Shown here piece after piece: positions 1-64,000 of a stretch of 64,000 nucleotides of DNA. Location: the NCBI GenBank assembly GCA_030390025.1, contig CM059432.1, positions 72,356,001 to 72,420,000 on the forward strand, written 5' to 3'. The notes below the pieces were generated by a model, which was not told the DNA's origin, made no database searches, and saw only the letters and a list, made by a program, of their open reading frames with translations. This stretch comes from Squalus acanthias (Eukaryota). How positions within the stretch are numbered: the stretch's first letter is position 1; the number at the start of each line of letters is the position of its first letter. A program made the translations under genes and the position numbers.

Positions 1-1497
1 TGAAATAAAAACAGCAAAATATATTGCTTTTTATGTATTAAACAGATTGAGCTGCAAGATTAATAACAATCTGGGAAAAACAAACTGCTTAGACCCCATA
101 AGCTGGGAAAGGACCTGAACACCACTGTTCAGACGTGAAGATTATAGCTTTTTTTAATTCAAATGTCTCTAATAAATTTGTAGCAGCAAGAAAATTTAAA
201 AAGTGGAATTCCACAGTTATTTCCGCTACAATGATTACTAATAGCCATTTGAACAGTAATAGGAGACAGTAGAGTAAGGAAAATAACTTGTATCCCTTTC
301 CCCTAGAGTAGAAGATAAAAACTGGGGGATAAAGCTGCTTGTGACATAATTAGCTGGATTTTCCTCTGCTGTGTCATTGGTATTTACAAAGGTTAGCAGG
401 TCTCCCCAGGTGCCTACTAATTATACTAGTTTTATCTATGTGTACAGATGTACCATGAGAGGTGTAGCAATACAATGGTGCAGCGGTCTGGAGCACATGG
501 AACAACATGATTGAGGTTCCATCGCCCACGTGGCTAATTCCTGATCTAAGCCATGCTACCTCAGGGAGGTAGTGAGTGAAGGCCAGGTACCTCACAGAGC
601 GGGAGGAAGTAGACCGAGGGTCTCCAGCAGGTCTCAAATCTTCTGTTAGCTAGTTACCTAAAACAACTCTTGTGACCTAAAAACAAACTGTCTGACCTCC
701 TGACCACGTGTGCTTTGTGACCAAGAAGGGGCAAAGTAGGGGAGATAACTAGTGGGGGAAAAAGATGGCAACATAGCCTTAAATGAAAAAAAAACACATT
801 TAATTTCTCGATCAGAGGCCCCAATAATCGTCATGCTGATACTGACGACAGGATGATGGGGTAAAAGTTAATTCCCAGCCAAACATGAGCGCGTAGGGGC
901 CGCAAGGAACGATCACAGTGCTGAATGGATAGATCTGAGATGCACCTAATATTGGGCCTCAGGCCTCATTATCATTGAACTGCTGTGCTGCGGGCACCTA
1001 ATGGGTGTTGCCAGGCAGCTCACCGAAGATCGGCCCTCATGTAAGTACTTAATGTGGACTGGGCGAGGGGGCGATCAGGAGAGGGAGGCGACCAGAAAGG
1101 TGGCGATGAGTAGGGAGAATAGCAGTGGCTGTGATCGGGTGGGGGCGACAGCGGTAATTGGGGAGGTTTAGGTCGCAATCGGAGGCAGGGGGACAAGCGG
1201 TGGCCAGCAGCAGCCTGCTGTGTTAATGTGGGGTCGAGGGGAGCATTCCTGTTCCTCCTGGGTACACATTCAAGTGAGTATTTTTAACAAACTTACATCT
1301 TTGGTGACAGCCTGCAGTGGCCCATTTAAGGACCATCTGTTAGGCCACATGTAGACCTGTTTTTCCTGAATGCAGCCAGTGTCTGCTGCCTCAAGTCAAA
1401 CCAATATTGCAGAGGGGGCATATGCAAGCAAGGGGCCTAATGCCTGTTTCAGGCACAGGGTCTGGAAGCCTTTTTTTTGTCGGCAGAAGAAGAATGT

Positions 1498-1526
1498 CGG
1501 GGAAGAAGAAGAAGAAGAAGAAGAAG
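1498..1526 (+). repeat. (AAG)n microsatellite
   Basis: Run of gaagaagaag...; it produces the poly-Lys stretch in spurious ORF 1407..1631. Confidence 0.9.
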
Positions 1527-2199
1527 GATCATAACAGGCCGTGCGCTTCCTGCCTGCCAAATTGGAGGCTTAGTTATCCGTTTAGTGCCCGAAAAATGAT
1601 TGCAGCACCAATGCAGTTCCAAATCCATTGACAACAAATTTCTAGTCCCTTGTGCATCAAACCTAATAATCATAGAACTATATTTTTTCTGAATGTTGTC
1701 TAAATATTCTTTTCCCTGTTGAGACTCAGTCTGTCAGATATGATGAGAACTTTCAGTGAGTCCAAGTAATATCTAGGAAAGACTTTGACATTGTAGATGT
1801 TATACATGTGAATGTTTACACTACTGCAGCCTTTGGCTCTTTTTGAATTTACTCATGCAGGCACATAGGACTGACAGCAGTGTGTTGATGTCATATGCAC
1901 TAACATCTCTAAAAGCACAGACTAAAAGCACTATAGGGTCACTTTTGACTTGCACTGACTCACAGGTTTGATACTCAATGCTAAAGAGATGAGTTTCTCT
2001 AAGACTGAGACTCCAAAGTGAGGGATTTCCACTACATTCAGTCAAAGGAAAATCCATGCATGTCACTTTGCAATTAAACTCATTGGGGTAGATCTTGACT
2101 TTGTGCGATCATGTAAAAGAGGTGATAGTGAGTTGGCAGCCTAGTTTACATCTCTCCCGATTTTTATTTTCAGGAATTGACCTGTGAATACAACCTAGG

Positions 2200-2410
2200 A
2201 ACATAAGAACATAAGAATTAGGAGCAGGAGTAGGCCATGTGGCCCCTCGAGTCTGCTCCGCCATTCAATAAGATTATGGTTGATCTTCGACCTCAACTCC
2301 AATTTCCTGCCTGATCTCCATATCTCTTGATTCCTTTAGAGCCCAAAAATCTATCTCTCTCAGCCTTGAACATCCACAGCCCTTTGGGGTAGAGAATTCC
2401 AAAGATTCAC
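2200..2410 (-). mobile_element. CR1 LINE 3' end (3' UTR plus short tail repeat)
   Basis: acataagaacataagaa...ggagcaggagtaggccat...; same 3' UTR as the CR1 copies at ~21950 and ~50645 that are attached to RT coding sequence. Confidence 0.85.
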
Positions 2411-2818
2411 ATGTTTGCTTTAGTTATAGCTTCACGTCATTGGTCATGAATCTCTAGAGAGTAATGCACTGCAACACCCAGATCTTTTTCTTTCACCACT
2501 GGCCTCAATTCTGTTCCCTGTAGGGTGTATGGATATCTAGCATTAGACCTGCCCATGTGAATAACACTACACTTTTCTAAGTTAAACATAATTTGCCAAA
2601 TACAGGTCCATTCCAGCAACAGATCGACACCTGCTTGCAATAATTTAGCATCCCCTAGAGTCCGAACATTTGTACATAGCTGGGTATCGTCCGCAAACTT
2701 GCTGATTCTCCCAACACCTACATCTAGGTCATTAATGTAGATAGTAAAGAGTAAAGGTCCTCAAACCAATTCCTTTGGGACATCACTGCAGTTCCGCATC
2801 CATTGACAACAACTTTCT
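2411..2818 (-). pseudogene. Old CR1-like reverse transcriptase fragment
   Basis: Minus-strand translation gives FADDT and WQIMFNLEKCSVIHMGRSN...EKDLGV, typical of the CR1 RT C-terminal half; contains stops and frameshifts. Confidence 0.8.
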
Positions 2819-2824
2819 GCCTAT

Positions 2825-2994
2825 GGGCTGTTTTCGTGAAGCTAACAGCGGAGCGGTGCAACTCAGACAGCAACTATTGGATATTCGTGTTTAACCGCAT
2901 ATCTACTCCTTGCCTGAAGTTGCTGTACCATTTGCGCATAAACAATGGCGAGCGCCATTAGCCTCACCGTTATTTTGACAATAAAATCTGGCCC
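2825..2994. mobile_element. Short Harbinger-type MITE
   Basis: Begins GGGCTGTTTT and ends AAAATCTGGCCC, resembling the termini of other MITEs in the window; CpG-rich; TSD unclear. Confidence 0.5.
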
Positions 2995-3214
2995 ATTGAC
3001 TCTAACTACATAGCCATCTAGTGCACAGGCAGAGAAATTACCTGTACTATGCATAGAGGTGCACATGGCAACAATCATTGTGAAAGTTGTGTAGCAGTGA
3101 GTAAGACAATGTACAGTGATGTCAGTGAAGAGTTTGTTAAAAATGCAGCCTGACATCGCTTAAATCAACCTGAGAGGTAGAGCTGTGGAGATACAGCAGA
3201 AAGAAGGAAATACA

Positions 3215-4690
3215 TTGGCCTGTATTTTCTGGTGCATACGCACCTGCAAGGGCCCGGCAAGTTCTGGGTTTTCGCGTGCGAAGCGCATGCGCAAAAACCT
3301 GGAACTTGCAATCTGTCAAAAATCCTCAGGAAAAAGGCATTTGCGGGCGGAGAGTTGGGCTCTTTGCCCAACTTCTGCCCAGCAAATGTTTGTGAAATTC
3401 TTATGCCTGGTAAAAGCAGGCGTAAGGCCTACTTTTACCAGTGTAAGAGTTTAAATGAATATAAAAATAATTTTTTTTCAATTATTTAAACATTGGGCCA
3501 GAAATTTGGTTTTCCAGCTTCCTGCGGGTGCAAGCATCGCGCACGTACTTGCCTACCGCGCCTGCTGTTGTGCTTTGGGCCCACGAGGACTTTGGCTCCT
3601 GGGCCTCCTCCAGCTGCCGGCGCGCAGTGCTTGCGTATCCCAGGGGCGCAGTTAGTTCGAAGCGTCCCCTGGGATCACGTGGGCCATGGCGAGCCAATCC
3701 TAACAGGGCATTTTCATTCATAGATATGACAGGAAGACCTGTCAAATCTATGAATAGAGATCAGCCCCAAAACCACACTTAAACTTCAAATAAATTTTAA
3801 AAAAATCACATTTTTAAAATAACTATAAGTTACATAAATTAACTACTTTAAACAAAAATTTAAATTTTTGAAAAAATTAATTATACTTTTTAACGGTGCT
3901 AAAAATAAACTTACCTTTCTTTAAAGTATCTAAAAAAGATAAACCTGTTGAAAAAATGTTTAAATTGTAATTAATTAGCCACTTACCTTGTTAAAAACAG
4001 GCCTTGCGCCTCCTTTTTAAAAGTGCAGCTTTTCCATACTTACCCTCCCGGAGAAACCTGAAAAAAACCCTGAAGTTCGCTGCGTGCGCGCTGCCTCTCC
4101 CGCGCACGCGTTCGACTTCTGAACCCCTTCCTTCAGGGGAACGGAAGTTCCGGTTTCCCGCGCATGCGCAGTGCATGCAGGAAACCGGCACTTCAGGTGG
4201 CCTTACGGACGAGTACACAGCGCGTACTCACCCGACAAGAGCCGAATTTCTGTCCCATTAAATCACCTGTAAAATAAGTTAAGGTTATTTTTAGCCCCTT
4301 TAAAACATTTACATTTATTTTTCAAAAAATAAAATTTTTGTTTTAAATGTTTAATTAAATTGGATTTTAATTAATTTTAAATATGTAATTTATTTTATTT
4401 ATTTGGTATGTAAATGTGCTTTTTATGTGATCCCCATCCATGCTTATAAGCATGAATGGGGATCCCCCTTCTTTCATTGGTTGTGCCAGCCCACATGATC
4501 CCAGGGGAGCTTGCGAACCGCCTGCGCCCCTGGGATACGTGGGCCGCTACACATGTTTACGTTTAGAGGCCCAGAAGCGCGAGTCTCCATGGATCCTGAG
4601 GCTGAAGGTAGGCGTGGATTTTATTTGCTTATCTGGTACTGGGCCCCTGTGATTTAATGGGCCTGAATTTGCGGTCGGAGGCTTTTGTAA
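3215..4690. mobile_element. Outer non-autonomous Harbinger-type element (host of the 3495-4256 insertion)
   Basis: Starts GGCCTGTATTTT. Sequence reads continuously across the inner insertion (tttaaacATTaaatcacc) and is similar in reverse orientation to the inner copy. Right end uncertain. Confidence 0.6.
3495..4256. mobile_element. Harbinger-type MITE (~760 bp)
   Basis: TIRs GGGCCAGAAATTTGG and reverse complement GGGACAGAAATTCGG; 3-bp TSD ATT at 3492-3494 and 4257-4259; homologous to 16681-17400. Confidence 0.85.
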
Positions 4691-5367
4691 ATAATAAGCA
4701 CTCGCGACAGGGTACTTTAATGCTGTAGTAGAGAGACATGCAGTTAAACCTAGCAGAAATAATACAATAATTTGATGAGCACTGTAAGCCCAACCAAATT
4801 GATCTAGTTGAGTGCTGCAAATTTGTTACTTCCAACAAAGAGGTAGAAAGCAACTGGCAAAGGAAGTCACTGAACCGAACATTTTATTAGCTACCTGCAG
4901 TTTCAGAAAATTGGACAAATCTTTGAACAGAAATAGGATCAAATGTAGAATCAGAGGCTTACATTTAAGGGAGAGATCCCTGTGCAAAACAAAATTAGAT
5001 TTAGTAAAATGTCTGCAAAACAACAGAACTCGTGAGAACTCATTGGAGTCATAGAGAACAGAGACACAGTTAATGTCTATCACATGCCAAAATGAGGTTG
5101 TCTAAGAAGCTAGTGTGTGGCAGCAACAGTTGTCAGTACAGCAGTATAAGGAACTTGGGTGAGCAATGAAACACGGCACAATGAAAAAATATCCCACATC
5201 TGCTCAGCTTCACAGGAATTACTGAAAGTTTAATAATTTTGTTTTGCAATGCATGCCAAGACGAGAGGAAGGCCAATGTTCATATCATAGCAGGAATGTA
5301 TAGGGCGGGAGACCCATAGATCATCAAGTCTGTAGCCCTGTTTTTAGTGACAATCTTGACAAATGGT

Positions 5368-5520
5368 CTCAGCTTGGTTCACTGGTAGTACTCTCGTTTC
5401 TCAGTCAGAATGTTGCGGTTTGAGGCCTAGTCCAAGAGTTGCATATGTAATTTAGGCTGATACTTCAGTGTAGTACTGAAAGAGTGCCACATTGTCTTTC
5501 AGATGAGATGTTAAACCAAT
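5368..5520 (+). mobile_element. 5' fragment of tRNA-derived Deu-domain SINE
   Basis: Diverged match to the head of the full-length SINE at 54730-55192 (...gtctttcagatgagatgttaaacc). Confidence 0.7.
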
Positions 5521-5632
5521 GTTGCAAATTTGGGTCTGCCTTAAATACCTTCTTGGGTTCAGTGGTGTCAGTCACTCCCAGAAGTGGTCTGAACATTTTA
5601 CTTTTATGGCACTTAACTCCTCCTGTCCAATA

Positions 5633-5995
5633 TCTCTTCTTCTTTCTTAAGCAGTCCCTCGGAACCGAGGATGACTTGCTTCCACACTAAAAATGAGTTC
5701 TCAGGTGACTGATGAGTCCAATGCGGGACCTACAGCCTCTGTCACAGGTGGGGCAGACGGTGGTTGAAGGGGCGGGTGGGTGGGGTGCACTGTTGGGGTT
5801 GTCCATGAGGGTCCTGACGTTCCAGGTCCCGAACTTCATTTTAAAGGGTGGAAGATGGCTGTGCGTGAAATCTTTTAATGTGGGGTGGCCGTTGCACACC
5901 AGCTACCACACGGGCTTGACAGAGCAAGGTCTTGGTCCAATGGCAAGGGGATCCAAGACGATTGGAGAACAGGCTCTGCTACATCGGCCTAGCAC
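5633..5995 (-). mobile_element. Internally deleted RTE-clade LINE (non-autonomous, bipartite)
   Basis: ORF 5687..5899 joins the APE N-terminus MKFGTWNVRTLMD directly to the RTE C-terminal CCHH finger CPTCDRGCRSRIGLISHLRTH*, followed by a 3' UTR and a short (AAG)-like tail. Confidence 0.8.
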
Positions 5996-6117
5996 ACACA
6001 CACAAACATACTCCTACTGTCCTCCACCCTCCTTCCCGCAGGTCCTCTCTGCCTGGGTTTCATAGGCTGCAGTGTGGTCCTCCCGACCCCGCTGCTGGTC
6101 CACGCTGCGCCACTCCT

Positions 6118-6665
6118 GTGCCTCGACCTCGCTGCTGGGCTCGGCCTCGTCCTCGCCCCTGGGCCTCGTCCTCGCCCCTGGGTCCCGACCTCGCCCCTGG
6201 GTCCCGACCTCGCCCCTGGGCCTCGTCCTCGCCCCTGGGTCCCGACCTCACCCCTGGGTCCCGACCTCGCCCCTGGGTCCCGACCTCGCCCCTGGGCCTC
6301 GTCCTCGCCCCTGGGTCCCGACCTCGCCCCTGGGTCCCGTCCTCGCCCCTGGGCCTCGTCCTCGCCCCTGGGTCCCGACCTCGCCCCTGGGTCCCGACCT
6401 CGCCCCTGGGTCCCGACCTCGCCCCTGGGCCTCGTCCTCGCCCCTGGGTCCCGACCTCGCCCCTGGGCCTCGTCCTCGCCCCTGGGTCCCGACCTCGCCC
6501 CTGGGTCCCGACCTCGCCCCTGGGTCCCGACCTCGCCCCTGGGTCCCGACCTCGCCCCTGGGTCCCGTCCTCGCCCCTGGGTCCCGACCTCGCCCCTGGG
6601 TCCGACCTCGCCCCTGGGTCCCATCCTTGCTCCTGGGCCCCGTCCTCGCTCCTGGGTCCCAACCT
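6118..6665. repeat. GC-rich 19-bp minisatellite
   Basis: Tandem units CCTCGCCCCTGGGTCCCGA and variant CCTCGCCCCTGGGCCTCGT with no spacers; roughly 28 units. Confidence 0.95.
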
Positions 6666-6829
6666 CCTTATAGTGTGTCTCCTTCCAGTGAGTGTGACCA
6701 ACCAGCTCGCACCTAGTGACTCAAGGGTAACCTTGGTAGTAGCCTAGAAGTAATTTGTCTGCCTTGAATTAAGATTATATTAACAACTCTTCAAAGTAGC
6801 CTTTACACAGGGCATTCCACACTGCCCAT

Positions 6830-7346
6830 GAACATACACTTCAGACCTCACCCAGCTTCAAACGGTCACCTGTCCGCAGCGACTATCTGATACCCAACCC
6901 CCGACAATTAACGAATCAAGACATGAACCTGTGTCAGAAGACCACCTGTCGGCAAAGGACCACCTAAAGTCAGTCCCAAAGGGGGCTGTACGCTACAATA
7001 GACAGGTAGCGAGTACATCGTACCTGTTGGACAGGACCAGTGTCTGCGGGACCGCCTTCTCAACCTCTTGTAAATCCCCGCTACCCAGCTCCCTAAAAGT
7101 CACACCCTCCCCTTCCTGAACCTGTGCTTTCCTCTGGGGTGTGACTGTATTGTGGATAAAACTGTCTAGAAATTCCTCCCCCTTCCTTATGTGTCGGAGT
7201 GTCTCCAACTCGCACTCCAGCTCAATGACTCTGAACCGGAGAGATTTGAGATGGAGACATCTCCTGCAGACGTGTTTGCTCGGGACAGTCTCGCCGTCCA
7301 CAAACCCCCACATACAGCAGTCCAGACACACAACCTGCCCTGCCAT
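6830..7346 (-). pseudogene. CR1 ORF1 N-terminal fragment (CxxC...CxxC zinc finger plus leucine zipper, start of esterase region)
   Basis: MAGQVVCLDCCMW...HVCRRCLHLKSLRFRVIELECELETLR...LSNRYDVL matches the vertebrate CR1 ORF1p layout; truncated. Confidence 0.75.
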
Positions 7347-7885
7347 ATTTTAGACTAGCCTTATTTTATTTATTTAATTTGTTCTTTATTCTTTAAGGAA
7401 AAGTCTTTATTCAACTATAAATAATCGTCCAATATCTACTCGTATGATAGAATAACATGGGGGTGTTACAATAGCAACCCCTTGCAACTTGAACCAGATA
7501 TTTGTGTCTTTCACATGTGTGCTGCTTCAATTTCTCTGCAGGTGGATGGAGCAAGCACTTGGTGAGATGAGGCCTGATTTGAATCAATAAGCTGCTTCAT
7601 TCCACACTAAGGTGAATATACAGAGCAGCAGTTGTGATCAGACTCAATTAATTCAAACTGTGCAACATAGCTTTGCATAATGATACAAAATAAAGAATAT
7701 GTCACATTTTCCCACATCCGTGGGTCATTTTCCTTGCCTTAAGGAAGATAACTTATGACCATTCTCTTCTGCACTCCAACCTTCTTGCAGCCTTTTGTTG
7801 CCTGAGTGCCGTGCGGCATTCTGTTTCAAAAACCTCTGCTTGTGTTTCATAACTGCTGCTCTGTGTTATCTCTCACTTGCAGCCA

Positions 7886-8306
7886 AAAATGAGAAGTCGC
7901 ACAACACCAGGTTATAGTCCAACAGATTTATTTAAAATTACAAGCTTTCGGAGCTGTCGCTCCTTCTTCAGGTAGGGTAGCTGTGAGAGAATCTCCCAGA
8001 ATTCACAATATAAACACAGAAAAATGTATTCAAATCTTTCCCTACATCAAAGACACACTAAGAGCACAGCCAATTGTCTTGGCTGTGCTCTTAGTGTGTC
8101 TTTGATGTAGGGAAAGATTTGAATACATTTTTTCTGTGTTTATATTGTGAATTCTGGGAGATTCTCTCACAGCTACCCTACCTGAAGAAGGAGCGACAGC
8201 TCCGAAAGCTTGTAATTTTAAATAAATCTGTTGGACTATAACCTGGTGTTGTGCGACTTCTCATTTTTGTCCACCCCAGTCCAACGCCGGCATCTCCACA
8301 TCATGT
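7886..8306 (+). mobile_element. Penelope-like element remnant forming a ~190-bp-arm inverted repeat
   Basis: Arms 7885-8073 and 8079-8268 are near-perfect reverse complements around a 5-nt loop. A short unique tail follows to 8306. Flanked by the direct repeat TTGCAGCCA (7877-7885, 8307-8315). Confidence 0.8.
8179..8214 (+). ncRNA. Minimal type I hammerhead ribozyme motif (Penelope-type); mirror copy on minus strand at ~7939-7974
   Basis: UAC-CUGAAGA-A-GGAGC-gaca-GCUCC-GAAA-GCUU-GUA: core boxes, stem II hairpin, palindromic stem III (AGCU) and UAC/GUA stem I. Confidence 0.7.
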
Positions 8307-9761
8307 TTGCAGCCAGAAAGAGAAGGCCTGACAGAGCTCCTGCTGAGGAGACCCGGGACCAGTGACTCCTCAGAACAAATGGGTGTGAAGTGTTTAACAA
8401 TTACCAAGACAAGCTAATGAATTGCTGCTTCTTCATCGTCTATGAGGAAGTAACATCAAAGCTAGCTCATTAGCATCTTTGCTATCTTTCATTTCAAACA
8501 CCTTTTTAAAAATAATTTGTATCATAATTTGTAATTTAAAGCACAACATTTAAAGTAACTTTTTTTTATCAAATCCTTTCTGCGGAAAAATGGTCAAGGG
8601 ATCCCGAAATGTGACACCCGTTGACATGGAAGGTGCTGTATAAAGGCACGTTCTTGCTTTCTTACACCAGCCAGGTTTATGCCACTATGTATATTGATGA
8701 TTAAAGCAGAGACCATGTCAGCATTCAAGAATATGTTAGATAGTTGGCCGAAGGAAAGTGGGATAAAAGGCTATGGAATAGTGCAGGATTAGGACTACTG
8801 CTCCTGGAGAATAAACACCAACACGGATTGGTTGGGCTGAACAGCGTGTTTCTGTTTTTGTAATTTCTATGCAATCCTCTGATTCCTGCCAAAGAGTAAA
8901 ATCTAGACTGTGATGTGCACCATGGTAAACTGAAATGACCCCGATGCATAAAAGTTGAACGCAGTTGCGACTTTCACAGTCATTAGCCGTGCCGCACGTG
9001 TGGTGGAATCTGACTGGAGGTCTGCTTGCTGCATGTGGCATTATTCCATCACAGCATTGCTAGTGAATCCAAACCACGGCATGCACTGCTCCTGAGACAA
9101 GTGAAAGTATGCACACCACTGCATGCATATTCTGATGGGGGAGAGCAAAGCACCTTTGGTGCAGCTTGACCAGCCTGGCAGCTCTCTGTTGGTCCTCCTT
9201 TTATTCCTCCATGAAGCAAAGATATAGGTAATTCTGAGTGGAAAACCCATTGTGGCATTATGGCAGCAGGAGTAGATAAAAGCACCACAGCAGTGGGTAA
9301 AAAGTCTCTTCAGAGACCTCAGTGGCAACAGGAAAAGAGCACAAAAAGCTCAAGAGAAATACTTCAGCTATAGTCTGACAATGTGGCAATATTACTACAG
9401 GCCTTTTCAAACCCTGAACGTCCAGTTTGTAAAAACAGGTAAAGGAGATGGGTTAAATGGGTGGAAATGATGGAAAAATGTGTACGTTGCCATTACGTTA
9501 TTATGTACTTGTTTACATGCATCCACTCACAAACTGGCAAATGCTTCTTGGACCATATAAAGTCTAATCACAAAATTGTACAGATTGCAAATCTAACATT
9601 ACTGAAAAGTGGACATAACTAATCACAGAATTTACCCAAAAATATAAACAGAAAATGCTGAAAATACTCAGCAGGTCAGGCAGCGTCTGTGGAGAGAGAA
9701 ACAGAGTTAACGGCCCCAATATTTACAGGGAGGCAGGAGCGTTCTACCCTCCGTAAACTTG

Positions 9762-10270
9762 AGGTCATCCAATACTCTGCAGCCCGTGTCCTAACTCGCA
9801 CCAAGTCCCATTCACCCATCCACCCTGTGCTCACTGACCTGGCTCCCGGTTAAGCAACGTCTCAACTTTAAAATTCTCATCCTTGTTTTCAAATCCCTCC
9901 ATGGCCTTGTCTCTCCCTATTTCTGTAACTCACTCCAGCCCTACAACCCTCCAAGATATCTGCACTCCTCCAATTCTGGCCTCTTGAGCATCCCCAATTT
10001 TAATCGTGCCACCATTGGGGGCCATTCCTTCAACTGCCAAGGCCCTAAGCTCTGGAATTCCCTCCCTAAACCTCTCCACCTCTTTACCACCCTTTCCTCC
10101 TTTAAGACGCTCCTTAAAACCTACCTTTTTGACCAAGCTTTTGGTCATCTGCCCTAATATCTCCTTATGTGTCTCAGTGTCAGATTTTGTTTGATAACAC
10201 TCCTGTGTAGCGCTTTGGGACATTTTACTACATTAAAGGCACTATATAAATACCAGTTGATGTTATTGTT
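9762..10270 (+). mobile_element. L2 LINE 3' end
   Basis: Encodes an SAARVLTRTK..SPI.PVL..L.WLPV...FKILILVFK-like C-terminus and ends gcgctttgggacatttt...aaaggcactatataaat...gttg. Confidence 0.85.
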
Positions 10271-10424
10271 CTTGAGTGAGCGGGGGGGGTGGGGGCGCTG
10301 ATTTGTGTTTGGGAAACCCGAAAGAAGGGGTTTCCCTCAGGTCCTGCCGAATCTAATGGCTGAGTAGGCCTTCAGCACCAGGCCGCAGCCGGGGAGCAGA
10401 GAAGAGGGAAGGAGGGATTGGAAA

Positions 10425-10945
10425 GGCCGGCCTGCAGGGCAGATCGGAGGTCAGGGGGAGATCGGACGCTGGAAGGGAGGGACATCGGAGGCTGGTGGGG
10501 TGGGGGGGGGGAGATCGGAGGCTGAAAGGGGGTGAGATAGGAGGCTGGGAGAGAAAATCGGAGGCTGGGGGTAGATCGGAAAGGCAGGGGTGGGGGGTGA
10601 TCGGAAAAGTCGGGCAGGAGATCGGAAAGGCGGGGGGTGGGGGGGAGGGGTGGAGATTGGAAAGGCCGGGGGGGATCTAAAAAGCAAGGGCGGGGGAGAA
10701 TAGAAAAGTATTTGGGAGGAGATCGGAAAAGGAGGGGTGGGGGGGCAGTGGTTGGAGATTGGGAAAGCCGGGGATGGAGATTGTAAAGGACGGGGGAGAG
10801 ATCAGTGGCTGCAGCCAAAGAGCGCAGAAGAGGGAAGGATCGGAAAGATGTGGGAGGGGCAAGGGGAGATCGGAAAGGCCCAGGTCAGTGGGAGATCGTG
10901 GCTCGGGGGGGACATCGTGGCTTGTTGTGGGGGGGGCGGGGGGGT
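10425..10945. repeat. Degenerate G-rich minisatellite (GATCGGAAAGG...GGGGG)
   Basis: Repeated gagatcggaaagg/gatcggagg units separated by G runs, inside the MITE. Confidence 0.75.
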
Positions 10946-11257
10946 CGGCTAATCGCAGGAGTGGTTTACACGTAAGCTTGAGGGGACCGGGGGGAAGCAC
11001 TCATGCTCCTCCTGGCCCACAAGAAGTGATGGAAAGGCACTAACCTGCTGGATCCAGCAGTCCTTGCCTCTCTTTAGCTGCCTGGCTAAATCTAAAATGG
11101 AGAAGAAGTGTAAGGCACGCAGCCTCATTAAAATATTTCCTGGGAGTGGGTTGGTCGCCTCTGTTAAAACTGGAAGTGGGGGGGTTTGAGGTGGGTTGGG
11201 TTCGGGTTTGAGACTTTTTACATTTTACCTTCCCTCCTGACCCAAACCCAGCATAAT

Positions 11258-14120
11258 TTTTTTTTAATTTGTTCTTGGGATGTGGGCGTCGCTGGTAAGG
11301 CCAGCATTCATTGCCCATCACTAATTGCCCTTGAGAAGGTGGTGGTGAGCCGCCTTCTTGAACCGCTGCAGTCCATGTGGTGAAGGTACTCCCACAGTGC
11401 TGTTAGGGAAGGAGTTCCAGGATTTTGACCCAGCGACTACGAAGGAACGGCGATATATTTCCAAGTCAGGGTGGTGTGTGACTTGGAGGGGAACTTGGAG
11501 GTGGTGGTGTTCCCATGCACCTGCTGCCCTTGTCCTTCTAGGTGGTAGAGGTCGTGGGTTTGGGAGGTGCTGCCGAAGAAGCCTTGGTAAGTTGCTGCAG
11601 TGCATCTTGTAGATGGTACACACTGCAGCCATGGTACGCCGGTGGTGGAGGGAGTGAATGTTTAAGGTGGTGGATGGGGTTCCAATCAAGTGGGCTGCTT
11701 TGTCCTGGATGGTGTTGAGCTTCTTGAGTGTTGTTGGAGCTGCACTCATCCAGGCAAGCGGAGAGTATTCCATCACACTCCTTACTTGCACTTTGTAGCT
11801 GGTGGAAAGACTTTTGGGAGTCAGGAGGTGAGACACTCGCCACAGAATACCCAGCCTCTGACCTGCTCTTGTAGCCACAGTATTTATGTGGCTGGTCCAG
11901 TTAAGTTTCTGGTCAATGGTGACCCACAGGATGTTGATGGTGGGGGATTTGGTGATGGTAATGTCGTGGAATGTCACTGGGTGGTGGGTAGACTCTCTCT
12001 TGTTGGAGATAGTCATTGCCTGGCACTTGTGTGGTGTGAATGTTACTTGCCACTTATCAGCCCAAGCCTGAATGTCCTCCAGGTCTTGCTGCGTGCGGGC
12101 ATAGACTGCTTCATTATCTGAGGACGTGCGAATGGTACTGAACACTGTGCAATCATCAGCGAACAGCCCCACTTCTGACCTTATGATGGAGGGCAGGTCA
12201 TTGACGAAGCAGCTGAAGATGGTTGGGCCTAGGACACTGCCTTGAGGAACTCCTGCAGCGATGTCCTGGGGCTGAGATGATTGGCCTCCAACTTTGTGCT
12301 AGGTATGACTCCAGCCAGTGGAGAGTTTTTCCCCTGATTCCCATTGACTTCAATTTTACTAGGGCTCCTTGATGCCACACTCGGTCAAATGCTGCCTTGA
12401 TGTCAAGGGCAGTCACTCTCACCTCACCTCTGGAATTCAGCTCTTTTGCCCATGTTTGGACCAAAGCTTAATGAGGTCTGGAGCTGAGTGGTCTTGGCGG
12501 AACCCAAACTGAGCATTGCTGAGCAAGTTATTGGTGAGTAAGTGCCGCTTGGTAGCACTGTCGATAACACCTTCCATCACTTTGCTGATGATTGAGAGTA
12601 GTTGGCCGGATTGGATTTGTCCTGCTTTTTGTGGACAGGACATACCTGGGCAGATTTCCACGTTGTCGGGTAGATGCCAGTGTTGTAGCTGTACTGGAAC
12701 AGCTTGGCTGGAGGCGCGGCTAGTTCTGGAGTGCAAGTCTTCAGCACGACAGCCAGGATATTGTCGGGGCCCATAGCCTTTGCTGTATCCAGTGCACTCA
12801 GCCGTTTCTTGATATCACGTGGAGTGAATGGAATTGACTGAAGACTGGCTTCTGTGATGGTGGGGACCTCAGGAGGAGGCCTAGATGGATCATCCACTCG
12901 GCACTTCTGGCTGAAGATAGTTGGAAGTGTTTCAGCCTTGCCTTTTGCACTCACATGCTGGGCTCCGCCGTCATTGAGGATGGGGATGTTCATGGAGCCT
13001 CTTCCTCCCGTCAGTTGTTTAATGGTCCACCACCATTCACGACTGGATGTGGCAGGACTGCAGAGCTTTGATCTGATCCGTTGGTTGTGGGATCACTTAG
13101 CTCTGTCTCTCGCATGCTGCTTCCGCATTTTAGTATGCATGTAGTCCTGTGTTGCAGCTTCCCCAGGTTGGCACCTCATTTTTAGGTACGCCTGGTGCTG
13201 CTCCTGGCATACTCTTCTACACTCCTCATTGAACCAGGGTTGGTTGCCTAGCTTGATGTTAATGGTAGAGTGAGGGATATGCCGGGCCATGAGGTTACAG
13301 ATTGTGGTGGAATATAATTCTGCTGCTGCTGATGGCCCATAGCGCCTCATGGATGCCCATTTTTGAGCTGCTAGATCTTTTCTGAATCTATCCCATTTAG
13401 CACGGTGGTAGTGCCACACAACATGATGGAGGGTGTCTTCAGTGTGAAGACGGGACTTCATCTCCACAAGGACTGTGCAGTGGTTACTGCTACCAATACT
13501 GTCATGGACAGATGCATCTGCGATAGGTAGATTGGTGAGGACGAGGACAAGTAGGTTTTTCCCTCATGTTGGTTCTCTCACTACCTGCTGCAGGCCCAGT
13601 CTGGCAGCTATGTCCTTCAGGACTTGGCCAGCTCGGTCAGTAGTGGTGCTATCGAGCCACCCAGAGTACATTCTGTGCCCTTGCTATCCTCAGTGCTTCT
13701 TCCAAGTGGTGTTCAACATGGAGGAGTACTGATTTATCAGCTGAGGGAGGGTGGTAGGTGGTAGTCAGCAGGAGGTTTCCTTGCCCATGTTTGACCTGAT
13801 GCCATGAGACTTCACTGGATCCGGAGTCAATGTTGAGGGCTCCCAGGGCCACTCCCTCCCGACTGTATACTGCTGTGCCACCACCTCTGGTGGGTCTGTC
13901 CTACCGGTGGGACAGGACATACCCTGGATGGTGATGTCTGGGACATTGGCTGAAAGGTATGATTCTGTGAGTATGACTATATCAGGCTGTTGCTTGACTA
14001 GTCTGTGGGACAGCTCTCCCAATTTTGACACAAGACCCCAGATGGTAGTGAGGAGGACTTTGCAGGGTCGACTGGGCTGGGTGTGCCTTTGTTGTGTCCG
14101 AAGTCTGTGCCGAGGTCGAT
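11258..14120 (-). mobile_element. Non-LTR retrotransposon of the CR1/L2 group, near-complete ORF2 (APE plus RT), frameshifted
   Basis: Fragments SKLGELSHRL...DIVILTESYL (APE), KAMGPDNI, QFGFR, LDIKAAFDRVWH, FADD, ending HHHLLKGN*, then a short 3' UTR and A-rich tail. A different family from the other CR1 copies here. Confidence 0.9.
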
Positions 14121-14224
14121 GGGGGTTAAAAATAATAATTGGGGGTTAATAATTCCCCCCAATGTTTCAGGACAGTGGCCTTTTATCAGAACTGGAAAAT
14201 GTGGCAATATTACTGCATTTTCCA

Positions 14225-14259
14225 GTTCTGACGAATGGTCATTGACCTGAAACGTTAAC
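14225..14259 (+). ncRNA. Minimal hammerhead ribozyme motif (Penelope-type)
   Basis: GUU-CUGACGA-au-GGUC-auu-GACC-u-GAAA-CGUU-AAC: core, stem II, palindromic ACGU stem III and GUU/AAC stem I. Confidence 0.65.
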
Positions 14260-15791
14260 TCTGTTCCTCTCTCCACAGATGCTGACTGACCTGCTGAGTA
14301 GTTCCAGCATTTTCTGTTTATATTTCAGATTTCCAGTATCCTCAGTATTTTGCCTTTGTAAGAGAATTTACTCTATTGATTCCATCTAATGTGCAAGCTG
14401 AGCCTATACTTATTTATGTCTAGTAACGAGCGAGTCACCGGAGCCTGTTTTGGAGCTGTCAGTGGCTGACCACAACTTCGGGATTTCCGCATGCAGTCAG
14501 TTTCAAAGGCGGAATGACGGTGAACGCTACCAGTTTGCCGTCATCCCGACCACAAATTCCAGGCCAGTGTTCTTATTTTGGAAATATGGGCTAGGAAATT
14601 CCTCAGAGCTGCTCCCACTCTGCCGGCGTTACTTCGCCTGAAGTTAATCATTGTTGATGAATTGCCTTTTGCAAAGTAGATTTGTAAAATGCAGTCAAGC
14701 ACATGCTTATCTGCAAGTTTTGTTCATTGTGTTTGTCACATGTCTACCACGATGAGACTGAGGATAGCCTTCATCAAGTCTGTAATCTTGTCAAAGGCCT
14801 TTATCCTTGTTTTGTGGGTTACAACCTCATAGCATCATATATTTCCTTTCATTTTTAGTGTCTGGAATACAACTAATTCAGTTCTCTTTAGTGCATTCTC
14901 TTGAATATTGCGTTACTGAGTGAATAACTCTGCTTCGTGTTTGGCCCCACTTCCTAAAGAACATATTGATAGAAGATGAAAAGCAGATTGTTTAGTAGCT
15001 GCCAGTTGTTTGTAAAAAAAAGACTTGCATTTATATAGCACCTTTCACAACCTCAGGACGTCCCAAAGCGTTTAACAGCCAATGAAGTACTTTTGAAGTG
15101 TAGTCACAGTTGTAAGTAGGAAATGTGACAGCCAATTTGCGCACAGCAAGCTCCCACAAACAGCAATGTGATAATGACCAGATAATGGCCCGGAATTTGT
15201 GGTGGGTCATGACGGCAAACTGTCAGCGTTCGCCGTTATTACCCTTTGAAACTGACCGCAACTTCAGGATATAGTGCATGCGTATCTAAACACGGAAATC
15301 CTGAAGTTGCGGTCAGTCGTTTTTCGCTTCCCCATAGGCTTCGCTGAAGAAGTCTCCAACATTCAGATTTACATACAACACAACTGACTGCTGAGAATTT
15401 GGGCTAATTGCCCACATCTAACGAAATTATCTCGCTGTAAATTTTTAAACCTTGTTTAAGTAGGTGCAAGGAGTCTGTTTGGCCATTGTGAATACTTAAT
15501 TAGGTGAAAGATGAAACCGGAAGGATATTCTTGCTGGCAAAAAACCTACTCAAAAGGGCTGCGAGACACATATATCCATTTTTTCAATTTTATTTCACTT
15601 TTTGAAATCTTAAATGATTGTTTAAAAATAATTTTGTTTGGAATTACATGCTTTCTAAAATTTTGCTTACATCCATATGACTTTGTAAAATCTTGTTTCT
15701 CTTCACTTTATTAATATGACTTTTACAACTTTTTCAATTTTTTTTGACATGTACTGCAAATGTCTAAAGAGGAAGCCTGTGAGGGAGAAAC

Positions 15792-17677
15792 ATGCCTTTT
15801 GCACTCTTTGGCCCAATGTAGTATGCTTTGTGCGTAAGGAGAGTCCGACGCAGGAGGGAACAACGAAGAAGAATCAGGATCCATGACCGTAGGCTGATCA
15901 GGAGGATCTTTTACCCACCCCAGAGAGTTTATAGGAAGAGGCTGTCATTCGAGATGATGTTGGAGGAGTTGTGTGTAAGGAGACTACGCTTCAGGAAAGA
16001 GGCAATCGGCCACCTCTGTGATATGCTACAGGAGGATCTTTAGTCACATTCTAAGACCCGCACTGCCTTGTCAGTGTCCATAAAGGTAACCACAGCACTC
16101 AACTTCTATGTACGTGGGTCATTTCAGTCAGGTACTGGTAACATGTGCAGCATTGCCCAGAGCGCTGCGAGGGCCTGCATTCACCAGGTCACAGGTGCCA
16201 TATTCCATAGGGCTTCTGACTTCTTCAACATTGACTTGACCCCAGCGCAGTAAGGGAGAGGTCCATCACATTCCATAGGATTGCTGGCTTCCCCAAAGTG
16301 CTTGGGGCTGTCGATGGAACCCATTTCGCATTGAAAGCACTGAATGATACACCTGTTACATACATAAACAGGAAGAGGTTTCATTCACTAAATGTGATGA
16401 TCATCTGTGATGCCCAATTACGGATTCTGAATGTAAATGCAAATCACCGGGGAAGTGCTCATGACGACTTCGTCCTCCGGCACTCAGACTGACATGACGC
16501 CCTCAGTAGATTGCGTCCAGGATCTAGATGGATATTGGGTGACCAGGGTTACCCGCTGAAACTGTAGCTGATGACACTATACCGCAGGACCAATAGTGAA
16601 GCACAGGAAAAATACAACCGTGCACACGTGTCCACACGCCAAGTGGTGGAGAGAACAATCGGGGTGCTGAAATCATGATTGGCCCAGAAATTAAAGACTG
16701 AGTGTTGACACGGGGGTAAGGCTTCCCCGCGATCTCTCACTCCGCGTTGGCTTTTTCAGATCCAGCTCGCACGAACTTGATGTTCTAGACATCAGCTGGG
16801 CAGTGCTTGCGTATCCCACCGGCGTAGTGAATTCGTGCGAGCTGTGGGATCACGTGACTCAGTTAGAGCCAATGGCAGCACACCATCTTCCATTCATAAG
16901 TTTCACATACGTGCTGTGAAAGCTATGAATCTTACACACCCCCAAAATAACAGCTAAATCTCAATTAATTTTTTTTAAAAACCATCACATTGATAAAATA
17001 AGTGTAGTTAAATAAATTAACCATTTTAAATAAAAAATTAAATTTTTGAAAAAATTTAAAATCTTTTAAAAAGTTATAAAAATAAACTTACCTGTCTTTA
17101 AAGTCTCTAAAAAAGATATACCTGTTAAAAAAAATTCAAAATAATACTTAATTCACTACTTACCTTGTTAAAAGTGGGTCTTACTCCTCCTTTTTTCATT
17201 TCTAAAATCTTCCGTCCTTACCTGCGCGTCCAAAGCACTAAGTGCACAGCGTGCGCGCAGCCTGTAGCGCGCACGCGGTGCACCGAGGAACCGCCCCCTT
17301 TTCCAAAAACCAAGTGCATGCAGAAAACCGGCAATTGGTGACAGAATACGCGAGAGTACACAGTGCGTACTCTCGCGTCGCGGGACTAATTTTTGGGCCC
17401 ATGCTTCCGGTGCCTGGACAGGTTTGGAAGAACTTTGCAGTACTCACCTGTGAAAGTGTCGAGGATTGTGGTGGCCTGTTGCGCATCGCACAACTTTGCC
17501 CTGCAGGAAGGACTGACCCTTAACCCGGCAGACGAGATTCCTGTGGAAATGGATGACATGGAGGATCCCAACATGGATGTCGCTGGGGCCATGATTCATG
17601 GGTCACCTGAGGAAGCCATTGCTGCAGCGGGCAGAATGGCGAGAGAGCAGCTGGTGGCTAATATATTTGGACAGTGA
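15792..17677 (+). pseudogene. Harbinger DDE transposase (HARBI1-like family), interrupted by MITE 16681-17400
   Basis: RRLRFRKE, KVTTALNFY..GSFQ, GAVDGTH, NRKRFHSLNV, GSAHD, LGDQGYPL, ERTIGVLK|FRCLD...LQYSP...CCASHN; multiple stops. Confidence 0.9.
16681..17400. mobile_element. Harbinger-type MITE (same family as 3495-4256)
   Basis: Ends GGCCCAGAAATT and AATTTTTGGGCCC; internal similarity to 3495-4256; inserted in the LKxRFRCLD motif of the transposase. Confidence 0.85.
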
Positions 17678-17689
17678 TGAGAGCGTCAA

Positions 17690-18730
17690 GATGCCAGGGG
17701 AAACAACCTCTCAGCATCTACCCTGTCAATCCCCTTCAGAATCTTATATGTTTCAATGAGATCATCTCACATTCTTCTAAACTCCAGAGAATATTGGCCC
17801 AATCTACTCAATCTCTCCTCATAGGACAACGCTCTCATCCCAGGAATCAATCTAGTGAACCTTCGTTGCACCGCCTCCAAGGCAAGTATATCCTTCCTCA
17901 GATAAGGAGACCAAAACTGTGCACAGTACTCCAGGTGTGGTCTCACCAAGGCCCTGTACAATTGTAGCAAGACTTCCTTGCTCTTGTACTCCAACCCCCT
18001 TGCAATAAAGGCCAACATGCCATTTGCCTTCCTAATTGCTTGCTGTATCTGCATGCTAACTTTCTGTGTTTCCTGTATGAGGACACATAAATCTCTCTGA
18101 ACACCATCATGTAATAGTTTCTCACCATTTAAAAAATATTCTGTTTTGCTATTCTTCCTACCAAAGTGAACAACCCTCACATTTCCCCACATTATACTAC
18201 ATCTGCCACCTTATTGTCCACTCACTTAACCTGTCTATAGCCCTTTGCAGGCTCTTTGTGTCCACCTCACAGCTTACTTTCCCGCCTAGCTTTGTATCGT
18301 CAGCAAACTTAGATGCATTACACTCAGTCCCTTCATCTAAGTCATTAATATAAATTGTAAATAGCGGAGGCCCAAGCACTGATCCTTGCGGCACCTCACT
18401 AGTTACAGCCTGCCAACCTGAAAATGACCCTTTTATCCCTACTTTCTGTTTACTGTCCGTTAACCAATCCTCTATCAATGCTAATATATTACCCCAACCC
18501 CATGAGCCCTCATCTTGCATAATAACCTTTTATGTGGCACCTTATCAAATGCCTTTTGGAAATCCAAATATACTACCTCCACTGGTTCCCCCTTATCTAC
18601 TCTGTTAGTTACATCCTCAAAAAATTCGAATAAATTTATTAAACATGATCTCCCTTTCCTAAAACCATGTTGACTCTGCCTAATCATATTATGATTTTCT
18701 AAATGCCCTGTTACCATTTCCTTAGTAATG
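17690..18730 (-). mobile_element. CR1 LINE RT fragment
   Basis: [52 protein letters not shown]. Confidence 0.95.
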
Positions 18731-18734
18731 GTTC

Positions 18735-19830
18735 GTCGCAGTCAAGCGCCCACCCCCTCCCTCACCTCACATCAGCACCCTGAAGCTGAAACGTGGGGGC
18801 AGGAGTGATGACGCCACTTCGCATGGCTGCCACCCCAATCTTTCTCCTCCTCCTCCACCACACTTACCATCTGAACTGGCTCTGCAACCCTTTCCTTAAC
18901 ACCCTCTCCAGGCCCCGTGTGAACATCCTCTGCAGCCACCGACTCACCGCCATCTGGAATCCGTGTGTCCAAAGACAGCTGTCCACTTGTGGAGCAGAAA
19001 AAATAAACATTTACAATGGTGAAGCATGTTCATCTGGCACATCACAGAAGCTCATATGCAGCGCGTGCACATTCATCATTTCATCTTCTCTTCAGACGTT
19101 ATAGCCAACCAACATGTTTTAAACATGCAGCTGGACAAAGCAACAATGCAACACTTACCTTTCCTCACTCCAATGTCTGTTTGGGCACCTGACACTGAAC
19201 TGTTACTGATGCCCAGCAGGTGACTGGCCCTTTCTTCCTGCTCACTCAACTTCTTTACAAAGGCCACACCATGGAACGCTCTCTGCCATTATGTGCCATC
19301 TTACTCTGCACAGACATGGAAAATAAATTTCAGTTTTTGTTTCATTCTTGGTTAAAAGAGGCAAGTTGGCTGCTTTGGAGACAGTGTTTAATTCACTAAT
19401 TGCAATTTCACACCTCAAAACTGGAGTATAGATACAAGAGCTTTACAAACACTTAGTTAGTTAGGCCCGTCTCCAATGGCAATTGAATTTTACGACTAGT
19501 TGACTTCACAATAAACACACCACCGCACCCATAAGCAAGCTCTTCTCTATTTTGCATTGGTAACATTTTAAGAAATCTTACATTTAAAGTTTCTAATAAC
19601 TGTATAAACCTCAGCATATGTGTTAAATCATTTCGCTTTTTACGACACTGTTCCGTGCTCCGTGGCACGGTGGAGCTAGCACTCACAGCCTGTGCCACCT
19701 CCTTCCACGCCAACATGCTAACTTTTTGTGGCACTCTACACCACACCTCTGTCTCATTGAGGAGTGTTTTGAGGTCGTCGTCACTTAAGTTGTGACACCT
19801 TTTCCTGTCATCTATCTTTTGTACTGCCAT
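18735..19830 (-). pseudogene. Harbinger Myb/SANT DNA-binding protein gene (spliced; exons ~19830-19610, 19305-19159, from ~18985)
   Basis: RKRCHNLSDDDLKTLL...AWKEVAQAVSASSTVPRSTEQCRKKRNDL; exon 2 begins cag|SKMAHNGRER and ends at gtaagt. Confidence 0.8.
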
Positions 19831-21504
19831 ATTTTTTCTGTAAGTGCACACTCTTAATTTTACTTTGCTCAGCTTTATATAAACAGCCCATTTCACTTTG
19901 CCATTTAATTCAAAGTTTTTAAAAGTTTAAATTTTTAAAAAAGTTTTTATAAGATTTCCACTGCAGTTACAATTAAGTTACAAAGGTAATTTCAAGAGTA
20001 CTCGCCTCTTTAAGCTGCAAACTGATTTTGTGGGCGTGGCTTATCCTCCTGTCAGTTTTGTCAGATTTTGTGGGCGTGTCTTGTTTGACGCCCCACGTGA
20101 TGCGAGATTTGCACTCATGTTAAATAATGCTCCATGGGAGCCAACGCTGTGCGCAACTCTGCTGCCTTTTTGCCAAAGTTTTCGACATGAAGATCGAATT
20201 AGGCAAGTGCGAATTTTTTTATGTGGTCAGCAGTGAACGCCTTTGCTTCGCCGCTGACCGCAAATTACGGGCAGTTGTTTTTAGTGATGTTGATTTAGGG
20301 ATAAATAATGGCCAGGACACCGGGGATAACTCCTCTGTTCTTTTTCGAAATAGTGCCATGGGATCTTTTACGCCCACCTGAGAGAGCAGACGGTGCCTCG
20401 GTTTAACATCTCGTCCAAAAGATGGCACCTCCAACAGTGCAGCACTCCCTCAGTACTGTACTGGAGTGTCAGGCTAGATTTTTGTGCTCAAGTCTCTGGA
20501 GTGGGACTTGAACCTTCTGACCTAGAGGCAAGAGTGCTACCCACTGAGCTCAGCAATTGTAGCATAGTACAGGAGCTCCTATGTTCTGCAACAAAGTAAA
20601 ACTTTGTTTTATTTACAATATACTAAACTACATGCTTAAGAAAATTTTATATTTTTGTTTACTATTTTTTCCAGATTTTCCTTTGTGATATTTATGAATG
20701 CTTCCGAGATTTCTTATATCCTATTTCTGAAGTTGTAGGATGTACTGTAGTAAACTGAAGCATGAAGATCTTCCAGATTTTTGCAGAAAAGTAATTTTAC
20801 AAGAATCTTTCCCCTAATTGCAATTCATTTATACATGTGGAGGGAAATCTGTTTTTGATTACGGGTGTTGCCCAACTTTGTAGAGAAGCTCAATGTCTAT
20901 GAAAGCTTTCTCCATTATAAATTGTGCCACTCTGCAATTTTAAATTGCAACCACATGGATTTAATGGATTCCAGCTCAGAAAACTGGACGAACTAAATGG
21001 GCTTGTGTGTGTGGTTGTTGGCTCTAAATTAACTGATGTTTTCAACCATGTGATACCCACTGAACACAGTACTGATTAAAGTGGGATACAGGACATTAGT
21101 CAACAGAACTACAAGATATGCCTCAATCCTAATCCAGCAAATGTGAAGTGTGTGTCTGTAAAACTGTTTCAGAGTTCACTTTTGACAATGCTATTTCCAA
21201 AGGATTGTAAACTTAATGAATATTAGCTGTGTGATATTTCCTCCTCCAAGTTTATATATCAGTCTTTTTTTTAAACTACAGATTTCATCTTCATTGTTCT
21301 GATAAGGTAAAGTCACTAGAACAGAAATGCAATAGTCATTGTTTTTTTCTTAATTTTAATCATCGTTTCAGAGAAAATATGAAGGAAAGATTTTTTTTGT
21401 GTGTGTGACCATAGGGCACAGCTATACCACATGCACCCGTATGAGGCTGCTACTTGCTTAGCGTGATGCAGGCCAGCAGTACAAAGCTATAAAGGTCTGT
21501 ATGG

Positions 21505-21600
21505 CACAGCAGCCTAGTGGTTATGCTACTGGACTAGCAACTCAAGAGCTGTGAGTTCAATTGCTGCCATATTATTGTGAAATTTAATTCTATAAAATCT
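21505..21600 (+). mobile_element. tRNA-derived SINE head fragment
   Basis: A-box-like gcctagtggtt and B-box-like gagttcaat; no full cloverleaf. Confidence 0.45.
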
Positions 21601-21949
21601 AGGCTGTGAATTTTCTTGGAGCTGTTCCCACTGCTGTCGTGACTTTGCTGTAAATACAGCAGAAACCCTAATTCTATCCATTCAGACAAGACCTGTCTTT
21701 AGCACCTCTTTTTCACTGCAGATGTAGAGACTGAACTATGCCATCTGCTGCAGCCTGACGTGTAGACAACCTAAAAGGCTGGGACAGCTCTTCCTGTTCT
21801 ATCAAGGTCACTACAGCACTAACCGTCTATGCAACGGGACACTTCCAGGCCACAGTGAACATTTGTCAGACAAGGCAATCTGCAGCTCATTCCAGCATAA
21901 AGCAAGTGACTGATGCCATGTTTGACAGGAAGAACAACTTTATCAGTTT

Positions 21950-23885
21950 CATAAGAAATAGGAGCAGGAGTAGGCCATTTGGCCCCTTGAGCCTACTCCG
22001 CCATTCAATAAGATCACGGCTGATCTGATCTTGGCCTCAAGTCCACTTTCCCGCCCGCTCCCCATAACCCTTGACTCCCCTGTAGCTCAAATATCTGTCT
22101 ATAAGAACATAATAGAATTCGAAACAATGCGTGTAGAGCAGTTGGTTAGCGGCCCACCACCTTAACCTCTCAACCACTTCGCCCCAGTTGAGTTCAACAA
22201 TTTCAGATCATAACCTCTGCCCCCATTTTTTCACATGGCAGCTGTTGCTAATGATTCTGCCATTGCCATTTACACTTCCTCTAGACCCATCTTTTGTTTC
22301 TTAACTTGTCCCATTACCATCTCCTTTCGACTCGCACCATCATCCCTTTTGTCATTTAATCTCTCCTGCCTTCCACCCTATCACAGACCTTCCCTTTTGT
22401 TCTTTCCTCCCCCCTCTCCCTGCCCCATACTTGCTTAAAACCTGTTAGATCTCTAACTTCTTCCAGTTCTGACAAAAGGTCATCGACCTGAGTTAACTCT
22501 GTTTCTCTCTCCACAGATGCTGCCTGACATCGATCTCTGTCTTGAATATACTCAATGACTGAGCCTCCACAGCCCTCTGAGGTAGAGAATTCCAAAGATT
22601 CACCACCCTCTGAGTGAATAAATTTCTCCTTATCTCAGTCCTAAATGGCCGACCCCTTATTTTGAGACTGTGACCCCTGGTTCTAGACTCCCCAGCCAGG
22701 GCAAACATCCTCCCTGCATCTACCCTGTCAAGCCCTGTAAGAATTCTGTATGTTTCAATGAGATCACCTCTCATTCTTCTAAACTCCAGAGAATATAGGC
22801 CTAGTCTACTCAATCTCTCCTCATAGGACAATCCCCCCATCCCAGGAACCAGTCTGGTGAACCTTCATTGCACTCCCTCTATGGCAAGTATATTCTTCCT
22901 TAGGTAAGGAGACCAAAACTGTACACAATACTCCAGGTGTGGTCTCACCAGGTCCTTATATAATTGCAGTGAGACGTCTTTACTCTTATACTCAAATCCT
23001 CTTGTAATAAAGGCCAACATACCATTTGCTTTCTTAATTGCTTGCTGTACCTGCATGTTAACTTTCAGTGATTAGTGTACAAGGACACCCAGATCCCGCT
23101 GAACACCAACATTTCCCAATCTCTCACCATTTAAAAAATACTCTGCTTTTCTACTTTTCCTACTGAAGTGGATAACTTCTCATTTCTCCACATTATATTC
23201 CATTTGCCATGTTCTTGCCCACTCACTTAGCCTGTCTATATGCCTGTCACAAGCCTCCTTGCATCCTCCTCACAACTTACATTCCCACCCAGCTTTGTAT
23301 CATCAGCAAACTTGGATATGTTACATTTGGTCCCCTCATCCAAATCATTGATGTAGATTGTGAATAGCTGAGGCCCAAGCACTGATCCTTGCGGTACCCC
23401 ACTAGTTACAGCCTGCCAACCCATTAACCAATCCTCAATCCATGTTAGTATATTACCCCCAATCCCATGAGCCCTAATTTTGTTTAATAACCTCTTGTGT
23501 GACACCTCATCGAATGCCTTCTGAAAATCCAAATACACCACATCCACCGGTTCCCCCTTATCTATTCTGCTAGTTACAACCCCAAAAAGCTCTAACAGAT
23601 TTGTCAAACACGATTTCCCTTTCATAAATCCATGTTGACTCTGCCCAATCCTATTATTATTTTCGAAGTGCCCTGTTACCACGTCCTTATTAATAGATTC
23701 TAGCATTTTCCCTATAACTGATGTCAGGCTAACTTGTCTGCAGTTCCCTGTTTTCTCTCTCTCTCCTTTTTTAAATAGGGGGTTACATTTTCTACCTTCC
23801 AATCCGTGGGAACCGTTCTAGAATCTATGGAATTTTGGAAAACGACATCCACTATCTCGATAGCCACCTCTTTCAAAACCCTTTC
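21950..23885 (-). mobile_element. CR1 LINE (RT to 3' UTR), interrupted by a Penelope fragment
   Basis: RT motifs in ORFs 23236..23802, 22865..23056 and 22493..22840; 3' UTR at 21950-22100. Confidence 0.95.
22170..22528 (+). mobile_element. Penelope-like element 3' fragment with damaged hammerhead motif
   Basis: EFNNFRS* ORF end, pyrimidine-rich UTR, then ccagttctgacaaaaggtcatcgacctga...gttaactctg matching 14221-14290 but lacking the GAAA box. Confidence 0.6.
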
Positions 23886-25599
23886 CCAGAGGAAAGGATA
23901 CATCAATTATAGAGGGCACAGGATTTTTACTATTTGGCAGGCTTCCCAAGAGTGTAGCACATTATAGATGGAGGCCATGTGGCCATCAGGGCTTCTTATG
24001 AAAACAACAAGGAAGGGATACCATTCCATTACACATAACCTCAAAGACTGGGACAGCACAGCAATGTCATCCTGTATGTCAATGCTCTTTGTACAGGAAG
24101 CACCCACCAAATTTTCATTTTCCACCAGTTTGCATTTTTGAAAGTGGCAAGAGAATGGCTGTTGAGAGACCTGGGCTGCCCAAGCCAATTGGGCGGAGTG
24201 CTGCTGTACAGTCTATCAAAGGAGCGCAAAATCATTACTGTCTGCTGCATACTACATAGTTTTGTAATTCAAGGAGGGATGAGCAAGCAACCCTAGCTTG
24301 AGGAAGCCAATGAGGCAACAGGGCCACCCAGGACGAGGAAGATACAGCAGCAATGGAGAATCATGAAGTTGAGGCAGGAAGAGTGGTCCAATACACCGTA
24401 ATTCAGAAGTACTTCCAGAAAGTCACATCTACTCCCATCTTCCCCTTTCATCTTCCACAAATAGGAGAGTCCACAAATAGCACATTTCTGATTTTGTACA
24501 GACAACCGAGCAGAACGGAGTTTTCTCCTGAGTGCTGTGACTGCTATAATAGAGACTGCTAAACCTGCCCCCCATATTGAAGGCTACTCCAAGAATAAGC
24601 AGTGGGTTAGTGGTTAAGTCATGTGGGTGGTTCACTAACCTAACAATCTTAGGAAAATCCAGTTCATAATAGAAAAGTTCACTGATTTACACTTTCCATA
24701 TGAATATGCTCATAATCATGGAGATCAACCTGAAAATGTCACTAACCCCCCCCCATCCTCCCACAATACTGTGTAATAAAAATGCAATTTAAATCAGTGG
24801 CTGTAATAATGTATGTTACAAGAGATAAAACAATGTATCCTCTGACATGGGAAATCTGTTAGTATCTTAAATGATTTTGATAAAGTAGAAGCTATTAATA
24901 TATAAATATTTCAAATTTTATCCAATCTTCTCAGATACAGTCTATACAACGTTAGTTCAAATGGTAGTTGGGCTAAGCATTCTCGGGCCTACCCCACCAG
25001 TGGAAGTGCGGCAGAGCTGGAGCAGGTGACTTACGTTCCTGACCCCGCTAGAGTATCTGGAATAAGGGGGAGGTTACCTTATTAACATATCAGCATCAAG
25101 CACCTGGATCACTTTGGGCACATCTTGGGCACCCGCCACCAGATTGGGGGGTAAGGATGGGAAAAGTGCTTCTTGGAAAGCTGCCAGACAATTTCCCCTT
25201 GGCCATACTGCACTCCCAGCTGACTTCTGCCAGGAGTGCATTGCTGAAATCTGGGACTAGTAGGATTATATCTTATTTTGTACAAATCTCACCAGCATGC
25301 CTGTCCATCATCCAAGTTGCTGCCCTCCCCCTTCTAATGGCCAGTTACAGAGGTCTGGAAGAAGACTGTCTGCCCATCCTCTTGATTGGGCAATAGTGCC
25401 TTCTGGGGCTGGAGTCTAAAGAGGAAAAAATATATAAGAAAAATTAAAAAGCGCTTCATTGATCTACTCTTGTGTAAGCTCCTTTTTATGAAGCTAAGTA
25501 AACATAGTAGGTAATTATCCAATCTTATAGCTCTTTCATTGCATCTTCTGCATATCCACACCTCAACAAGCACACATTCTGCTGCAACTTGGCACTTAA

Positions 25600-25692
25600 G
25601 AACATAGGAACAGGAGTAGACCATTCAGCTCCTCAAGCCTGTTCCGCCATTCAATTAGATCATGGCTGATCTGTGTCTTAACTCCATCTACT
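25600..25692 (-). mobile_element. Short CR1 3' UTR fragment
   Basis: taagaacataggaacaggagtagaccattcag...; same UTR as other CR1 copies. Confidence 0.7.
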
Positions 25693-26542
25693 TGAAAGCC
25701 TTTCCATATTCATATCTTCCAAGGGCTTCACACATAGAATTAGTGTAACATGCTCTAGGTGCATGGACACTTACTGACACCCAGATGGCCAGCAGGATAT
25801 GCACATGACTATCACTGTTTCTATCAACCTAAACATGTCATGACTACTTATCTGGTTACACAACAAGATGGCATATAATACAAGGGAACAGTGTTAAATT
25901 AGAGAAGGACTCAGAAATTACAAGCCCTTGGAGAAAACCACCATGGACATCTTGGCCTACAAGAGCAAGGAGGTAGTAGAAAAAAGTGAAGCAACAATTC
26001 TTGTCTGAGCTCAAGGCCAATATCAATCTGCTCTCATGCCTTGCCCTCCTTCTCAATCACAGAACCAAAAAAAAAATCACATGCAGTATCTTGCATTGCA
26101 AGCTCATTTTAAAGGTATGTCTTGGAGTGCTCTAGCATGTGTTCCTTTTCTGTCATTGTGGACCTGGGAGAGCAGCCTGCCAGCACTGCCAGAAGTGCAG
26201 AACAAGACAAGCACCAGCACAGTTACACACATTCCCGAGTCTAGATGATAAAGTTAGTGAGGTTGAGGATGTAGCACTGGATGGGACAGAGTGCGCACAT
26301 GAACAGGAGAAGAGGAGGAGCAAGAACCTGCTCTTCACCCGGTCTACCTCCTCAAGTTCACTGTTGAGGAGTTAGGATCAGGATATGTGTAGCTGTGCTG
26401 GTGCTTACAAATGTTAATGAGAGCGATGTGAGGTGCTGTCTTTTTCTGGGTCACTGAAAATCTAACAGGCTGTTTGTCCAGCCCTAAAATAACAGAATAG
26501 AAACAAATATTAGAATGCTGACTACAAGAGATACCTTCAAGA

Positions 26543-26570
26543 ATAAACAAAAACAGAAAATTCTGGAAAC

Positions 26571-26610
<40 letters not shown>

Positions 26611-26810
26611 TGTGTGTGTGTGTTTCCTCCCCCCTTCCCTCTGCTCTGTACCTTTTTAAATATTGTTTATGTGTCATTTCTTCTAGTTCTCATGAGGGGT
26701 CTATACCCAAAACTTTAACTTGTCTGTTTTCTCCACAGATGCTGACTGACCTGTTGAGAGTTACTTGCACTTTCTGTTCTTGTTTTAGATTTCCAGCATT
26801 TGCAGTTGAT
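26543..26810. mobile_element. Decayed Penelope-like inverted fragment containing a (TG)n microsatellite (26575-26623)
   Basis: Inverted aaacagaaaattctggaa arm; ctccacagatgctgactgacctg...tttccagcat matches 14270-14345. Confidence 0.6.
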
Positions 26811-28699
26811 TGCTGTTTGTTTAACTTCAAATGGAGTTGGCCTTACAATGTATTGTGTATGATGTTTGTGTGACAATGAGTGTGAAGGGAGCAAAGACCT
26901 GAGCATGATGGTACCAGCCTTGAGGGAGATCCTCTGCTTCATCTTCCTCAATTTCCTCCATGCTCTTACCATTGAGTACTATTACTTTGCCATATCCCTT
27001 AAAGTGCACCATCTTCTCTTGGTTCTTGCAGATACTGCACATAGTTTTGAATTTGTCCATCACCCCCTCCTCCCATGGTGCACTCTCCTTCCCTGGATAG
27101 TGCCAAAAAGGGCAATCTTTCTCATACCCACTTCATGCAGCACCCTGCCCATTTCACAAGCCATCAAACAGGAGTTGGGTACTGTGCCTCTTTGTCACTT
27201 GCTAACAGACTCTATTTCATGCCCCACATTTTTATTTTTGTCTGCCACATCTTTTGCTCCAATGAGCATTTGGAAAGTCTGAAATGGCATTTTCAACATT
27301 TACCAACTTTTTTAAAGGCTACTAAAATTTTAATTGGCTGTATCCCCTTAAATTTCCTAGCAGCCCTTTAATGACTGCAGTTTTGCACGACTTTGCATTG
27401 CCTCTCTGCCCCCTTTTGACAAGCTCCTGCCTGTAAAAAATTCAAATCAATAATCTTGTACAGACAAAGATACATTTTTGTTATAATTGTTTAATATCAA
27501 TGTGCAGCCTGTGTACTATATCAGCTCCATGATCTGTTTCGTTTTCAGTGAATTTCAGACATGAGCGATGAAATATTTTTGATTTTTTTTCATGTGTGAG
27601 GTTGTGTCATGTTTGGGTAACATCAGAACACCTTCACGCTACATTGCTGCTGCTGGCAGTGGCCCTGTTAGGGTTATCAATTATTTTAAGAACATCACAC
27701 ATTCTCAGCTGTCAGTGTCTAGTGATTTCAAGACAAGGCTTGGAGGAGAGAGTAACTCATCCACACTCCATGAGGTGTGAAGACACAGTTGACTGGAAAC
27801 TATGGAGAAATATAAATATGATATGCACAAAGTGAAACCTGCAGGGAAGAGAAATCTTTAGCATCTGCAAGATGTTGAAAGAGTCATGCCAGTGGTGAAT
27901 GAAGCCTGATGAACAGTGAGCCTGGGCATATTGGATTAATTTATAAGCTGTATAAGTTACCAATTTGGTAAACATATCTCATGAGTCTAAAAACTGTAAT
28001 TAGCTATTGGATTGAGAGCGAGGTTCCTTCTCCTTGATTAGAAGAGTTATGATGATGGAGGAAACAGCAGTTAGCTGTCATTTCTTCCTCTGTCCTTCAC
28101 AACTGGTAGTTTGTGAAATGTGAGCAGTTTTGCATACATTGCTCCTTGCAGCCATTCTTCCTTGGGGGCAAATGTTGTTTCCCTTTGTACACCTGCTGCC
28201 GCGTTCTCTATAGAAGGGTTGCACACAGGACTGGTTGCTCCCCTGCCCACTCAGGGATACAGGGAGAGAACACGTTTCCCTGAGCACTGGCAAGTTCTGC
28301 ACTGCCACCAAAAAGACCAAGCTATCCACTTTTCAAAGTGTGGCCCCAGGAGTCAGGTGCATTGTTCCCAGGGGGATGAACTGTTTGGGATGCTATATGA
28401 GTTCCTCTATGTCCTTCACTGTGCTCTGCTTGCAAGCCAAGGATGTGGATACCTACTAAGAGAGGGTGTGGTATCTGATTTCTGTGTAGCTTGGTGTTCC
28501 ATAAATCACAGTAAGGAATCCGAGTAGAATTTCCTCCGTGCTGCCCATGCTCTGTTCAGTTTATCCGGGTCTACAGCATCCTAACCTAAGGTCCTTAAAG
28601 GGACTGCTGGGGACAACCCAGAAAAAGGTATGTGAACCTTTTCATACTTTTTGCTTCTGTACTGCAAGCTTCTGCCGGCCCAGGCTCACCCCACTCCAC

Positions 28700-31600
28700 A
28701 TCATAGAATCATAGAATGGTTACAGCACAGAAGCAGGCCATTCAGCCCATCGAGCCCATGCCGGCTCTCTGCAAGAGCACTTCAGCTAGTCCCACTCCCC
28801 TGGCCTTTCCCCGTAGCCCTGCGAATTGTTTCCTTCAGGTACTTATTCAATTCCCCTTTGAAAGCCACGATTGAATCTGCCTCCACCGTCCTTTCAAGTA
28901 GTGCATTCCAAATCCTAACCATTCGCTGCATAAAAAAGTTTTTCCTCATGTCGCCTTTGGTTCTTTTGTCAATCAGCTTAAATCTGTGTCCTCTGGTTTA
29001 CAACCTTTCCGCCAATGGGAACAGTTTCTCTCTATCTACTATTGGACACAATAGTCCAGTTGAGGCTGAACCAGTGTTTTATAAAGGTTCATCATAACTT
29101 ACTTGCTTTTGTACACCATGCCTCTATTTAAGAAGCCCAGTATCCCGTATGCTTTTTTAACCGCTTTCTCAACCTGCCGTGCCACTTTCAACGATTTGTG
29201 CACATATACCCCCAGGTCTCTCTGTTCATGCACCCCCTTTAGGATTGTACCCTTTAGTTTATATTGCCTCTCCTCGTTCTTCCTACCAAAATGTATCACT
29301 TTGCACTTTTCTGCGTTAAATTTCATCTGCCACGTGTCCGCCCATTCCTCCAGTCTGTCTATGTCTTCTTGAAGTCGATCACTATCCTCCTCACTGTTCA
29401 CGATACTTCCAAGTTTTGTGTCATCTGCAAATTTTGAAATTGTGCCTTGTACACCCAAGTCCAGGTCATTAATATATATCAAGAAAAGCAGTGGTCCTAG
29501 TACCGACCCCTGGGGAACACCACTGTATACCTTCCTCCAGTCCAAAAAACAACCGTTCACCACTACTCTCTGTTTCCTGTCACTTTGCCAATTTCGTATC
29601 CATGCTGCCACTGTCCCTTTTATTCCATGGGCATCAACTTTGCTGGCAAGCCAATTATGTGGTACTTTATAAAACACCTTTTGGAAATCCATATACACCA
29701 TGACAACCGCATTGCCCTCATCAACCCTCTCTGTTACCTCATCAAGAAACTCGATCAATTTAGAGGCAGATAGCACTAGAGTAAGAAATAGTAAGGTATT
29801 AGGTGGGGCCAGATTAAGAGAGAATACAACAAGGTCTAAGACAGGTTTATAGTGCATGTGTGTAAACGCACGAAGTGTGGTAAATAAGGTTGGCGAGCTG
29901 CAGGCGCAAATAGCCACATGGGAATATGATGTTGTGGCGATAACGGAGACCTGGCTCAAAAAGGGCAGGATTGGGTTTTAAATATTCCTGGATATAAGGG
30001 GGGCGATTATGTCAATGGGGGCGCGTTGGAGGCGGGGCTGCTGCTTGTCGGGTTTTAGTTCCGCCTCCATCGGCTTGTGGCCAACCCATGCTATTTTCCC
30101 TTGATTGACCTTGTTAAGCCCGCCCAGCGGGTCGGCTACCCACCTCCTGGGAAGATGGCATGTAGGCGGGTTGGGGGCGGGATGGGCACCCGCCCCCAGA
30201 TTCTGCCATTTTCCCGGCAGTTCCGCCTCCAAACCCGCCTCCCCAGGGCTGGCAAGATCGCGCCCAAGGTGTTCAGGAAAGATAGAGAAGGAAAGAAAGG
30301 AAGTGGGGTGGCAGTATTGATTAGGGAGAATATTACAGTGCTGGAGAGAGAGAATGTCCTGAACAGGTCAAGGACAGAATCTATTTGGTTAGAGTTAAGA
30401 AATAATAGAGGTGCCATTACACTAGTAGGTATATTCTATAGGCCATCAACTAATGGGAAAGATATAGAGGAGCAAATTTGCAGAGAACTTACAGAGAGGT
30501 GCAAGAACTATAGAGTAGTAATAATGGGGGACTTCAATTATCCTAATATAGACTGGGATAGTAATAGTGTAAAGGGCAGAGAGGGGGAAGAATTTCTGAA
30601 GTGTGTTCAGGAGAACTTTCTTGATCAGTGCGTTTCTGGCCCAACAAGGAAGTAGGCATTGCTGGATCTGGTTCAGGGGAATGAGGTGGGTCAAGTGGAG
30701 CAAGTGTCAGTAGGGGAACATTTAGGGAACAGTGATCATAGTATCATAAGGTTTAGACTAGCTATGCAAAAGGACACAGAGCAATCTAGAGTAAAAATAC
30801 TTAATTGGAGAAAGGCAAATTTCAGTGGGTTGAGAATGGATCTGGCCCAGGTAAATTGGAATCAAAGAATGGCAAGCAAAACTGTAATTGAACAATGGGC
30901 TGTCTTTGAAGAGGAGATGGTTCGGGTACAGTCGAGGTACATTCCCAAGAGGGGGAAAGGTAGGGCAACAAAAGCCAGAGCTCCCTGGATGATGAAAGAG
31001 ATAGAGAGTAAGATGAAGCAGATAAAGAGCACGTATGACAGATATCAGGTTGAGAATACAAGTGAGAATCAGGCTGAATATAGAAAGTTCAGAGGGAAAG
31101 TGAAAAAGAAAATAAGAGGGGCAAAGAGAGAGTATGAAAATAGATTGGCAGCTAATATAAAAGGGAATTCAAAAGTCTTCTATAGGCATATAAATAATAA
31201 ACGTGTAGTAAGAGGAGAGGAGGGGCCGATTAGGGACCAAAAAGGAGACCTACGCATGGAGGCAGAGGGCATGACTGAGGTACTAAATGAGTACTTTGCA
31301 TCTGTCTTCACCAAGGAAGAAGATGCTGCCAAAGTCATAGTGAAAGAGGAGGTAGTGGAGTTGCTGGATGAGATAAAAATTGATAAAGAGGAGGTACTAG
31401 AAAGGCTGTCTGTACTTAAAGTTGATAAGTCACCAAGACCGATGGGATGCATCCGAGGATGCTGAGGGAGGTTAAGGAGGAAATGGCTGCGGTACTAGCC
31501 ATAATCTTCCAATCCTCCTTAGATAAGGAGGTGGTGCCAGAGACCGGAGAATTGTAAATGTTACACCCTTGTTCAAAAAAGGGTGTAAGGATAAATCCAG

Positions 31601-31710
31601 CAACTACAGGCCAGTCAGTTTAACCTCGGTAGTGGGGAAGCTTTTAGAAATGATAATCAGGGACAAAGTTAACAGTCACTTGGACAAGTATGGATTAATT
31701 AAGGAAAGCC
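28700..31710. mobile_element. CR1 LINE with 5' inversion (RT plus 3' end on minus 28700-29760; APE-to-RT start on plus 29763-31710)
   Basis: Plus part: NARSVVNKVGEL...AITETWL...GDFNYP...SDH...LIKES. Minus part resumes at LIEFLDEVT...FADDTK and ends in the catagaat tail. Confidence 0.9.
29999..30265. mobile_element. Harbinger-type MITE inserted in the CR1 endonuclease region
   Basis: TIRs GGGGGCGATTATG and GGGCGCGATCTTG; TSD AAG; removing it restores PGYKVFR. Confidence 0.85.
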
Positions 31711-34193
31711 GTCACTCCTGTGCCCTCGCACCCCCGCCTCAGACCAGGACTTACCTGCAGGCCAGCTCGACATTGGAGCAAGCCAAATTTCCCAAGGCCC
31801 CAGCTCGATTTACGTTCACAGCTTGCCGCTTATATAAAGATGAGGCCTGAAACCCAATTTTCAGCAAGCCTCAGGCCAATGCACATTGGTATATATCTAC
31901 CTGCTATTTTGCAATTGAGAAATCTTGGTGAAAGAACAAGGCCTGGAGCACAGAAATCCACCAAGAGAAGGTAAATCAAGTAGGGACTAGACGATGCCAA
32001 GTTTGGGTTATAAAATATTATTGGAGGAAGAAAAGACGGAGTGAAGTATAGAGCTACATACTACTGAGATTCTGGCAAAAACAGTTACATGGGAAACAGT
32101 CCAATGAGTCTTGAGATTTGAAGACTGAGAATGCAGGGAGGAAGGTAAGCATGTAGGTCAGCAAAGGAAACATTCTCAATAATGTTCTCCTTTTTGCAAC
32201 AGGACAGGAGTCCTGCTGCTTACATGATTATCGTAACTTTTCTAAATTAACAATTTTGATTTTGTGGTGAACAGCCGGATGAGAACAGTGACCATTCCTA
32301 GCCGGCACACCCTCAAACACGATGACACAATCTGCACCTGCACTTAATTTTTACACAGTTTCAGCATCAATCCACATCGTGCCTATGCCAGAAATAAAAT
32401 AGAGTTTTGTTTAGCAGTGAAGCATGTTAAAATAGAGTCTGTTATCTGAAATTGATCTGTAAGTAATGGTCAGCAACTCTTTGAATGCTGAGTATTCTTG
32501 AAGTGTTCAAATTACACGTTCGTATTTCTGTTAAAATTCTTTTCTAGTCTGAAATAGACTGCATAATTCTCACAAATAAAACAATTTATTTATGTGGTTC
32601 TGGTCTATGATCATTGCACATTTATTGCTGTGACCTTTTAGAGTTATTAAATATCTCTATAGGGATTAAAGGAAACACTTTAGCTCAGTGTTAGATTTAC
32701 AAATTGGATTGCTCCTCCTGATCCCACATTTAACCACCTTCCTGATGGCGGCCGCTCCCGACCCCCGAGCCTCCCTGCAGTAACTTTAATGGAAACCCTG
32801 GAGAAACAGTGTAAGTGGCCATTAATGCTGTTTCTCCGCAGTTTCCACCAATCTTCTGCTGCAGTTACGGCAGACGATCAAGGGAACCCTTGCAGAAATT
32901 CCTGGCACGTGTGTGCCAGTGTGTTAGTAAAATCAGGAAGGATAAACACTAGCCATTACTGAAGAATAAAAAAATAGAATCCATTTAATGAAAAAAGTCT
33001 GTCGAGCATAAATAGAACCTGTTTTTGTAATGGTTTTTGTGACTCCCACGCTTTCCCTTGTAGAGGTTTGTGGTTAAGTGCAATTTTAGCTCTGTGGAAC
33101 TTCCATAGATTGGGACACAGAGCGTGGAGTGGAGGAGGAATGGGGCTTTTTCTAAAACACTGACAGCATTAAGATTGAAAAGAGTACATAAGTGCTCTGA
33201 AAAAAGAATCTGTGTATATTTGCACAAAATGTGCTTGCAGATAAGTATGAATTGCACCTTGTGGGGGAGAAATTGATCCCCGTCACTCCTCAAAATGTAT
33301 TAGAGTTGGGGGGAACCAATTTCCGGGTGTGATCTCTCATGGCCGATCTCTCCTGGTAGTGCCCAGAGAGCCGCCTAAAACAGGTGTTAAGCTCCTTGAA
33401 TATGCTAATCAGGAACCAAACACCTGTTTTTGAAGCCACTGACAAATTCAGCAAAAATTGATGGAGCATGCACCAGTTTTTCCGGGGTGTGTAGTGACCT
33501 AACCGGTGTAATTAAAAGACCAAATTACTCGCTCTTACCCTTCCAAGTACCGGCCCGTAAATTGGCATCCCATGTGGTATAAATAGTGAGTTGGAGGGGT
33601 CGGCATTGGGTGATTAATCGAGCACGTGAACATGCAGCTGCAGGTGGAAAGGATTAGTTAGGAAATGGCTCACTGAAGACAGAGATGCAGGCCTAGAAAT
33701 TCGGGGTTTTAGCGCCACCCGTTATCGCCAGAATCAGGCGAGAAAATGGTGGCTGCCGCTCTTCCGCCAGCTGGCGGTGGTTCCCGTGGCAGCTGCCATT
33801 TTTGATGGCCGGCAGCGCTGCGGAAATCAGCGATCGATAAAATCATGGAAATGATGCAGATTGTAACTTCAGTGAGTGTGCAACACTCACTTGACACCCG
33901 ATCTGTGAGCTTGGAGTTCGCTGATCAACTTACCGGCATGCCTTAAGTGCGAGGAGCTGAGCAAACATTGAGAAGCAGGAAGGAGGCTCCAGCAGCGGTA
34001 TTTAAAGGAATGATCAGCAACAACTTGCACCTGACATGTTTGTTCATTTTGACTGACTCTGTGCAATGTTTTGCAACTCCAGCAGCTTTATTAACTTCTT
34101 TCAAGGTTCTAAGGTAACAGGGAGTGTTGGGGCAAGTGGAGAACGCCTTCATTCTTATTTAAAGGCTTCTGCTCACAACACTTGCTCACAGTC

Positions 34194-34850
34194 ATGGGGG
34201 CTCTACTGGCAGTCCCCCTTACGCTCAAGTATCTTAGGGAGAGGGAGTGGAGGCAGCGAAGAGGATGAAAGATGCACACAGAGGGTGTTCCAAGACCACT
34301 TCTCTCATATACATTTAAGCGAGAAGCAGTGGATTAGGAAGGAGGAGGAGCAGGAGGGCTCTCAACAGGAGGTCTTACCCATCTAGGGTCTTCCGAGAGC
34401 ACTTCTCCTACCTGCACCTAAGTGAGTAGCAGTGTGTTAGGAGGCTTTGCTTCACCAAGGAGGTGGTCACAGAACTCTGCCACCTCCTGCAACCAGACCT
34501 GCAGCCTCAGAGCAGGGTGACCACGGCTCTCCCAGTGGCCCTCAAGGTCACCGTGGCCCTCAATTTCTTCACCAACAGATCCTTTCAGTCTGCAGCAGGA
34601 GACATAGTTAACGTCTCGCAGTTCACTGTCTATCGCTGTCTATCGGATGTCACTGGGGCTCTCTACACCAGGAGAAGGGACTACATTATCTACGAGTGTT
34701 CATGTGGCTTTGCCAGGATAGTGGGCTTCCCCATGGTGCAGGGCGCCATCGACTGCACCCATGTGGCTCTGCGGGCGCCATATAACAATCCTGAGATCTC
34801 CCGTAACCGCAAAGGCTACTACTCACTTAATGCGCAGTTGGTGTGCGGCA
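34194..34850 (+). pseudogene. Harbinger transposase N-terminal half
   Basis: TELCHLLQPDL...KVTVALNFF...GFPMVQGAIDCTHVALRAP...NRKGYYSLNAQLVC. Confidence 0.9.
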
Positions 34851-36064
34851 TGGGGCGGCAGCAGTCTGGACTGGCTGGCTGACAGGCAGTGGCAAGGGCA
34901 ATGGCAGAGTGGCAGGGCTGGGAACAAGAATACTGTCATCTTGAGAGAGGACAGCAGGGTCCTGCGCCACTGACCCACTGCCACTCACCCGGGGGCGTCA
35001 CCTCAGCATTCCTAGCCATCTGCTGGGCTGCTGCGAAACCCTGCAAGCCCTGGTCAACACTGGTAAACCCAGCCACGATGACAGCAGTCTGAGCATGGGT
35101 GGCATTAAGCTGAGACTGCATGACAGCGGTCTGCACTTCCGCTGCAGCACTAAGACGGTGGGTCACTTCTGCCTGTGCTGCAATGGCAGCCGCGACATCG
35201 CACATCACATGCACCATTGTGTCTGGGTCGACACGGTCTCTTCAGGAGTCTTCCATCATTTACATCCTGGAATTCCTGGGCTCCAAGCTCTGCACAGAAC
35301 CCCGTGCAATTTTGGAAGCGGACTCCTCCATGCTCCTTGACATTGCCGAGAGGCTCTCTGACAGGCTTGCCATTGTACCTAGCAATTCGGTGTGCATGCC
35401 CATCACCCTTCTTCTGAAGGCCGCCCCATCGAGGTCCTCATCTGAGTCCTGTGCAGCAGAACTCACCCGCAAACTCCTGGATGTCAGCCTGCCCCCCGCC
35501 TGTCTGCCGCTGCTCCCGCTGGTTACGCGCGACCTTGGCCTGCAAGAGGAAGAGAAGTGTGTGAGTGAGTGTGGTGCAATGTGTTTGGGTGATGTGCCTG
35601 GCATAGTTGAACAACTGTCAGTGTATGCAAGGTGTGAGATGTGGGTGAGTGTTGCAGCAGTGGTAATGTTGCGAGGGTGAAGTGAAGCTCTGATTGTGAG
35701 GTGTGAGTGGTGATCGGCAGAGATTGTTGGTAGGTGAGTACTGGGGGTGTGGTGCATTGAGCAGTGTGTGAGGCTTGTGGTGCAGATGGTGGGATATGGC
35801 ATTTGCTGAAGCCTTCACTCACCTTGGCCTGCCATGTGAGGTCATTATACTTCTTGCGGCTCTGGATGGCTGACCTTGGCACCACAGTGCTGGCCGTGAC
35901 ATGGGCGGCTATCTCCTGCCAGAGCCTTTGAGAGGTGTGCAGCGAGAGCTTCTGCCAGACTGTGGGAAGAAGACAGCCCGCCTCCTCTCCACGGCCTCGA
36001 ACAGTGCCTCAAGAGCTGCGTCAGAAAACCTGCAGGCTCTCTCCCTTTGAGGACGCTCCGCCAT
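34850..36064 (-). pseudogene. Harbinger Myb/SANT gene (exon 1 36064-35823; exon 2 from 35539)
   Basis: MAERPQRERACRFSDAALEALFEAVERRR...PRSAIQSRKKYNDL|gtgagt; cag|AKVARNQREQRQTGGG; Ala-rich coiled-coil tail; frameshifted. Confidence 0.85.
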
Positions 36065-36766
36065 GAGTTTGCAGTACCTTCTTCTTGCAGCTACAGTTCT
36101 GAGTGGCTTGACAATGAGGTGCTGTAGCATAAATGCACCTCCCCTTTAAGTACTAAATAAAGCCTGTACCACATATGACTGGGAATTAGACTGGACCTGA
36201 TATTGGCCCACCTGTTGAGCGATAAGCCAATGAGCAGCAGTTTTAGCGCTGAAAATCAAAACTACAATCACATTAATGAGGACTGAGCATGAATTTTGTG
36301 TGTTCCTAGACCATTTTGACCTGGTGCAGCTTAACATCATTGGGTCTTAACACTGCCCGTTTCGTGGCCATATCCAATTTCCAGGCCAAAGCCTTTAAAG
36401 GCCATGGGGGAGAAATTCGGTATCGCCCCGTTTGGGGTGCGATTATCGGCCGGGCGCAAAGTTTAGCGCCTGCCGCTAATTATCGCCTCCGACTGCAAAC
36501 TTGGCTTTTATCGCCCCTGGAGGTGATTGGAGCACTAAATCAGGCGCTGCACACCTGTCTTAAGGCGCAAAGGCTGAGGAGCGAGGCGCTAACTCAGACC
36601 GTGGGCGCAGCGCAGGTGATGTCAGTTAGCGATGGAACACAGACACACTGGCGCCGGACAGTTCTTAAAGGGGAGGGTCGATCTTGCTCTCCAGACACAC
36701 CCTGCTCATTGGAGCCTTGAATCTCGGCCTGGAGAGACCTTTGACTACATTTTCCAGCCAAGGACT

Positions 36767-38530
36767 ATGGAGAGGGTGAGAGAACGAGCTCAGCGCTTCA
36801 GCGAGCGGGCCTTGGAGGCTCTGGTTGGCGCGCTGGAGCGCAGAAGATCTATACTCTTCCCTGAGAGTGGCAGGAGGCCTTTGCCGCGCGACTACAGAAG
36901 AGTGTGGAGGGAGGTGGCTCAACACGTCTCCTCCAGGAGCATGGTGCCTAGGACCCATATACAATGTCGCAAAAAGTTCAACGACCTCACTCGGGTCGTC
37001 AGGGTGAGTGGCTTTTTTTCAATACCTCTCCATTCCTCCATCTCAACCTCACTCTATGGCCAGATGGTCTTAAAACCCCAATGCCCAACACTCATCCAAC
37101 ACCTATGGCCCTCTCATGTAACACACACACACATTCCACACTTTGCATACAGTAAGGGCTATTCAACTATAGGAGGCACATCAGGCAAGACCATGGCTGT
37201 ATATTTACTCAGACGCCGTCCTTTTTCTTGTAGGCCAAGCTATCTCATAATAGGAGACAGCAGCAACGGACGGATGGAGGGCGGCCTCAGCTGCAGATCG
37301 TGAGGCGCGCGTCCACAGGATTGTGGCAAGCCAGGTGATCGGTCCCGTCGCCCCTGGAGAGGCTGACCCCGTTCTGGACAGCAATGGTAAGGTGATCACC
37401 TTTTTCTCCTCTCTCATTCCACTTGTCCCTCACAACACCAGCCTTTGACACTTTCAATCCAACTTACTAAATCGCTGCACTCCTTCCTCCCTTACTGCCC
37501 CCCTGTCCTCATGCTAAAGCCACTCTTGTACCTCCCTGCTTTCAGATGGTGATTCACCAGCTGAGGAGACGGGCCCTCAAGCTGCCAGTGGGAGTGAAGC
37601 TGCAGGCGAGGAGGAAGAGGAAGCCGGAGCATCAGCGCCACCCTCTCCCGAGGAAGCCCATGCCTACACTGGGAACACGTCTTCCCTGGAGGGGAGCGGG
37701 GGGAAGGGTCTGATGAGGGTGAAGCTCCAGGACCCAGCGGGCTGCAGCAACACGATGTGGCTAGGGAAGCTCGGGGGCCTTCTCCCCGGAGGGAGAGTAG
37801 GCCAGTGAGTCCTGCTGCACTGGACACAGAGGAGGAGCAGCTCATCACTGAAATGAACACCCAGGCGGTGGACATACACACTCAGCTCATGGGTGCAGTG
37901 GCAAGGGTGCCCGAAACCATTGATGCACTGGCAGGGAGTGTGGAGCACTTCGCTGCAGCACAGGCGGATGCCACGCTAATGCTTAGTGCTGCAATTCAGT
38001 CACTGGCTGCTGTGATCCAATCTCAGACTGGTTTCATGCAGACTCAGATTGAGGCCACGCGAGCACTGACTGCTGCCATTGTCGCTGGTTCGGACACATT
38101 TCCCCGGGGCTCTCACCGCACCGCAGCAGGCCAGCAATCTGTGCTCCAGCAGATTGCTCCGGATGCTGATGTGCTGCCCCGTGGGAGTGCCAGTGTGTCG
38201 GTCGAGCAGGGAGTTGCTGTCCTCTCTCAAGATGACAGCATTCCTGCTGCCACCACTGTCACTTCCCCATTGCACTTGCCACCGCCTGTAGCCCAGACTG
38301 CTGCCGCCCATGCAGAGTTGGTGTAGTCTGCAGCCGGGCCCTCCAGGCCCAGAGCTGGTCGAGGCCGCCCTTCAAGGGCATCTGCAGTCTCAGGTGCTGA
38401 CAATCAGCAGCCTTCCACCAGCCTTGCTGCAGCCACTGGGGTCCCATTACGGAGGAGCAGTAGGGTGGGAAGGGGGGAAGTGCGCAAGGGAAGGAGATCA
38501 CCCTCGAAGGGCAAAAAGTAGGAGGTGTGA
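36767..38530 (+). pseudogene. Harbinger Myb/SANT gene, three exons (36767-37003, 37234-37386, 37546-~38530)
   Basis: MERVRERAQRFSERALEALV...VWREVAQHVSSRSMVPRTHIQCRKKFNDL; GT-AG introns; frameshifts in exons 2 and 3 and a TAG at 38324-38326. Confidence 0.85.
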
Positions 38531-38832
38531 CGAAATGTTGGTCGATTTTTTATAAAAGGCCGAGGTTCGCGTTCAAACTTTTGTTTAGTGTTTTGGACAT
38601 TATCTCCAGGTTGTGAGAACCAGTTATGTTAATGAATGATTTTTTGTGTTTGTTTCTATTAGTTTGTCATGAAGAAATGACACACACAGAGTTTGTAAAA
38701 TAAATAAGTTTTTGTATTCAAAATGTACATGTTTGGTCTTTGGAATCATTGCTGCCTTGGCCGGCTTAGGGGTTGCGGGTTGGTTTCATTCATGTTGTTC
38801 TCCATGGCAGAAGCCATTTCCTCAGCAGGGGC

Positions 38833-39985
38833 CTAGAAGCAGCTTGCTATCAGCCGTTGACGGACGGCTCTTGCAGTTTCAACATTGTGGGCCTCCCTCC
38901 CGTCTTGGTGCTGTTGATGATCATCCTCCTCCTCTTCCTTCTCCTCTCTCCTCCTCCTCCTCCGGTGGTGCACCAAGGTCTGGTGGCATTGGCTGGGTCC
39001 TGAGGATTGCCAGGTTATGCAGCATGCAGCACACAACTATGAAGAGGGAGACTCACTCAGGCGAGTATTGCAGGGCTCCTCCTGAGTGGTCCAGACAGCG
39101 GAACCGTTGCTTGAACATGCTGATCGTCTGCTCAATGATGTTCCTGGTGGCGAGATGGCTCTCGTTGTACCGCAGCTCAGCAGGGGTGTTGGGGTTACGG
39201 AGCGGTGTCATCAGCCAGGTGCAGAGTGGATAACCCTTGTCCCCGAGGAGCCAACCACTTGGCTGATGCGGTGCCTGGAAAAGTTCTGGCACAGCAGTCT
39301 GGCGCAGGATGAATGCATCGTGGCTGCTGCCAGGATAACGGGCATTGACAGCGAGTATCAGCTGTCTGTGGTCACAGACCAACTGGACGGTTAAGGAGTG
39401 GAACCCCTTGCGGTTGTTGAAATCCTTTGCATTCTCATGCGGTGCACGCAATGCCACATGTGTGCAGTCAATGGTGCCCTGCACCATGGGGAAGCCCGCT
39501 ATCCTCGCAAAGCCCAATGCGCGTTCATGCTGTTTGGCCTGGGTCATTGGCGTCTCCTTTTATAGAGGGCCTTTGTGACCTGACGGATGCAGCAATGGAC
39601 CGCGAACTGGGAGATATTGGCGATGTCCCCAGTAGCTGCTTGAAAGGAGCCGCTGGCATAAAAGTTCAGAGCCACTGTGACCTTCACTGCCACCGACAGA
39701 GACGTCCTGGTCCTCAGTAGAGGCTGAAGATCTGTCTGCAGCGGGCGGCAGAGCTCAGTGACTATCTCCTTGCTGAAGCGCAGCCTGCGCAAACACTGCT
39801 CCTCAGACAAATGAATGTAGAAGAATTGTTGGCGAAATACCCTGGGAGGGTAAGGTCTCCTGTACAGAGGCCTGTTGGCCCTCCTCCGTCTGGCCATGAT
39901 TGCCACTCTCTCTCCCTGCGTCTATGTTGCCTCCGATTCTGCAGGCGCAGGACGACGCCCCGAATCAGTGCAGCCCCCAAAGTCT
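38833..39985 (-). pseudogene. Harbinger DDE transposase (HARBI1-like family)
   Basis: ORFs 39544..39906 and 39053..39547: LRRLRFSKE, YASGSFQ, GTIDCTH, NRKGFHSL, PGSSHD, LGDKGYP, IEQTISMFKQRFRCLD; frameshifts and stops. Confidence 0.95.
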
Positions 39986-40492
39986 CTTGGCAATCAAAGT
40001 AATGAAGGTCAAATCCAAAAGTACCTGCAAAGTGATGCTCAGTAGCCAAAACTACTTCACACAGCGTTGACTCTATGCAGAAGTCTCTCCTTCTCTCTCA
40101 GAATCTCTCTCTCTGTCAGAATGAGTGGTGCAAAAATGTCTACCACAGAAAAAGCCAGGAAGAGGCCGCCTTTAAATAGCGCCGCCCCAGCCCCTCACTG
40201 ACTGGGAAACATTCCAGTCTCCCTGTCGTTGCTTGCAGCAGGCGGAAAGGAGGGGGGGCGCCACTCAATATCCGGTCCGGGGCGCCACAAGGGCGTTGCA
40301 CGTTCGACTGACGTCAAGATCTGCGGGCGCAGGAGATCGGGACGATAGTGTTTAGCGGCGCCGCAAAATGTCTGGTCAATTTCGCGAGCGGCGCCAACAT
40401 CGCCGCGCCCCGGCGCTAGTTGCTTTGTGCCCCATTAGTGCCCTCTTAAGGCGCTAACGGGAGGCGCAAACCAACCGAATTTTTCCCCCCAT

Positions 40493-41530
40493 GACTTTAA
40501 ATTGCTAAATGCATTGGACTATCTGTCAGGGAGCTTCCACAACAAGTTAGAGAATGTGGAGAAGTCCATTATCAACTTGTGTGGGGTTCTGGCCCATGGC
40601 ATCAACACTCTGCAGTTGACCATGAAGTATGTGGTCACCTCAATGGACACTGCAGCGGGGTCCTCCTGCAGGAGTCAGTGGCATCAGTAGTAGCAGCTCT
40701 CAGGAATGTTTGTACTGGTACCATGTAGGCTTTGGCTCAACCACCTTCTCCACCTTGGAGAGGCTGCAAGACCGAATGGATAGGGGCTTCAGTCAGATGA
40801 TGGATGCCCTACAGTCTTGTTCTCCGGCAGATCAGTGGGTGTGCTGAGCTGCAGCTCGATAGCAGGAGCAGTCATGCAATAGGAATGGAAAATGTTTCCC
40901 TCTCTCTGAGGATGACAGGATGTCTGGACCCTCACCACTCCCTCAACCATGCCTGCCCTGGTGGTAGAAAGCCAGACTAGCCCAGCAGCCACAGAATTGC
41001 TACAGTCTGCAGCCAGGCCCTCTCAGGCCTGAGCTTTTAGAAATCACCAACCACAAGCACCTCATGACCTGCAGCAGCTTTCCACCTTCCATGCTGAAGC
41101 CACTGGGGCAGCACCTCATACGATCACCTGAGTAGGGAAAAGAGCACTTAAGACAGGCACTATCGGCTCACACTGGGGAGATGATTAATGTCTCAGCATT
41201 TGTGTAAGCCAGTAAAATGATAAATCTGTTTGAAATCTGTGTTCCTTTACTAACTGATGACCTTGCACTGTCAGTAGACATGAATGTCAATATTGGTCTT
41301 TGGGCAGAAGTAATTTATCGGAGGGTGGAAGGGAATGGATAAATGTTGAACGTGACTGTTAATTCAGGGAAGCAGGGATTTTTCAGATGAAATGCACTTC
41401 AATGAGCTGCTGCTGAAGAGCTGTGGCTGCAGGGACTGTTGCAGCCCTCCTGCTTCCACGGCATCCTTCCCTGTCAGCGGTGTTGTCTCCCTCAACCTGC
41501 TGAATGCCCTCCTTCAATGGTGACTCCATG
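40493..41530. mobile_element. Older decayed Harbinger remnant (Myb 3' part and transposase 3' tail) flanking element 3
   Basis: ctctctgaggatgacag...cagtctgcagccaggccctc...gccactgggg resembles 38220-38450. Confidence 0.5.
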
Positions 41531-41544
41531 TGTTGTCCCCATTG

Positions 41545-41710
41545 CAGACCTTATTAATTTGCCCTGCCACCTTTAAGGATTTGTGTATATGGATACTGCT
41601 CATCTACACTTTTCAAAATCGTGCCATTTATAGTGTACTGTCTTTCCATATTAGTCCTCCCAAATTGCATCACTTCACGCTTCTCCGCATTGAACTCCAT
41701 CTGCCATGCT
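41545..41710 (-). mobile_element. Short CR1 RT fragment
   Basis: WQMEFNAEKREVMQFGR-like translation. Confidence 0.6.
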
Positions 41711-42934
41711 TCATACAGCAAACCACTATCATACGAGACACAGTTTGTGGGCTGTATTGAAGGAAGCCACTGGATCAGTCCAGGCAGCGGAGTTGTTGCT
41801 TGAGGCCTCTAGTGATCTGTTCAATGGGGGCTCTAAGTGAGGATCCCTGTTAATGCTGGAAATTACCATCCCCCAACTTGTACCGCTCATGGTTTGTGGG
41901 CGGGTTGTGGAACTGGCGATAGTAATGCGGGCATAGACAAAAATGGTATTGGGGTCTTAACTGCAGCATTCGACCCTGATTTGCTTACATTAATGAAGTC
42001 GCCACCTATTTCTGGCAAGAGCTCTGGCCATCTAAATCAAGATGCACCCAAAAATCGGAATGGGCAGACCTTCACGCTAAGTTGGAGGTCATTTTCTTTT
42101 CCAATTTTGGTCCTGCTACTGCCCTGCTTTAAGCTATAAACGGGGCGGTAGCATGACAAAAATTACTGCTGTGTTTATTTAGTGTAAAACGGGGTTCGCG
42201 GTACTGCCCAAAGACAAAATTCAACTCCTAAAGTCTGCTGCAAAAGCAGCTTCTTAATGTTGTCTTTTCCTTGGTAGCAGATACTTTATTGGTGGCTCAT
42301 TTGTTCAATTCACTAGGGCTACGACAAACTTTATAAAGTCACCTAGTCATTTATCGGATTTGCAAACGTGCCTGAAAGCTGGTTGGCAACAAGTGGGCTT
42401 CATGCTGTTCGGATGCACTGTACCCTGGGTAGGGAGAAGCTGGGAGTGTGCTGACTTTTGTTCAAAAAATCAAAACTGAAGTGCCACTGTTATTGCAGCT
42501 CAGCTAGAGAAATGTGTACAAAGCACATACTTATGCTCCAATAATTTCAACCTCACAGCTGCTCAATTTTGACAGGAAATTGGCAGTTGTCTGCTTGATT
42601 TTCATAGTAACGCAAAAATAATTTGTATTCCTGCTCCTTCCAGCTCCACAAAAATAGAAGAGTAAAACATTTTTGGGCTGTTTGCTGAGCAGCCAGCAAT
42701 GGTCCCTTTAAGGGCTGCTGCTTGGACCACTCACTCCCGGTACACATGGGTGGAGCATGTATGGCACACACTCCGTCCATGTGTCCCTTGAAATTGTAGT
42801 CAGGGTCCTAATTATGTCATTAGGACCCTGATTTGCATGAGTAAGAGACCTACCGCCTGTTTCAGGCGATGCTGTGGCTGCCCATGGGCAGGCTCTTAAA
42901 AACTGTCAGTGGCCGGAGCATTGGCATTAACGGA

Positions 42935-42980
42935 ATGTTGTTGTTATTGTTGTTACTATTATTGTTGTTATTATTATTAT
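42935..42980 (+). repeat. (TTG/TTA)n microsatellite
   Basis: tgttgttgttattgttgttactattattgttgttattattattat. Confidence 0.85.
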
Positions 42981-44781
42981 GGATCATTCATTTTGCTGAT
43001 GGCTCCATGAATCATGAAACAAGACCACAGGGGTCATGGTGGATCTCTACACAGCAACAGTCGACCTTTCTTCACCCAGCACCTCTGCCTCTTCCTCACC
43101 CATCAGTGACTCATCTTCTGTTGACTCAATACTGTGTGTGTGTTTGAGGCGGTGCCAGTTTCAGTTGATGCTGTGATGCAAAGTGCTGAGGTGTGCCAGC
43201 ATTCCCACAATACCAGCTCTCTCACCCTGGCCTTTCTGTAAAAAAAGAAGAAAGACACGGCCATTGTTATGCACACAGTTCTTGCTACTTTCTGTAGCCG
43301 AGTACAACTACTGATTTCAACCTGATGAAAGTGAAAATTATTGCTGCGGTGTAGGTGGGCAATTATTATTGCACATACCAGAAACACTGTCATCTCTACA
43401 AACGCCAGCAGGTCCTGTAGAGCCTCACAGGCTGTAGTATCTATAATAGTTTTTATGTAGCAGCTAAGAGGTTTCATCTGGCATGGCAGGTAACAGGATT
43501 ATACATTACTTGAGGTATAATTTGAAATGTAAAATATCTTGCTAAATTAATGGAAGGAAAATCCAGCTAGTTTCTTTACAGGTGTGCGCTCCAATCAAAT
43601 TTATTTTTCTGATATTCATCAGGCCAAGGTGCCTGGGCACAGACTGGGAAATCTCCCCTAGCAGGTGAGTAATCTTTCTCAGATTCTGTTCTGTAAACAG
43701 CGGTTCTCTGTTTCCACATATAATCCACAATAGTATAAAGGATCTCTTCGGTAAAGCTGTAAAATTTTGGGTCTGCCTTGGATCATGGGATTCTTTATAG
43801 CCAGACATCAAACGGTGAACCAGCGCTCACAGGCAGCTTGCCAATCGGGGGTAGCAGGAAATCCTGTGGCTCCTCCACAGAGCCAGGTCAGTAGTAATGA
43901 GTTAAAGATGGGGAGGCAATTTCAGGGGGCGTGGACAGGCCAGAAGGTTTTTGTGGGGGCAGGTGGAGCATTCAAAAATCTCAAAAAAAAACTTGTACTT
44001 ACCTTTTTCTGAGCGGCCCTCAGCGGTCCCTTTAAGGATAGTTGGTTGGGCCTCCCTACGCCTGGTACCAATGGGTGGAGCGTGAATGGGGGCAGGTTCC
44101 GCAGGTACCTTAAAATTGCAGTAGGCTCAAATGTATGTCACAGGATCCCGATTAGCATATTGAAAGTAGCCTTCCACCTGAAACAGGCGGGCACCTGGGC
44201 CGCCCATGTGAAGGACCCAACAAAAATGGTGATGGTCATTACAGGAGCGGGAACAAGGTGGTAAGTGGTGCACCGCCATTTTCAGCCTGCTACCACTCTG
44301 TTGCAGCCAGATGGAGGCCATCAAAATCAGTCAGGTACAGGTACAACTAAATTGCCTTATCGTCAGGAATGTGCCCATGTCAAATTACATGTAACGTAAT
44401 TCAGTGGTGTAACAAAAGGACCCCCGTGTGATCTGAACAATACTTTGATGTACTGAGTGTTATTTATAATTCTTATGCGGAGATGATTTAGCACATTAAT
44501 TGCAGGTTTTTGTTAGTTGTAACACATCCGAGCTCCAAGTATGTGCAGTAAGTAAACCTGTGTATTCTTATGAGTGCACTAAAAAAGTGGGAGAAATAAA
44601 ATAACTAATTTAATAACTAATTAATGCTAAGAGCAAGTGAAACCCACATGTGCTCTTTTCAACCAGCCAATCTCACGAAAAGTTGTAATGTAACACCTCC
44701 TCAGACAATGTCAGAAGGTGGTATCTCTAATGTTATTCCTGCACTCACTGAGCTCACACTCACTTTCTATATTGAGATACT

Positions 44782-46108
44782 GGCTGGAATTTCCCCCTAA
44801 AAAAACAGGTGTGTTTGGGGCGTGGGGGTAGTTAAATTGTTAAAAATGGGATTCCTGACCTGATCCCGCCTCCAACCCGCCCACTTCCAGTTTTAACAGA
44901 GGCGGGGCGACCAACCTGCTCCCAGGGGAGCGGTACGTCAATTTAAATATCATAATGAGGCTGGAAGCCTCTTTTTTCACCTCCATTTTGAATTTAACTG
45001 CATATGGATGGGTTTCACACAATTTGTGAAACCCGGCAGTTAAACCGAGGCAGGGACTCCTGGATCCAGGAAGTAAGTAGCTTTATACCTACCTCCTGGA
45101 TCCAGGGTCCCTGCCTAACCCACCCCCCGCGATTGGAGACCCCCCCCACGAGGCCTCTGATCGCCTTCCAAGTCCCCCCCGGCATCATGAGGCCTCCCCT
45201 CCTCCCACCCCACAGATGATTTTCAGAGGCCGGCCACAATCCTCCGGTGGCCGACTCTGATCCTCTCTCTCCCCCCCTGCCTATCCCCGATCCCCAGCCG
45301 ACCAGCCCCGCCGATGCTCCGGCCGACTCCCCCACGATCCCCGACTGCCGATTCCCACCACCCCTCCCGCAATCCCGGACTGGCGATTCCCAGCCCCCCC
45401 CCCCGCGATCCCCGACTGGCGATTCCCACCCCCCTCCCGCGATCCCCGACTGGCGATTCCCACCCCCCCTCCCGCGATCCCCGACTGCCGATTCCCAGCC
45501 CCCCCCCCGCGATCCCCGACTGCCGATTCCCAGCCCCCCCCCGCGATCCCCGACTGCCGATTCCCCCCACCCCCGCGATCCCCGACTGCCGATTTCCCCC
45601 CCCCCCCGCGATCCCCGACTGGCGATTCCCAGCCCCCCCCGCGATCCCCGACTGCCGATTCCCCCCCACCCCCGCGATCCCCGACTGGCGATTCCCAGCC
45701 CCCCCCCGCGATCCCCGACTGGCGATTCCCACCCCCCCTCCCGCGATCCCCGACTGGCGATTCCCACCCCCCCTCCCGCGATCCCCGACTGGCGATTCCC
45801 AGCCCCCCCCGCGATCCCCGACTGCCGATTCCCCCCCACCCCCGCGATCCCTGACTGCCGATTCCCAGCCCCCCCCCCGCGATCCCCGACTGGAGATTCC
45901 CAGCCCCCCCTCCACCACGATCCCTCCCCTGGACTGACCCCTCACATCTGCAGCCTACCCACCTGCAGCCAGCCAGCCTCTCAATCTGGTTGGCTGCGGG
46001 CAGGAATCCGAGGCCTCAAATTCAAATTAGGCCCCGCCGATAAAGTTGGCAGGGCCGGTGGGAAACCCGGGAGCCTCGTGTCCCCAACCCTTAAGATAAA
46101 TCTGTCCA
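44782..46108 (+). mobile_element. Harbinger-type MITE carrying an expanded minisatellite
   Basis: Starts GGCTGGAATTT and ends AAATCTGTCC; flanks of the array are similar to 55362-56010. Confidence 0.65.
45328..45915. repeat. C-rich ~31-33-bp minisatellite
   Basis: Unit CCGCGATCCCCGACTG(G/C)CGATTCCC(A/C)(G/C)CCCCC, about 18 copies with variable C-run length. Confidence 0.95.
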
Positions 46109-49100
46109 CTGTGAATGTGTTTTTCATTCGCAACAACCCCATCTCATGTATAGTTAACTCACTGTGATATGATAACAAATCTTTACAAATGGAAGCAGAA
46201 GAAAACGACACGGGGAGCGAAAATCTGCAGCCTTCCTAGTGCACCTCCACCATAACTTTGGTGGGAGTGCACTGGAAGGGCCAAAGGTTAGGTCAAGACC
46301 TGGAGCCTCTGCCCATTCTAACCCAGACTAATGGTATCAGAGTGGATGGGACCAGAGGTGGAGACTCCCCAGGTCAGGAGTTCCCGCTTTTCCTGCAGAG
46401 GCCCATGGCATAAAGTCGGCAGGAGTCAAACCAACCTGCCAAATTGCTGAAGTAAGGCTCACCTGGGGCTCCAGGCCCGACTGTGGCCTGGACCCAGAAG
46501 AAATATTCTATTTTTTGAAAATGATTTTGTAGCATCCCCCCTTACAAAGGGAATTGAGGGGACACCGAATAGTTTGTTCAGGCAGGGGTTGGGGGGAGGG
46601 GGAGGGGTGGTGCGGGACCTGGCGTAGTCACCTACTTAGGCTTGGAAATTAAATGACCCCACCAAACCCACAAACTTTGGTGGGATCAGCAGCGGGAGAC
46701 CTGGGTGGGGACATTCAGCACCCCCATGGATTTTCAGTCCCGTGATATATATGCCGATAGTCAGCGGCCATTAAAAGGCAAGTATAACAGGACAGTTTAC
46801 AATTCCATCCCAAACACAGGCTTGCAAACCAAATTACATAGTAATTGAATCCAGAGTACATTTAGTCAATTTCATTGAGATAAGTTATATTTTTAAAAGT
46901 GAAAAAGAGCCCAATTTATTTGAGTATTACTGAAGAAAAGGAGAAAATATTGCATAAGCACAAATAAAAGATCCCCTACAAACCTGACCAGGGCCTGTCT
47001 GCATCAGCTGAGTGAGGCTTCAGGAAGGTACACTCAAAGCAGAAACAAGAGCGTTTGTGTGTGAAAAGAAAAAAATTCAAATTGTTGCAGAATTTAAGAA
47101 CAAATTTTAAACATGATAAAGGTCTGCCGGTTTGATGGACCAAGTCATTTACTCCTCCTGTTTCTCTGCTTTGTGGTGTGGTGGATAGAACAGAAGAAAT
47201 TTATTTTTCCCTCCAATCAGGTGTTGACATATAAAATTCTCAGTATATATTAAATGAAGCTGTGAAAATCCCTCCGAGCTAGACTGTAAAGAGAATTGCC
47301 ATGGAAATAGAACTCTGTCAGGTTAAGAGCATATAATCCAGGTGCTTCTCACAGGCACGTGTGATGTTGAAAGACAATGCTCCTTATTGGTCAAAGTTAA
47401 CCTTTGAACTGTTATTCAGTTAAGAAATAACACTGAAGTGATGTTTATTGTTCAGATAGCATGCAATACAATGTAACCTGTAGTATTGTCACTGGATGAG
47501 ATCCAGATTAACATTCCTGCCAGCCCCATACAAAGAGGATGTGTGTATAATGAGGAATTATACATGTTAAAAAAATATATTGGTATTAACATCAAAAGGA
47601 TCAAACTATGCTTTTCAAAACAAAAAGCAATTTGTCAATATGAGCTGTTTTGAAAAGGAACTGTATGCTGAGACATCCTTTTGCAAACATAAGGGTGGTA
47701 TAAACAACGCACCAATACCGAGTTGTATGCTACATTGTGGAGTCCATCTTGGTGGATACATTTGAAGCTTCGTGAAACTTTGTCTGGACCTTGATTGTTG
47801 CTGTTTGCTGCTCTGGAGCTTCTCTGAAGACCTCTTTTAGTTATAAGAAGTACTGGAGAAAGTTATTTTTTGGACAGGAGAAATGGATTTCCTAACGGGA
47901 ATCTCTCTCTTCTTGCACTATGAAAATGATCAGGATGGTCATAAAATCATAGAATCTTAGATCACAGGAAGAGGCCATTTGGCCTGCCGTGCCTATGCTG
48001 GCTCTGTGTAAGAGCTATCCAATTAGACTTACTCCTTTATTTTTTGCCCATAGCCCTGCAATATTTTCCTTTTCAAGTATATTTCTAATTCCCTTTAGCA
48101 AAGGGAGGGGATGCAATCGGTATACTATGGAGACGGGGAAGTACTCCTGCTCCTCCTGGCACCACGGCAACAATATTTTGTATTTATTAAAAAAAAATCT
48201 ACCCTTGAATGGCGGTCGTCTAGCGACTGCTTAAGAATCCCGATTGGAGCAGGCCCAACTCCTGCCCTGTGATATTGAATATCGGCGAGGGGGCCTAAAC
48301 AGGCGTTAGGTCCTTCATTTACATATGTAAGGAGCTTAAAGCCTGTTTTAGGAAGCCGCCAGGACGCCTGACAATTGGTCTGACCCAATCTCAGCTTTCA
48401 GGAGACCTTTGGGCATAAAATGGCCCATTCCTGAATACTATGCCACCGTTAGGCCATTAAGAAGTAGAGGTTCTCAATATATTTCCCAACATAATGTGTT
48501 GATGATTTATATTTAGAAAGACTGAGGCCATCTATTTACTTGGTCTCAGAGGAGAGACTGTCAAAGACATAATTATCCTTTGTACATGAGGTCATGAGGC
48601 TCCAAAGTATATTATTCCTACAGTAGGGAATGCTCACAAAGGCAGAACAGTGCACTGCGGATTCTAAATCATCTTTATTAGTGAAGATTCAATCAATACT
48701 GATGAACAAGTATTGTCAGTTATATGAGTAGCATCAGTGATAATCTGAGTAAAATTAAATGAGTGAGATTTAAGCCGATATAATACAGAAGATGGCTGGT
48801 TTCAGCTAACACCACCCCTGCCCGCCACCCCCCCCCCCCCCCCCCACCCCTGCTCACTATGCACATACCCACAGTCCCAATTTTAACTTGCCGACATGAG
48901 GCCTGGGCCATTTTAACCCACGGACCTCATTAACATACTTCAGGCAGGATTCCCACCCAAACCCTGTGAGAATGATGTGGAGCTGGCAGTTGGGAGCGGG
49001 GCGAATTGGCAGGAGGCCACTGTTGTGGACTCACTTTTAACCCCCGGTACACCCTGTTTGGATGGGGTTAAACTCAGGACTAGACAAACTACTATCTTCA

Positions 49101-49566
49101 AGGTTACAAAGTGGCATGTAGCATCTCAAGGACAAGTAAAAATCAGAGACAATCAGAATGTCAATAGTAGAATGTAATAGTATAGAATGGATTATTGTCT
49201 TTGAGTCTAATACTTTGCAGTGAAAAATTAGAAATTAGTGGACCATTAGGCTTCTTTTATGCATCTTAATCACAATTATTTAAAATGTAGTCTTTCCCAA
49301 ATGCGAAAATCTATTTTCGTTTAGCTTCACTGTAAATAAAAGGGCATGTTCCTGAGAGGTGATTTTCCAGATCACTCAAATGGGGTGTAAGAATCTGAGC
49401 TTTTTCTTTTTTCTTTAATAGCTGTGGTTTTTGTCTCCTTTTTGTCATCTTTATTATTCCACTGGTATAGAATTTATAAACTTAATAGTTTTCAACTAGA
49501 TAGTGTACAGCTTAAATGCTGAACAAATTAGTTCTGATGGTTTAAAGTGTGGCTCTGGAATATAAT

Positions 49567-50290
49567 GGGTTGGATTTTGAATGACCCATGGAGTCGGGTT
49601 TGGAGGCGTGTGGGGGGTTAAATTTGCGTGGTCGGGGTTTCCGACCCCATCCCGCCTCCACGCAATTTTGACAAAATCAGTCGCGGGGTTCCCGACTCCG
49701 TCCCGCCTCCAAGAGGCCATTAAAGCACTTAACAAGCCCTAAATTGGGTCTGTAATGCTATTTTGAAATGTTGTAGCTAGTTTAACCCTTTTCTGACGTG
49801 AAGCACGCCTGGTGTGAAACACTCCAGTGAAACCTGGCGGGAGCACAAGTGGATATCTGACTATCGGCTGCAGGTCCACTATTACAACGGAGATGTAATG
49901 AAGGTAGTAGTAGTATTAGGTGTGATAGTCGCCTCTGATACTGCTACCATTTGGTGTAAGAGGACTTGGATGCAAAAAAAATCTCTCTCTCTCTCTCTCT
50001 CTCTCATATTTGCATCCAGGTCCAGTTACAACAGAAGCAATGCAGACAGGTCCTCTCTCACCAGTAGCCAGACAATCTCTGAGAGCAGTCTCTGACCTGC
50101 AATGATGACATCATCAGAGGCGACTTTCAGACTGAAACCACTAATTAGTTCATGGGTTCCCACATGCTGCAACTCAATTGCCCAATTAAGTGAAAATTAC
50201 ATCAGGCATCCACATTAATCTGGAGTCGGGGGGGAAACACGGAATGCGGATTACACGACCCCAACCCGACCCCAAGACAAAATCCAGCCC
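49567..50290. mobile_element. Harbinger-type MITE
   Basis: TIRs GGGTTGGATTTTG and GGGCTGGATTTTG; perfect TSD AAT (49564-49566, 50291-50293). Confidence 0.85.
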
Positions 50291-50644
50291 AATGTTTCTC
50301 TAAGAAATGTTCAATCTTTTCCTTGCCTTGTGCTGCATACAATTGTGTCTTCTCAAGGATTCTCTTGCTTTTGCTTTCCTTTCCATTTTCTATTCTACCA
50401 ACCGTAGCATTAGATGTACTTGCTGAGAAAAGTATGGAACCATTTTTAATGCTGAAATTAGGACTGTTGCTGTGCCAACTTAACATAGTAAAAAACATCT
50501 GTACATTAACATAAACACATCTATAGTTGAAAATGTTGGGTGTGACTAAGCATCTTATAATTGGTACTGATATTGCATCTAGAATGCATCTTAATGTTTG
50601 TGTTTGAATGTTTGGCAATAGGAGGCTGTTCTCTTGCTTAAAGT

Positions 50645-53075
50645 ATAGAAACATAAAAACATAGAAGATAGGAGCAGGAGTAGGCCATTCGGCCCCTCGA
50701 GCCTGCTCCGCCATTTAATGAGATCATGGCCGATCATCCAAATTCAGTACCCTGTCCCTGCTTTCTCCCCATATCCCTTGATCCCTTTAACCTTAAGAAA
50801 TATATCTATCTCCTTCTTGAATATATTTAATGAATTGGCCTCACCTGCCTTCTGTGGTAGAGAATTCCACAGGTTCACCACTCTCTGGGTGAAGAAATTC
50901 CTCCTCATCTCAGTCCTAAATGGCTTACCCCTTATCCTTAGACTGTGACCCCTGGTTCTGGACTCCCCCGCCATCGGGAACATCCTTCCTGCATCTAGTC
51001 TGTCTAGTCCTGTTAGAATTTTATAAGTTTCAATGAGATCCCCTCTCATTCTTCTAAACTCTAGCGAATACAAGCCCAATCGTCACAATCTCTCTTCATA
51101 CGTCATTCCTGCCATCCCAGGTATCAGTCTGGTGAATCTTCGTTGCACTCCCTCCATGGCAAGAACATCCTTCCTCAGATAAGGCGACCAAAACTGCACA
51201 CAATACTCAAGGTGTGGTCTCACCAAGGCCCTGTACAACTGCAGCAAGACATCCTTGCTCCTGTACTCGAATCCTCTCGCTATGAAGGCCAACATACCAT
51301 TTGCCTTCTTAACTGCCTGCTACACCTGCATGCTTACCTTCAACGACTGGTGCACAAGGACTCCCAGGTCTCGTTGCACTTCCCCTTTTCCCAATCTATT
51401 ACCGTTCAGATAATAATCTGCCTTCCTGTTTTTGCCACCAAAGTGGATAACCTCGCATTTATCCACATTATACTGCATCTGCCATGCATCTGCCCAATCA
51501 CCCAACTTGTCCAAATCATACTGGAGTTTCTCTGCATCCTCCTCACAACACACACGCCCACCCAACTTTGTGCCGTCTGCAAACTTGGAGATATTACATC
51601 TAGTTCCCTCATCTAGATCATTAATATATATTGTGAATGACTGGGGTCCTAGCACCGATCCCTGCGGTACCCCACTAGTCACTGCCTGCCACTCGGAAAA
51701 AGACCCGTTTATTCCAACTCTTTGCTTCCTGTCTGCCAACCAGTTCTCTATCCAAGTCAGTACCTTACCCCCAATCCCATGTACTTTAACTTTGCACGCC
51801 AATCTCTTATGCGGGACCTTATCGAAAGCCTTCTGAAAGTCCAAATACACCACATCCACTGGTTCTCCCTTATCTATTCTACCAGTTACATCCTCAAAAA
51901 ATTCCAGTAGATTAGTCAAGCATGATTTACCTTTTGTAAATCCATGTTGACTTTGTCCGATCCTGTCACTGTTTTCCACGTGCTCTGCTATTACATCTTT
52001 TATAATGGACTCTAGCATTTTGCCCGTTTTCTCTCTCCCACCTTTTTTAAATAGTGGGGTTACATTAGCTACCCTCCAATCCATGGGAACTGTTCCAGAG
52101 TCTATAGAATTTTGGAAGATGACCAGCAATGCATCTGCTATTTCTAGGGCCACTTCCTTAAGTACCCTAGGATGTAGGTTATCAGGCCCTGGGGATTTAT
52201 CGGCCTTCAATCCCATCAATTTTCCTAACACCATTTCCCTACAAATACTGATTTCATTCAGTTCTTCCCTCTCATTAGACCCTATGTTCCCCGACACCTC
52301 TGGGAGGTTATTTGTGTCCTCCTTTGTGAAGACAGAACCAAAGTATGTATTTAATTGGTCTGCCATTTCTTTGTTCCCCATTATAAATTCCCCTGATTCT
52401 GACTGCAAGGGACCTACGCTTGACTTCACCAATCTTTTTCTCTTCACATATCTATAGAAGCTTTTACAGTCAGTTTTTATGTTCCCTGCAAGCTTACTCT
52501 CATATTCTATTTTCCCCCTCTTAATTAATCCCTTTGTCCTCCTTTGCTGAATCCTAAACTGCTCCCAATCCTCAGGTTTGCTGCTTTTTTCTGGCCAATT
52601 TATATGTACTCTCCTTGGATCTTATGCTATCCCTAATTTCCCTTGTTAGCCACGGTTGAGTCACCTTTATTGTTTTATTTTTATGCCAAACAGGGATGAA
52701 CAAATTCTGTAGTTCATCCATGCGATCTTTAAATGTTTGCCATTGCCTATCCACCGTCAACCCTTTAAGTAACGTTCCCCAATCCATCCTAGCCAATTCG
52801 CGCCTCATACCATCATAGTTTCCTTTATTTAAATTCAGGACCCTAGTCTCTGAGTCAACTACTTCACTCTCCATCTTAATGAAGAATTCTATCATATTAT
52901 GATCGCTCCTCCCCAAGGGGCCTCGCACAACAAGATTGCTAATGAATCCTTTCTCATTACATAATACCCAGTCTAAGATCTCTAGTTGGTTCCTCGACAT
53001 ATTGGTCCAGGAAACCATCCCGTATACACTCCCGGAATTCTTCCTCCACAGTATTGTTACTAATTTGGTTAGCCC
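50645..53075 (-). mobile_element. CR1 LINE ORF2 (end of APE through RT) and 3' UTR
   Basis: ORFs 52572..53315 (part), 51320..52447, 51083..51295 and 50744..51079 with standard RT motifs; acatagaa tail. Confidence 0.95.
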
Positions 53076-54330
53076 ATAGAACCATAGAAGTTTACAGCAT
53101 AGGAGGAGGCAATTCGACTCAATGGGCTGGATTTTGATACTGGGGACGTGATGGAGGCGGGACTCCCACTTTTTGGGTTGTAGTCCCGCCTCCATCGACT
53201 TGTGGCCAACCCACTGTATTTTCCCTTGATTGACCTTGTTGAGCCCGCCCAGTGAGCTCAGCAGGCCAATTAAGGGCCACCCCGCAACAGGTGACGTCAC
53301 AGATTGACATTTCATCTGTCAAGAGCTTTTGACAGATGAAATATCAGCATTTGACAGCTCTGTGAAGCTGTCAAACACTGACAATTTGTCTTCTGACTTG
53401 AGTCCTTCCTCTCAGGCTGAGTTAGAAATCATTCCAGCACAGAAAACAGAGGCTGAAACTTTTGACAGCACCACGGCCTTTCTGCTTTCTGTACCGGTGA
53501 GATTTCTGACTCCCGAGAACTGAAGGGCTGACACCTGCAGGAGGAAGTTAAGGTAAGTAAAACTTTTCCCCACACTTTGCACTTACCTTACACATTTACC
53601 TTTGCACACATGCACCCATCACTCACCTGCCCACCGGACATATCGACCCCTCCAACCCCTGCAGACCCACGGTCCGCCTCGCTAACTTGGCGTGGTTGGC
53701 ACCTGTCGGGAAGCCCACATTTCAGCTTTCAAAATAGGGATTAGGCAAAAAACTGCCTGTTAACTACCTGTTAACAGGCAGTTAATTGTCACTAATCCCC
53801 TTCCCGCCTCGGGGAGGCGGGTCCCAGCACAGGTCGGGTACCCACCGCCAGCGGGTTGGGGTCGGGACCCCCGAATCTGCAACTTTAACCCCCCACACGC
53901 CTCCAAACCCGACTCCACAGGTCAATGAAAATCCAGCCCATTGTGTCTGTGCGGACTCTTTGCTAGAGCAATCCATAACTAATCCCACTCTCCTGCTCTC
54001 TCTTCATTGCCCTGCATTAGCATCTGCTTTAAATGTTTATTTACTTTCCTGTAAAAGATGCAGTGACCTGTGTCTCAACTATTCCATGGAAAAGTATTTA
54101 ATGCATTAACAGCTCACTACGTAAAGAAATTTCTGCTTACCCCCTCCTCACTTCCGGTGACTATTTTAAATTGATGACCCCTTATGGCTGGTGACACCTC
54201 ATCACTGACTCCCCAGCCAGAGAAATAGTCCTTTCCTATTCACCAGATCAAAATCCTTCATCATTTTAAAAGAATCAAATGTTTTCACTTCTCTGCTCCA
54301 GTGCAAATAGTTTCATTATCTCATGTTTCA
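53076..54330 (-). mobile_element. Older CR1 3' end, split by a MITE
   Basis: catagaaccatagaag...gaggcaattcgactc continues after 53942 into a decayed CR1 3' region. Confidence 0.6.
53124..53939. mobile_element. Harbinger-type MITE
   Basis: TIRs GGGCTGGATTTT at both ends; TSD AAT/ATT; left part similar to 29999-30265, right part to 49567-49730. Confidence 0.85.
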
Positions 54331-54729
54331 CAACTATAGTTTCTCATTCCTCATATAATGCTGATAAATCCACGTAGTACATGCTCTATGTCCAGCTGCA
54401 GTAAAGTACATTTCTACTCACCTAGAGTCGCTCCATGGCAGCACTCTGCACCAGAACACAGACCAACGTGATTTCAATGGATAATGAAAATCATGTGATT
54501 TCTATAACAGCTGATCTGCAATGCCAGGTGGCAAGTTCAAAACTACCATAATACTTTTAAGGACATTTATGATTGATTGATCATTGCACAGTTCTAATAT
54601 TGCCTCAATCTATTTCTTGTGTGTCTGCAAATTGTAAGTTAATGTAACCTGCAGAAGTTTGTTTTTTGTTTAGTGTTCTGCCATTTTGAGTTGACTGAAA
54701 ATGTAGTACAAGGCCAGTATGGTGATGGT

Positions 54730-55192
54730 GTCAGCTGTGGCTAAGTTGGTAGCATCCTCGCCTCTGAGTGAGAAGGTTGTGGGTTCAAGTCCCACACCAG
54801 GGACTTGAGCACAAAAATCTAGGCTGACACTCCAGTGCAATACTGAGGGAGTGCTGCACTGTCAGAGGTGCCGTCTTTCAGATGAGACGTTAAACCGAGG
54901 CCCGGTCTGCTCTCTCAGGTGAACGTAAAAGATCCCATGGCACTATTTCGAAGAAGAGCAGGAGAGTTATCCCCGGTGTCCTAGCCAATATTTATTCCTC
55001 AATCAACATAACAAAAACAGATTATCTGGTCATTATCACATTGCTGTTTGTGGGAGCTTGCTATGCGCAAATTGGCTGCTGCGTTACCTACATTACAACA
55101 GTGACTATACTCTAAAAAAGTACTTCATTGGCTGTAAAGCGCTTTGAGACATCCAGTGGTCGTGAAAGACGCTATATAAATGCAAGTTTTTT
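54730..55192 (+). mobile_element. Full-length tRNA-derived Deu-domain SINE (SacSINE1/AmnSINE-like) with L2-like tail
   Basis: A box TGGCTAAGTTGG, B box GGTTCAAGTCC, central gtctttcagatgagacgttaaaccgagg...aaagatcccatggcact, and tail aaagcgctttgagac...gctatataaatgcaag shared with the L2 ends here. Confidence 0.85.
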
Positions 55193-55239
55193 TTTAACTG
55201 CAATTGCCATAATTGATATCTCTATAAATCATCTGCTGA

Positions 55240-56500
55240 GCCACGTCCTAGCCACTGTCACTGCCGAATTCAAACTCTATAACATTGGGCACCTCTAATT
55301 TTACCTCATGCCTACTGCTGCTGAAACACTTATCCACACAGTTGTTACTTCCAGACTCAATGGTGGGGAATTTTAATCCCCCAGGATAGGCGGGAGAGGG
55401 GTGGGGGCTGCAGTTTAAAATTCAAAAATGGGAAACCCGACCCCAACATGTCTCCAACGCGCCAACTTCTGGTTTTAACGGAGGCAGGTTGGGGGGGCGG
55501 GCAACTAACCTGCTCTCCAGAGACGGGTCCCTAATTTTAAAATTTTAATGAGGCTGCGTGGCCCAAATTTTAGCTGTGTTTCAAATCTAACTCCTGCAGG
55601 CCGGGTTTCCTAGGGCTTGGGAAATCAGGCAGCTGAAGGGAGGCTAAAATGGCTGGATCAAGCGGTTAAGTGCCTTTCCAGCACTGCTTGTGGGCCAGGA
55701 GGAGCAGGGGAGCTTTCCCCAGCCCTCAAGCTAACCTGTTTCCTACACCCCAAGATCAGAACCCCCTCCCTGCGATCAATCCCTCCCTCCCTCTCTCCAC
55801 TCCGCTCCCCAGCTGCGGCCTGGTGCCACAGGCCTTCCCGCCTGACAGCCAGCCAGCCTCTCAATCTGTCTGGCTGCCAGCTGGGAATCGGAGTCCAAAA
55901 ATTTAAATCAGGTCCTGTCATTAAATTCGGTTGGACTTCCAGGTAACCCATACTTCTGGGTTTCCCGGCCAATAAACCATCCCTTCTGCCTCCCCTTAAA
56001 TATAGGGGCCAATTACTCTTAACGTATTCCTGTGGCCTCCTGAGATCAGCTCTTTGCAAACTACAACTCGTTCAAAATTCCACTGCCTGCAACTTGTCTT
56101 ACACTAAATCCCATTCCCGTCTTCTGCCTTTTCCCCAACCTTGGCTCCCTATCTGGAATGCATGTGGAAATCCTTGTCCTTGTCTACAAATCCCCTGCCC
56201 CTCCCCTCATCTCAACAACCTTCTTCAGCGCTATGCTCCTACATGTACCTACCTCTATTCCAGCCACTTTTGCACCCTCTGCCTCTGCTCCACTTTTGGT
56301 CACAAAACCCTCAGCCATCAGACCAACAGTCTGGAATGCTCTCTCTAAACCCCTCCATCTTGCTACCTCTCTCCCCTTCTACAAAAGCCTTTCAAAATCT
56401 ATCTTTTTGATCATGGCTTCAGCCACCACCACCAATCCTTCTCCCACCGTTGCTTGGTATCCAGTTTTGTTTGCTGCTGTGAGCACTTTCGGATTATTTT
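55240..56500 (+). mobile_element. Decayed L2 ORF2 3' region, split by a MITE
   Basis: AETLIH..VTSRL|...KLQLVQNS motif across the insertion. Confidence 0.7.
55362..56010 (+). mobile_element. Harbinger-type MITE with imperfect TIRs
   Basis: TSD AAT (55359-55361, 56011-56013); interrupts L2 coding sequence cleanly. Confidence 0.8.
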
Positions 56501-57894
56501 TATTTTAGAGACATTAGTGTACGTTGTTGATGCTGCAAATATTTGCCCTTCGGCCTTTTGTACATGTGTATGGTGCTCTAGAAATAGAAATAGTTCACAC
56601 TGATTTAAGTCAGTATCTGAAATAGCAACATTTGAATCATTTTTAGCTTTGACTTCAGTTTCTAATCCATACCTATTGGGAGGGAATTGTTCATGCGTAG
56701 ACCTTTTTAAACCCTGTGTGCTCATCTTTGCATTATATCAATGTACTACGTACTTGAAAACACTTTAACCTGCGAATGATGATATCATACAAATGCTTAA
56801 CCCACTTGGATTAAACTAACAGAGGTATTAATCCCATTTAAAATAAACAGTAATGCCCCCCATTAAAAAAGTACAGAGGAATTTGATAAAAGCAAATTAA
56901 ATATTCATGCAATATTGCTCTATTTTCCAGACTTGCATGTGATCTATAAGAACATACAGAATGAGAAAAAGTCATTCAGCTCATCGAGCACGCTTTCTTT
57001 TAAAGGCCCATACAACTTGCCCTGTCATGGACACTATCCAATTAATTCAATCTCGAGGGATTAATCTGCCACAGGTCAAACATCTCAGAAATCAAAGCTG
57101 AAATTTCTCTCGGAACCTCATATAAGTATTTTCCTGAGTAGAATTTAGATGCAAGATTAAAATCAAAGTAATTATCAGTCAGTTAAGCTTACTTGTAGGA
57201 AGCAAAGAGACACTGACATTTTCTTCTACACTGATGAATCAGATCATTGTCTCAGCACGTATCCTGTTGACAATGGCCAAAAGTAAAATGTGCTCGGGGC
57301 TACTTTTTGCTCTCACTGGGTCTGTTTAATTCCAGGACTGTCAGAAAACAAATTCCTGGTGGTCAGTTAAACCATCTGGATTTAATGTGTGTCTGCTACA
57401 ATAAGCCAGTTACAGCAACCCTTCTGCTTTTCTACATTATAACCTCAGCTTTATGTGTCTGCATAGCCTGAGAACAGGAAACAAATGCAGGAAATGCACA
57501 AAGTTTTAATCTTCTCACCTCAATGAATCACTGAAATCGCAATGTATTCATGGCAGTGTGGATGCAATGTTCTCCAGCTTTCTGAAGATATATTAGTTTG
57601 TTATTTTCCAGATTTTCAACATTCATTCTTTTAGATACTGTGGACAATCTTGCTCATTCATCAGTTGTATATATTTAGATTGGATATAGGAAGAAAACAA
57701 TGATTTCAGAATATATTGGTTTTGTCAACAAAAGTAACATTGGATGTTATGAAAACTTGAATGATTGAACTGATGTGTGAAATAACTTTAATACGGATGC
57801 CTTCCTCCTGGTTGGAGAAGAAACAAGACAGCAGAGTTTCACTGTCATTTCTATTGGCTTCACTAAAGTCTACTTATAAAAACCTGAAAACAAT

Positions 57895-58615
57895 TGTAAG
57901 AGGTTCTGATTGTCTGACAGTTTATAGAGTTCAGACCCGTGGAACAGACAACACAAAACCCAATGAATCTGTGAAACTTCTTTTACTTAAAAATCAACAA
58001 GAGGTTACAAGTAAATTACCAGAATACAAACTGTACTCAATTCATGTACTTATTACAAGCAAGCATCGAAAATCATTTACTTTCTCAGGTGATTATAAGC
58101 AAAACCACATACATACTATTCACCAGATGAGAGGTCAATTCAGCGATGATAGACGTATGACTAACTTTAACTGGCAACTGACCAGGTCGCCATCTACTAT
58201 AGCCCCGACTGCAGCGCCGAATGTTTTGAAACAGTACCTTTTATACCCCAAAATTTGGCAACCCTGCATACGTGTCCCTAACTATACGGCATAATGGTTG
58301 GCAGTTGTTTCCCAGACCCTTTTATCACTAGTCCATTAGGCAACTCTGGGCCTTCAAGGCTAGGTACATTCCATAGACTGAGGATGTTTCTGTTATTGCA
58401 CTGATTTCACAGTTCCCACAGAACTTCAATAAGCTTGTTTTCCATATCTGTTGAAAGACAATTGGCAGCTTTTACAGCTTACAAGTCAAACAGTTTATTT
58501 TACAAAGTTCTCACAGCAACCAGTCTTTGTCCTCGCGAAGCATGATGGTAAAATTTGGTCACTTTTAGATTCAGTCAAATGGAGATTCAGTCAAGTTTAC
58601 CATGACAGTGTTACA
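57895..58615 (-). mobile_element. Putative 3' LTR (~720 bp) of an env-bearing retroelement
   Basis: Minus strand starts TGTAAC just after a purine tract GAGGGTGGA (58621-58629), contains TATAAAAG (58238-58245) and AGTAAA (57982-57987), and ends CTTACA. No second LTR is present to confirm it. Confidence 0.6.
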
Positions 58616-58653
58616 TATTATCCACCCTCAAGTGTCTGAACCTGAATTTAAGG

Positions 58654-60580
58654 TCATATGTTGTCGTCGTCTTCTTCTTTCTGGGTCTTCTGTAACAGCT
58701 TGACCAATGCTTGCTGCTTGTGGCGTCTGTTGACTCGACAAGTTATTATTAATAAGTATAACACAATCACCAACTGAACAACGACTAAAACATGGGAGAT
58801 AATTCTTATCCAGGGGTGTACCTCGATATTCATACCGATATCCCACCAAGACGAATCATCCCCAATCTTAGATATTTTTTCGCGTAGGTTCCGGTTTTCC
58901 TGGGCCAGGGTATAAAAGTACTTTTGGGACTGACTAACTCATTGCATTAACTCTACCAGGTGTTCTGGCAGAGGTGGAATGTCATAGCCGAATTGAGTCA
59001 CATACTGGTGTAATTGCTCTTTTAATTTAACTTCTACAGCGATATCTACTTGCCTATGCGAATAAATGCTTAATAAAACCCGCGCCCCAAGTCTTACAGG
59101 TTGGACTGGGGTAAAGCAAAAAGTTCCCGCCGCAATGGGACAAGTCAGGTTGTTACTGTACTGGTATTCCCGGTGTATGGTGGTGACACAATACTCACCT
59201 TTCCCTTGGTACGCAGATTGTACGGGGAAAAGCTGTCCTGCAACCACTTTCATGGTGCAGTTCCATTCTATCCCATCCCAATCAAATCCGCATGCAGGTG
59301 CTGCGTGTTCTACCACGTCATAAGGGCAGATGAATGTATCCCAAGCTTGAGCGCACCCGGTAAGATCTGAGGCCACCCAAGTGGTTGGATCCACCCGGGT
59401 CGCATACTGCGGTGGTTCGTCATACATTACTAAGTGGTCTCTCTGACGTATTCCTATATTCTTCACGCGGAATAGAGGATTTGGGGTTGCCTTTTCGTGC
59501 AGGATGGGATAATACAATACCATCCCTAATAAGGTGATGTCGTTCTGTTTCTGCAAATGGCATTCATGTTTCACCGGGTGCACCTGTACCAACCCCCTGA
59601 CTTGGCACATAGTTATGGTAAATTGATAAGTGGACATTGCCCTCAGGTGTCGATCAGTCACCCACAAGGGAAATTTCCCCTCAGCAATGCTCTGCAGGTT
59701 TTCACGGGCTTGTTCCACTAACCAAGATCCATACATTACACACACATCATTTCGTGCGGCCTCACTAGAGGCATTCAGATTCTCCTTCAAAATTTGGTTT
59801 ATCTTTTTAGCATAGGATTCTAAATAGTTAACCACGTCCTGCAAATGAATGGTCAGAATTTGGACCTCCTTCAATTCCTCTTGTTCCAGACCATTCATTT
59901 TATTCAGAATTTCCTTTAGACGATTTCTAACTGCCTTTACGGATTGATCCAAATCAGCCAAATCAAGACTATTAACGAGGGAGGTTCCGGTATTAAAAAC
60001 AGTGGCTGTATCATTTATCAGACCCCGCCGTGTACTGATATGGTCCCCTTTAACCCCGTAACCGACGTTGTTTCCTTCAGTGATCTCAGTATTTTTCCCA
60101 AAATTATTGTTAAATCCATTACCATCTCCTGAGCCCTTGCGATATAATGGCTCTTTCCCAAAATCCTTTTATTAATTCCCGCACCATTCTCCCATAAAAC
60201 CGCGCTGTTTCTGGTTTGCACCAGTTCAGTATTCCCACCTCACTCGGTTTCAATATCACTGGCACCACCTCGTGATGCACATCATGGTACAATATCATCC
60301 GAGTTGGGTTACCACGAACCCATTGGTCGGTCCCAGGGTGTGTTGGGGACGGACAGCCTGGGTTTCCTGTTGTTCTTCCTGCGATTGTGTTTTATTTGTA
60401 GGGGAGGGGAAGTTTAGGACGGACTTTCAATTCCACTGTGTGTATTATTCTGTTTTTACATTCCAGCACATGATAATGTGTGCAACCCTCTGCTCCCTCC
60501 CCATCCACAAACCCCATTGGTAGGGACCCCTGTCCTCTATACTATTCGCTTGAATACTTTTCCCGCTGTACAATGTCTTC
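58654..60580 (-). pseudogene. Endogenous viral envelope / class I fusion glycoprotein
   Basis: STRR|GLINDTATVFNTGTSLVNSLDL, heptads, Cys-rich 340-aa ORF 58939..59961. Beyond the TGA the frame continues with a second heptad, SSWWDIG, TM IISHVLVVVQLVIVLYLLII and a basic tail to stop at 58654. Confidence 0.8.
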
Positions 60581-61269
60581 TGTTCAATTCTATTATTCAA
60601 TTACTGGGCTCAAGTCAATGATAACTCTACTTGTAAAACAGTGCAAATACAAGAGGATTATTGACTGACTGATTCAGGATGGATGACATTGCCTGAAATT
60701 GACAATTAGAGAAAAGCCTACTTCATTTTAAGAATCCACTATTATTAATGCACTTATTGTCAGTGAGGTGCAGATCTGACATTGTGTTTAGCTGTGTCTT
60801 TTCTTATCTACCCACAGTCTCATGAAAAAGGGATGATCGATCATTCTTGACCCTGGAAATAACTATCTAATGCCAAATTGTGACGAACTTCGCCCCGGCT
60901 GATTTAATTAATACCACTGGGAGTTGCCAAATAGATGAATTTCCCTATCCTCTCTGCTGTAAATTGCATTGTCAGTAATTCTGGAATGTGCTTACTAAGA
61001 TGATTTTTTTTTCAAATGATTGAATGATAGTTTACAAAGACTTTGGAAAATGATTGCCTAAGTAGTGTATAATGGATAAAAATTGTGCAATTAAACATCA
61101 ACCTACTGGAAAATGAGAAACATTTTACAAATTTAATTATACATCCATCTACAAATCTTATATAATCCACCTTCTTGAACCGTTCCCTTTCTTACTGCAG
61201 TAGTGTACTTGTGTAGATACTCTAATTCATGTGTTTCTCCATCAACATTTCTTTCACTCTTTCTCTCTA

Positions 61270-61425
61270 AGCATAACACAACACTCTTTGACTAAATTTT
61301 GGGTCATTTGTCCTTATATCTCCTTCTATGGCTTGGTGTCAAATTTTTATTGATAACACTCCTTTGAAGCACGTTGGGATATTTTACTACATTAAAGGTG
61401 CTATATAAATGCAAGTTGTTGTTGT
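61270..61425 (+). mobile_element. L2 3' tail
   Basis: Matches 10125-10270; ends aaaggtgctatataaatgcaagttgttgttg. Confidence 0.75.
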
Positions 61426-61427
61426 GA

Positions 61428-62235
61428 TTAAAAAATGGACACCAAGCCAAAAGAGATATTAGAATGGGTGATGAAAAGCTGGATCAAACATGTGGGTTTT
61501 AAGGAGGGTCTAAAAGGAGAAGAAGGAGATGGAGTGGCAGAGGGTTTAGGGACTGAATTCCAGAGTGCGGGGCCTAAATGGCTGAAGGCATGACCGCCAA
61601 TGGTGTGGTCAATGCAGGGGGGAATGCACAAGATGCCAGAATTAGAGGAATGGAGAGTTCAGGGGGGTTGTAGGCTGAAGGAGGTTACAGAGATAGGCAA
61701 TGGCAAGGCCATGAATGGATTCAAACACAAGGATGATAATTTTAAATTCAAAGCATTAGTGGTCTGAGGAGCTAAGCTAGGTTAGCGAGGGCAGGATTTA
61801 TGGGCAAGCAGGATTTTGTGCAAGATGGGATACAGGTAGTAGAGTTTTTGATGGGCTAAAGTTTACAGTGGATGGAAGATGAGAGCCCAGCCAAGAGAGC
61901 ATTAGAACAGTTCAGTCTGAAGGTGACATGAATGAGGGTTTGAGCAGAACATGAGCTGAGATAGGGGTAGAGGCGGGTGATGTTATGGAGGTGGAAGTAG
62001 GTGGTCTTTTTGATGTGGAGGGTATCAGCTCAGCTCATGATCAAATAGAATGTCACGGTTGCAAACAGTCTGTTTCAGCCTGAGTAAGTGACCGGGAGGG
62101 AGACGGGATTGGTGGCAAGGATATGGAGTTTGTGACGGGAGCAGAAGACAATGGCTTCAGTCTTCCCAATGTTTCGCTGGAGGAAATTGCGGCTCATCCA
62201 AGACAGGCTAACAACACAGAGGTAGTGGAGTGATC
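61428..62235 (-). mobile_element. L2 LINE ORF2 3' fragment
   Basis: WMSRNFLQRNIGKTEAIVF and IGGHAFSHLGPALWNS. Confidence 0.8.
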
Positions 62236-64000
62236 GAGAGGGCTGCTGGAGACTCCACACACCAAGTCCATGTCCTTGGGTGGATGTCAGGAGAAACTGT
62301 CTTAGGAAACAGTTCCCCAATGAGAGATCTAGTTGATACTCAACATTGACTGTTCTCATACATGCACTGCTACAAAAAGCCATCGGTAAAGACTTGGGAA
62401 CAAGTCAACAGCCCATCGCCTCCAATAGAAAATAGTACATAGTGTGTAGAAGGGGTAAGGGGAAAAAGTTAATACAATATATATATATTTTTTAAGTCTA
62501 TTAGGCATGGTTAAATTCTTGTCACATGTATGGCTCTAGCGACTAAACAAAGATAATCAGAAGCAATCAGAGAGCAGATTCTGAGGCTTGATCACTATAG
62601 GAACCATCAACACTGACAACTACATGGAAACATTCAGCAAGGTTTATACTTTTTAAAATATTAATTAACCTCCTATTCACTTAACTTTTTTTTAACCAAT
62701 TAACAGCTGTAAACTAAAGCAAAAATAATCATAACACAGCACTGCATTACAGGATATATTTCATGAATGAGATTGGATCTCATAATTTGCTTTAATCTGC
62801 AGTGTGTGTTTGTGTGAGTTATGGGCCTTTCACACATGAATAAAAAATATTAACAAGCCTCAACTAAAGCAATATCCTACATGTACTGTAGCACCAAATG
62901 TGAGTCCAATACACAGTTCATTCTAGGTACCATCATAATAAAGGCAGCTGCCTAACTCAGACTGCTGCCACATCACAGGTTTCATTTTCGGAATGATGCA
63001 CAAAAATTGCCTGGATGATGAGATTTACATCTAATTTAAATCTGCCCGCTGAGACTAATGGACACCTAAGGAACAACGGCAATCATTGCAGCCATCATAA
63101 TACTAGCATCTGCACTACCATGACAACAGAAAAAGCTGGCCACATGCTAATTCTGCTGTCTTGCCATTTGAACAAAGGCACCAGACTCTGATGAAAGCAG
63201 CAAAACACTCAAAGACCCTGCCAGGAGTTTTTATGACAGTTTTCCTTCCAAGTCCTTATACTGGGGGGGAGGGTTTACATTACCAACTGTTAATCCAGAG
63301 CAGAACTCATGCTGGTAAAATTATGCAACAAAGGTTACTGACACACATTAATGCAAACCCTCTTGTAATTGCTGCTGGAATGATTGACTTTGGATTCCCT
63401 TATTATTGTAACCCTCTGGGGACTGGTTTCATGTCAGAATGAATGCACATTCAGGACTATATAAATACAGGCCGATAAAACTGGTAATTGTAAGAGCCAA
63501 TTTTAGCATTGGCCCAGGACCCCCGTGTAGGTCGGGCTGTGCATGGCTTGCACAGGGCTCCAGAAAAATAAACATGTGAGTGGACTTCACATTATGCAGT
63601 GTGGTAAAGCTCAGTTATGCTCAGGCAAATGAAGTGCTGGCACAGTGCTAGCACCAGCAGCACTGTATGTTGAGCATATTGTCGACCCCACTGAGTCATT
63701 CATTCATTGACTCTGAAGCATGCATTGAATTGCAAGTCCATACCAATACTGGAGGTGAATGATACATATGTTCCAACTGTCTGGGTTTCATGCTGACTGT
63801 CAGCGTTTTTGAAAGCGGATCAGTGTGTCCGTGTCTGCCGACAAAAGTTAGTGCAGCTGGGCCTCCCTGAGCCCCCACTCCCATTACTTCTGAGTCCAGT
63901 ATTTAACACACCGGACACATGGCACTGCCCCTTCACTGTACTCCCTGCACTAGTGGCCAGGATTGCCACCTACAGTTTACAGAAACAGCAATCCCAGCCA

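Follow-up and report, generated by a model that had tools for sequence, protein, structure and literature searches.

Lokiretroviruses carry an envelope glycoprotein (Env) with an F-type layout, and this Env was reported to lack significant overall similarity to the Env of canonical retroviruses by Wang and Han (PMC7947760). That paper set out four possible ways in which retroviral env arose, and independent capture was later preferred because loki Env is unlike canonical Env (PMC9040795). Structures of foamy virus Env show an F-type fold as well (PMC11468914, accessible part). The SnRV-like endogenous retroviruses (ERVs), or clade Huo, occur in sharks, coelacanth and amphibians and have a deep, class III-like position and a CCHC Gag; an F-type Env is mentioned nowhere in the accessible portions of PMC4422223, PMC6001957, PMC4977317 and PMC12193657. 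As far as their accessible sections go, a survey of anamniote Env (10.1101/2021.11.23.469661) looked for gamma- and beta-type Env only, and a survey of errantiviruses (PMC13524379) defers its vertebrate results to a later report. Subscription papers aside, a literature search turned up no account of an F-type Env carried by an SnRV-like virus or by any other canonical retrovirus outside the foamy group, and the accessible parts of PMC12440569, PMC10699275, PMC13709493, PMC12583693 and 10.1101/2024.03.17.585361 hold nothing on the type of Env reported here.

The window (the whole stretch of 64,000 nucleotides analysed here) contains the decayed 3′ end of an endogenous retrovirus, comprising part of env and the 3′ LTR and encoding no working Env (Table 1). 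An earlier note, made from the letters of the window, had taken a 340-aa ORF to be the middle of a longer frame, and this was borne out: on the minus strand, 409 codons without a stop run from 60168 to 58942 and, with an X placed at the TGA, the env frame continues to a stop at 58656–58654. That TGA had been ascribed to decay, and the stop is indeed particular to the window copy. STRR is followed by GLINDTATVFNTGTSLVNSLDL (window env, minus strand). Both the basic site and the fusion-peptide-like segment described earlier are thus present, but the segment is weakly hydrophobic (KD 0.31 over residues 49–67) and the site, as read from the sequence of the window copy, lacks the Arg expected at P4 for furin; an R-X-[KR]-R site occurs in 12 of the 22 other env copies that cover this position. 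The Cys-rich core contains all four sequons listed in the note (NDT, NAS, NCT and NLT) and the window Env has 11 Cys. Beyond the TGA, the second heptad region, the WW motif (residues 441–442 of the read-through), the TM segment and the short tail lie where they had been proposed. Hydrophobicity over 19 residues peaks in the segment that begins at residue 456 (KD 2.81), 407 residues past the cleavage site, in agreement with the approximately 400 aa claimed between fusion peptide and TM.

Table 1. Features of the retroviral locus in the window, with positions counted from the first letter of the window
Feature	Positions	Strand	Remarks
Broken 5′ env remnant	60169..60575	-	end of probable Ig-like SU module and F2-like segment
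409-codon open part of env	58942..60168	-	begins just 5′ of the 32-nt deletion at ~60150
Basic SU/TM cleavage site, STRR	60025..60036	-	incomplete furin consensus in the window copy
Putative fusion peptide, weakly hydrophobic	59968..60024	-	aligned to the fusion-peptide region of loki Env
Predicted long helices, HR1 / domain III	59683..59967	-	helices H51-92 and H101-162 in the AlphaFold model
Cys-rich beta core	59074..59613	-	predicted match to F domains I and II
Copy-specific in-frame stop, TGA	58939..58941	-	codon open in 25 of 28 other covering copies
HR2, WW motif (58848-58843), TM segment (~58803-58741), short tail and stop	58654..58938	-	
Purine-rich PPT-like tract	58616..58629	-	adjoins the LTR; same context in copy L039
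3′ LTR, 721 nt, ends TGTAA...TTACA	57895..58615	-	~5% from each LTR of L039
Candidate 4-nt target-site duplication, ATTG	57891..57894	-	the four letters recur at the truncation point (60574-60571), where the env sequence matches too

The two compensating frameshifts of the earlier note were both found in four of four comparisons with other copies: one is a 1-nt indel (~60308), the other a 32-nt deletion (~60150), and together they cancel in frame, although the second had been placed about 15 nt away, at ~60135. Two further breaks, at ~60405 (4/4 comparisons) and ~60515 (3/3 of those reaching the position), had been overlooked, as had the 3′ LTR and the truncation. Similarity to other copies stops at ~60575, the truncation point of the element, and the upstream flank beyond it is single-copy. 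A search of 57001–64000 and the next 10 kb brought up no capsid, gag, RT or RNase H, and AATAAA counts and a bacterial promoter scan gave chance levels only. The 60575 junction is spanned by contigs from three of four sequencing runs, carrying three organism labels and differing from the window at 0/896, 33/913 and 46/967 positions; the first run may come from the window's own species. The insertion and its truncation are therefore old and common to the three sampled organisms. A single run guessed to be RNA yielded short family-level pieces, none of those listed crossing the junction, and is uninformative on expression.

A gamma-type Env had been discounted in the earlier note and was rejected here as well, since a motif scan of the read-through detected no CX6CC, CXXC or ISD-like motif and the TM subunit is ~455 aa. 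The F-protein-like architecture that the note proposed instead agrees with the predicted fold. The AlphaFold model of the 504-residue read-through was weak overall (pLDDT 64, pTM 0.34, TMq 0.20–0.25), and its best PDB matches in Foldseek were HMPV F (E 1.7e-8) and foamy Env 8rm1 (E 4.1e-8); BFVD matches of the Env model, among the 50 rows listed, comprised F proteins, lispi/arlivirus and chu-like glycoproteins and baculovirus F. A second model, of a 283-residue core and built on an alignment that included loki rows, was better (pLDDT 76, pTM 0.53) and matched foamy Env 8rm1 at E 1.2e-7, with TMq up to 0.52 for RSV F. The Foldseek comparison of the read-through model could have favoured a cellular protein or a gamma/epsilon Env, but every PDB row listed for it was an F protein or foamy Env. 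VIA ranked F or foamy Env in its top 14 rows for the core model (best Z 7.9, rmsd 7.3, 234 aligned); Z values were below 8 throughout and are not decisive alone, the evidence lying in the concordance of the ranked lists. In the ESM Atlas, PF00523 ranked first (0.93, 205 shared features) with low recognition, which is weak support, and Baculo_F and Gypsy clusters were also (weak) neighbours. Pfam PF00523 and the foamy Env families gave no match to the window-family Env, and sequence searches of Pfam and the PDB with Env returned coiled-coil noise only. The window-family Env is predicted to be a fusogen of the paramyxovirus-F type (class Ib). Its predicted TM-subunit fold, with helices and two Cys-rich beta domains, is like that of foamy Env (8rm1, 8ozh; PMC11468914, accessible part) and of paramyxo- and pneumovirus F, which also have ~400 aa between fusion peptide and anchor; identity to these proteins is 10–15%, and the carrier of the window lineage differs in having a CCHC Gag and an in-frame gag-pol.

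Alignment of the window-family Env with natural loki Env by hhalign gave a probability of 98.3% (E 1.9e-14, 339 columns), and BLASTP gave 21% identity over 263 aa (E 6e-7). The profile score against loki Env was 64.6 bits, while 500 shuffles reached at most 5.2. The natural loki loci used here were collected with loki Pol and recognised as such from their RT motif and from a comparison by eye with the supplement of PMC7947760. By these alignments, the window-family Env is homologous to lokiretrovirus Env. The two share a GP-x-G N-terminal motif, the cleavage site, the fusion-peptide region, the helices and four core Cys, and the lokiretroviral combination of RXKR-type cleavage, fusion peptide, coiled coil and TM is present at the family level, although the site is incomplete in the window copy. 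The window family differs from loki in an extra N-terminal region. Closer Env homologues (21–35% identity) were found in six shark genera, a skate, a ray, two frogs and the coelacanth (hosts named for 15 of 19 proteins looked up, from 33 matches, plus P0155), and a profile search of 5.8 billion proteins gave one stingray protein among the best 7997 candidates scored. The closest of the named homologues belong to sharks, a skate and a ray, which supports a probable elasmobranch host. Homologues of Env and of the linked Pol occur in the same host groups. Two sawshark gene models, P0023 (Niban 1-like) and P0028 (cadherin-related 5-like), hold pieces of Env and are probably chimeric predictions. 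With its linked canonical Pol (see below), the window lineage contradicts the lack of similarity between loki Env and canonical retroviral Env stated in the accessible text of PMC7947760.

A search of the genome with the Env core gave at least 118 matches, at least 84 of them at 57–100% identity (family A, the window included) and at least 34 at 43–48% (family B); these are lower bounds, 112 of 9983 candidates having been scored. The structure of family A is seen in L039, a two-LTR copy of ~7.1 kb with a 4-nt target duplication, which reads LTR, PBS, coiled-coil gag piece, non-coding stretch, 3′ part of integrase (IN), env and LTR. An LTR-PBS-gag-pol-env-PPT-LTR plan with a short target duplication was thus found, as in canonical Retroviridae, with family A being RT-less. 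Its PBS is complementary to tRNA-Lys(ttt) genes and is thus of the tRNA-Lys(UUU) type. There are 291 tRNA-Lys(ttt)-type 3′ ends in the genome, many arrayed at ~1.78-kb spacing (C29, C2208, C1484 and others), and two were checked by ARAGORN. The earlier note had called for copies linked to gag-pol; Pol is present in related families B, D and E, but none of 14 family-A loci matched CA, RT or RNase H. In nine of these the gag piece and IN are both present, so the gap between them is real there. LTR pairs of family A differ by a K2P distance of 0.014–0.081 (5/5 copies measured). Among 12 further LTR loci, six aligned end to end, and four of those six have exact 4-nt duplications; family A makes 4-nt target duplications.

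Across 30 env copies (435 pairs), median dN/dS was 0.37, with 0.33 for shared and 0.69 for private changes. A comparison of env (0.42) with the IN remnant (0.43) and the gag remnant (0.47), for which shifted-frame controls gave 0.77–1.08, showed the remnants to be equally low, and the apparent purifying selection on env copies fits repeated recombination with a helper virus and a working env alike. Defective, helper-dependent ERVs and env-less “superspreader” ERVs are known as classes; like these, family A multiplied without CA-PR-RT-RH, and families C and D have pol but are missing most of env. Family A differs in that it retained env. Sequence resembling the family-D post-integrase region lies at ~1400–2260 of L039, upstream of the IN remnant. 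This arrangement points to a rearranged or recombinant origin of family A.

The Pol proteins of families B, D and E contain RT, tether, RNase H and integrase (PF17917/PF17919 and PF00075). Such a dual RNase H (tether plus RH) is also found in loki Pol, but it is common to all retroviruses and not diagnostic for loki. A CCHC knuckle (zf-CCHC) was detected in Gag above the cut-off in family B and below it in family E, and in family E (2/2 copies checked) gag and pol share a frame that one TGA interrupts. The RT motif of the related families, LPQGFHNSP, is SnRV-like and unlike the CPFG of loki. An RT tree was built with IQ-TREE from 53 rows hand-picked among 210 RT-bearing proteins; it includes one foamy virus, is without fish foamy-like ERVs, alpha-, beta-, delta- and lentiviruses, Odin and CmiERV-I, and its labels other than SnRV, SFV and loki were assigned in the present analysis by motif and source name. 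In this tree, families B, C, D and E form one clade with frog and coelacanth Pols (91/94; mixture model 92), placed in a basal polytomy inside the canonical retroviruses (100/99; mixture model 98), with loki apart (100/99; 99) and gypsy/Metaviridae separated at 100/100. P0156, a turtle Pol, and P0160 pair up as another basal clade within the canonical retroviruses, in the RT tree as in the IN tree.

The IN tree (166 columns) places family A as sister to D (99/98) and then E (100/100); with a midpoint root and no CGIN1 row, the clade containing A appears as a short-branched grade beside loki. From its IN and the similarity of its gag to those of D and E, family A likely belongs to the canonical clade. 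The Env tree groups A with B instead (98/98), so env has been exchanged within the clade, and A may have had a different RT. The tree comparison proposed in the note thus gave a canonical RT clade distinct from loki, and Env and IN trees that place A differently. Family D (L071–L074, L086, L087) and family C (L051, L057, L059, L061, L067) have kept gag-pol and share internal env deletions, the converse of family A, which is RT-less but keeps env; the family-A LTR had no match in the family-D loci examined. Family E (L075–L077, L090, L115–L118) is young, with pol frames of 1485–1511 codons, long env frames, another primer site and terminal repeats of ~1.7 kb that are 99.1–99.8% identical (2/2 copies checked). 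Taken together, we consider it probable that the window family carries an F-type, loki-homologous Env and is likely to be part of a deep-branching, non-foamy canonical clade of elasmobranchs, frogs and coelacanth.

Compatible with this explanation, and differing from it in how new the lineage is, is the reading that the family falls within the already known SnRV-like ERVs (clade Huo, to which elephant shark CmiERV lineage I belongs) and that SnRV itself has such an Env, in which case the Env annotation alone would be new; we give this reading slightly less than even standing. The RT motifs are alike by eye (PQGFH.SP.IFHQ, LLQYVDD, KINPKK), an AU test did not separate the clade from SnRV (p 0.257), and the accessible parts of PMC4422223, PMC4977317 and PMC6001957 report SnRV-like ERVs from elephant shark, coelacanth and amphibians. 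RT motifs and hosts (sharks, coelacanth, amphibians), the deep class III-like position and the CCHC Gag are features that the window lineage shares with clade Huo as described in the accessible parts of the four reports cited above. In both best trees, however, SnRV Pol (P0162) falls outside the clade (branch 94/92 and 89), and SnRV IN lies elsewhere too. SnRV Env was absent from the 33 Env matches, as far as the 19 looked-up names show, and from the 50 BFVD rows, and its tail has 136 residues as against ~28 in the window Env. The window clade may be counted among the known SnRV-like ERVs, or stand beside them.

It is a good deal less probable that the element is a cartilaginous-fish member of clade Tu, the foamy-like ERVs. 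Family-B RT has foamy Pol as its best PDB match (E 5.7e-39), the Env core finds its best fold match in foamy Env, and the AU test did not reject joining the clade to simian foamy virus (p 0.062); yet the RNase H is nearest to MLV/XMRV in the PDB, no foamy Pfam family was matched and the best trees do not group the clade with foamy virus. The CCHC Gag of families B and E and the gag-TGA-pol frame of family E also stand against it. Foamy viruses are not known to have a CCHC knuckle in Gag or gag-pol in one frame, Pol being made apart from Gag.

The lokiretrovirus-like lineage proposed in the note is supported as regards Env homology but not as the identity of the element, since the linked Pol lies among canonical retroviruses. 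A true lokiretrovirus, which would be the first known from cartilaginous fish, would account for this homology, for an IN with the SRWGLP-type motif also present in loki IN and for the dual RNase H, and it meets no contradiction from an RT in family A, which lacks one. We nevertheless regard it as very unlikely: Env identity is 21% to loki compared with 38–46% to same-genome families with canonical RT, the IN of A groups with D/E at 100/100, the RT linked to the window lineage is LPQG-type, and the AU test rejected joining the RT clade to loki (p=0.00015). A loki RT query found nothing above 43% identity among 150 scored genome matches, and loki Pol had no match in the viral contig collection. 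The outcome of the RT query is in line with the negative shark screen of Wang and Han, in which loki was found in 0/3 Orectolobiformes genomes according to the accessible text of PMC7947760; the window lineage thus occurs in a host group where that study found none.

Co-option of the 409-codon frame by the host as a secreted Env ectodomain is slightly less credible still. The frame is long, its stop lies just before HR2 and TM, and the insertion is common to three organism labels, but the signal peptide and 5′ LTR are gone, the upstream part has four frame breaks, and private changes among the copies are near neutral (dN/dS 0.69, with 85 stop codons). Least plausible of all is the env-capturing Ty3/gypsy (errantivirus-like) element of the earlier note, or a stray Mononegavirales F gene, to which the lispi/arlivirus and baculovirus F rows of BFVD and the weak Atlas neighbours might point, given the LTR, PPT, PBS and IN context and linked Pols with tether and RNase H, LPQG-type RT and CCHC Gag, inside the canonical retroviruses and separated from gypsy at 100/100.

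Returning to a canonical lineage with an F-type Env, the following history would fit. From the predicted fold and what is known of class Ib proteins, the ancestral Env would have been a trimer cut at the basic site by a furin-type protease. A probable Ig-like N-terminal module, suggested by the appearance of its motifs and the UniRef name of P0004, may have bound the receptor; HR1 would then extend and insert the fusion peptide, and HR2 zip back into a six-helix bundle, merging the membranes. Family A spread in the RT-less, defective ~7.1-kb form seen in L039. Such a genome would need Gag-Pol from a helper virus, with which family A presumably multiplied. As the shared junction shows, the window copy integrated before the split of the three sampled organisms. 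The 5′ ~4.4 kb may have been lost in a microhomology deletion whose ends were the 4-nt target duplication and an identical tetranucleotide in env, as the recurrence of the four letters at the truncation point suggests. The copy then acquired the one stop and the four frame breaks observed in it.

Elsewhere in the window, decayed LINE copies lie at 50744–53318, 29099–31465, 11321–12298, 17693–18747 and 22529–23712, with an RVT_1 match at 51320–52621; we take them to be CR1-like. The GC-rich region 34701–39519 contains inverted repeats (34701–34845/39375–39519 and 34875–34994/38177–38296), and a frame at 36620–37303 presumably resembles the Myb/SANT protein of Harbinger transposons. A perfect nested inverted repeat at 7884–8269, with 141-nt and 54-nt arms that are 100% complementary, arose either by fold-back duplication, recently, or as an artefact of the assembly. 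At 6045–6709 and 45254–45946, spurious long frames result from GC-rich tandem arrays whose units measure 19 nt and ~35 nt.

The locus itself is an ordinary fossil, a dead fragment usable as a dated orthologous marker. Of interest is the lineage, which our results suggest to be non-foamy, to lie among the canonical retroviruses and to carry a Loki-type Env. With this second, non-foamy canonical lineage whose Env can be aligned with that of loki, the origin of env becomes testable by ordinary Env and Pol trees: congruent trees would favour one ancestral F-type Env, and a nested position a swap. An F-type Env may be ancestral among retroviruses. We tentatively raise the possibility, which we hold to be appreciable but the less likely outcome, that the clade is the earliest-branching canonical lineage (sharks, rays, frogs and coelacanth) and has retained the ancestral Loki-type F Env together with a loki-like integrase. 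If so, it would form a bridge between lokiretroviruses and other retroviruses, the preference in the literature for two separate captures of env would be overturned, and the common ancestor would have had a class Ib F-type Env that was later replaced in orthoretroviruses.
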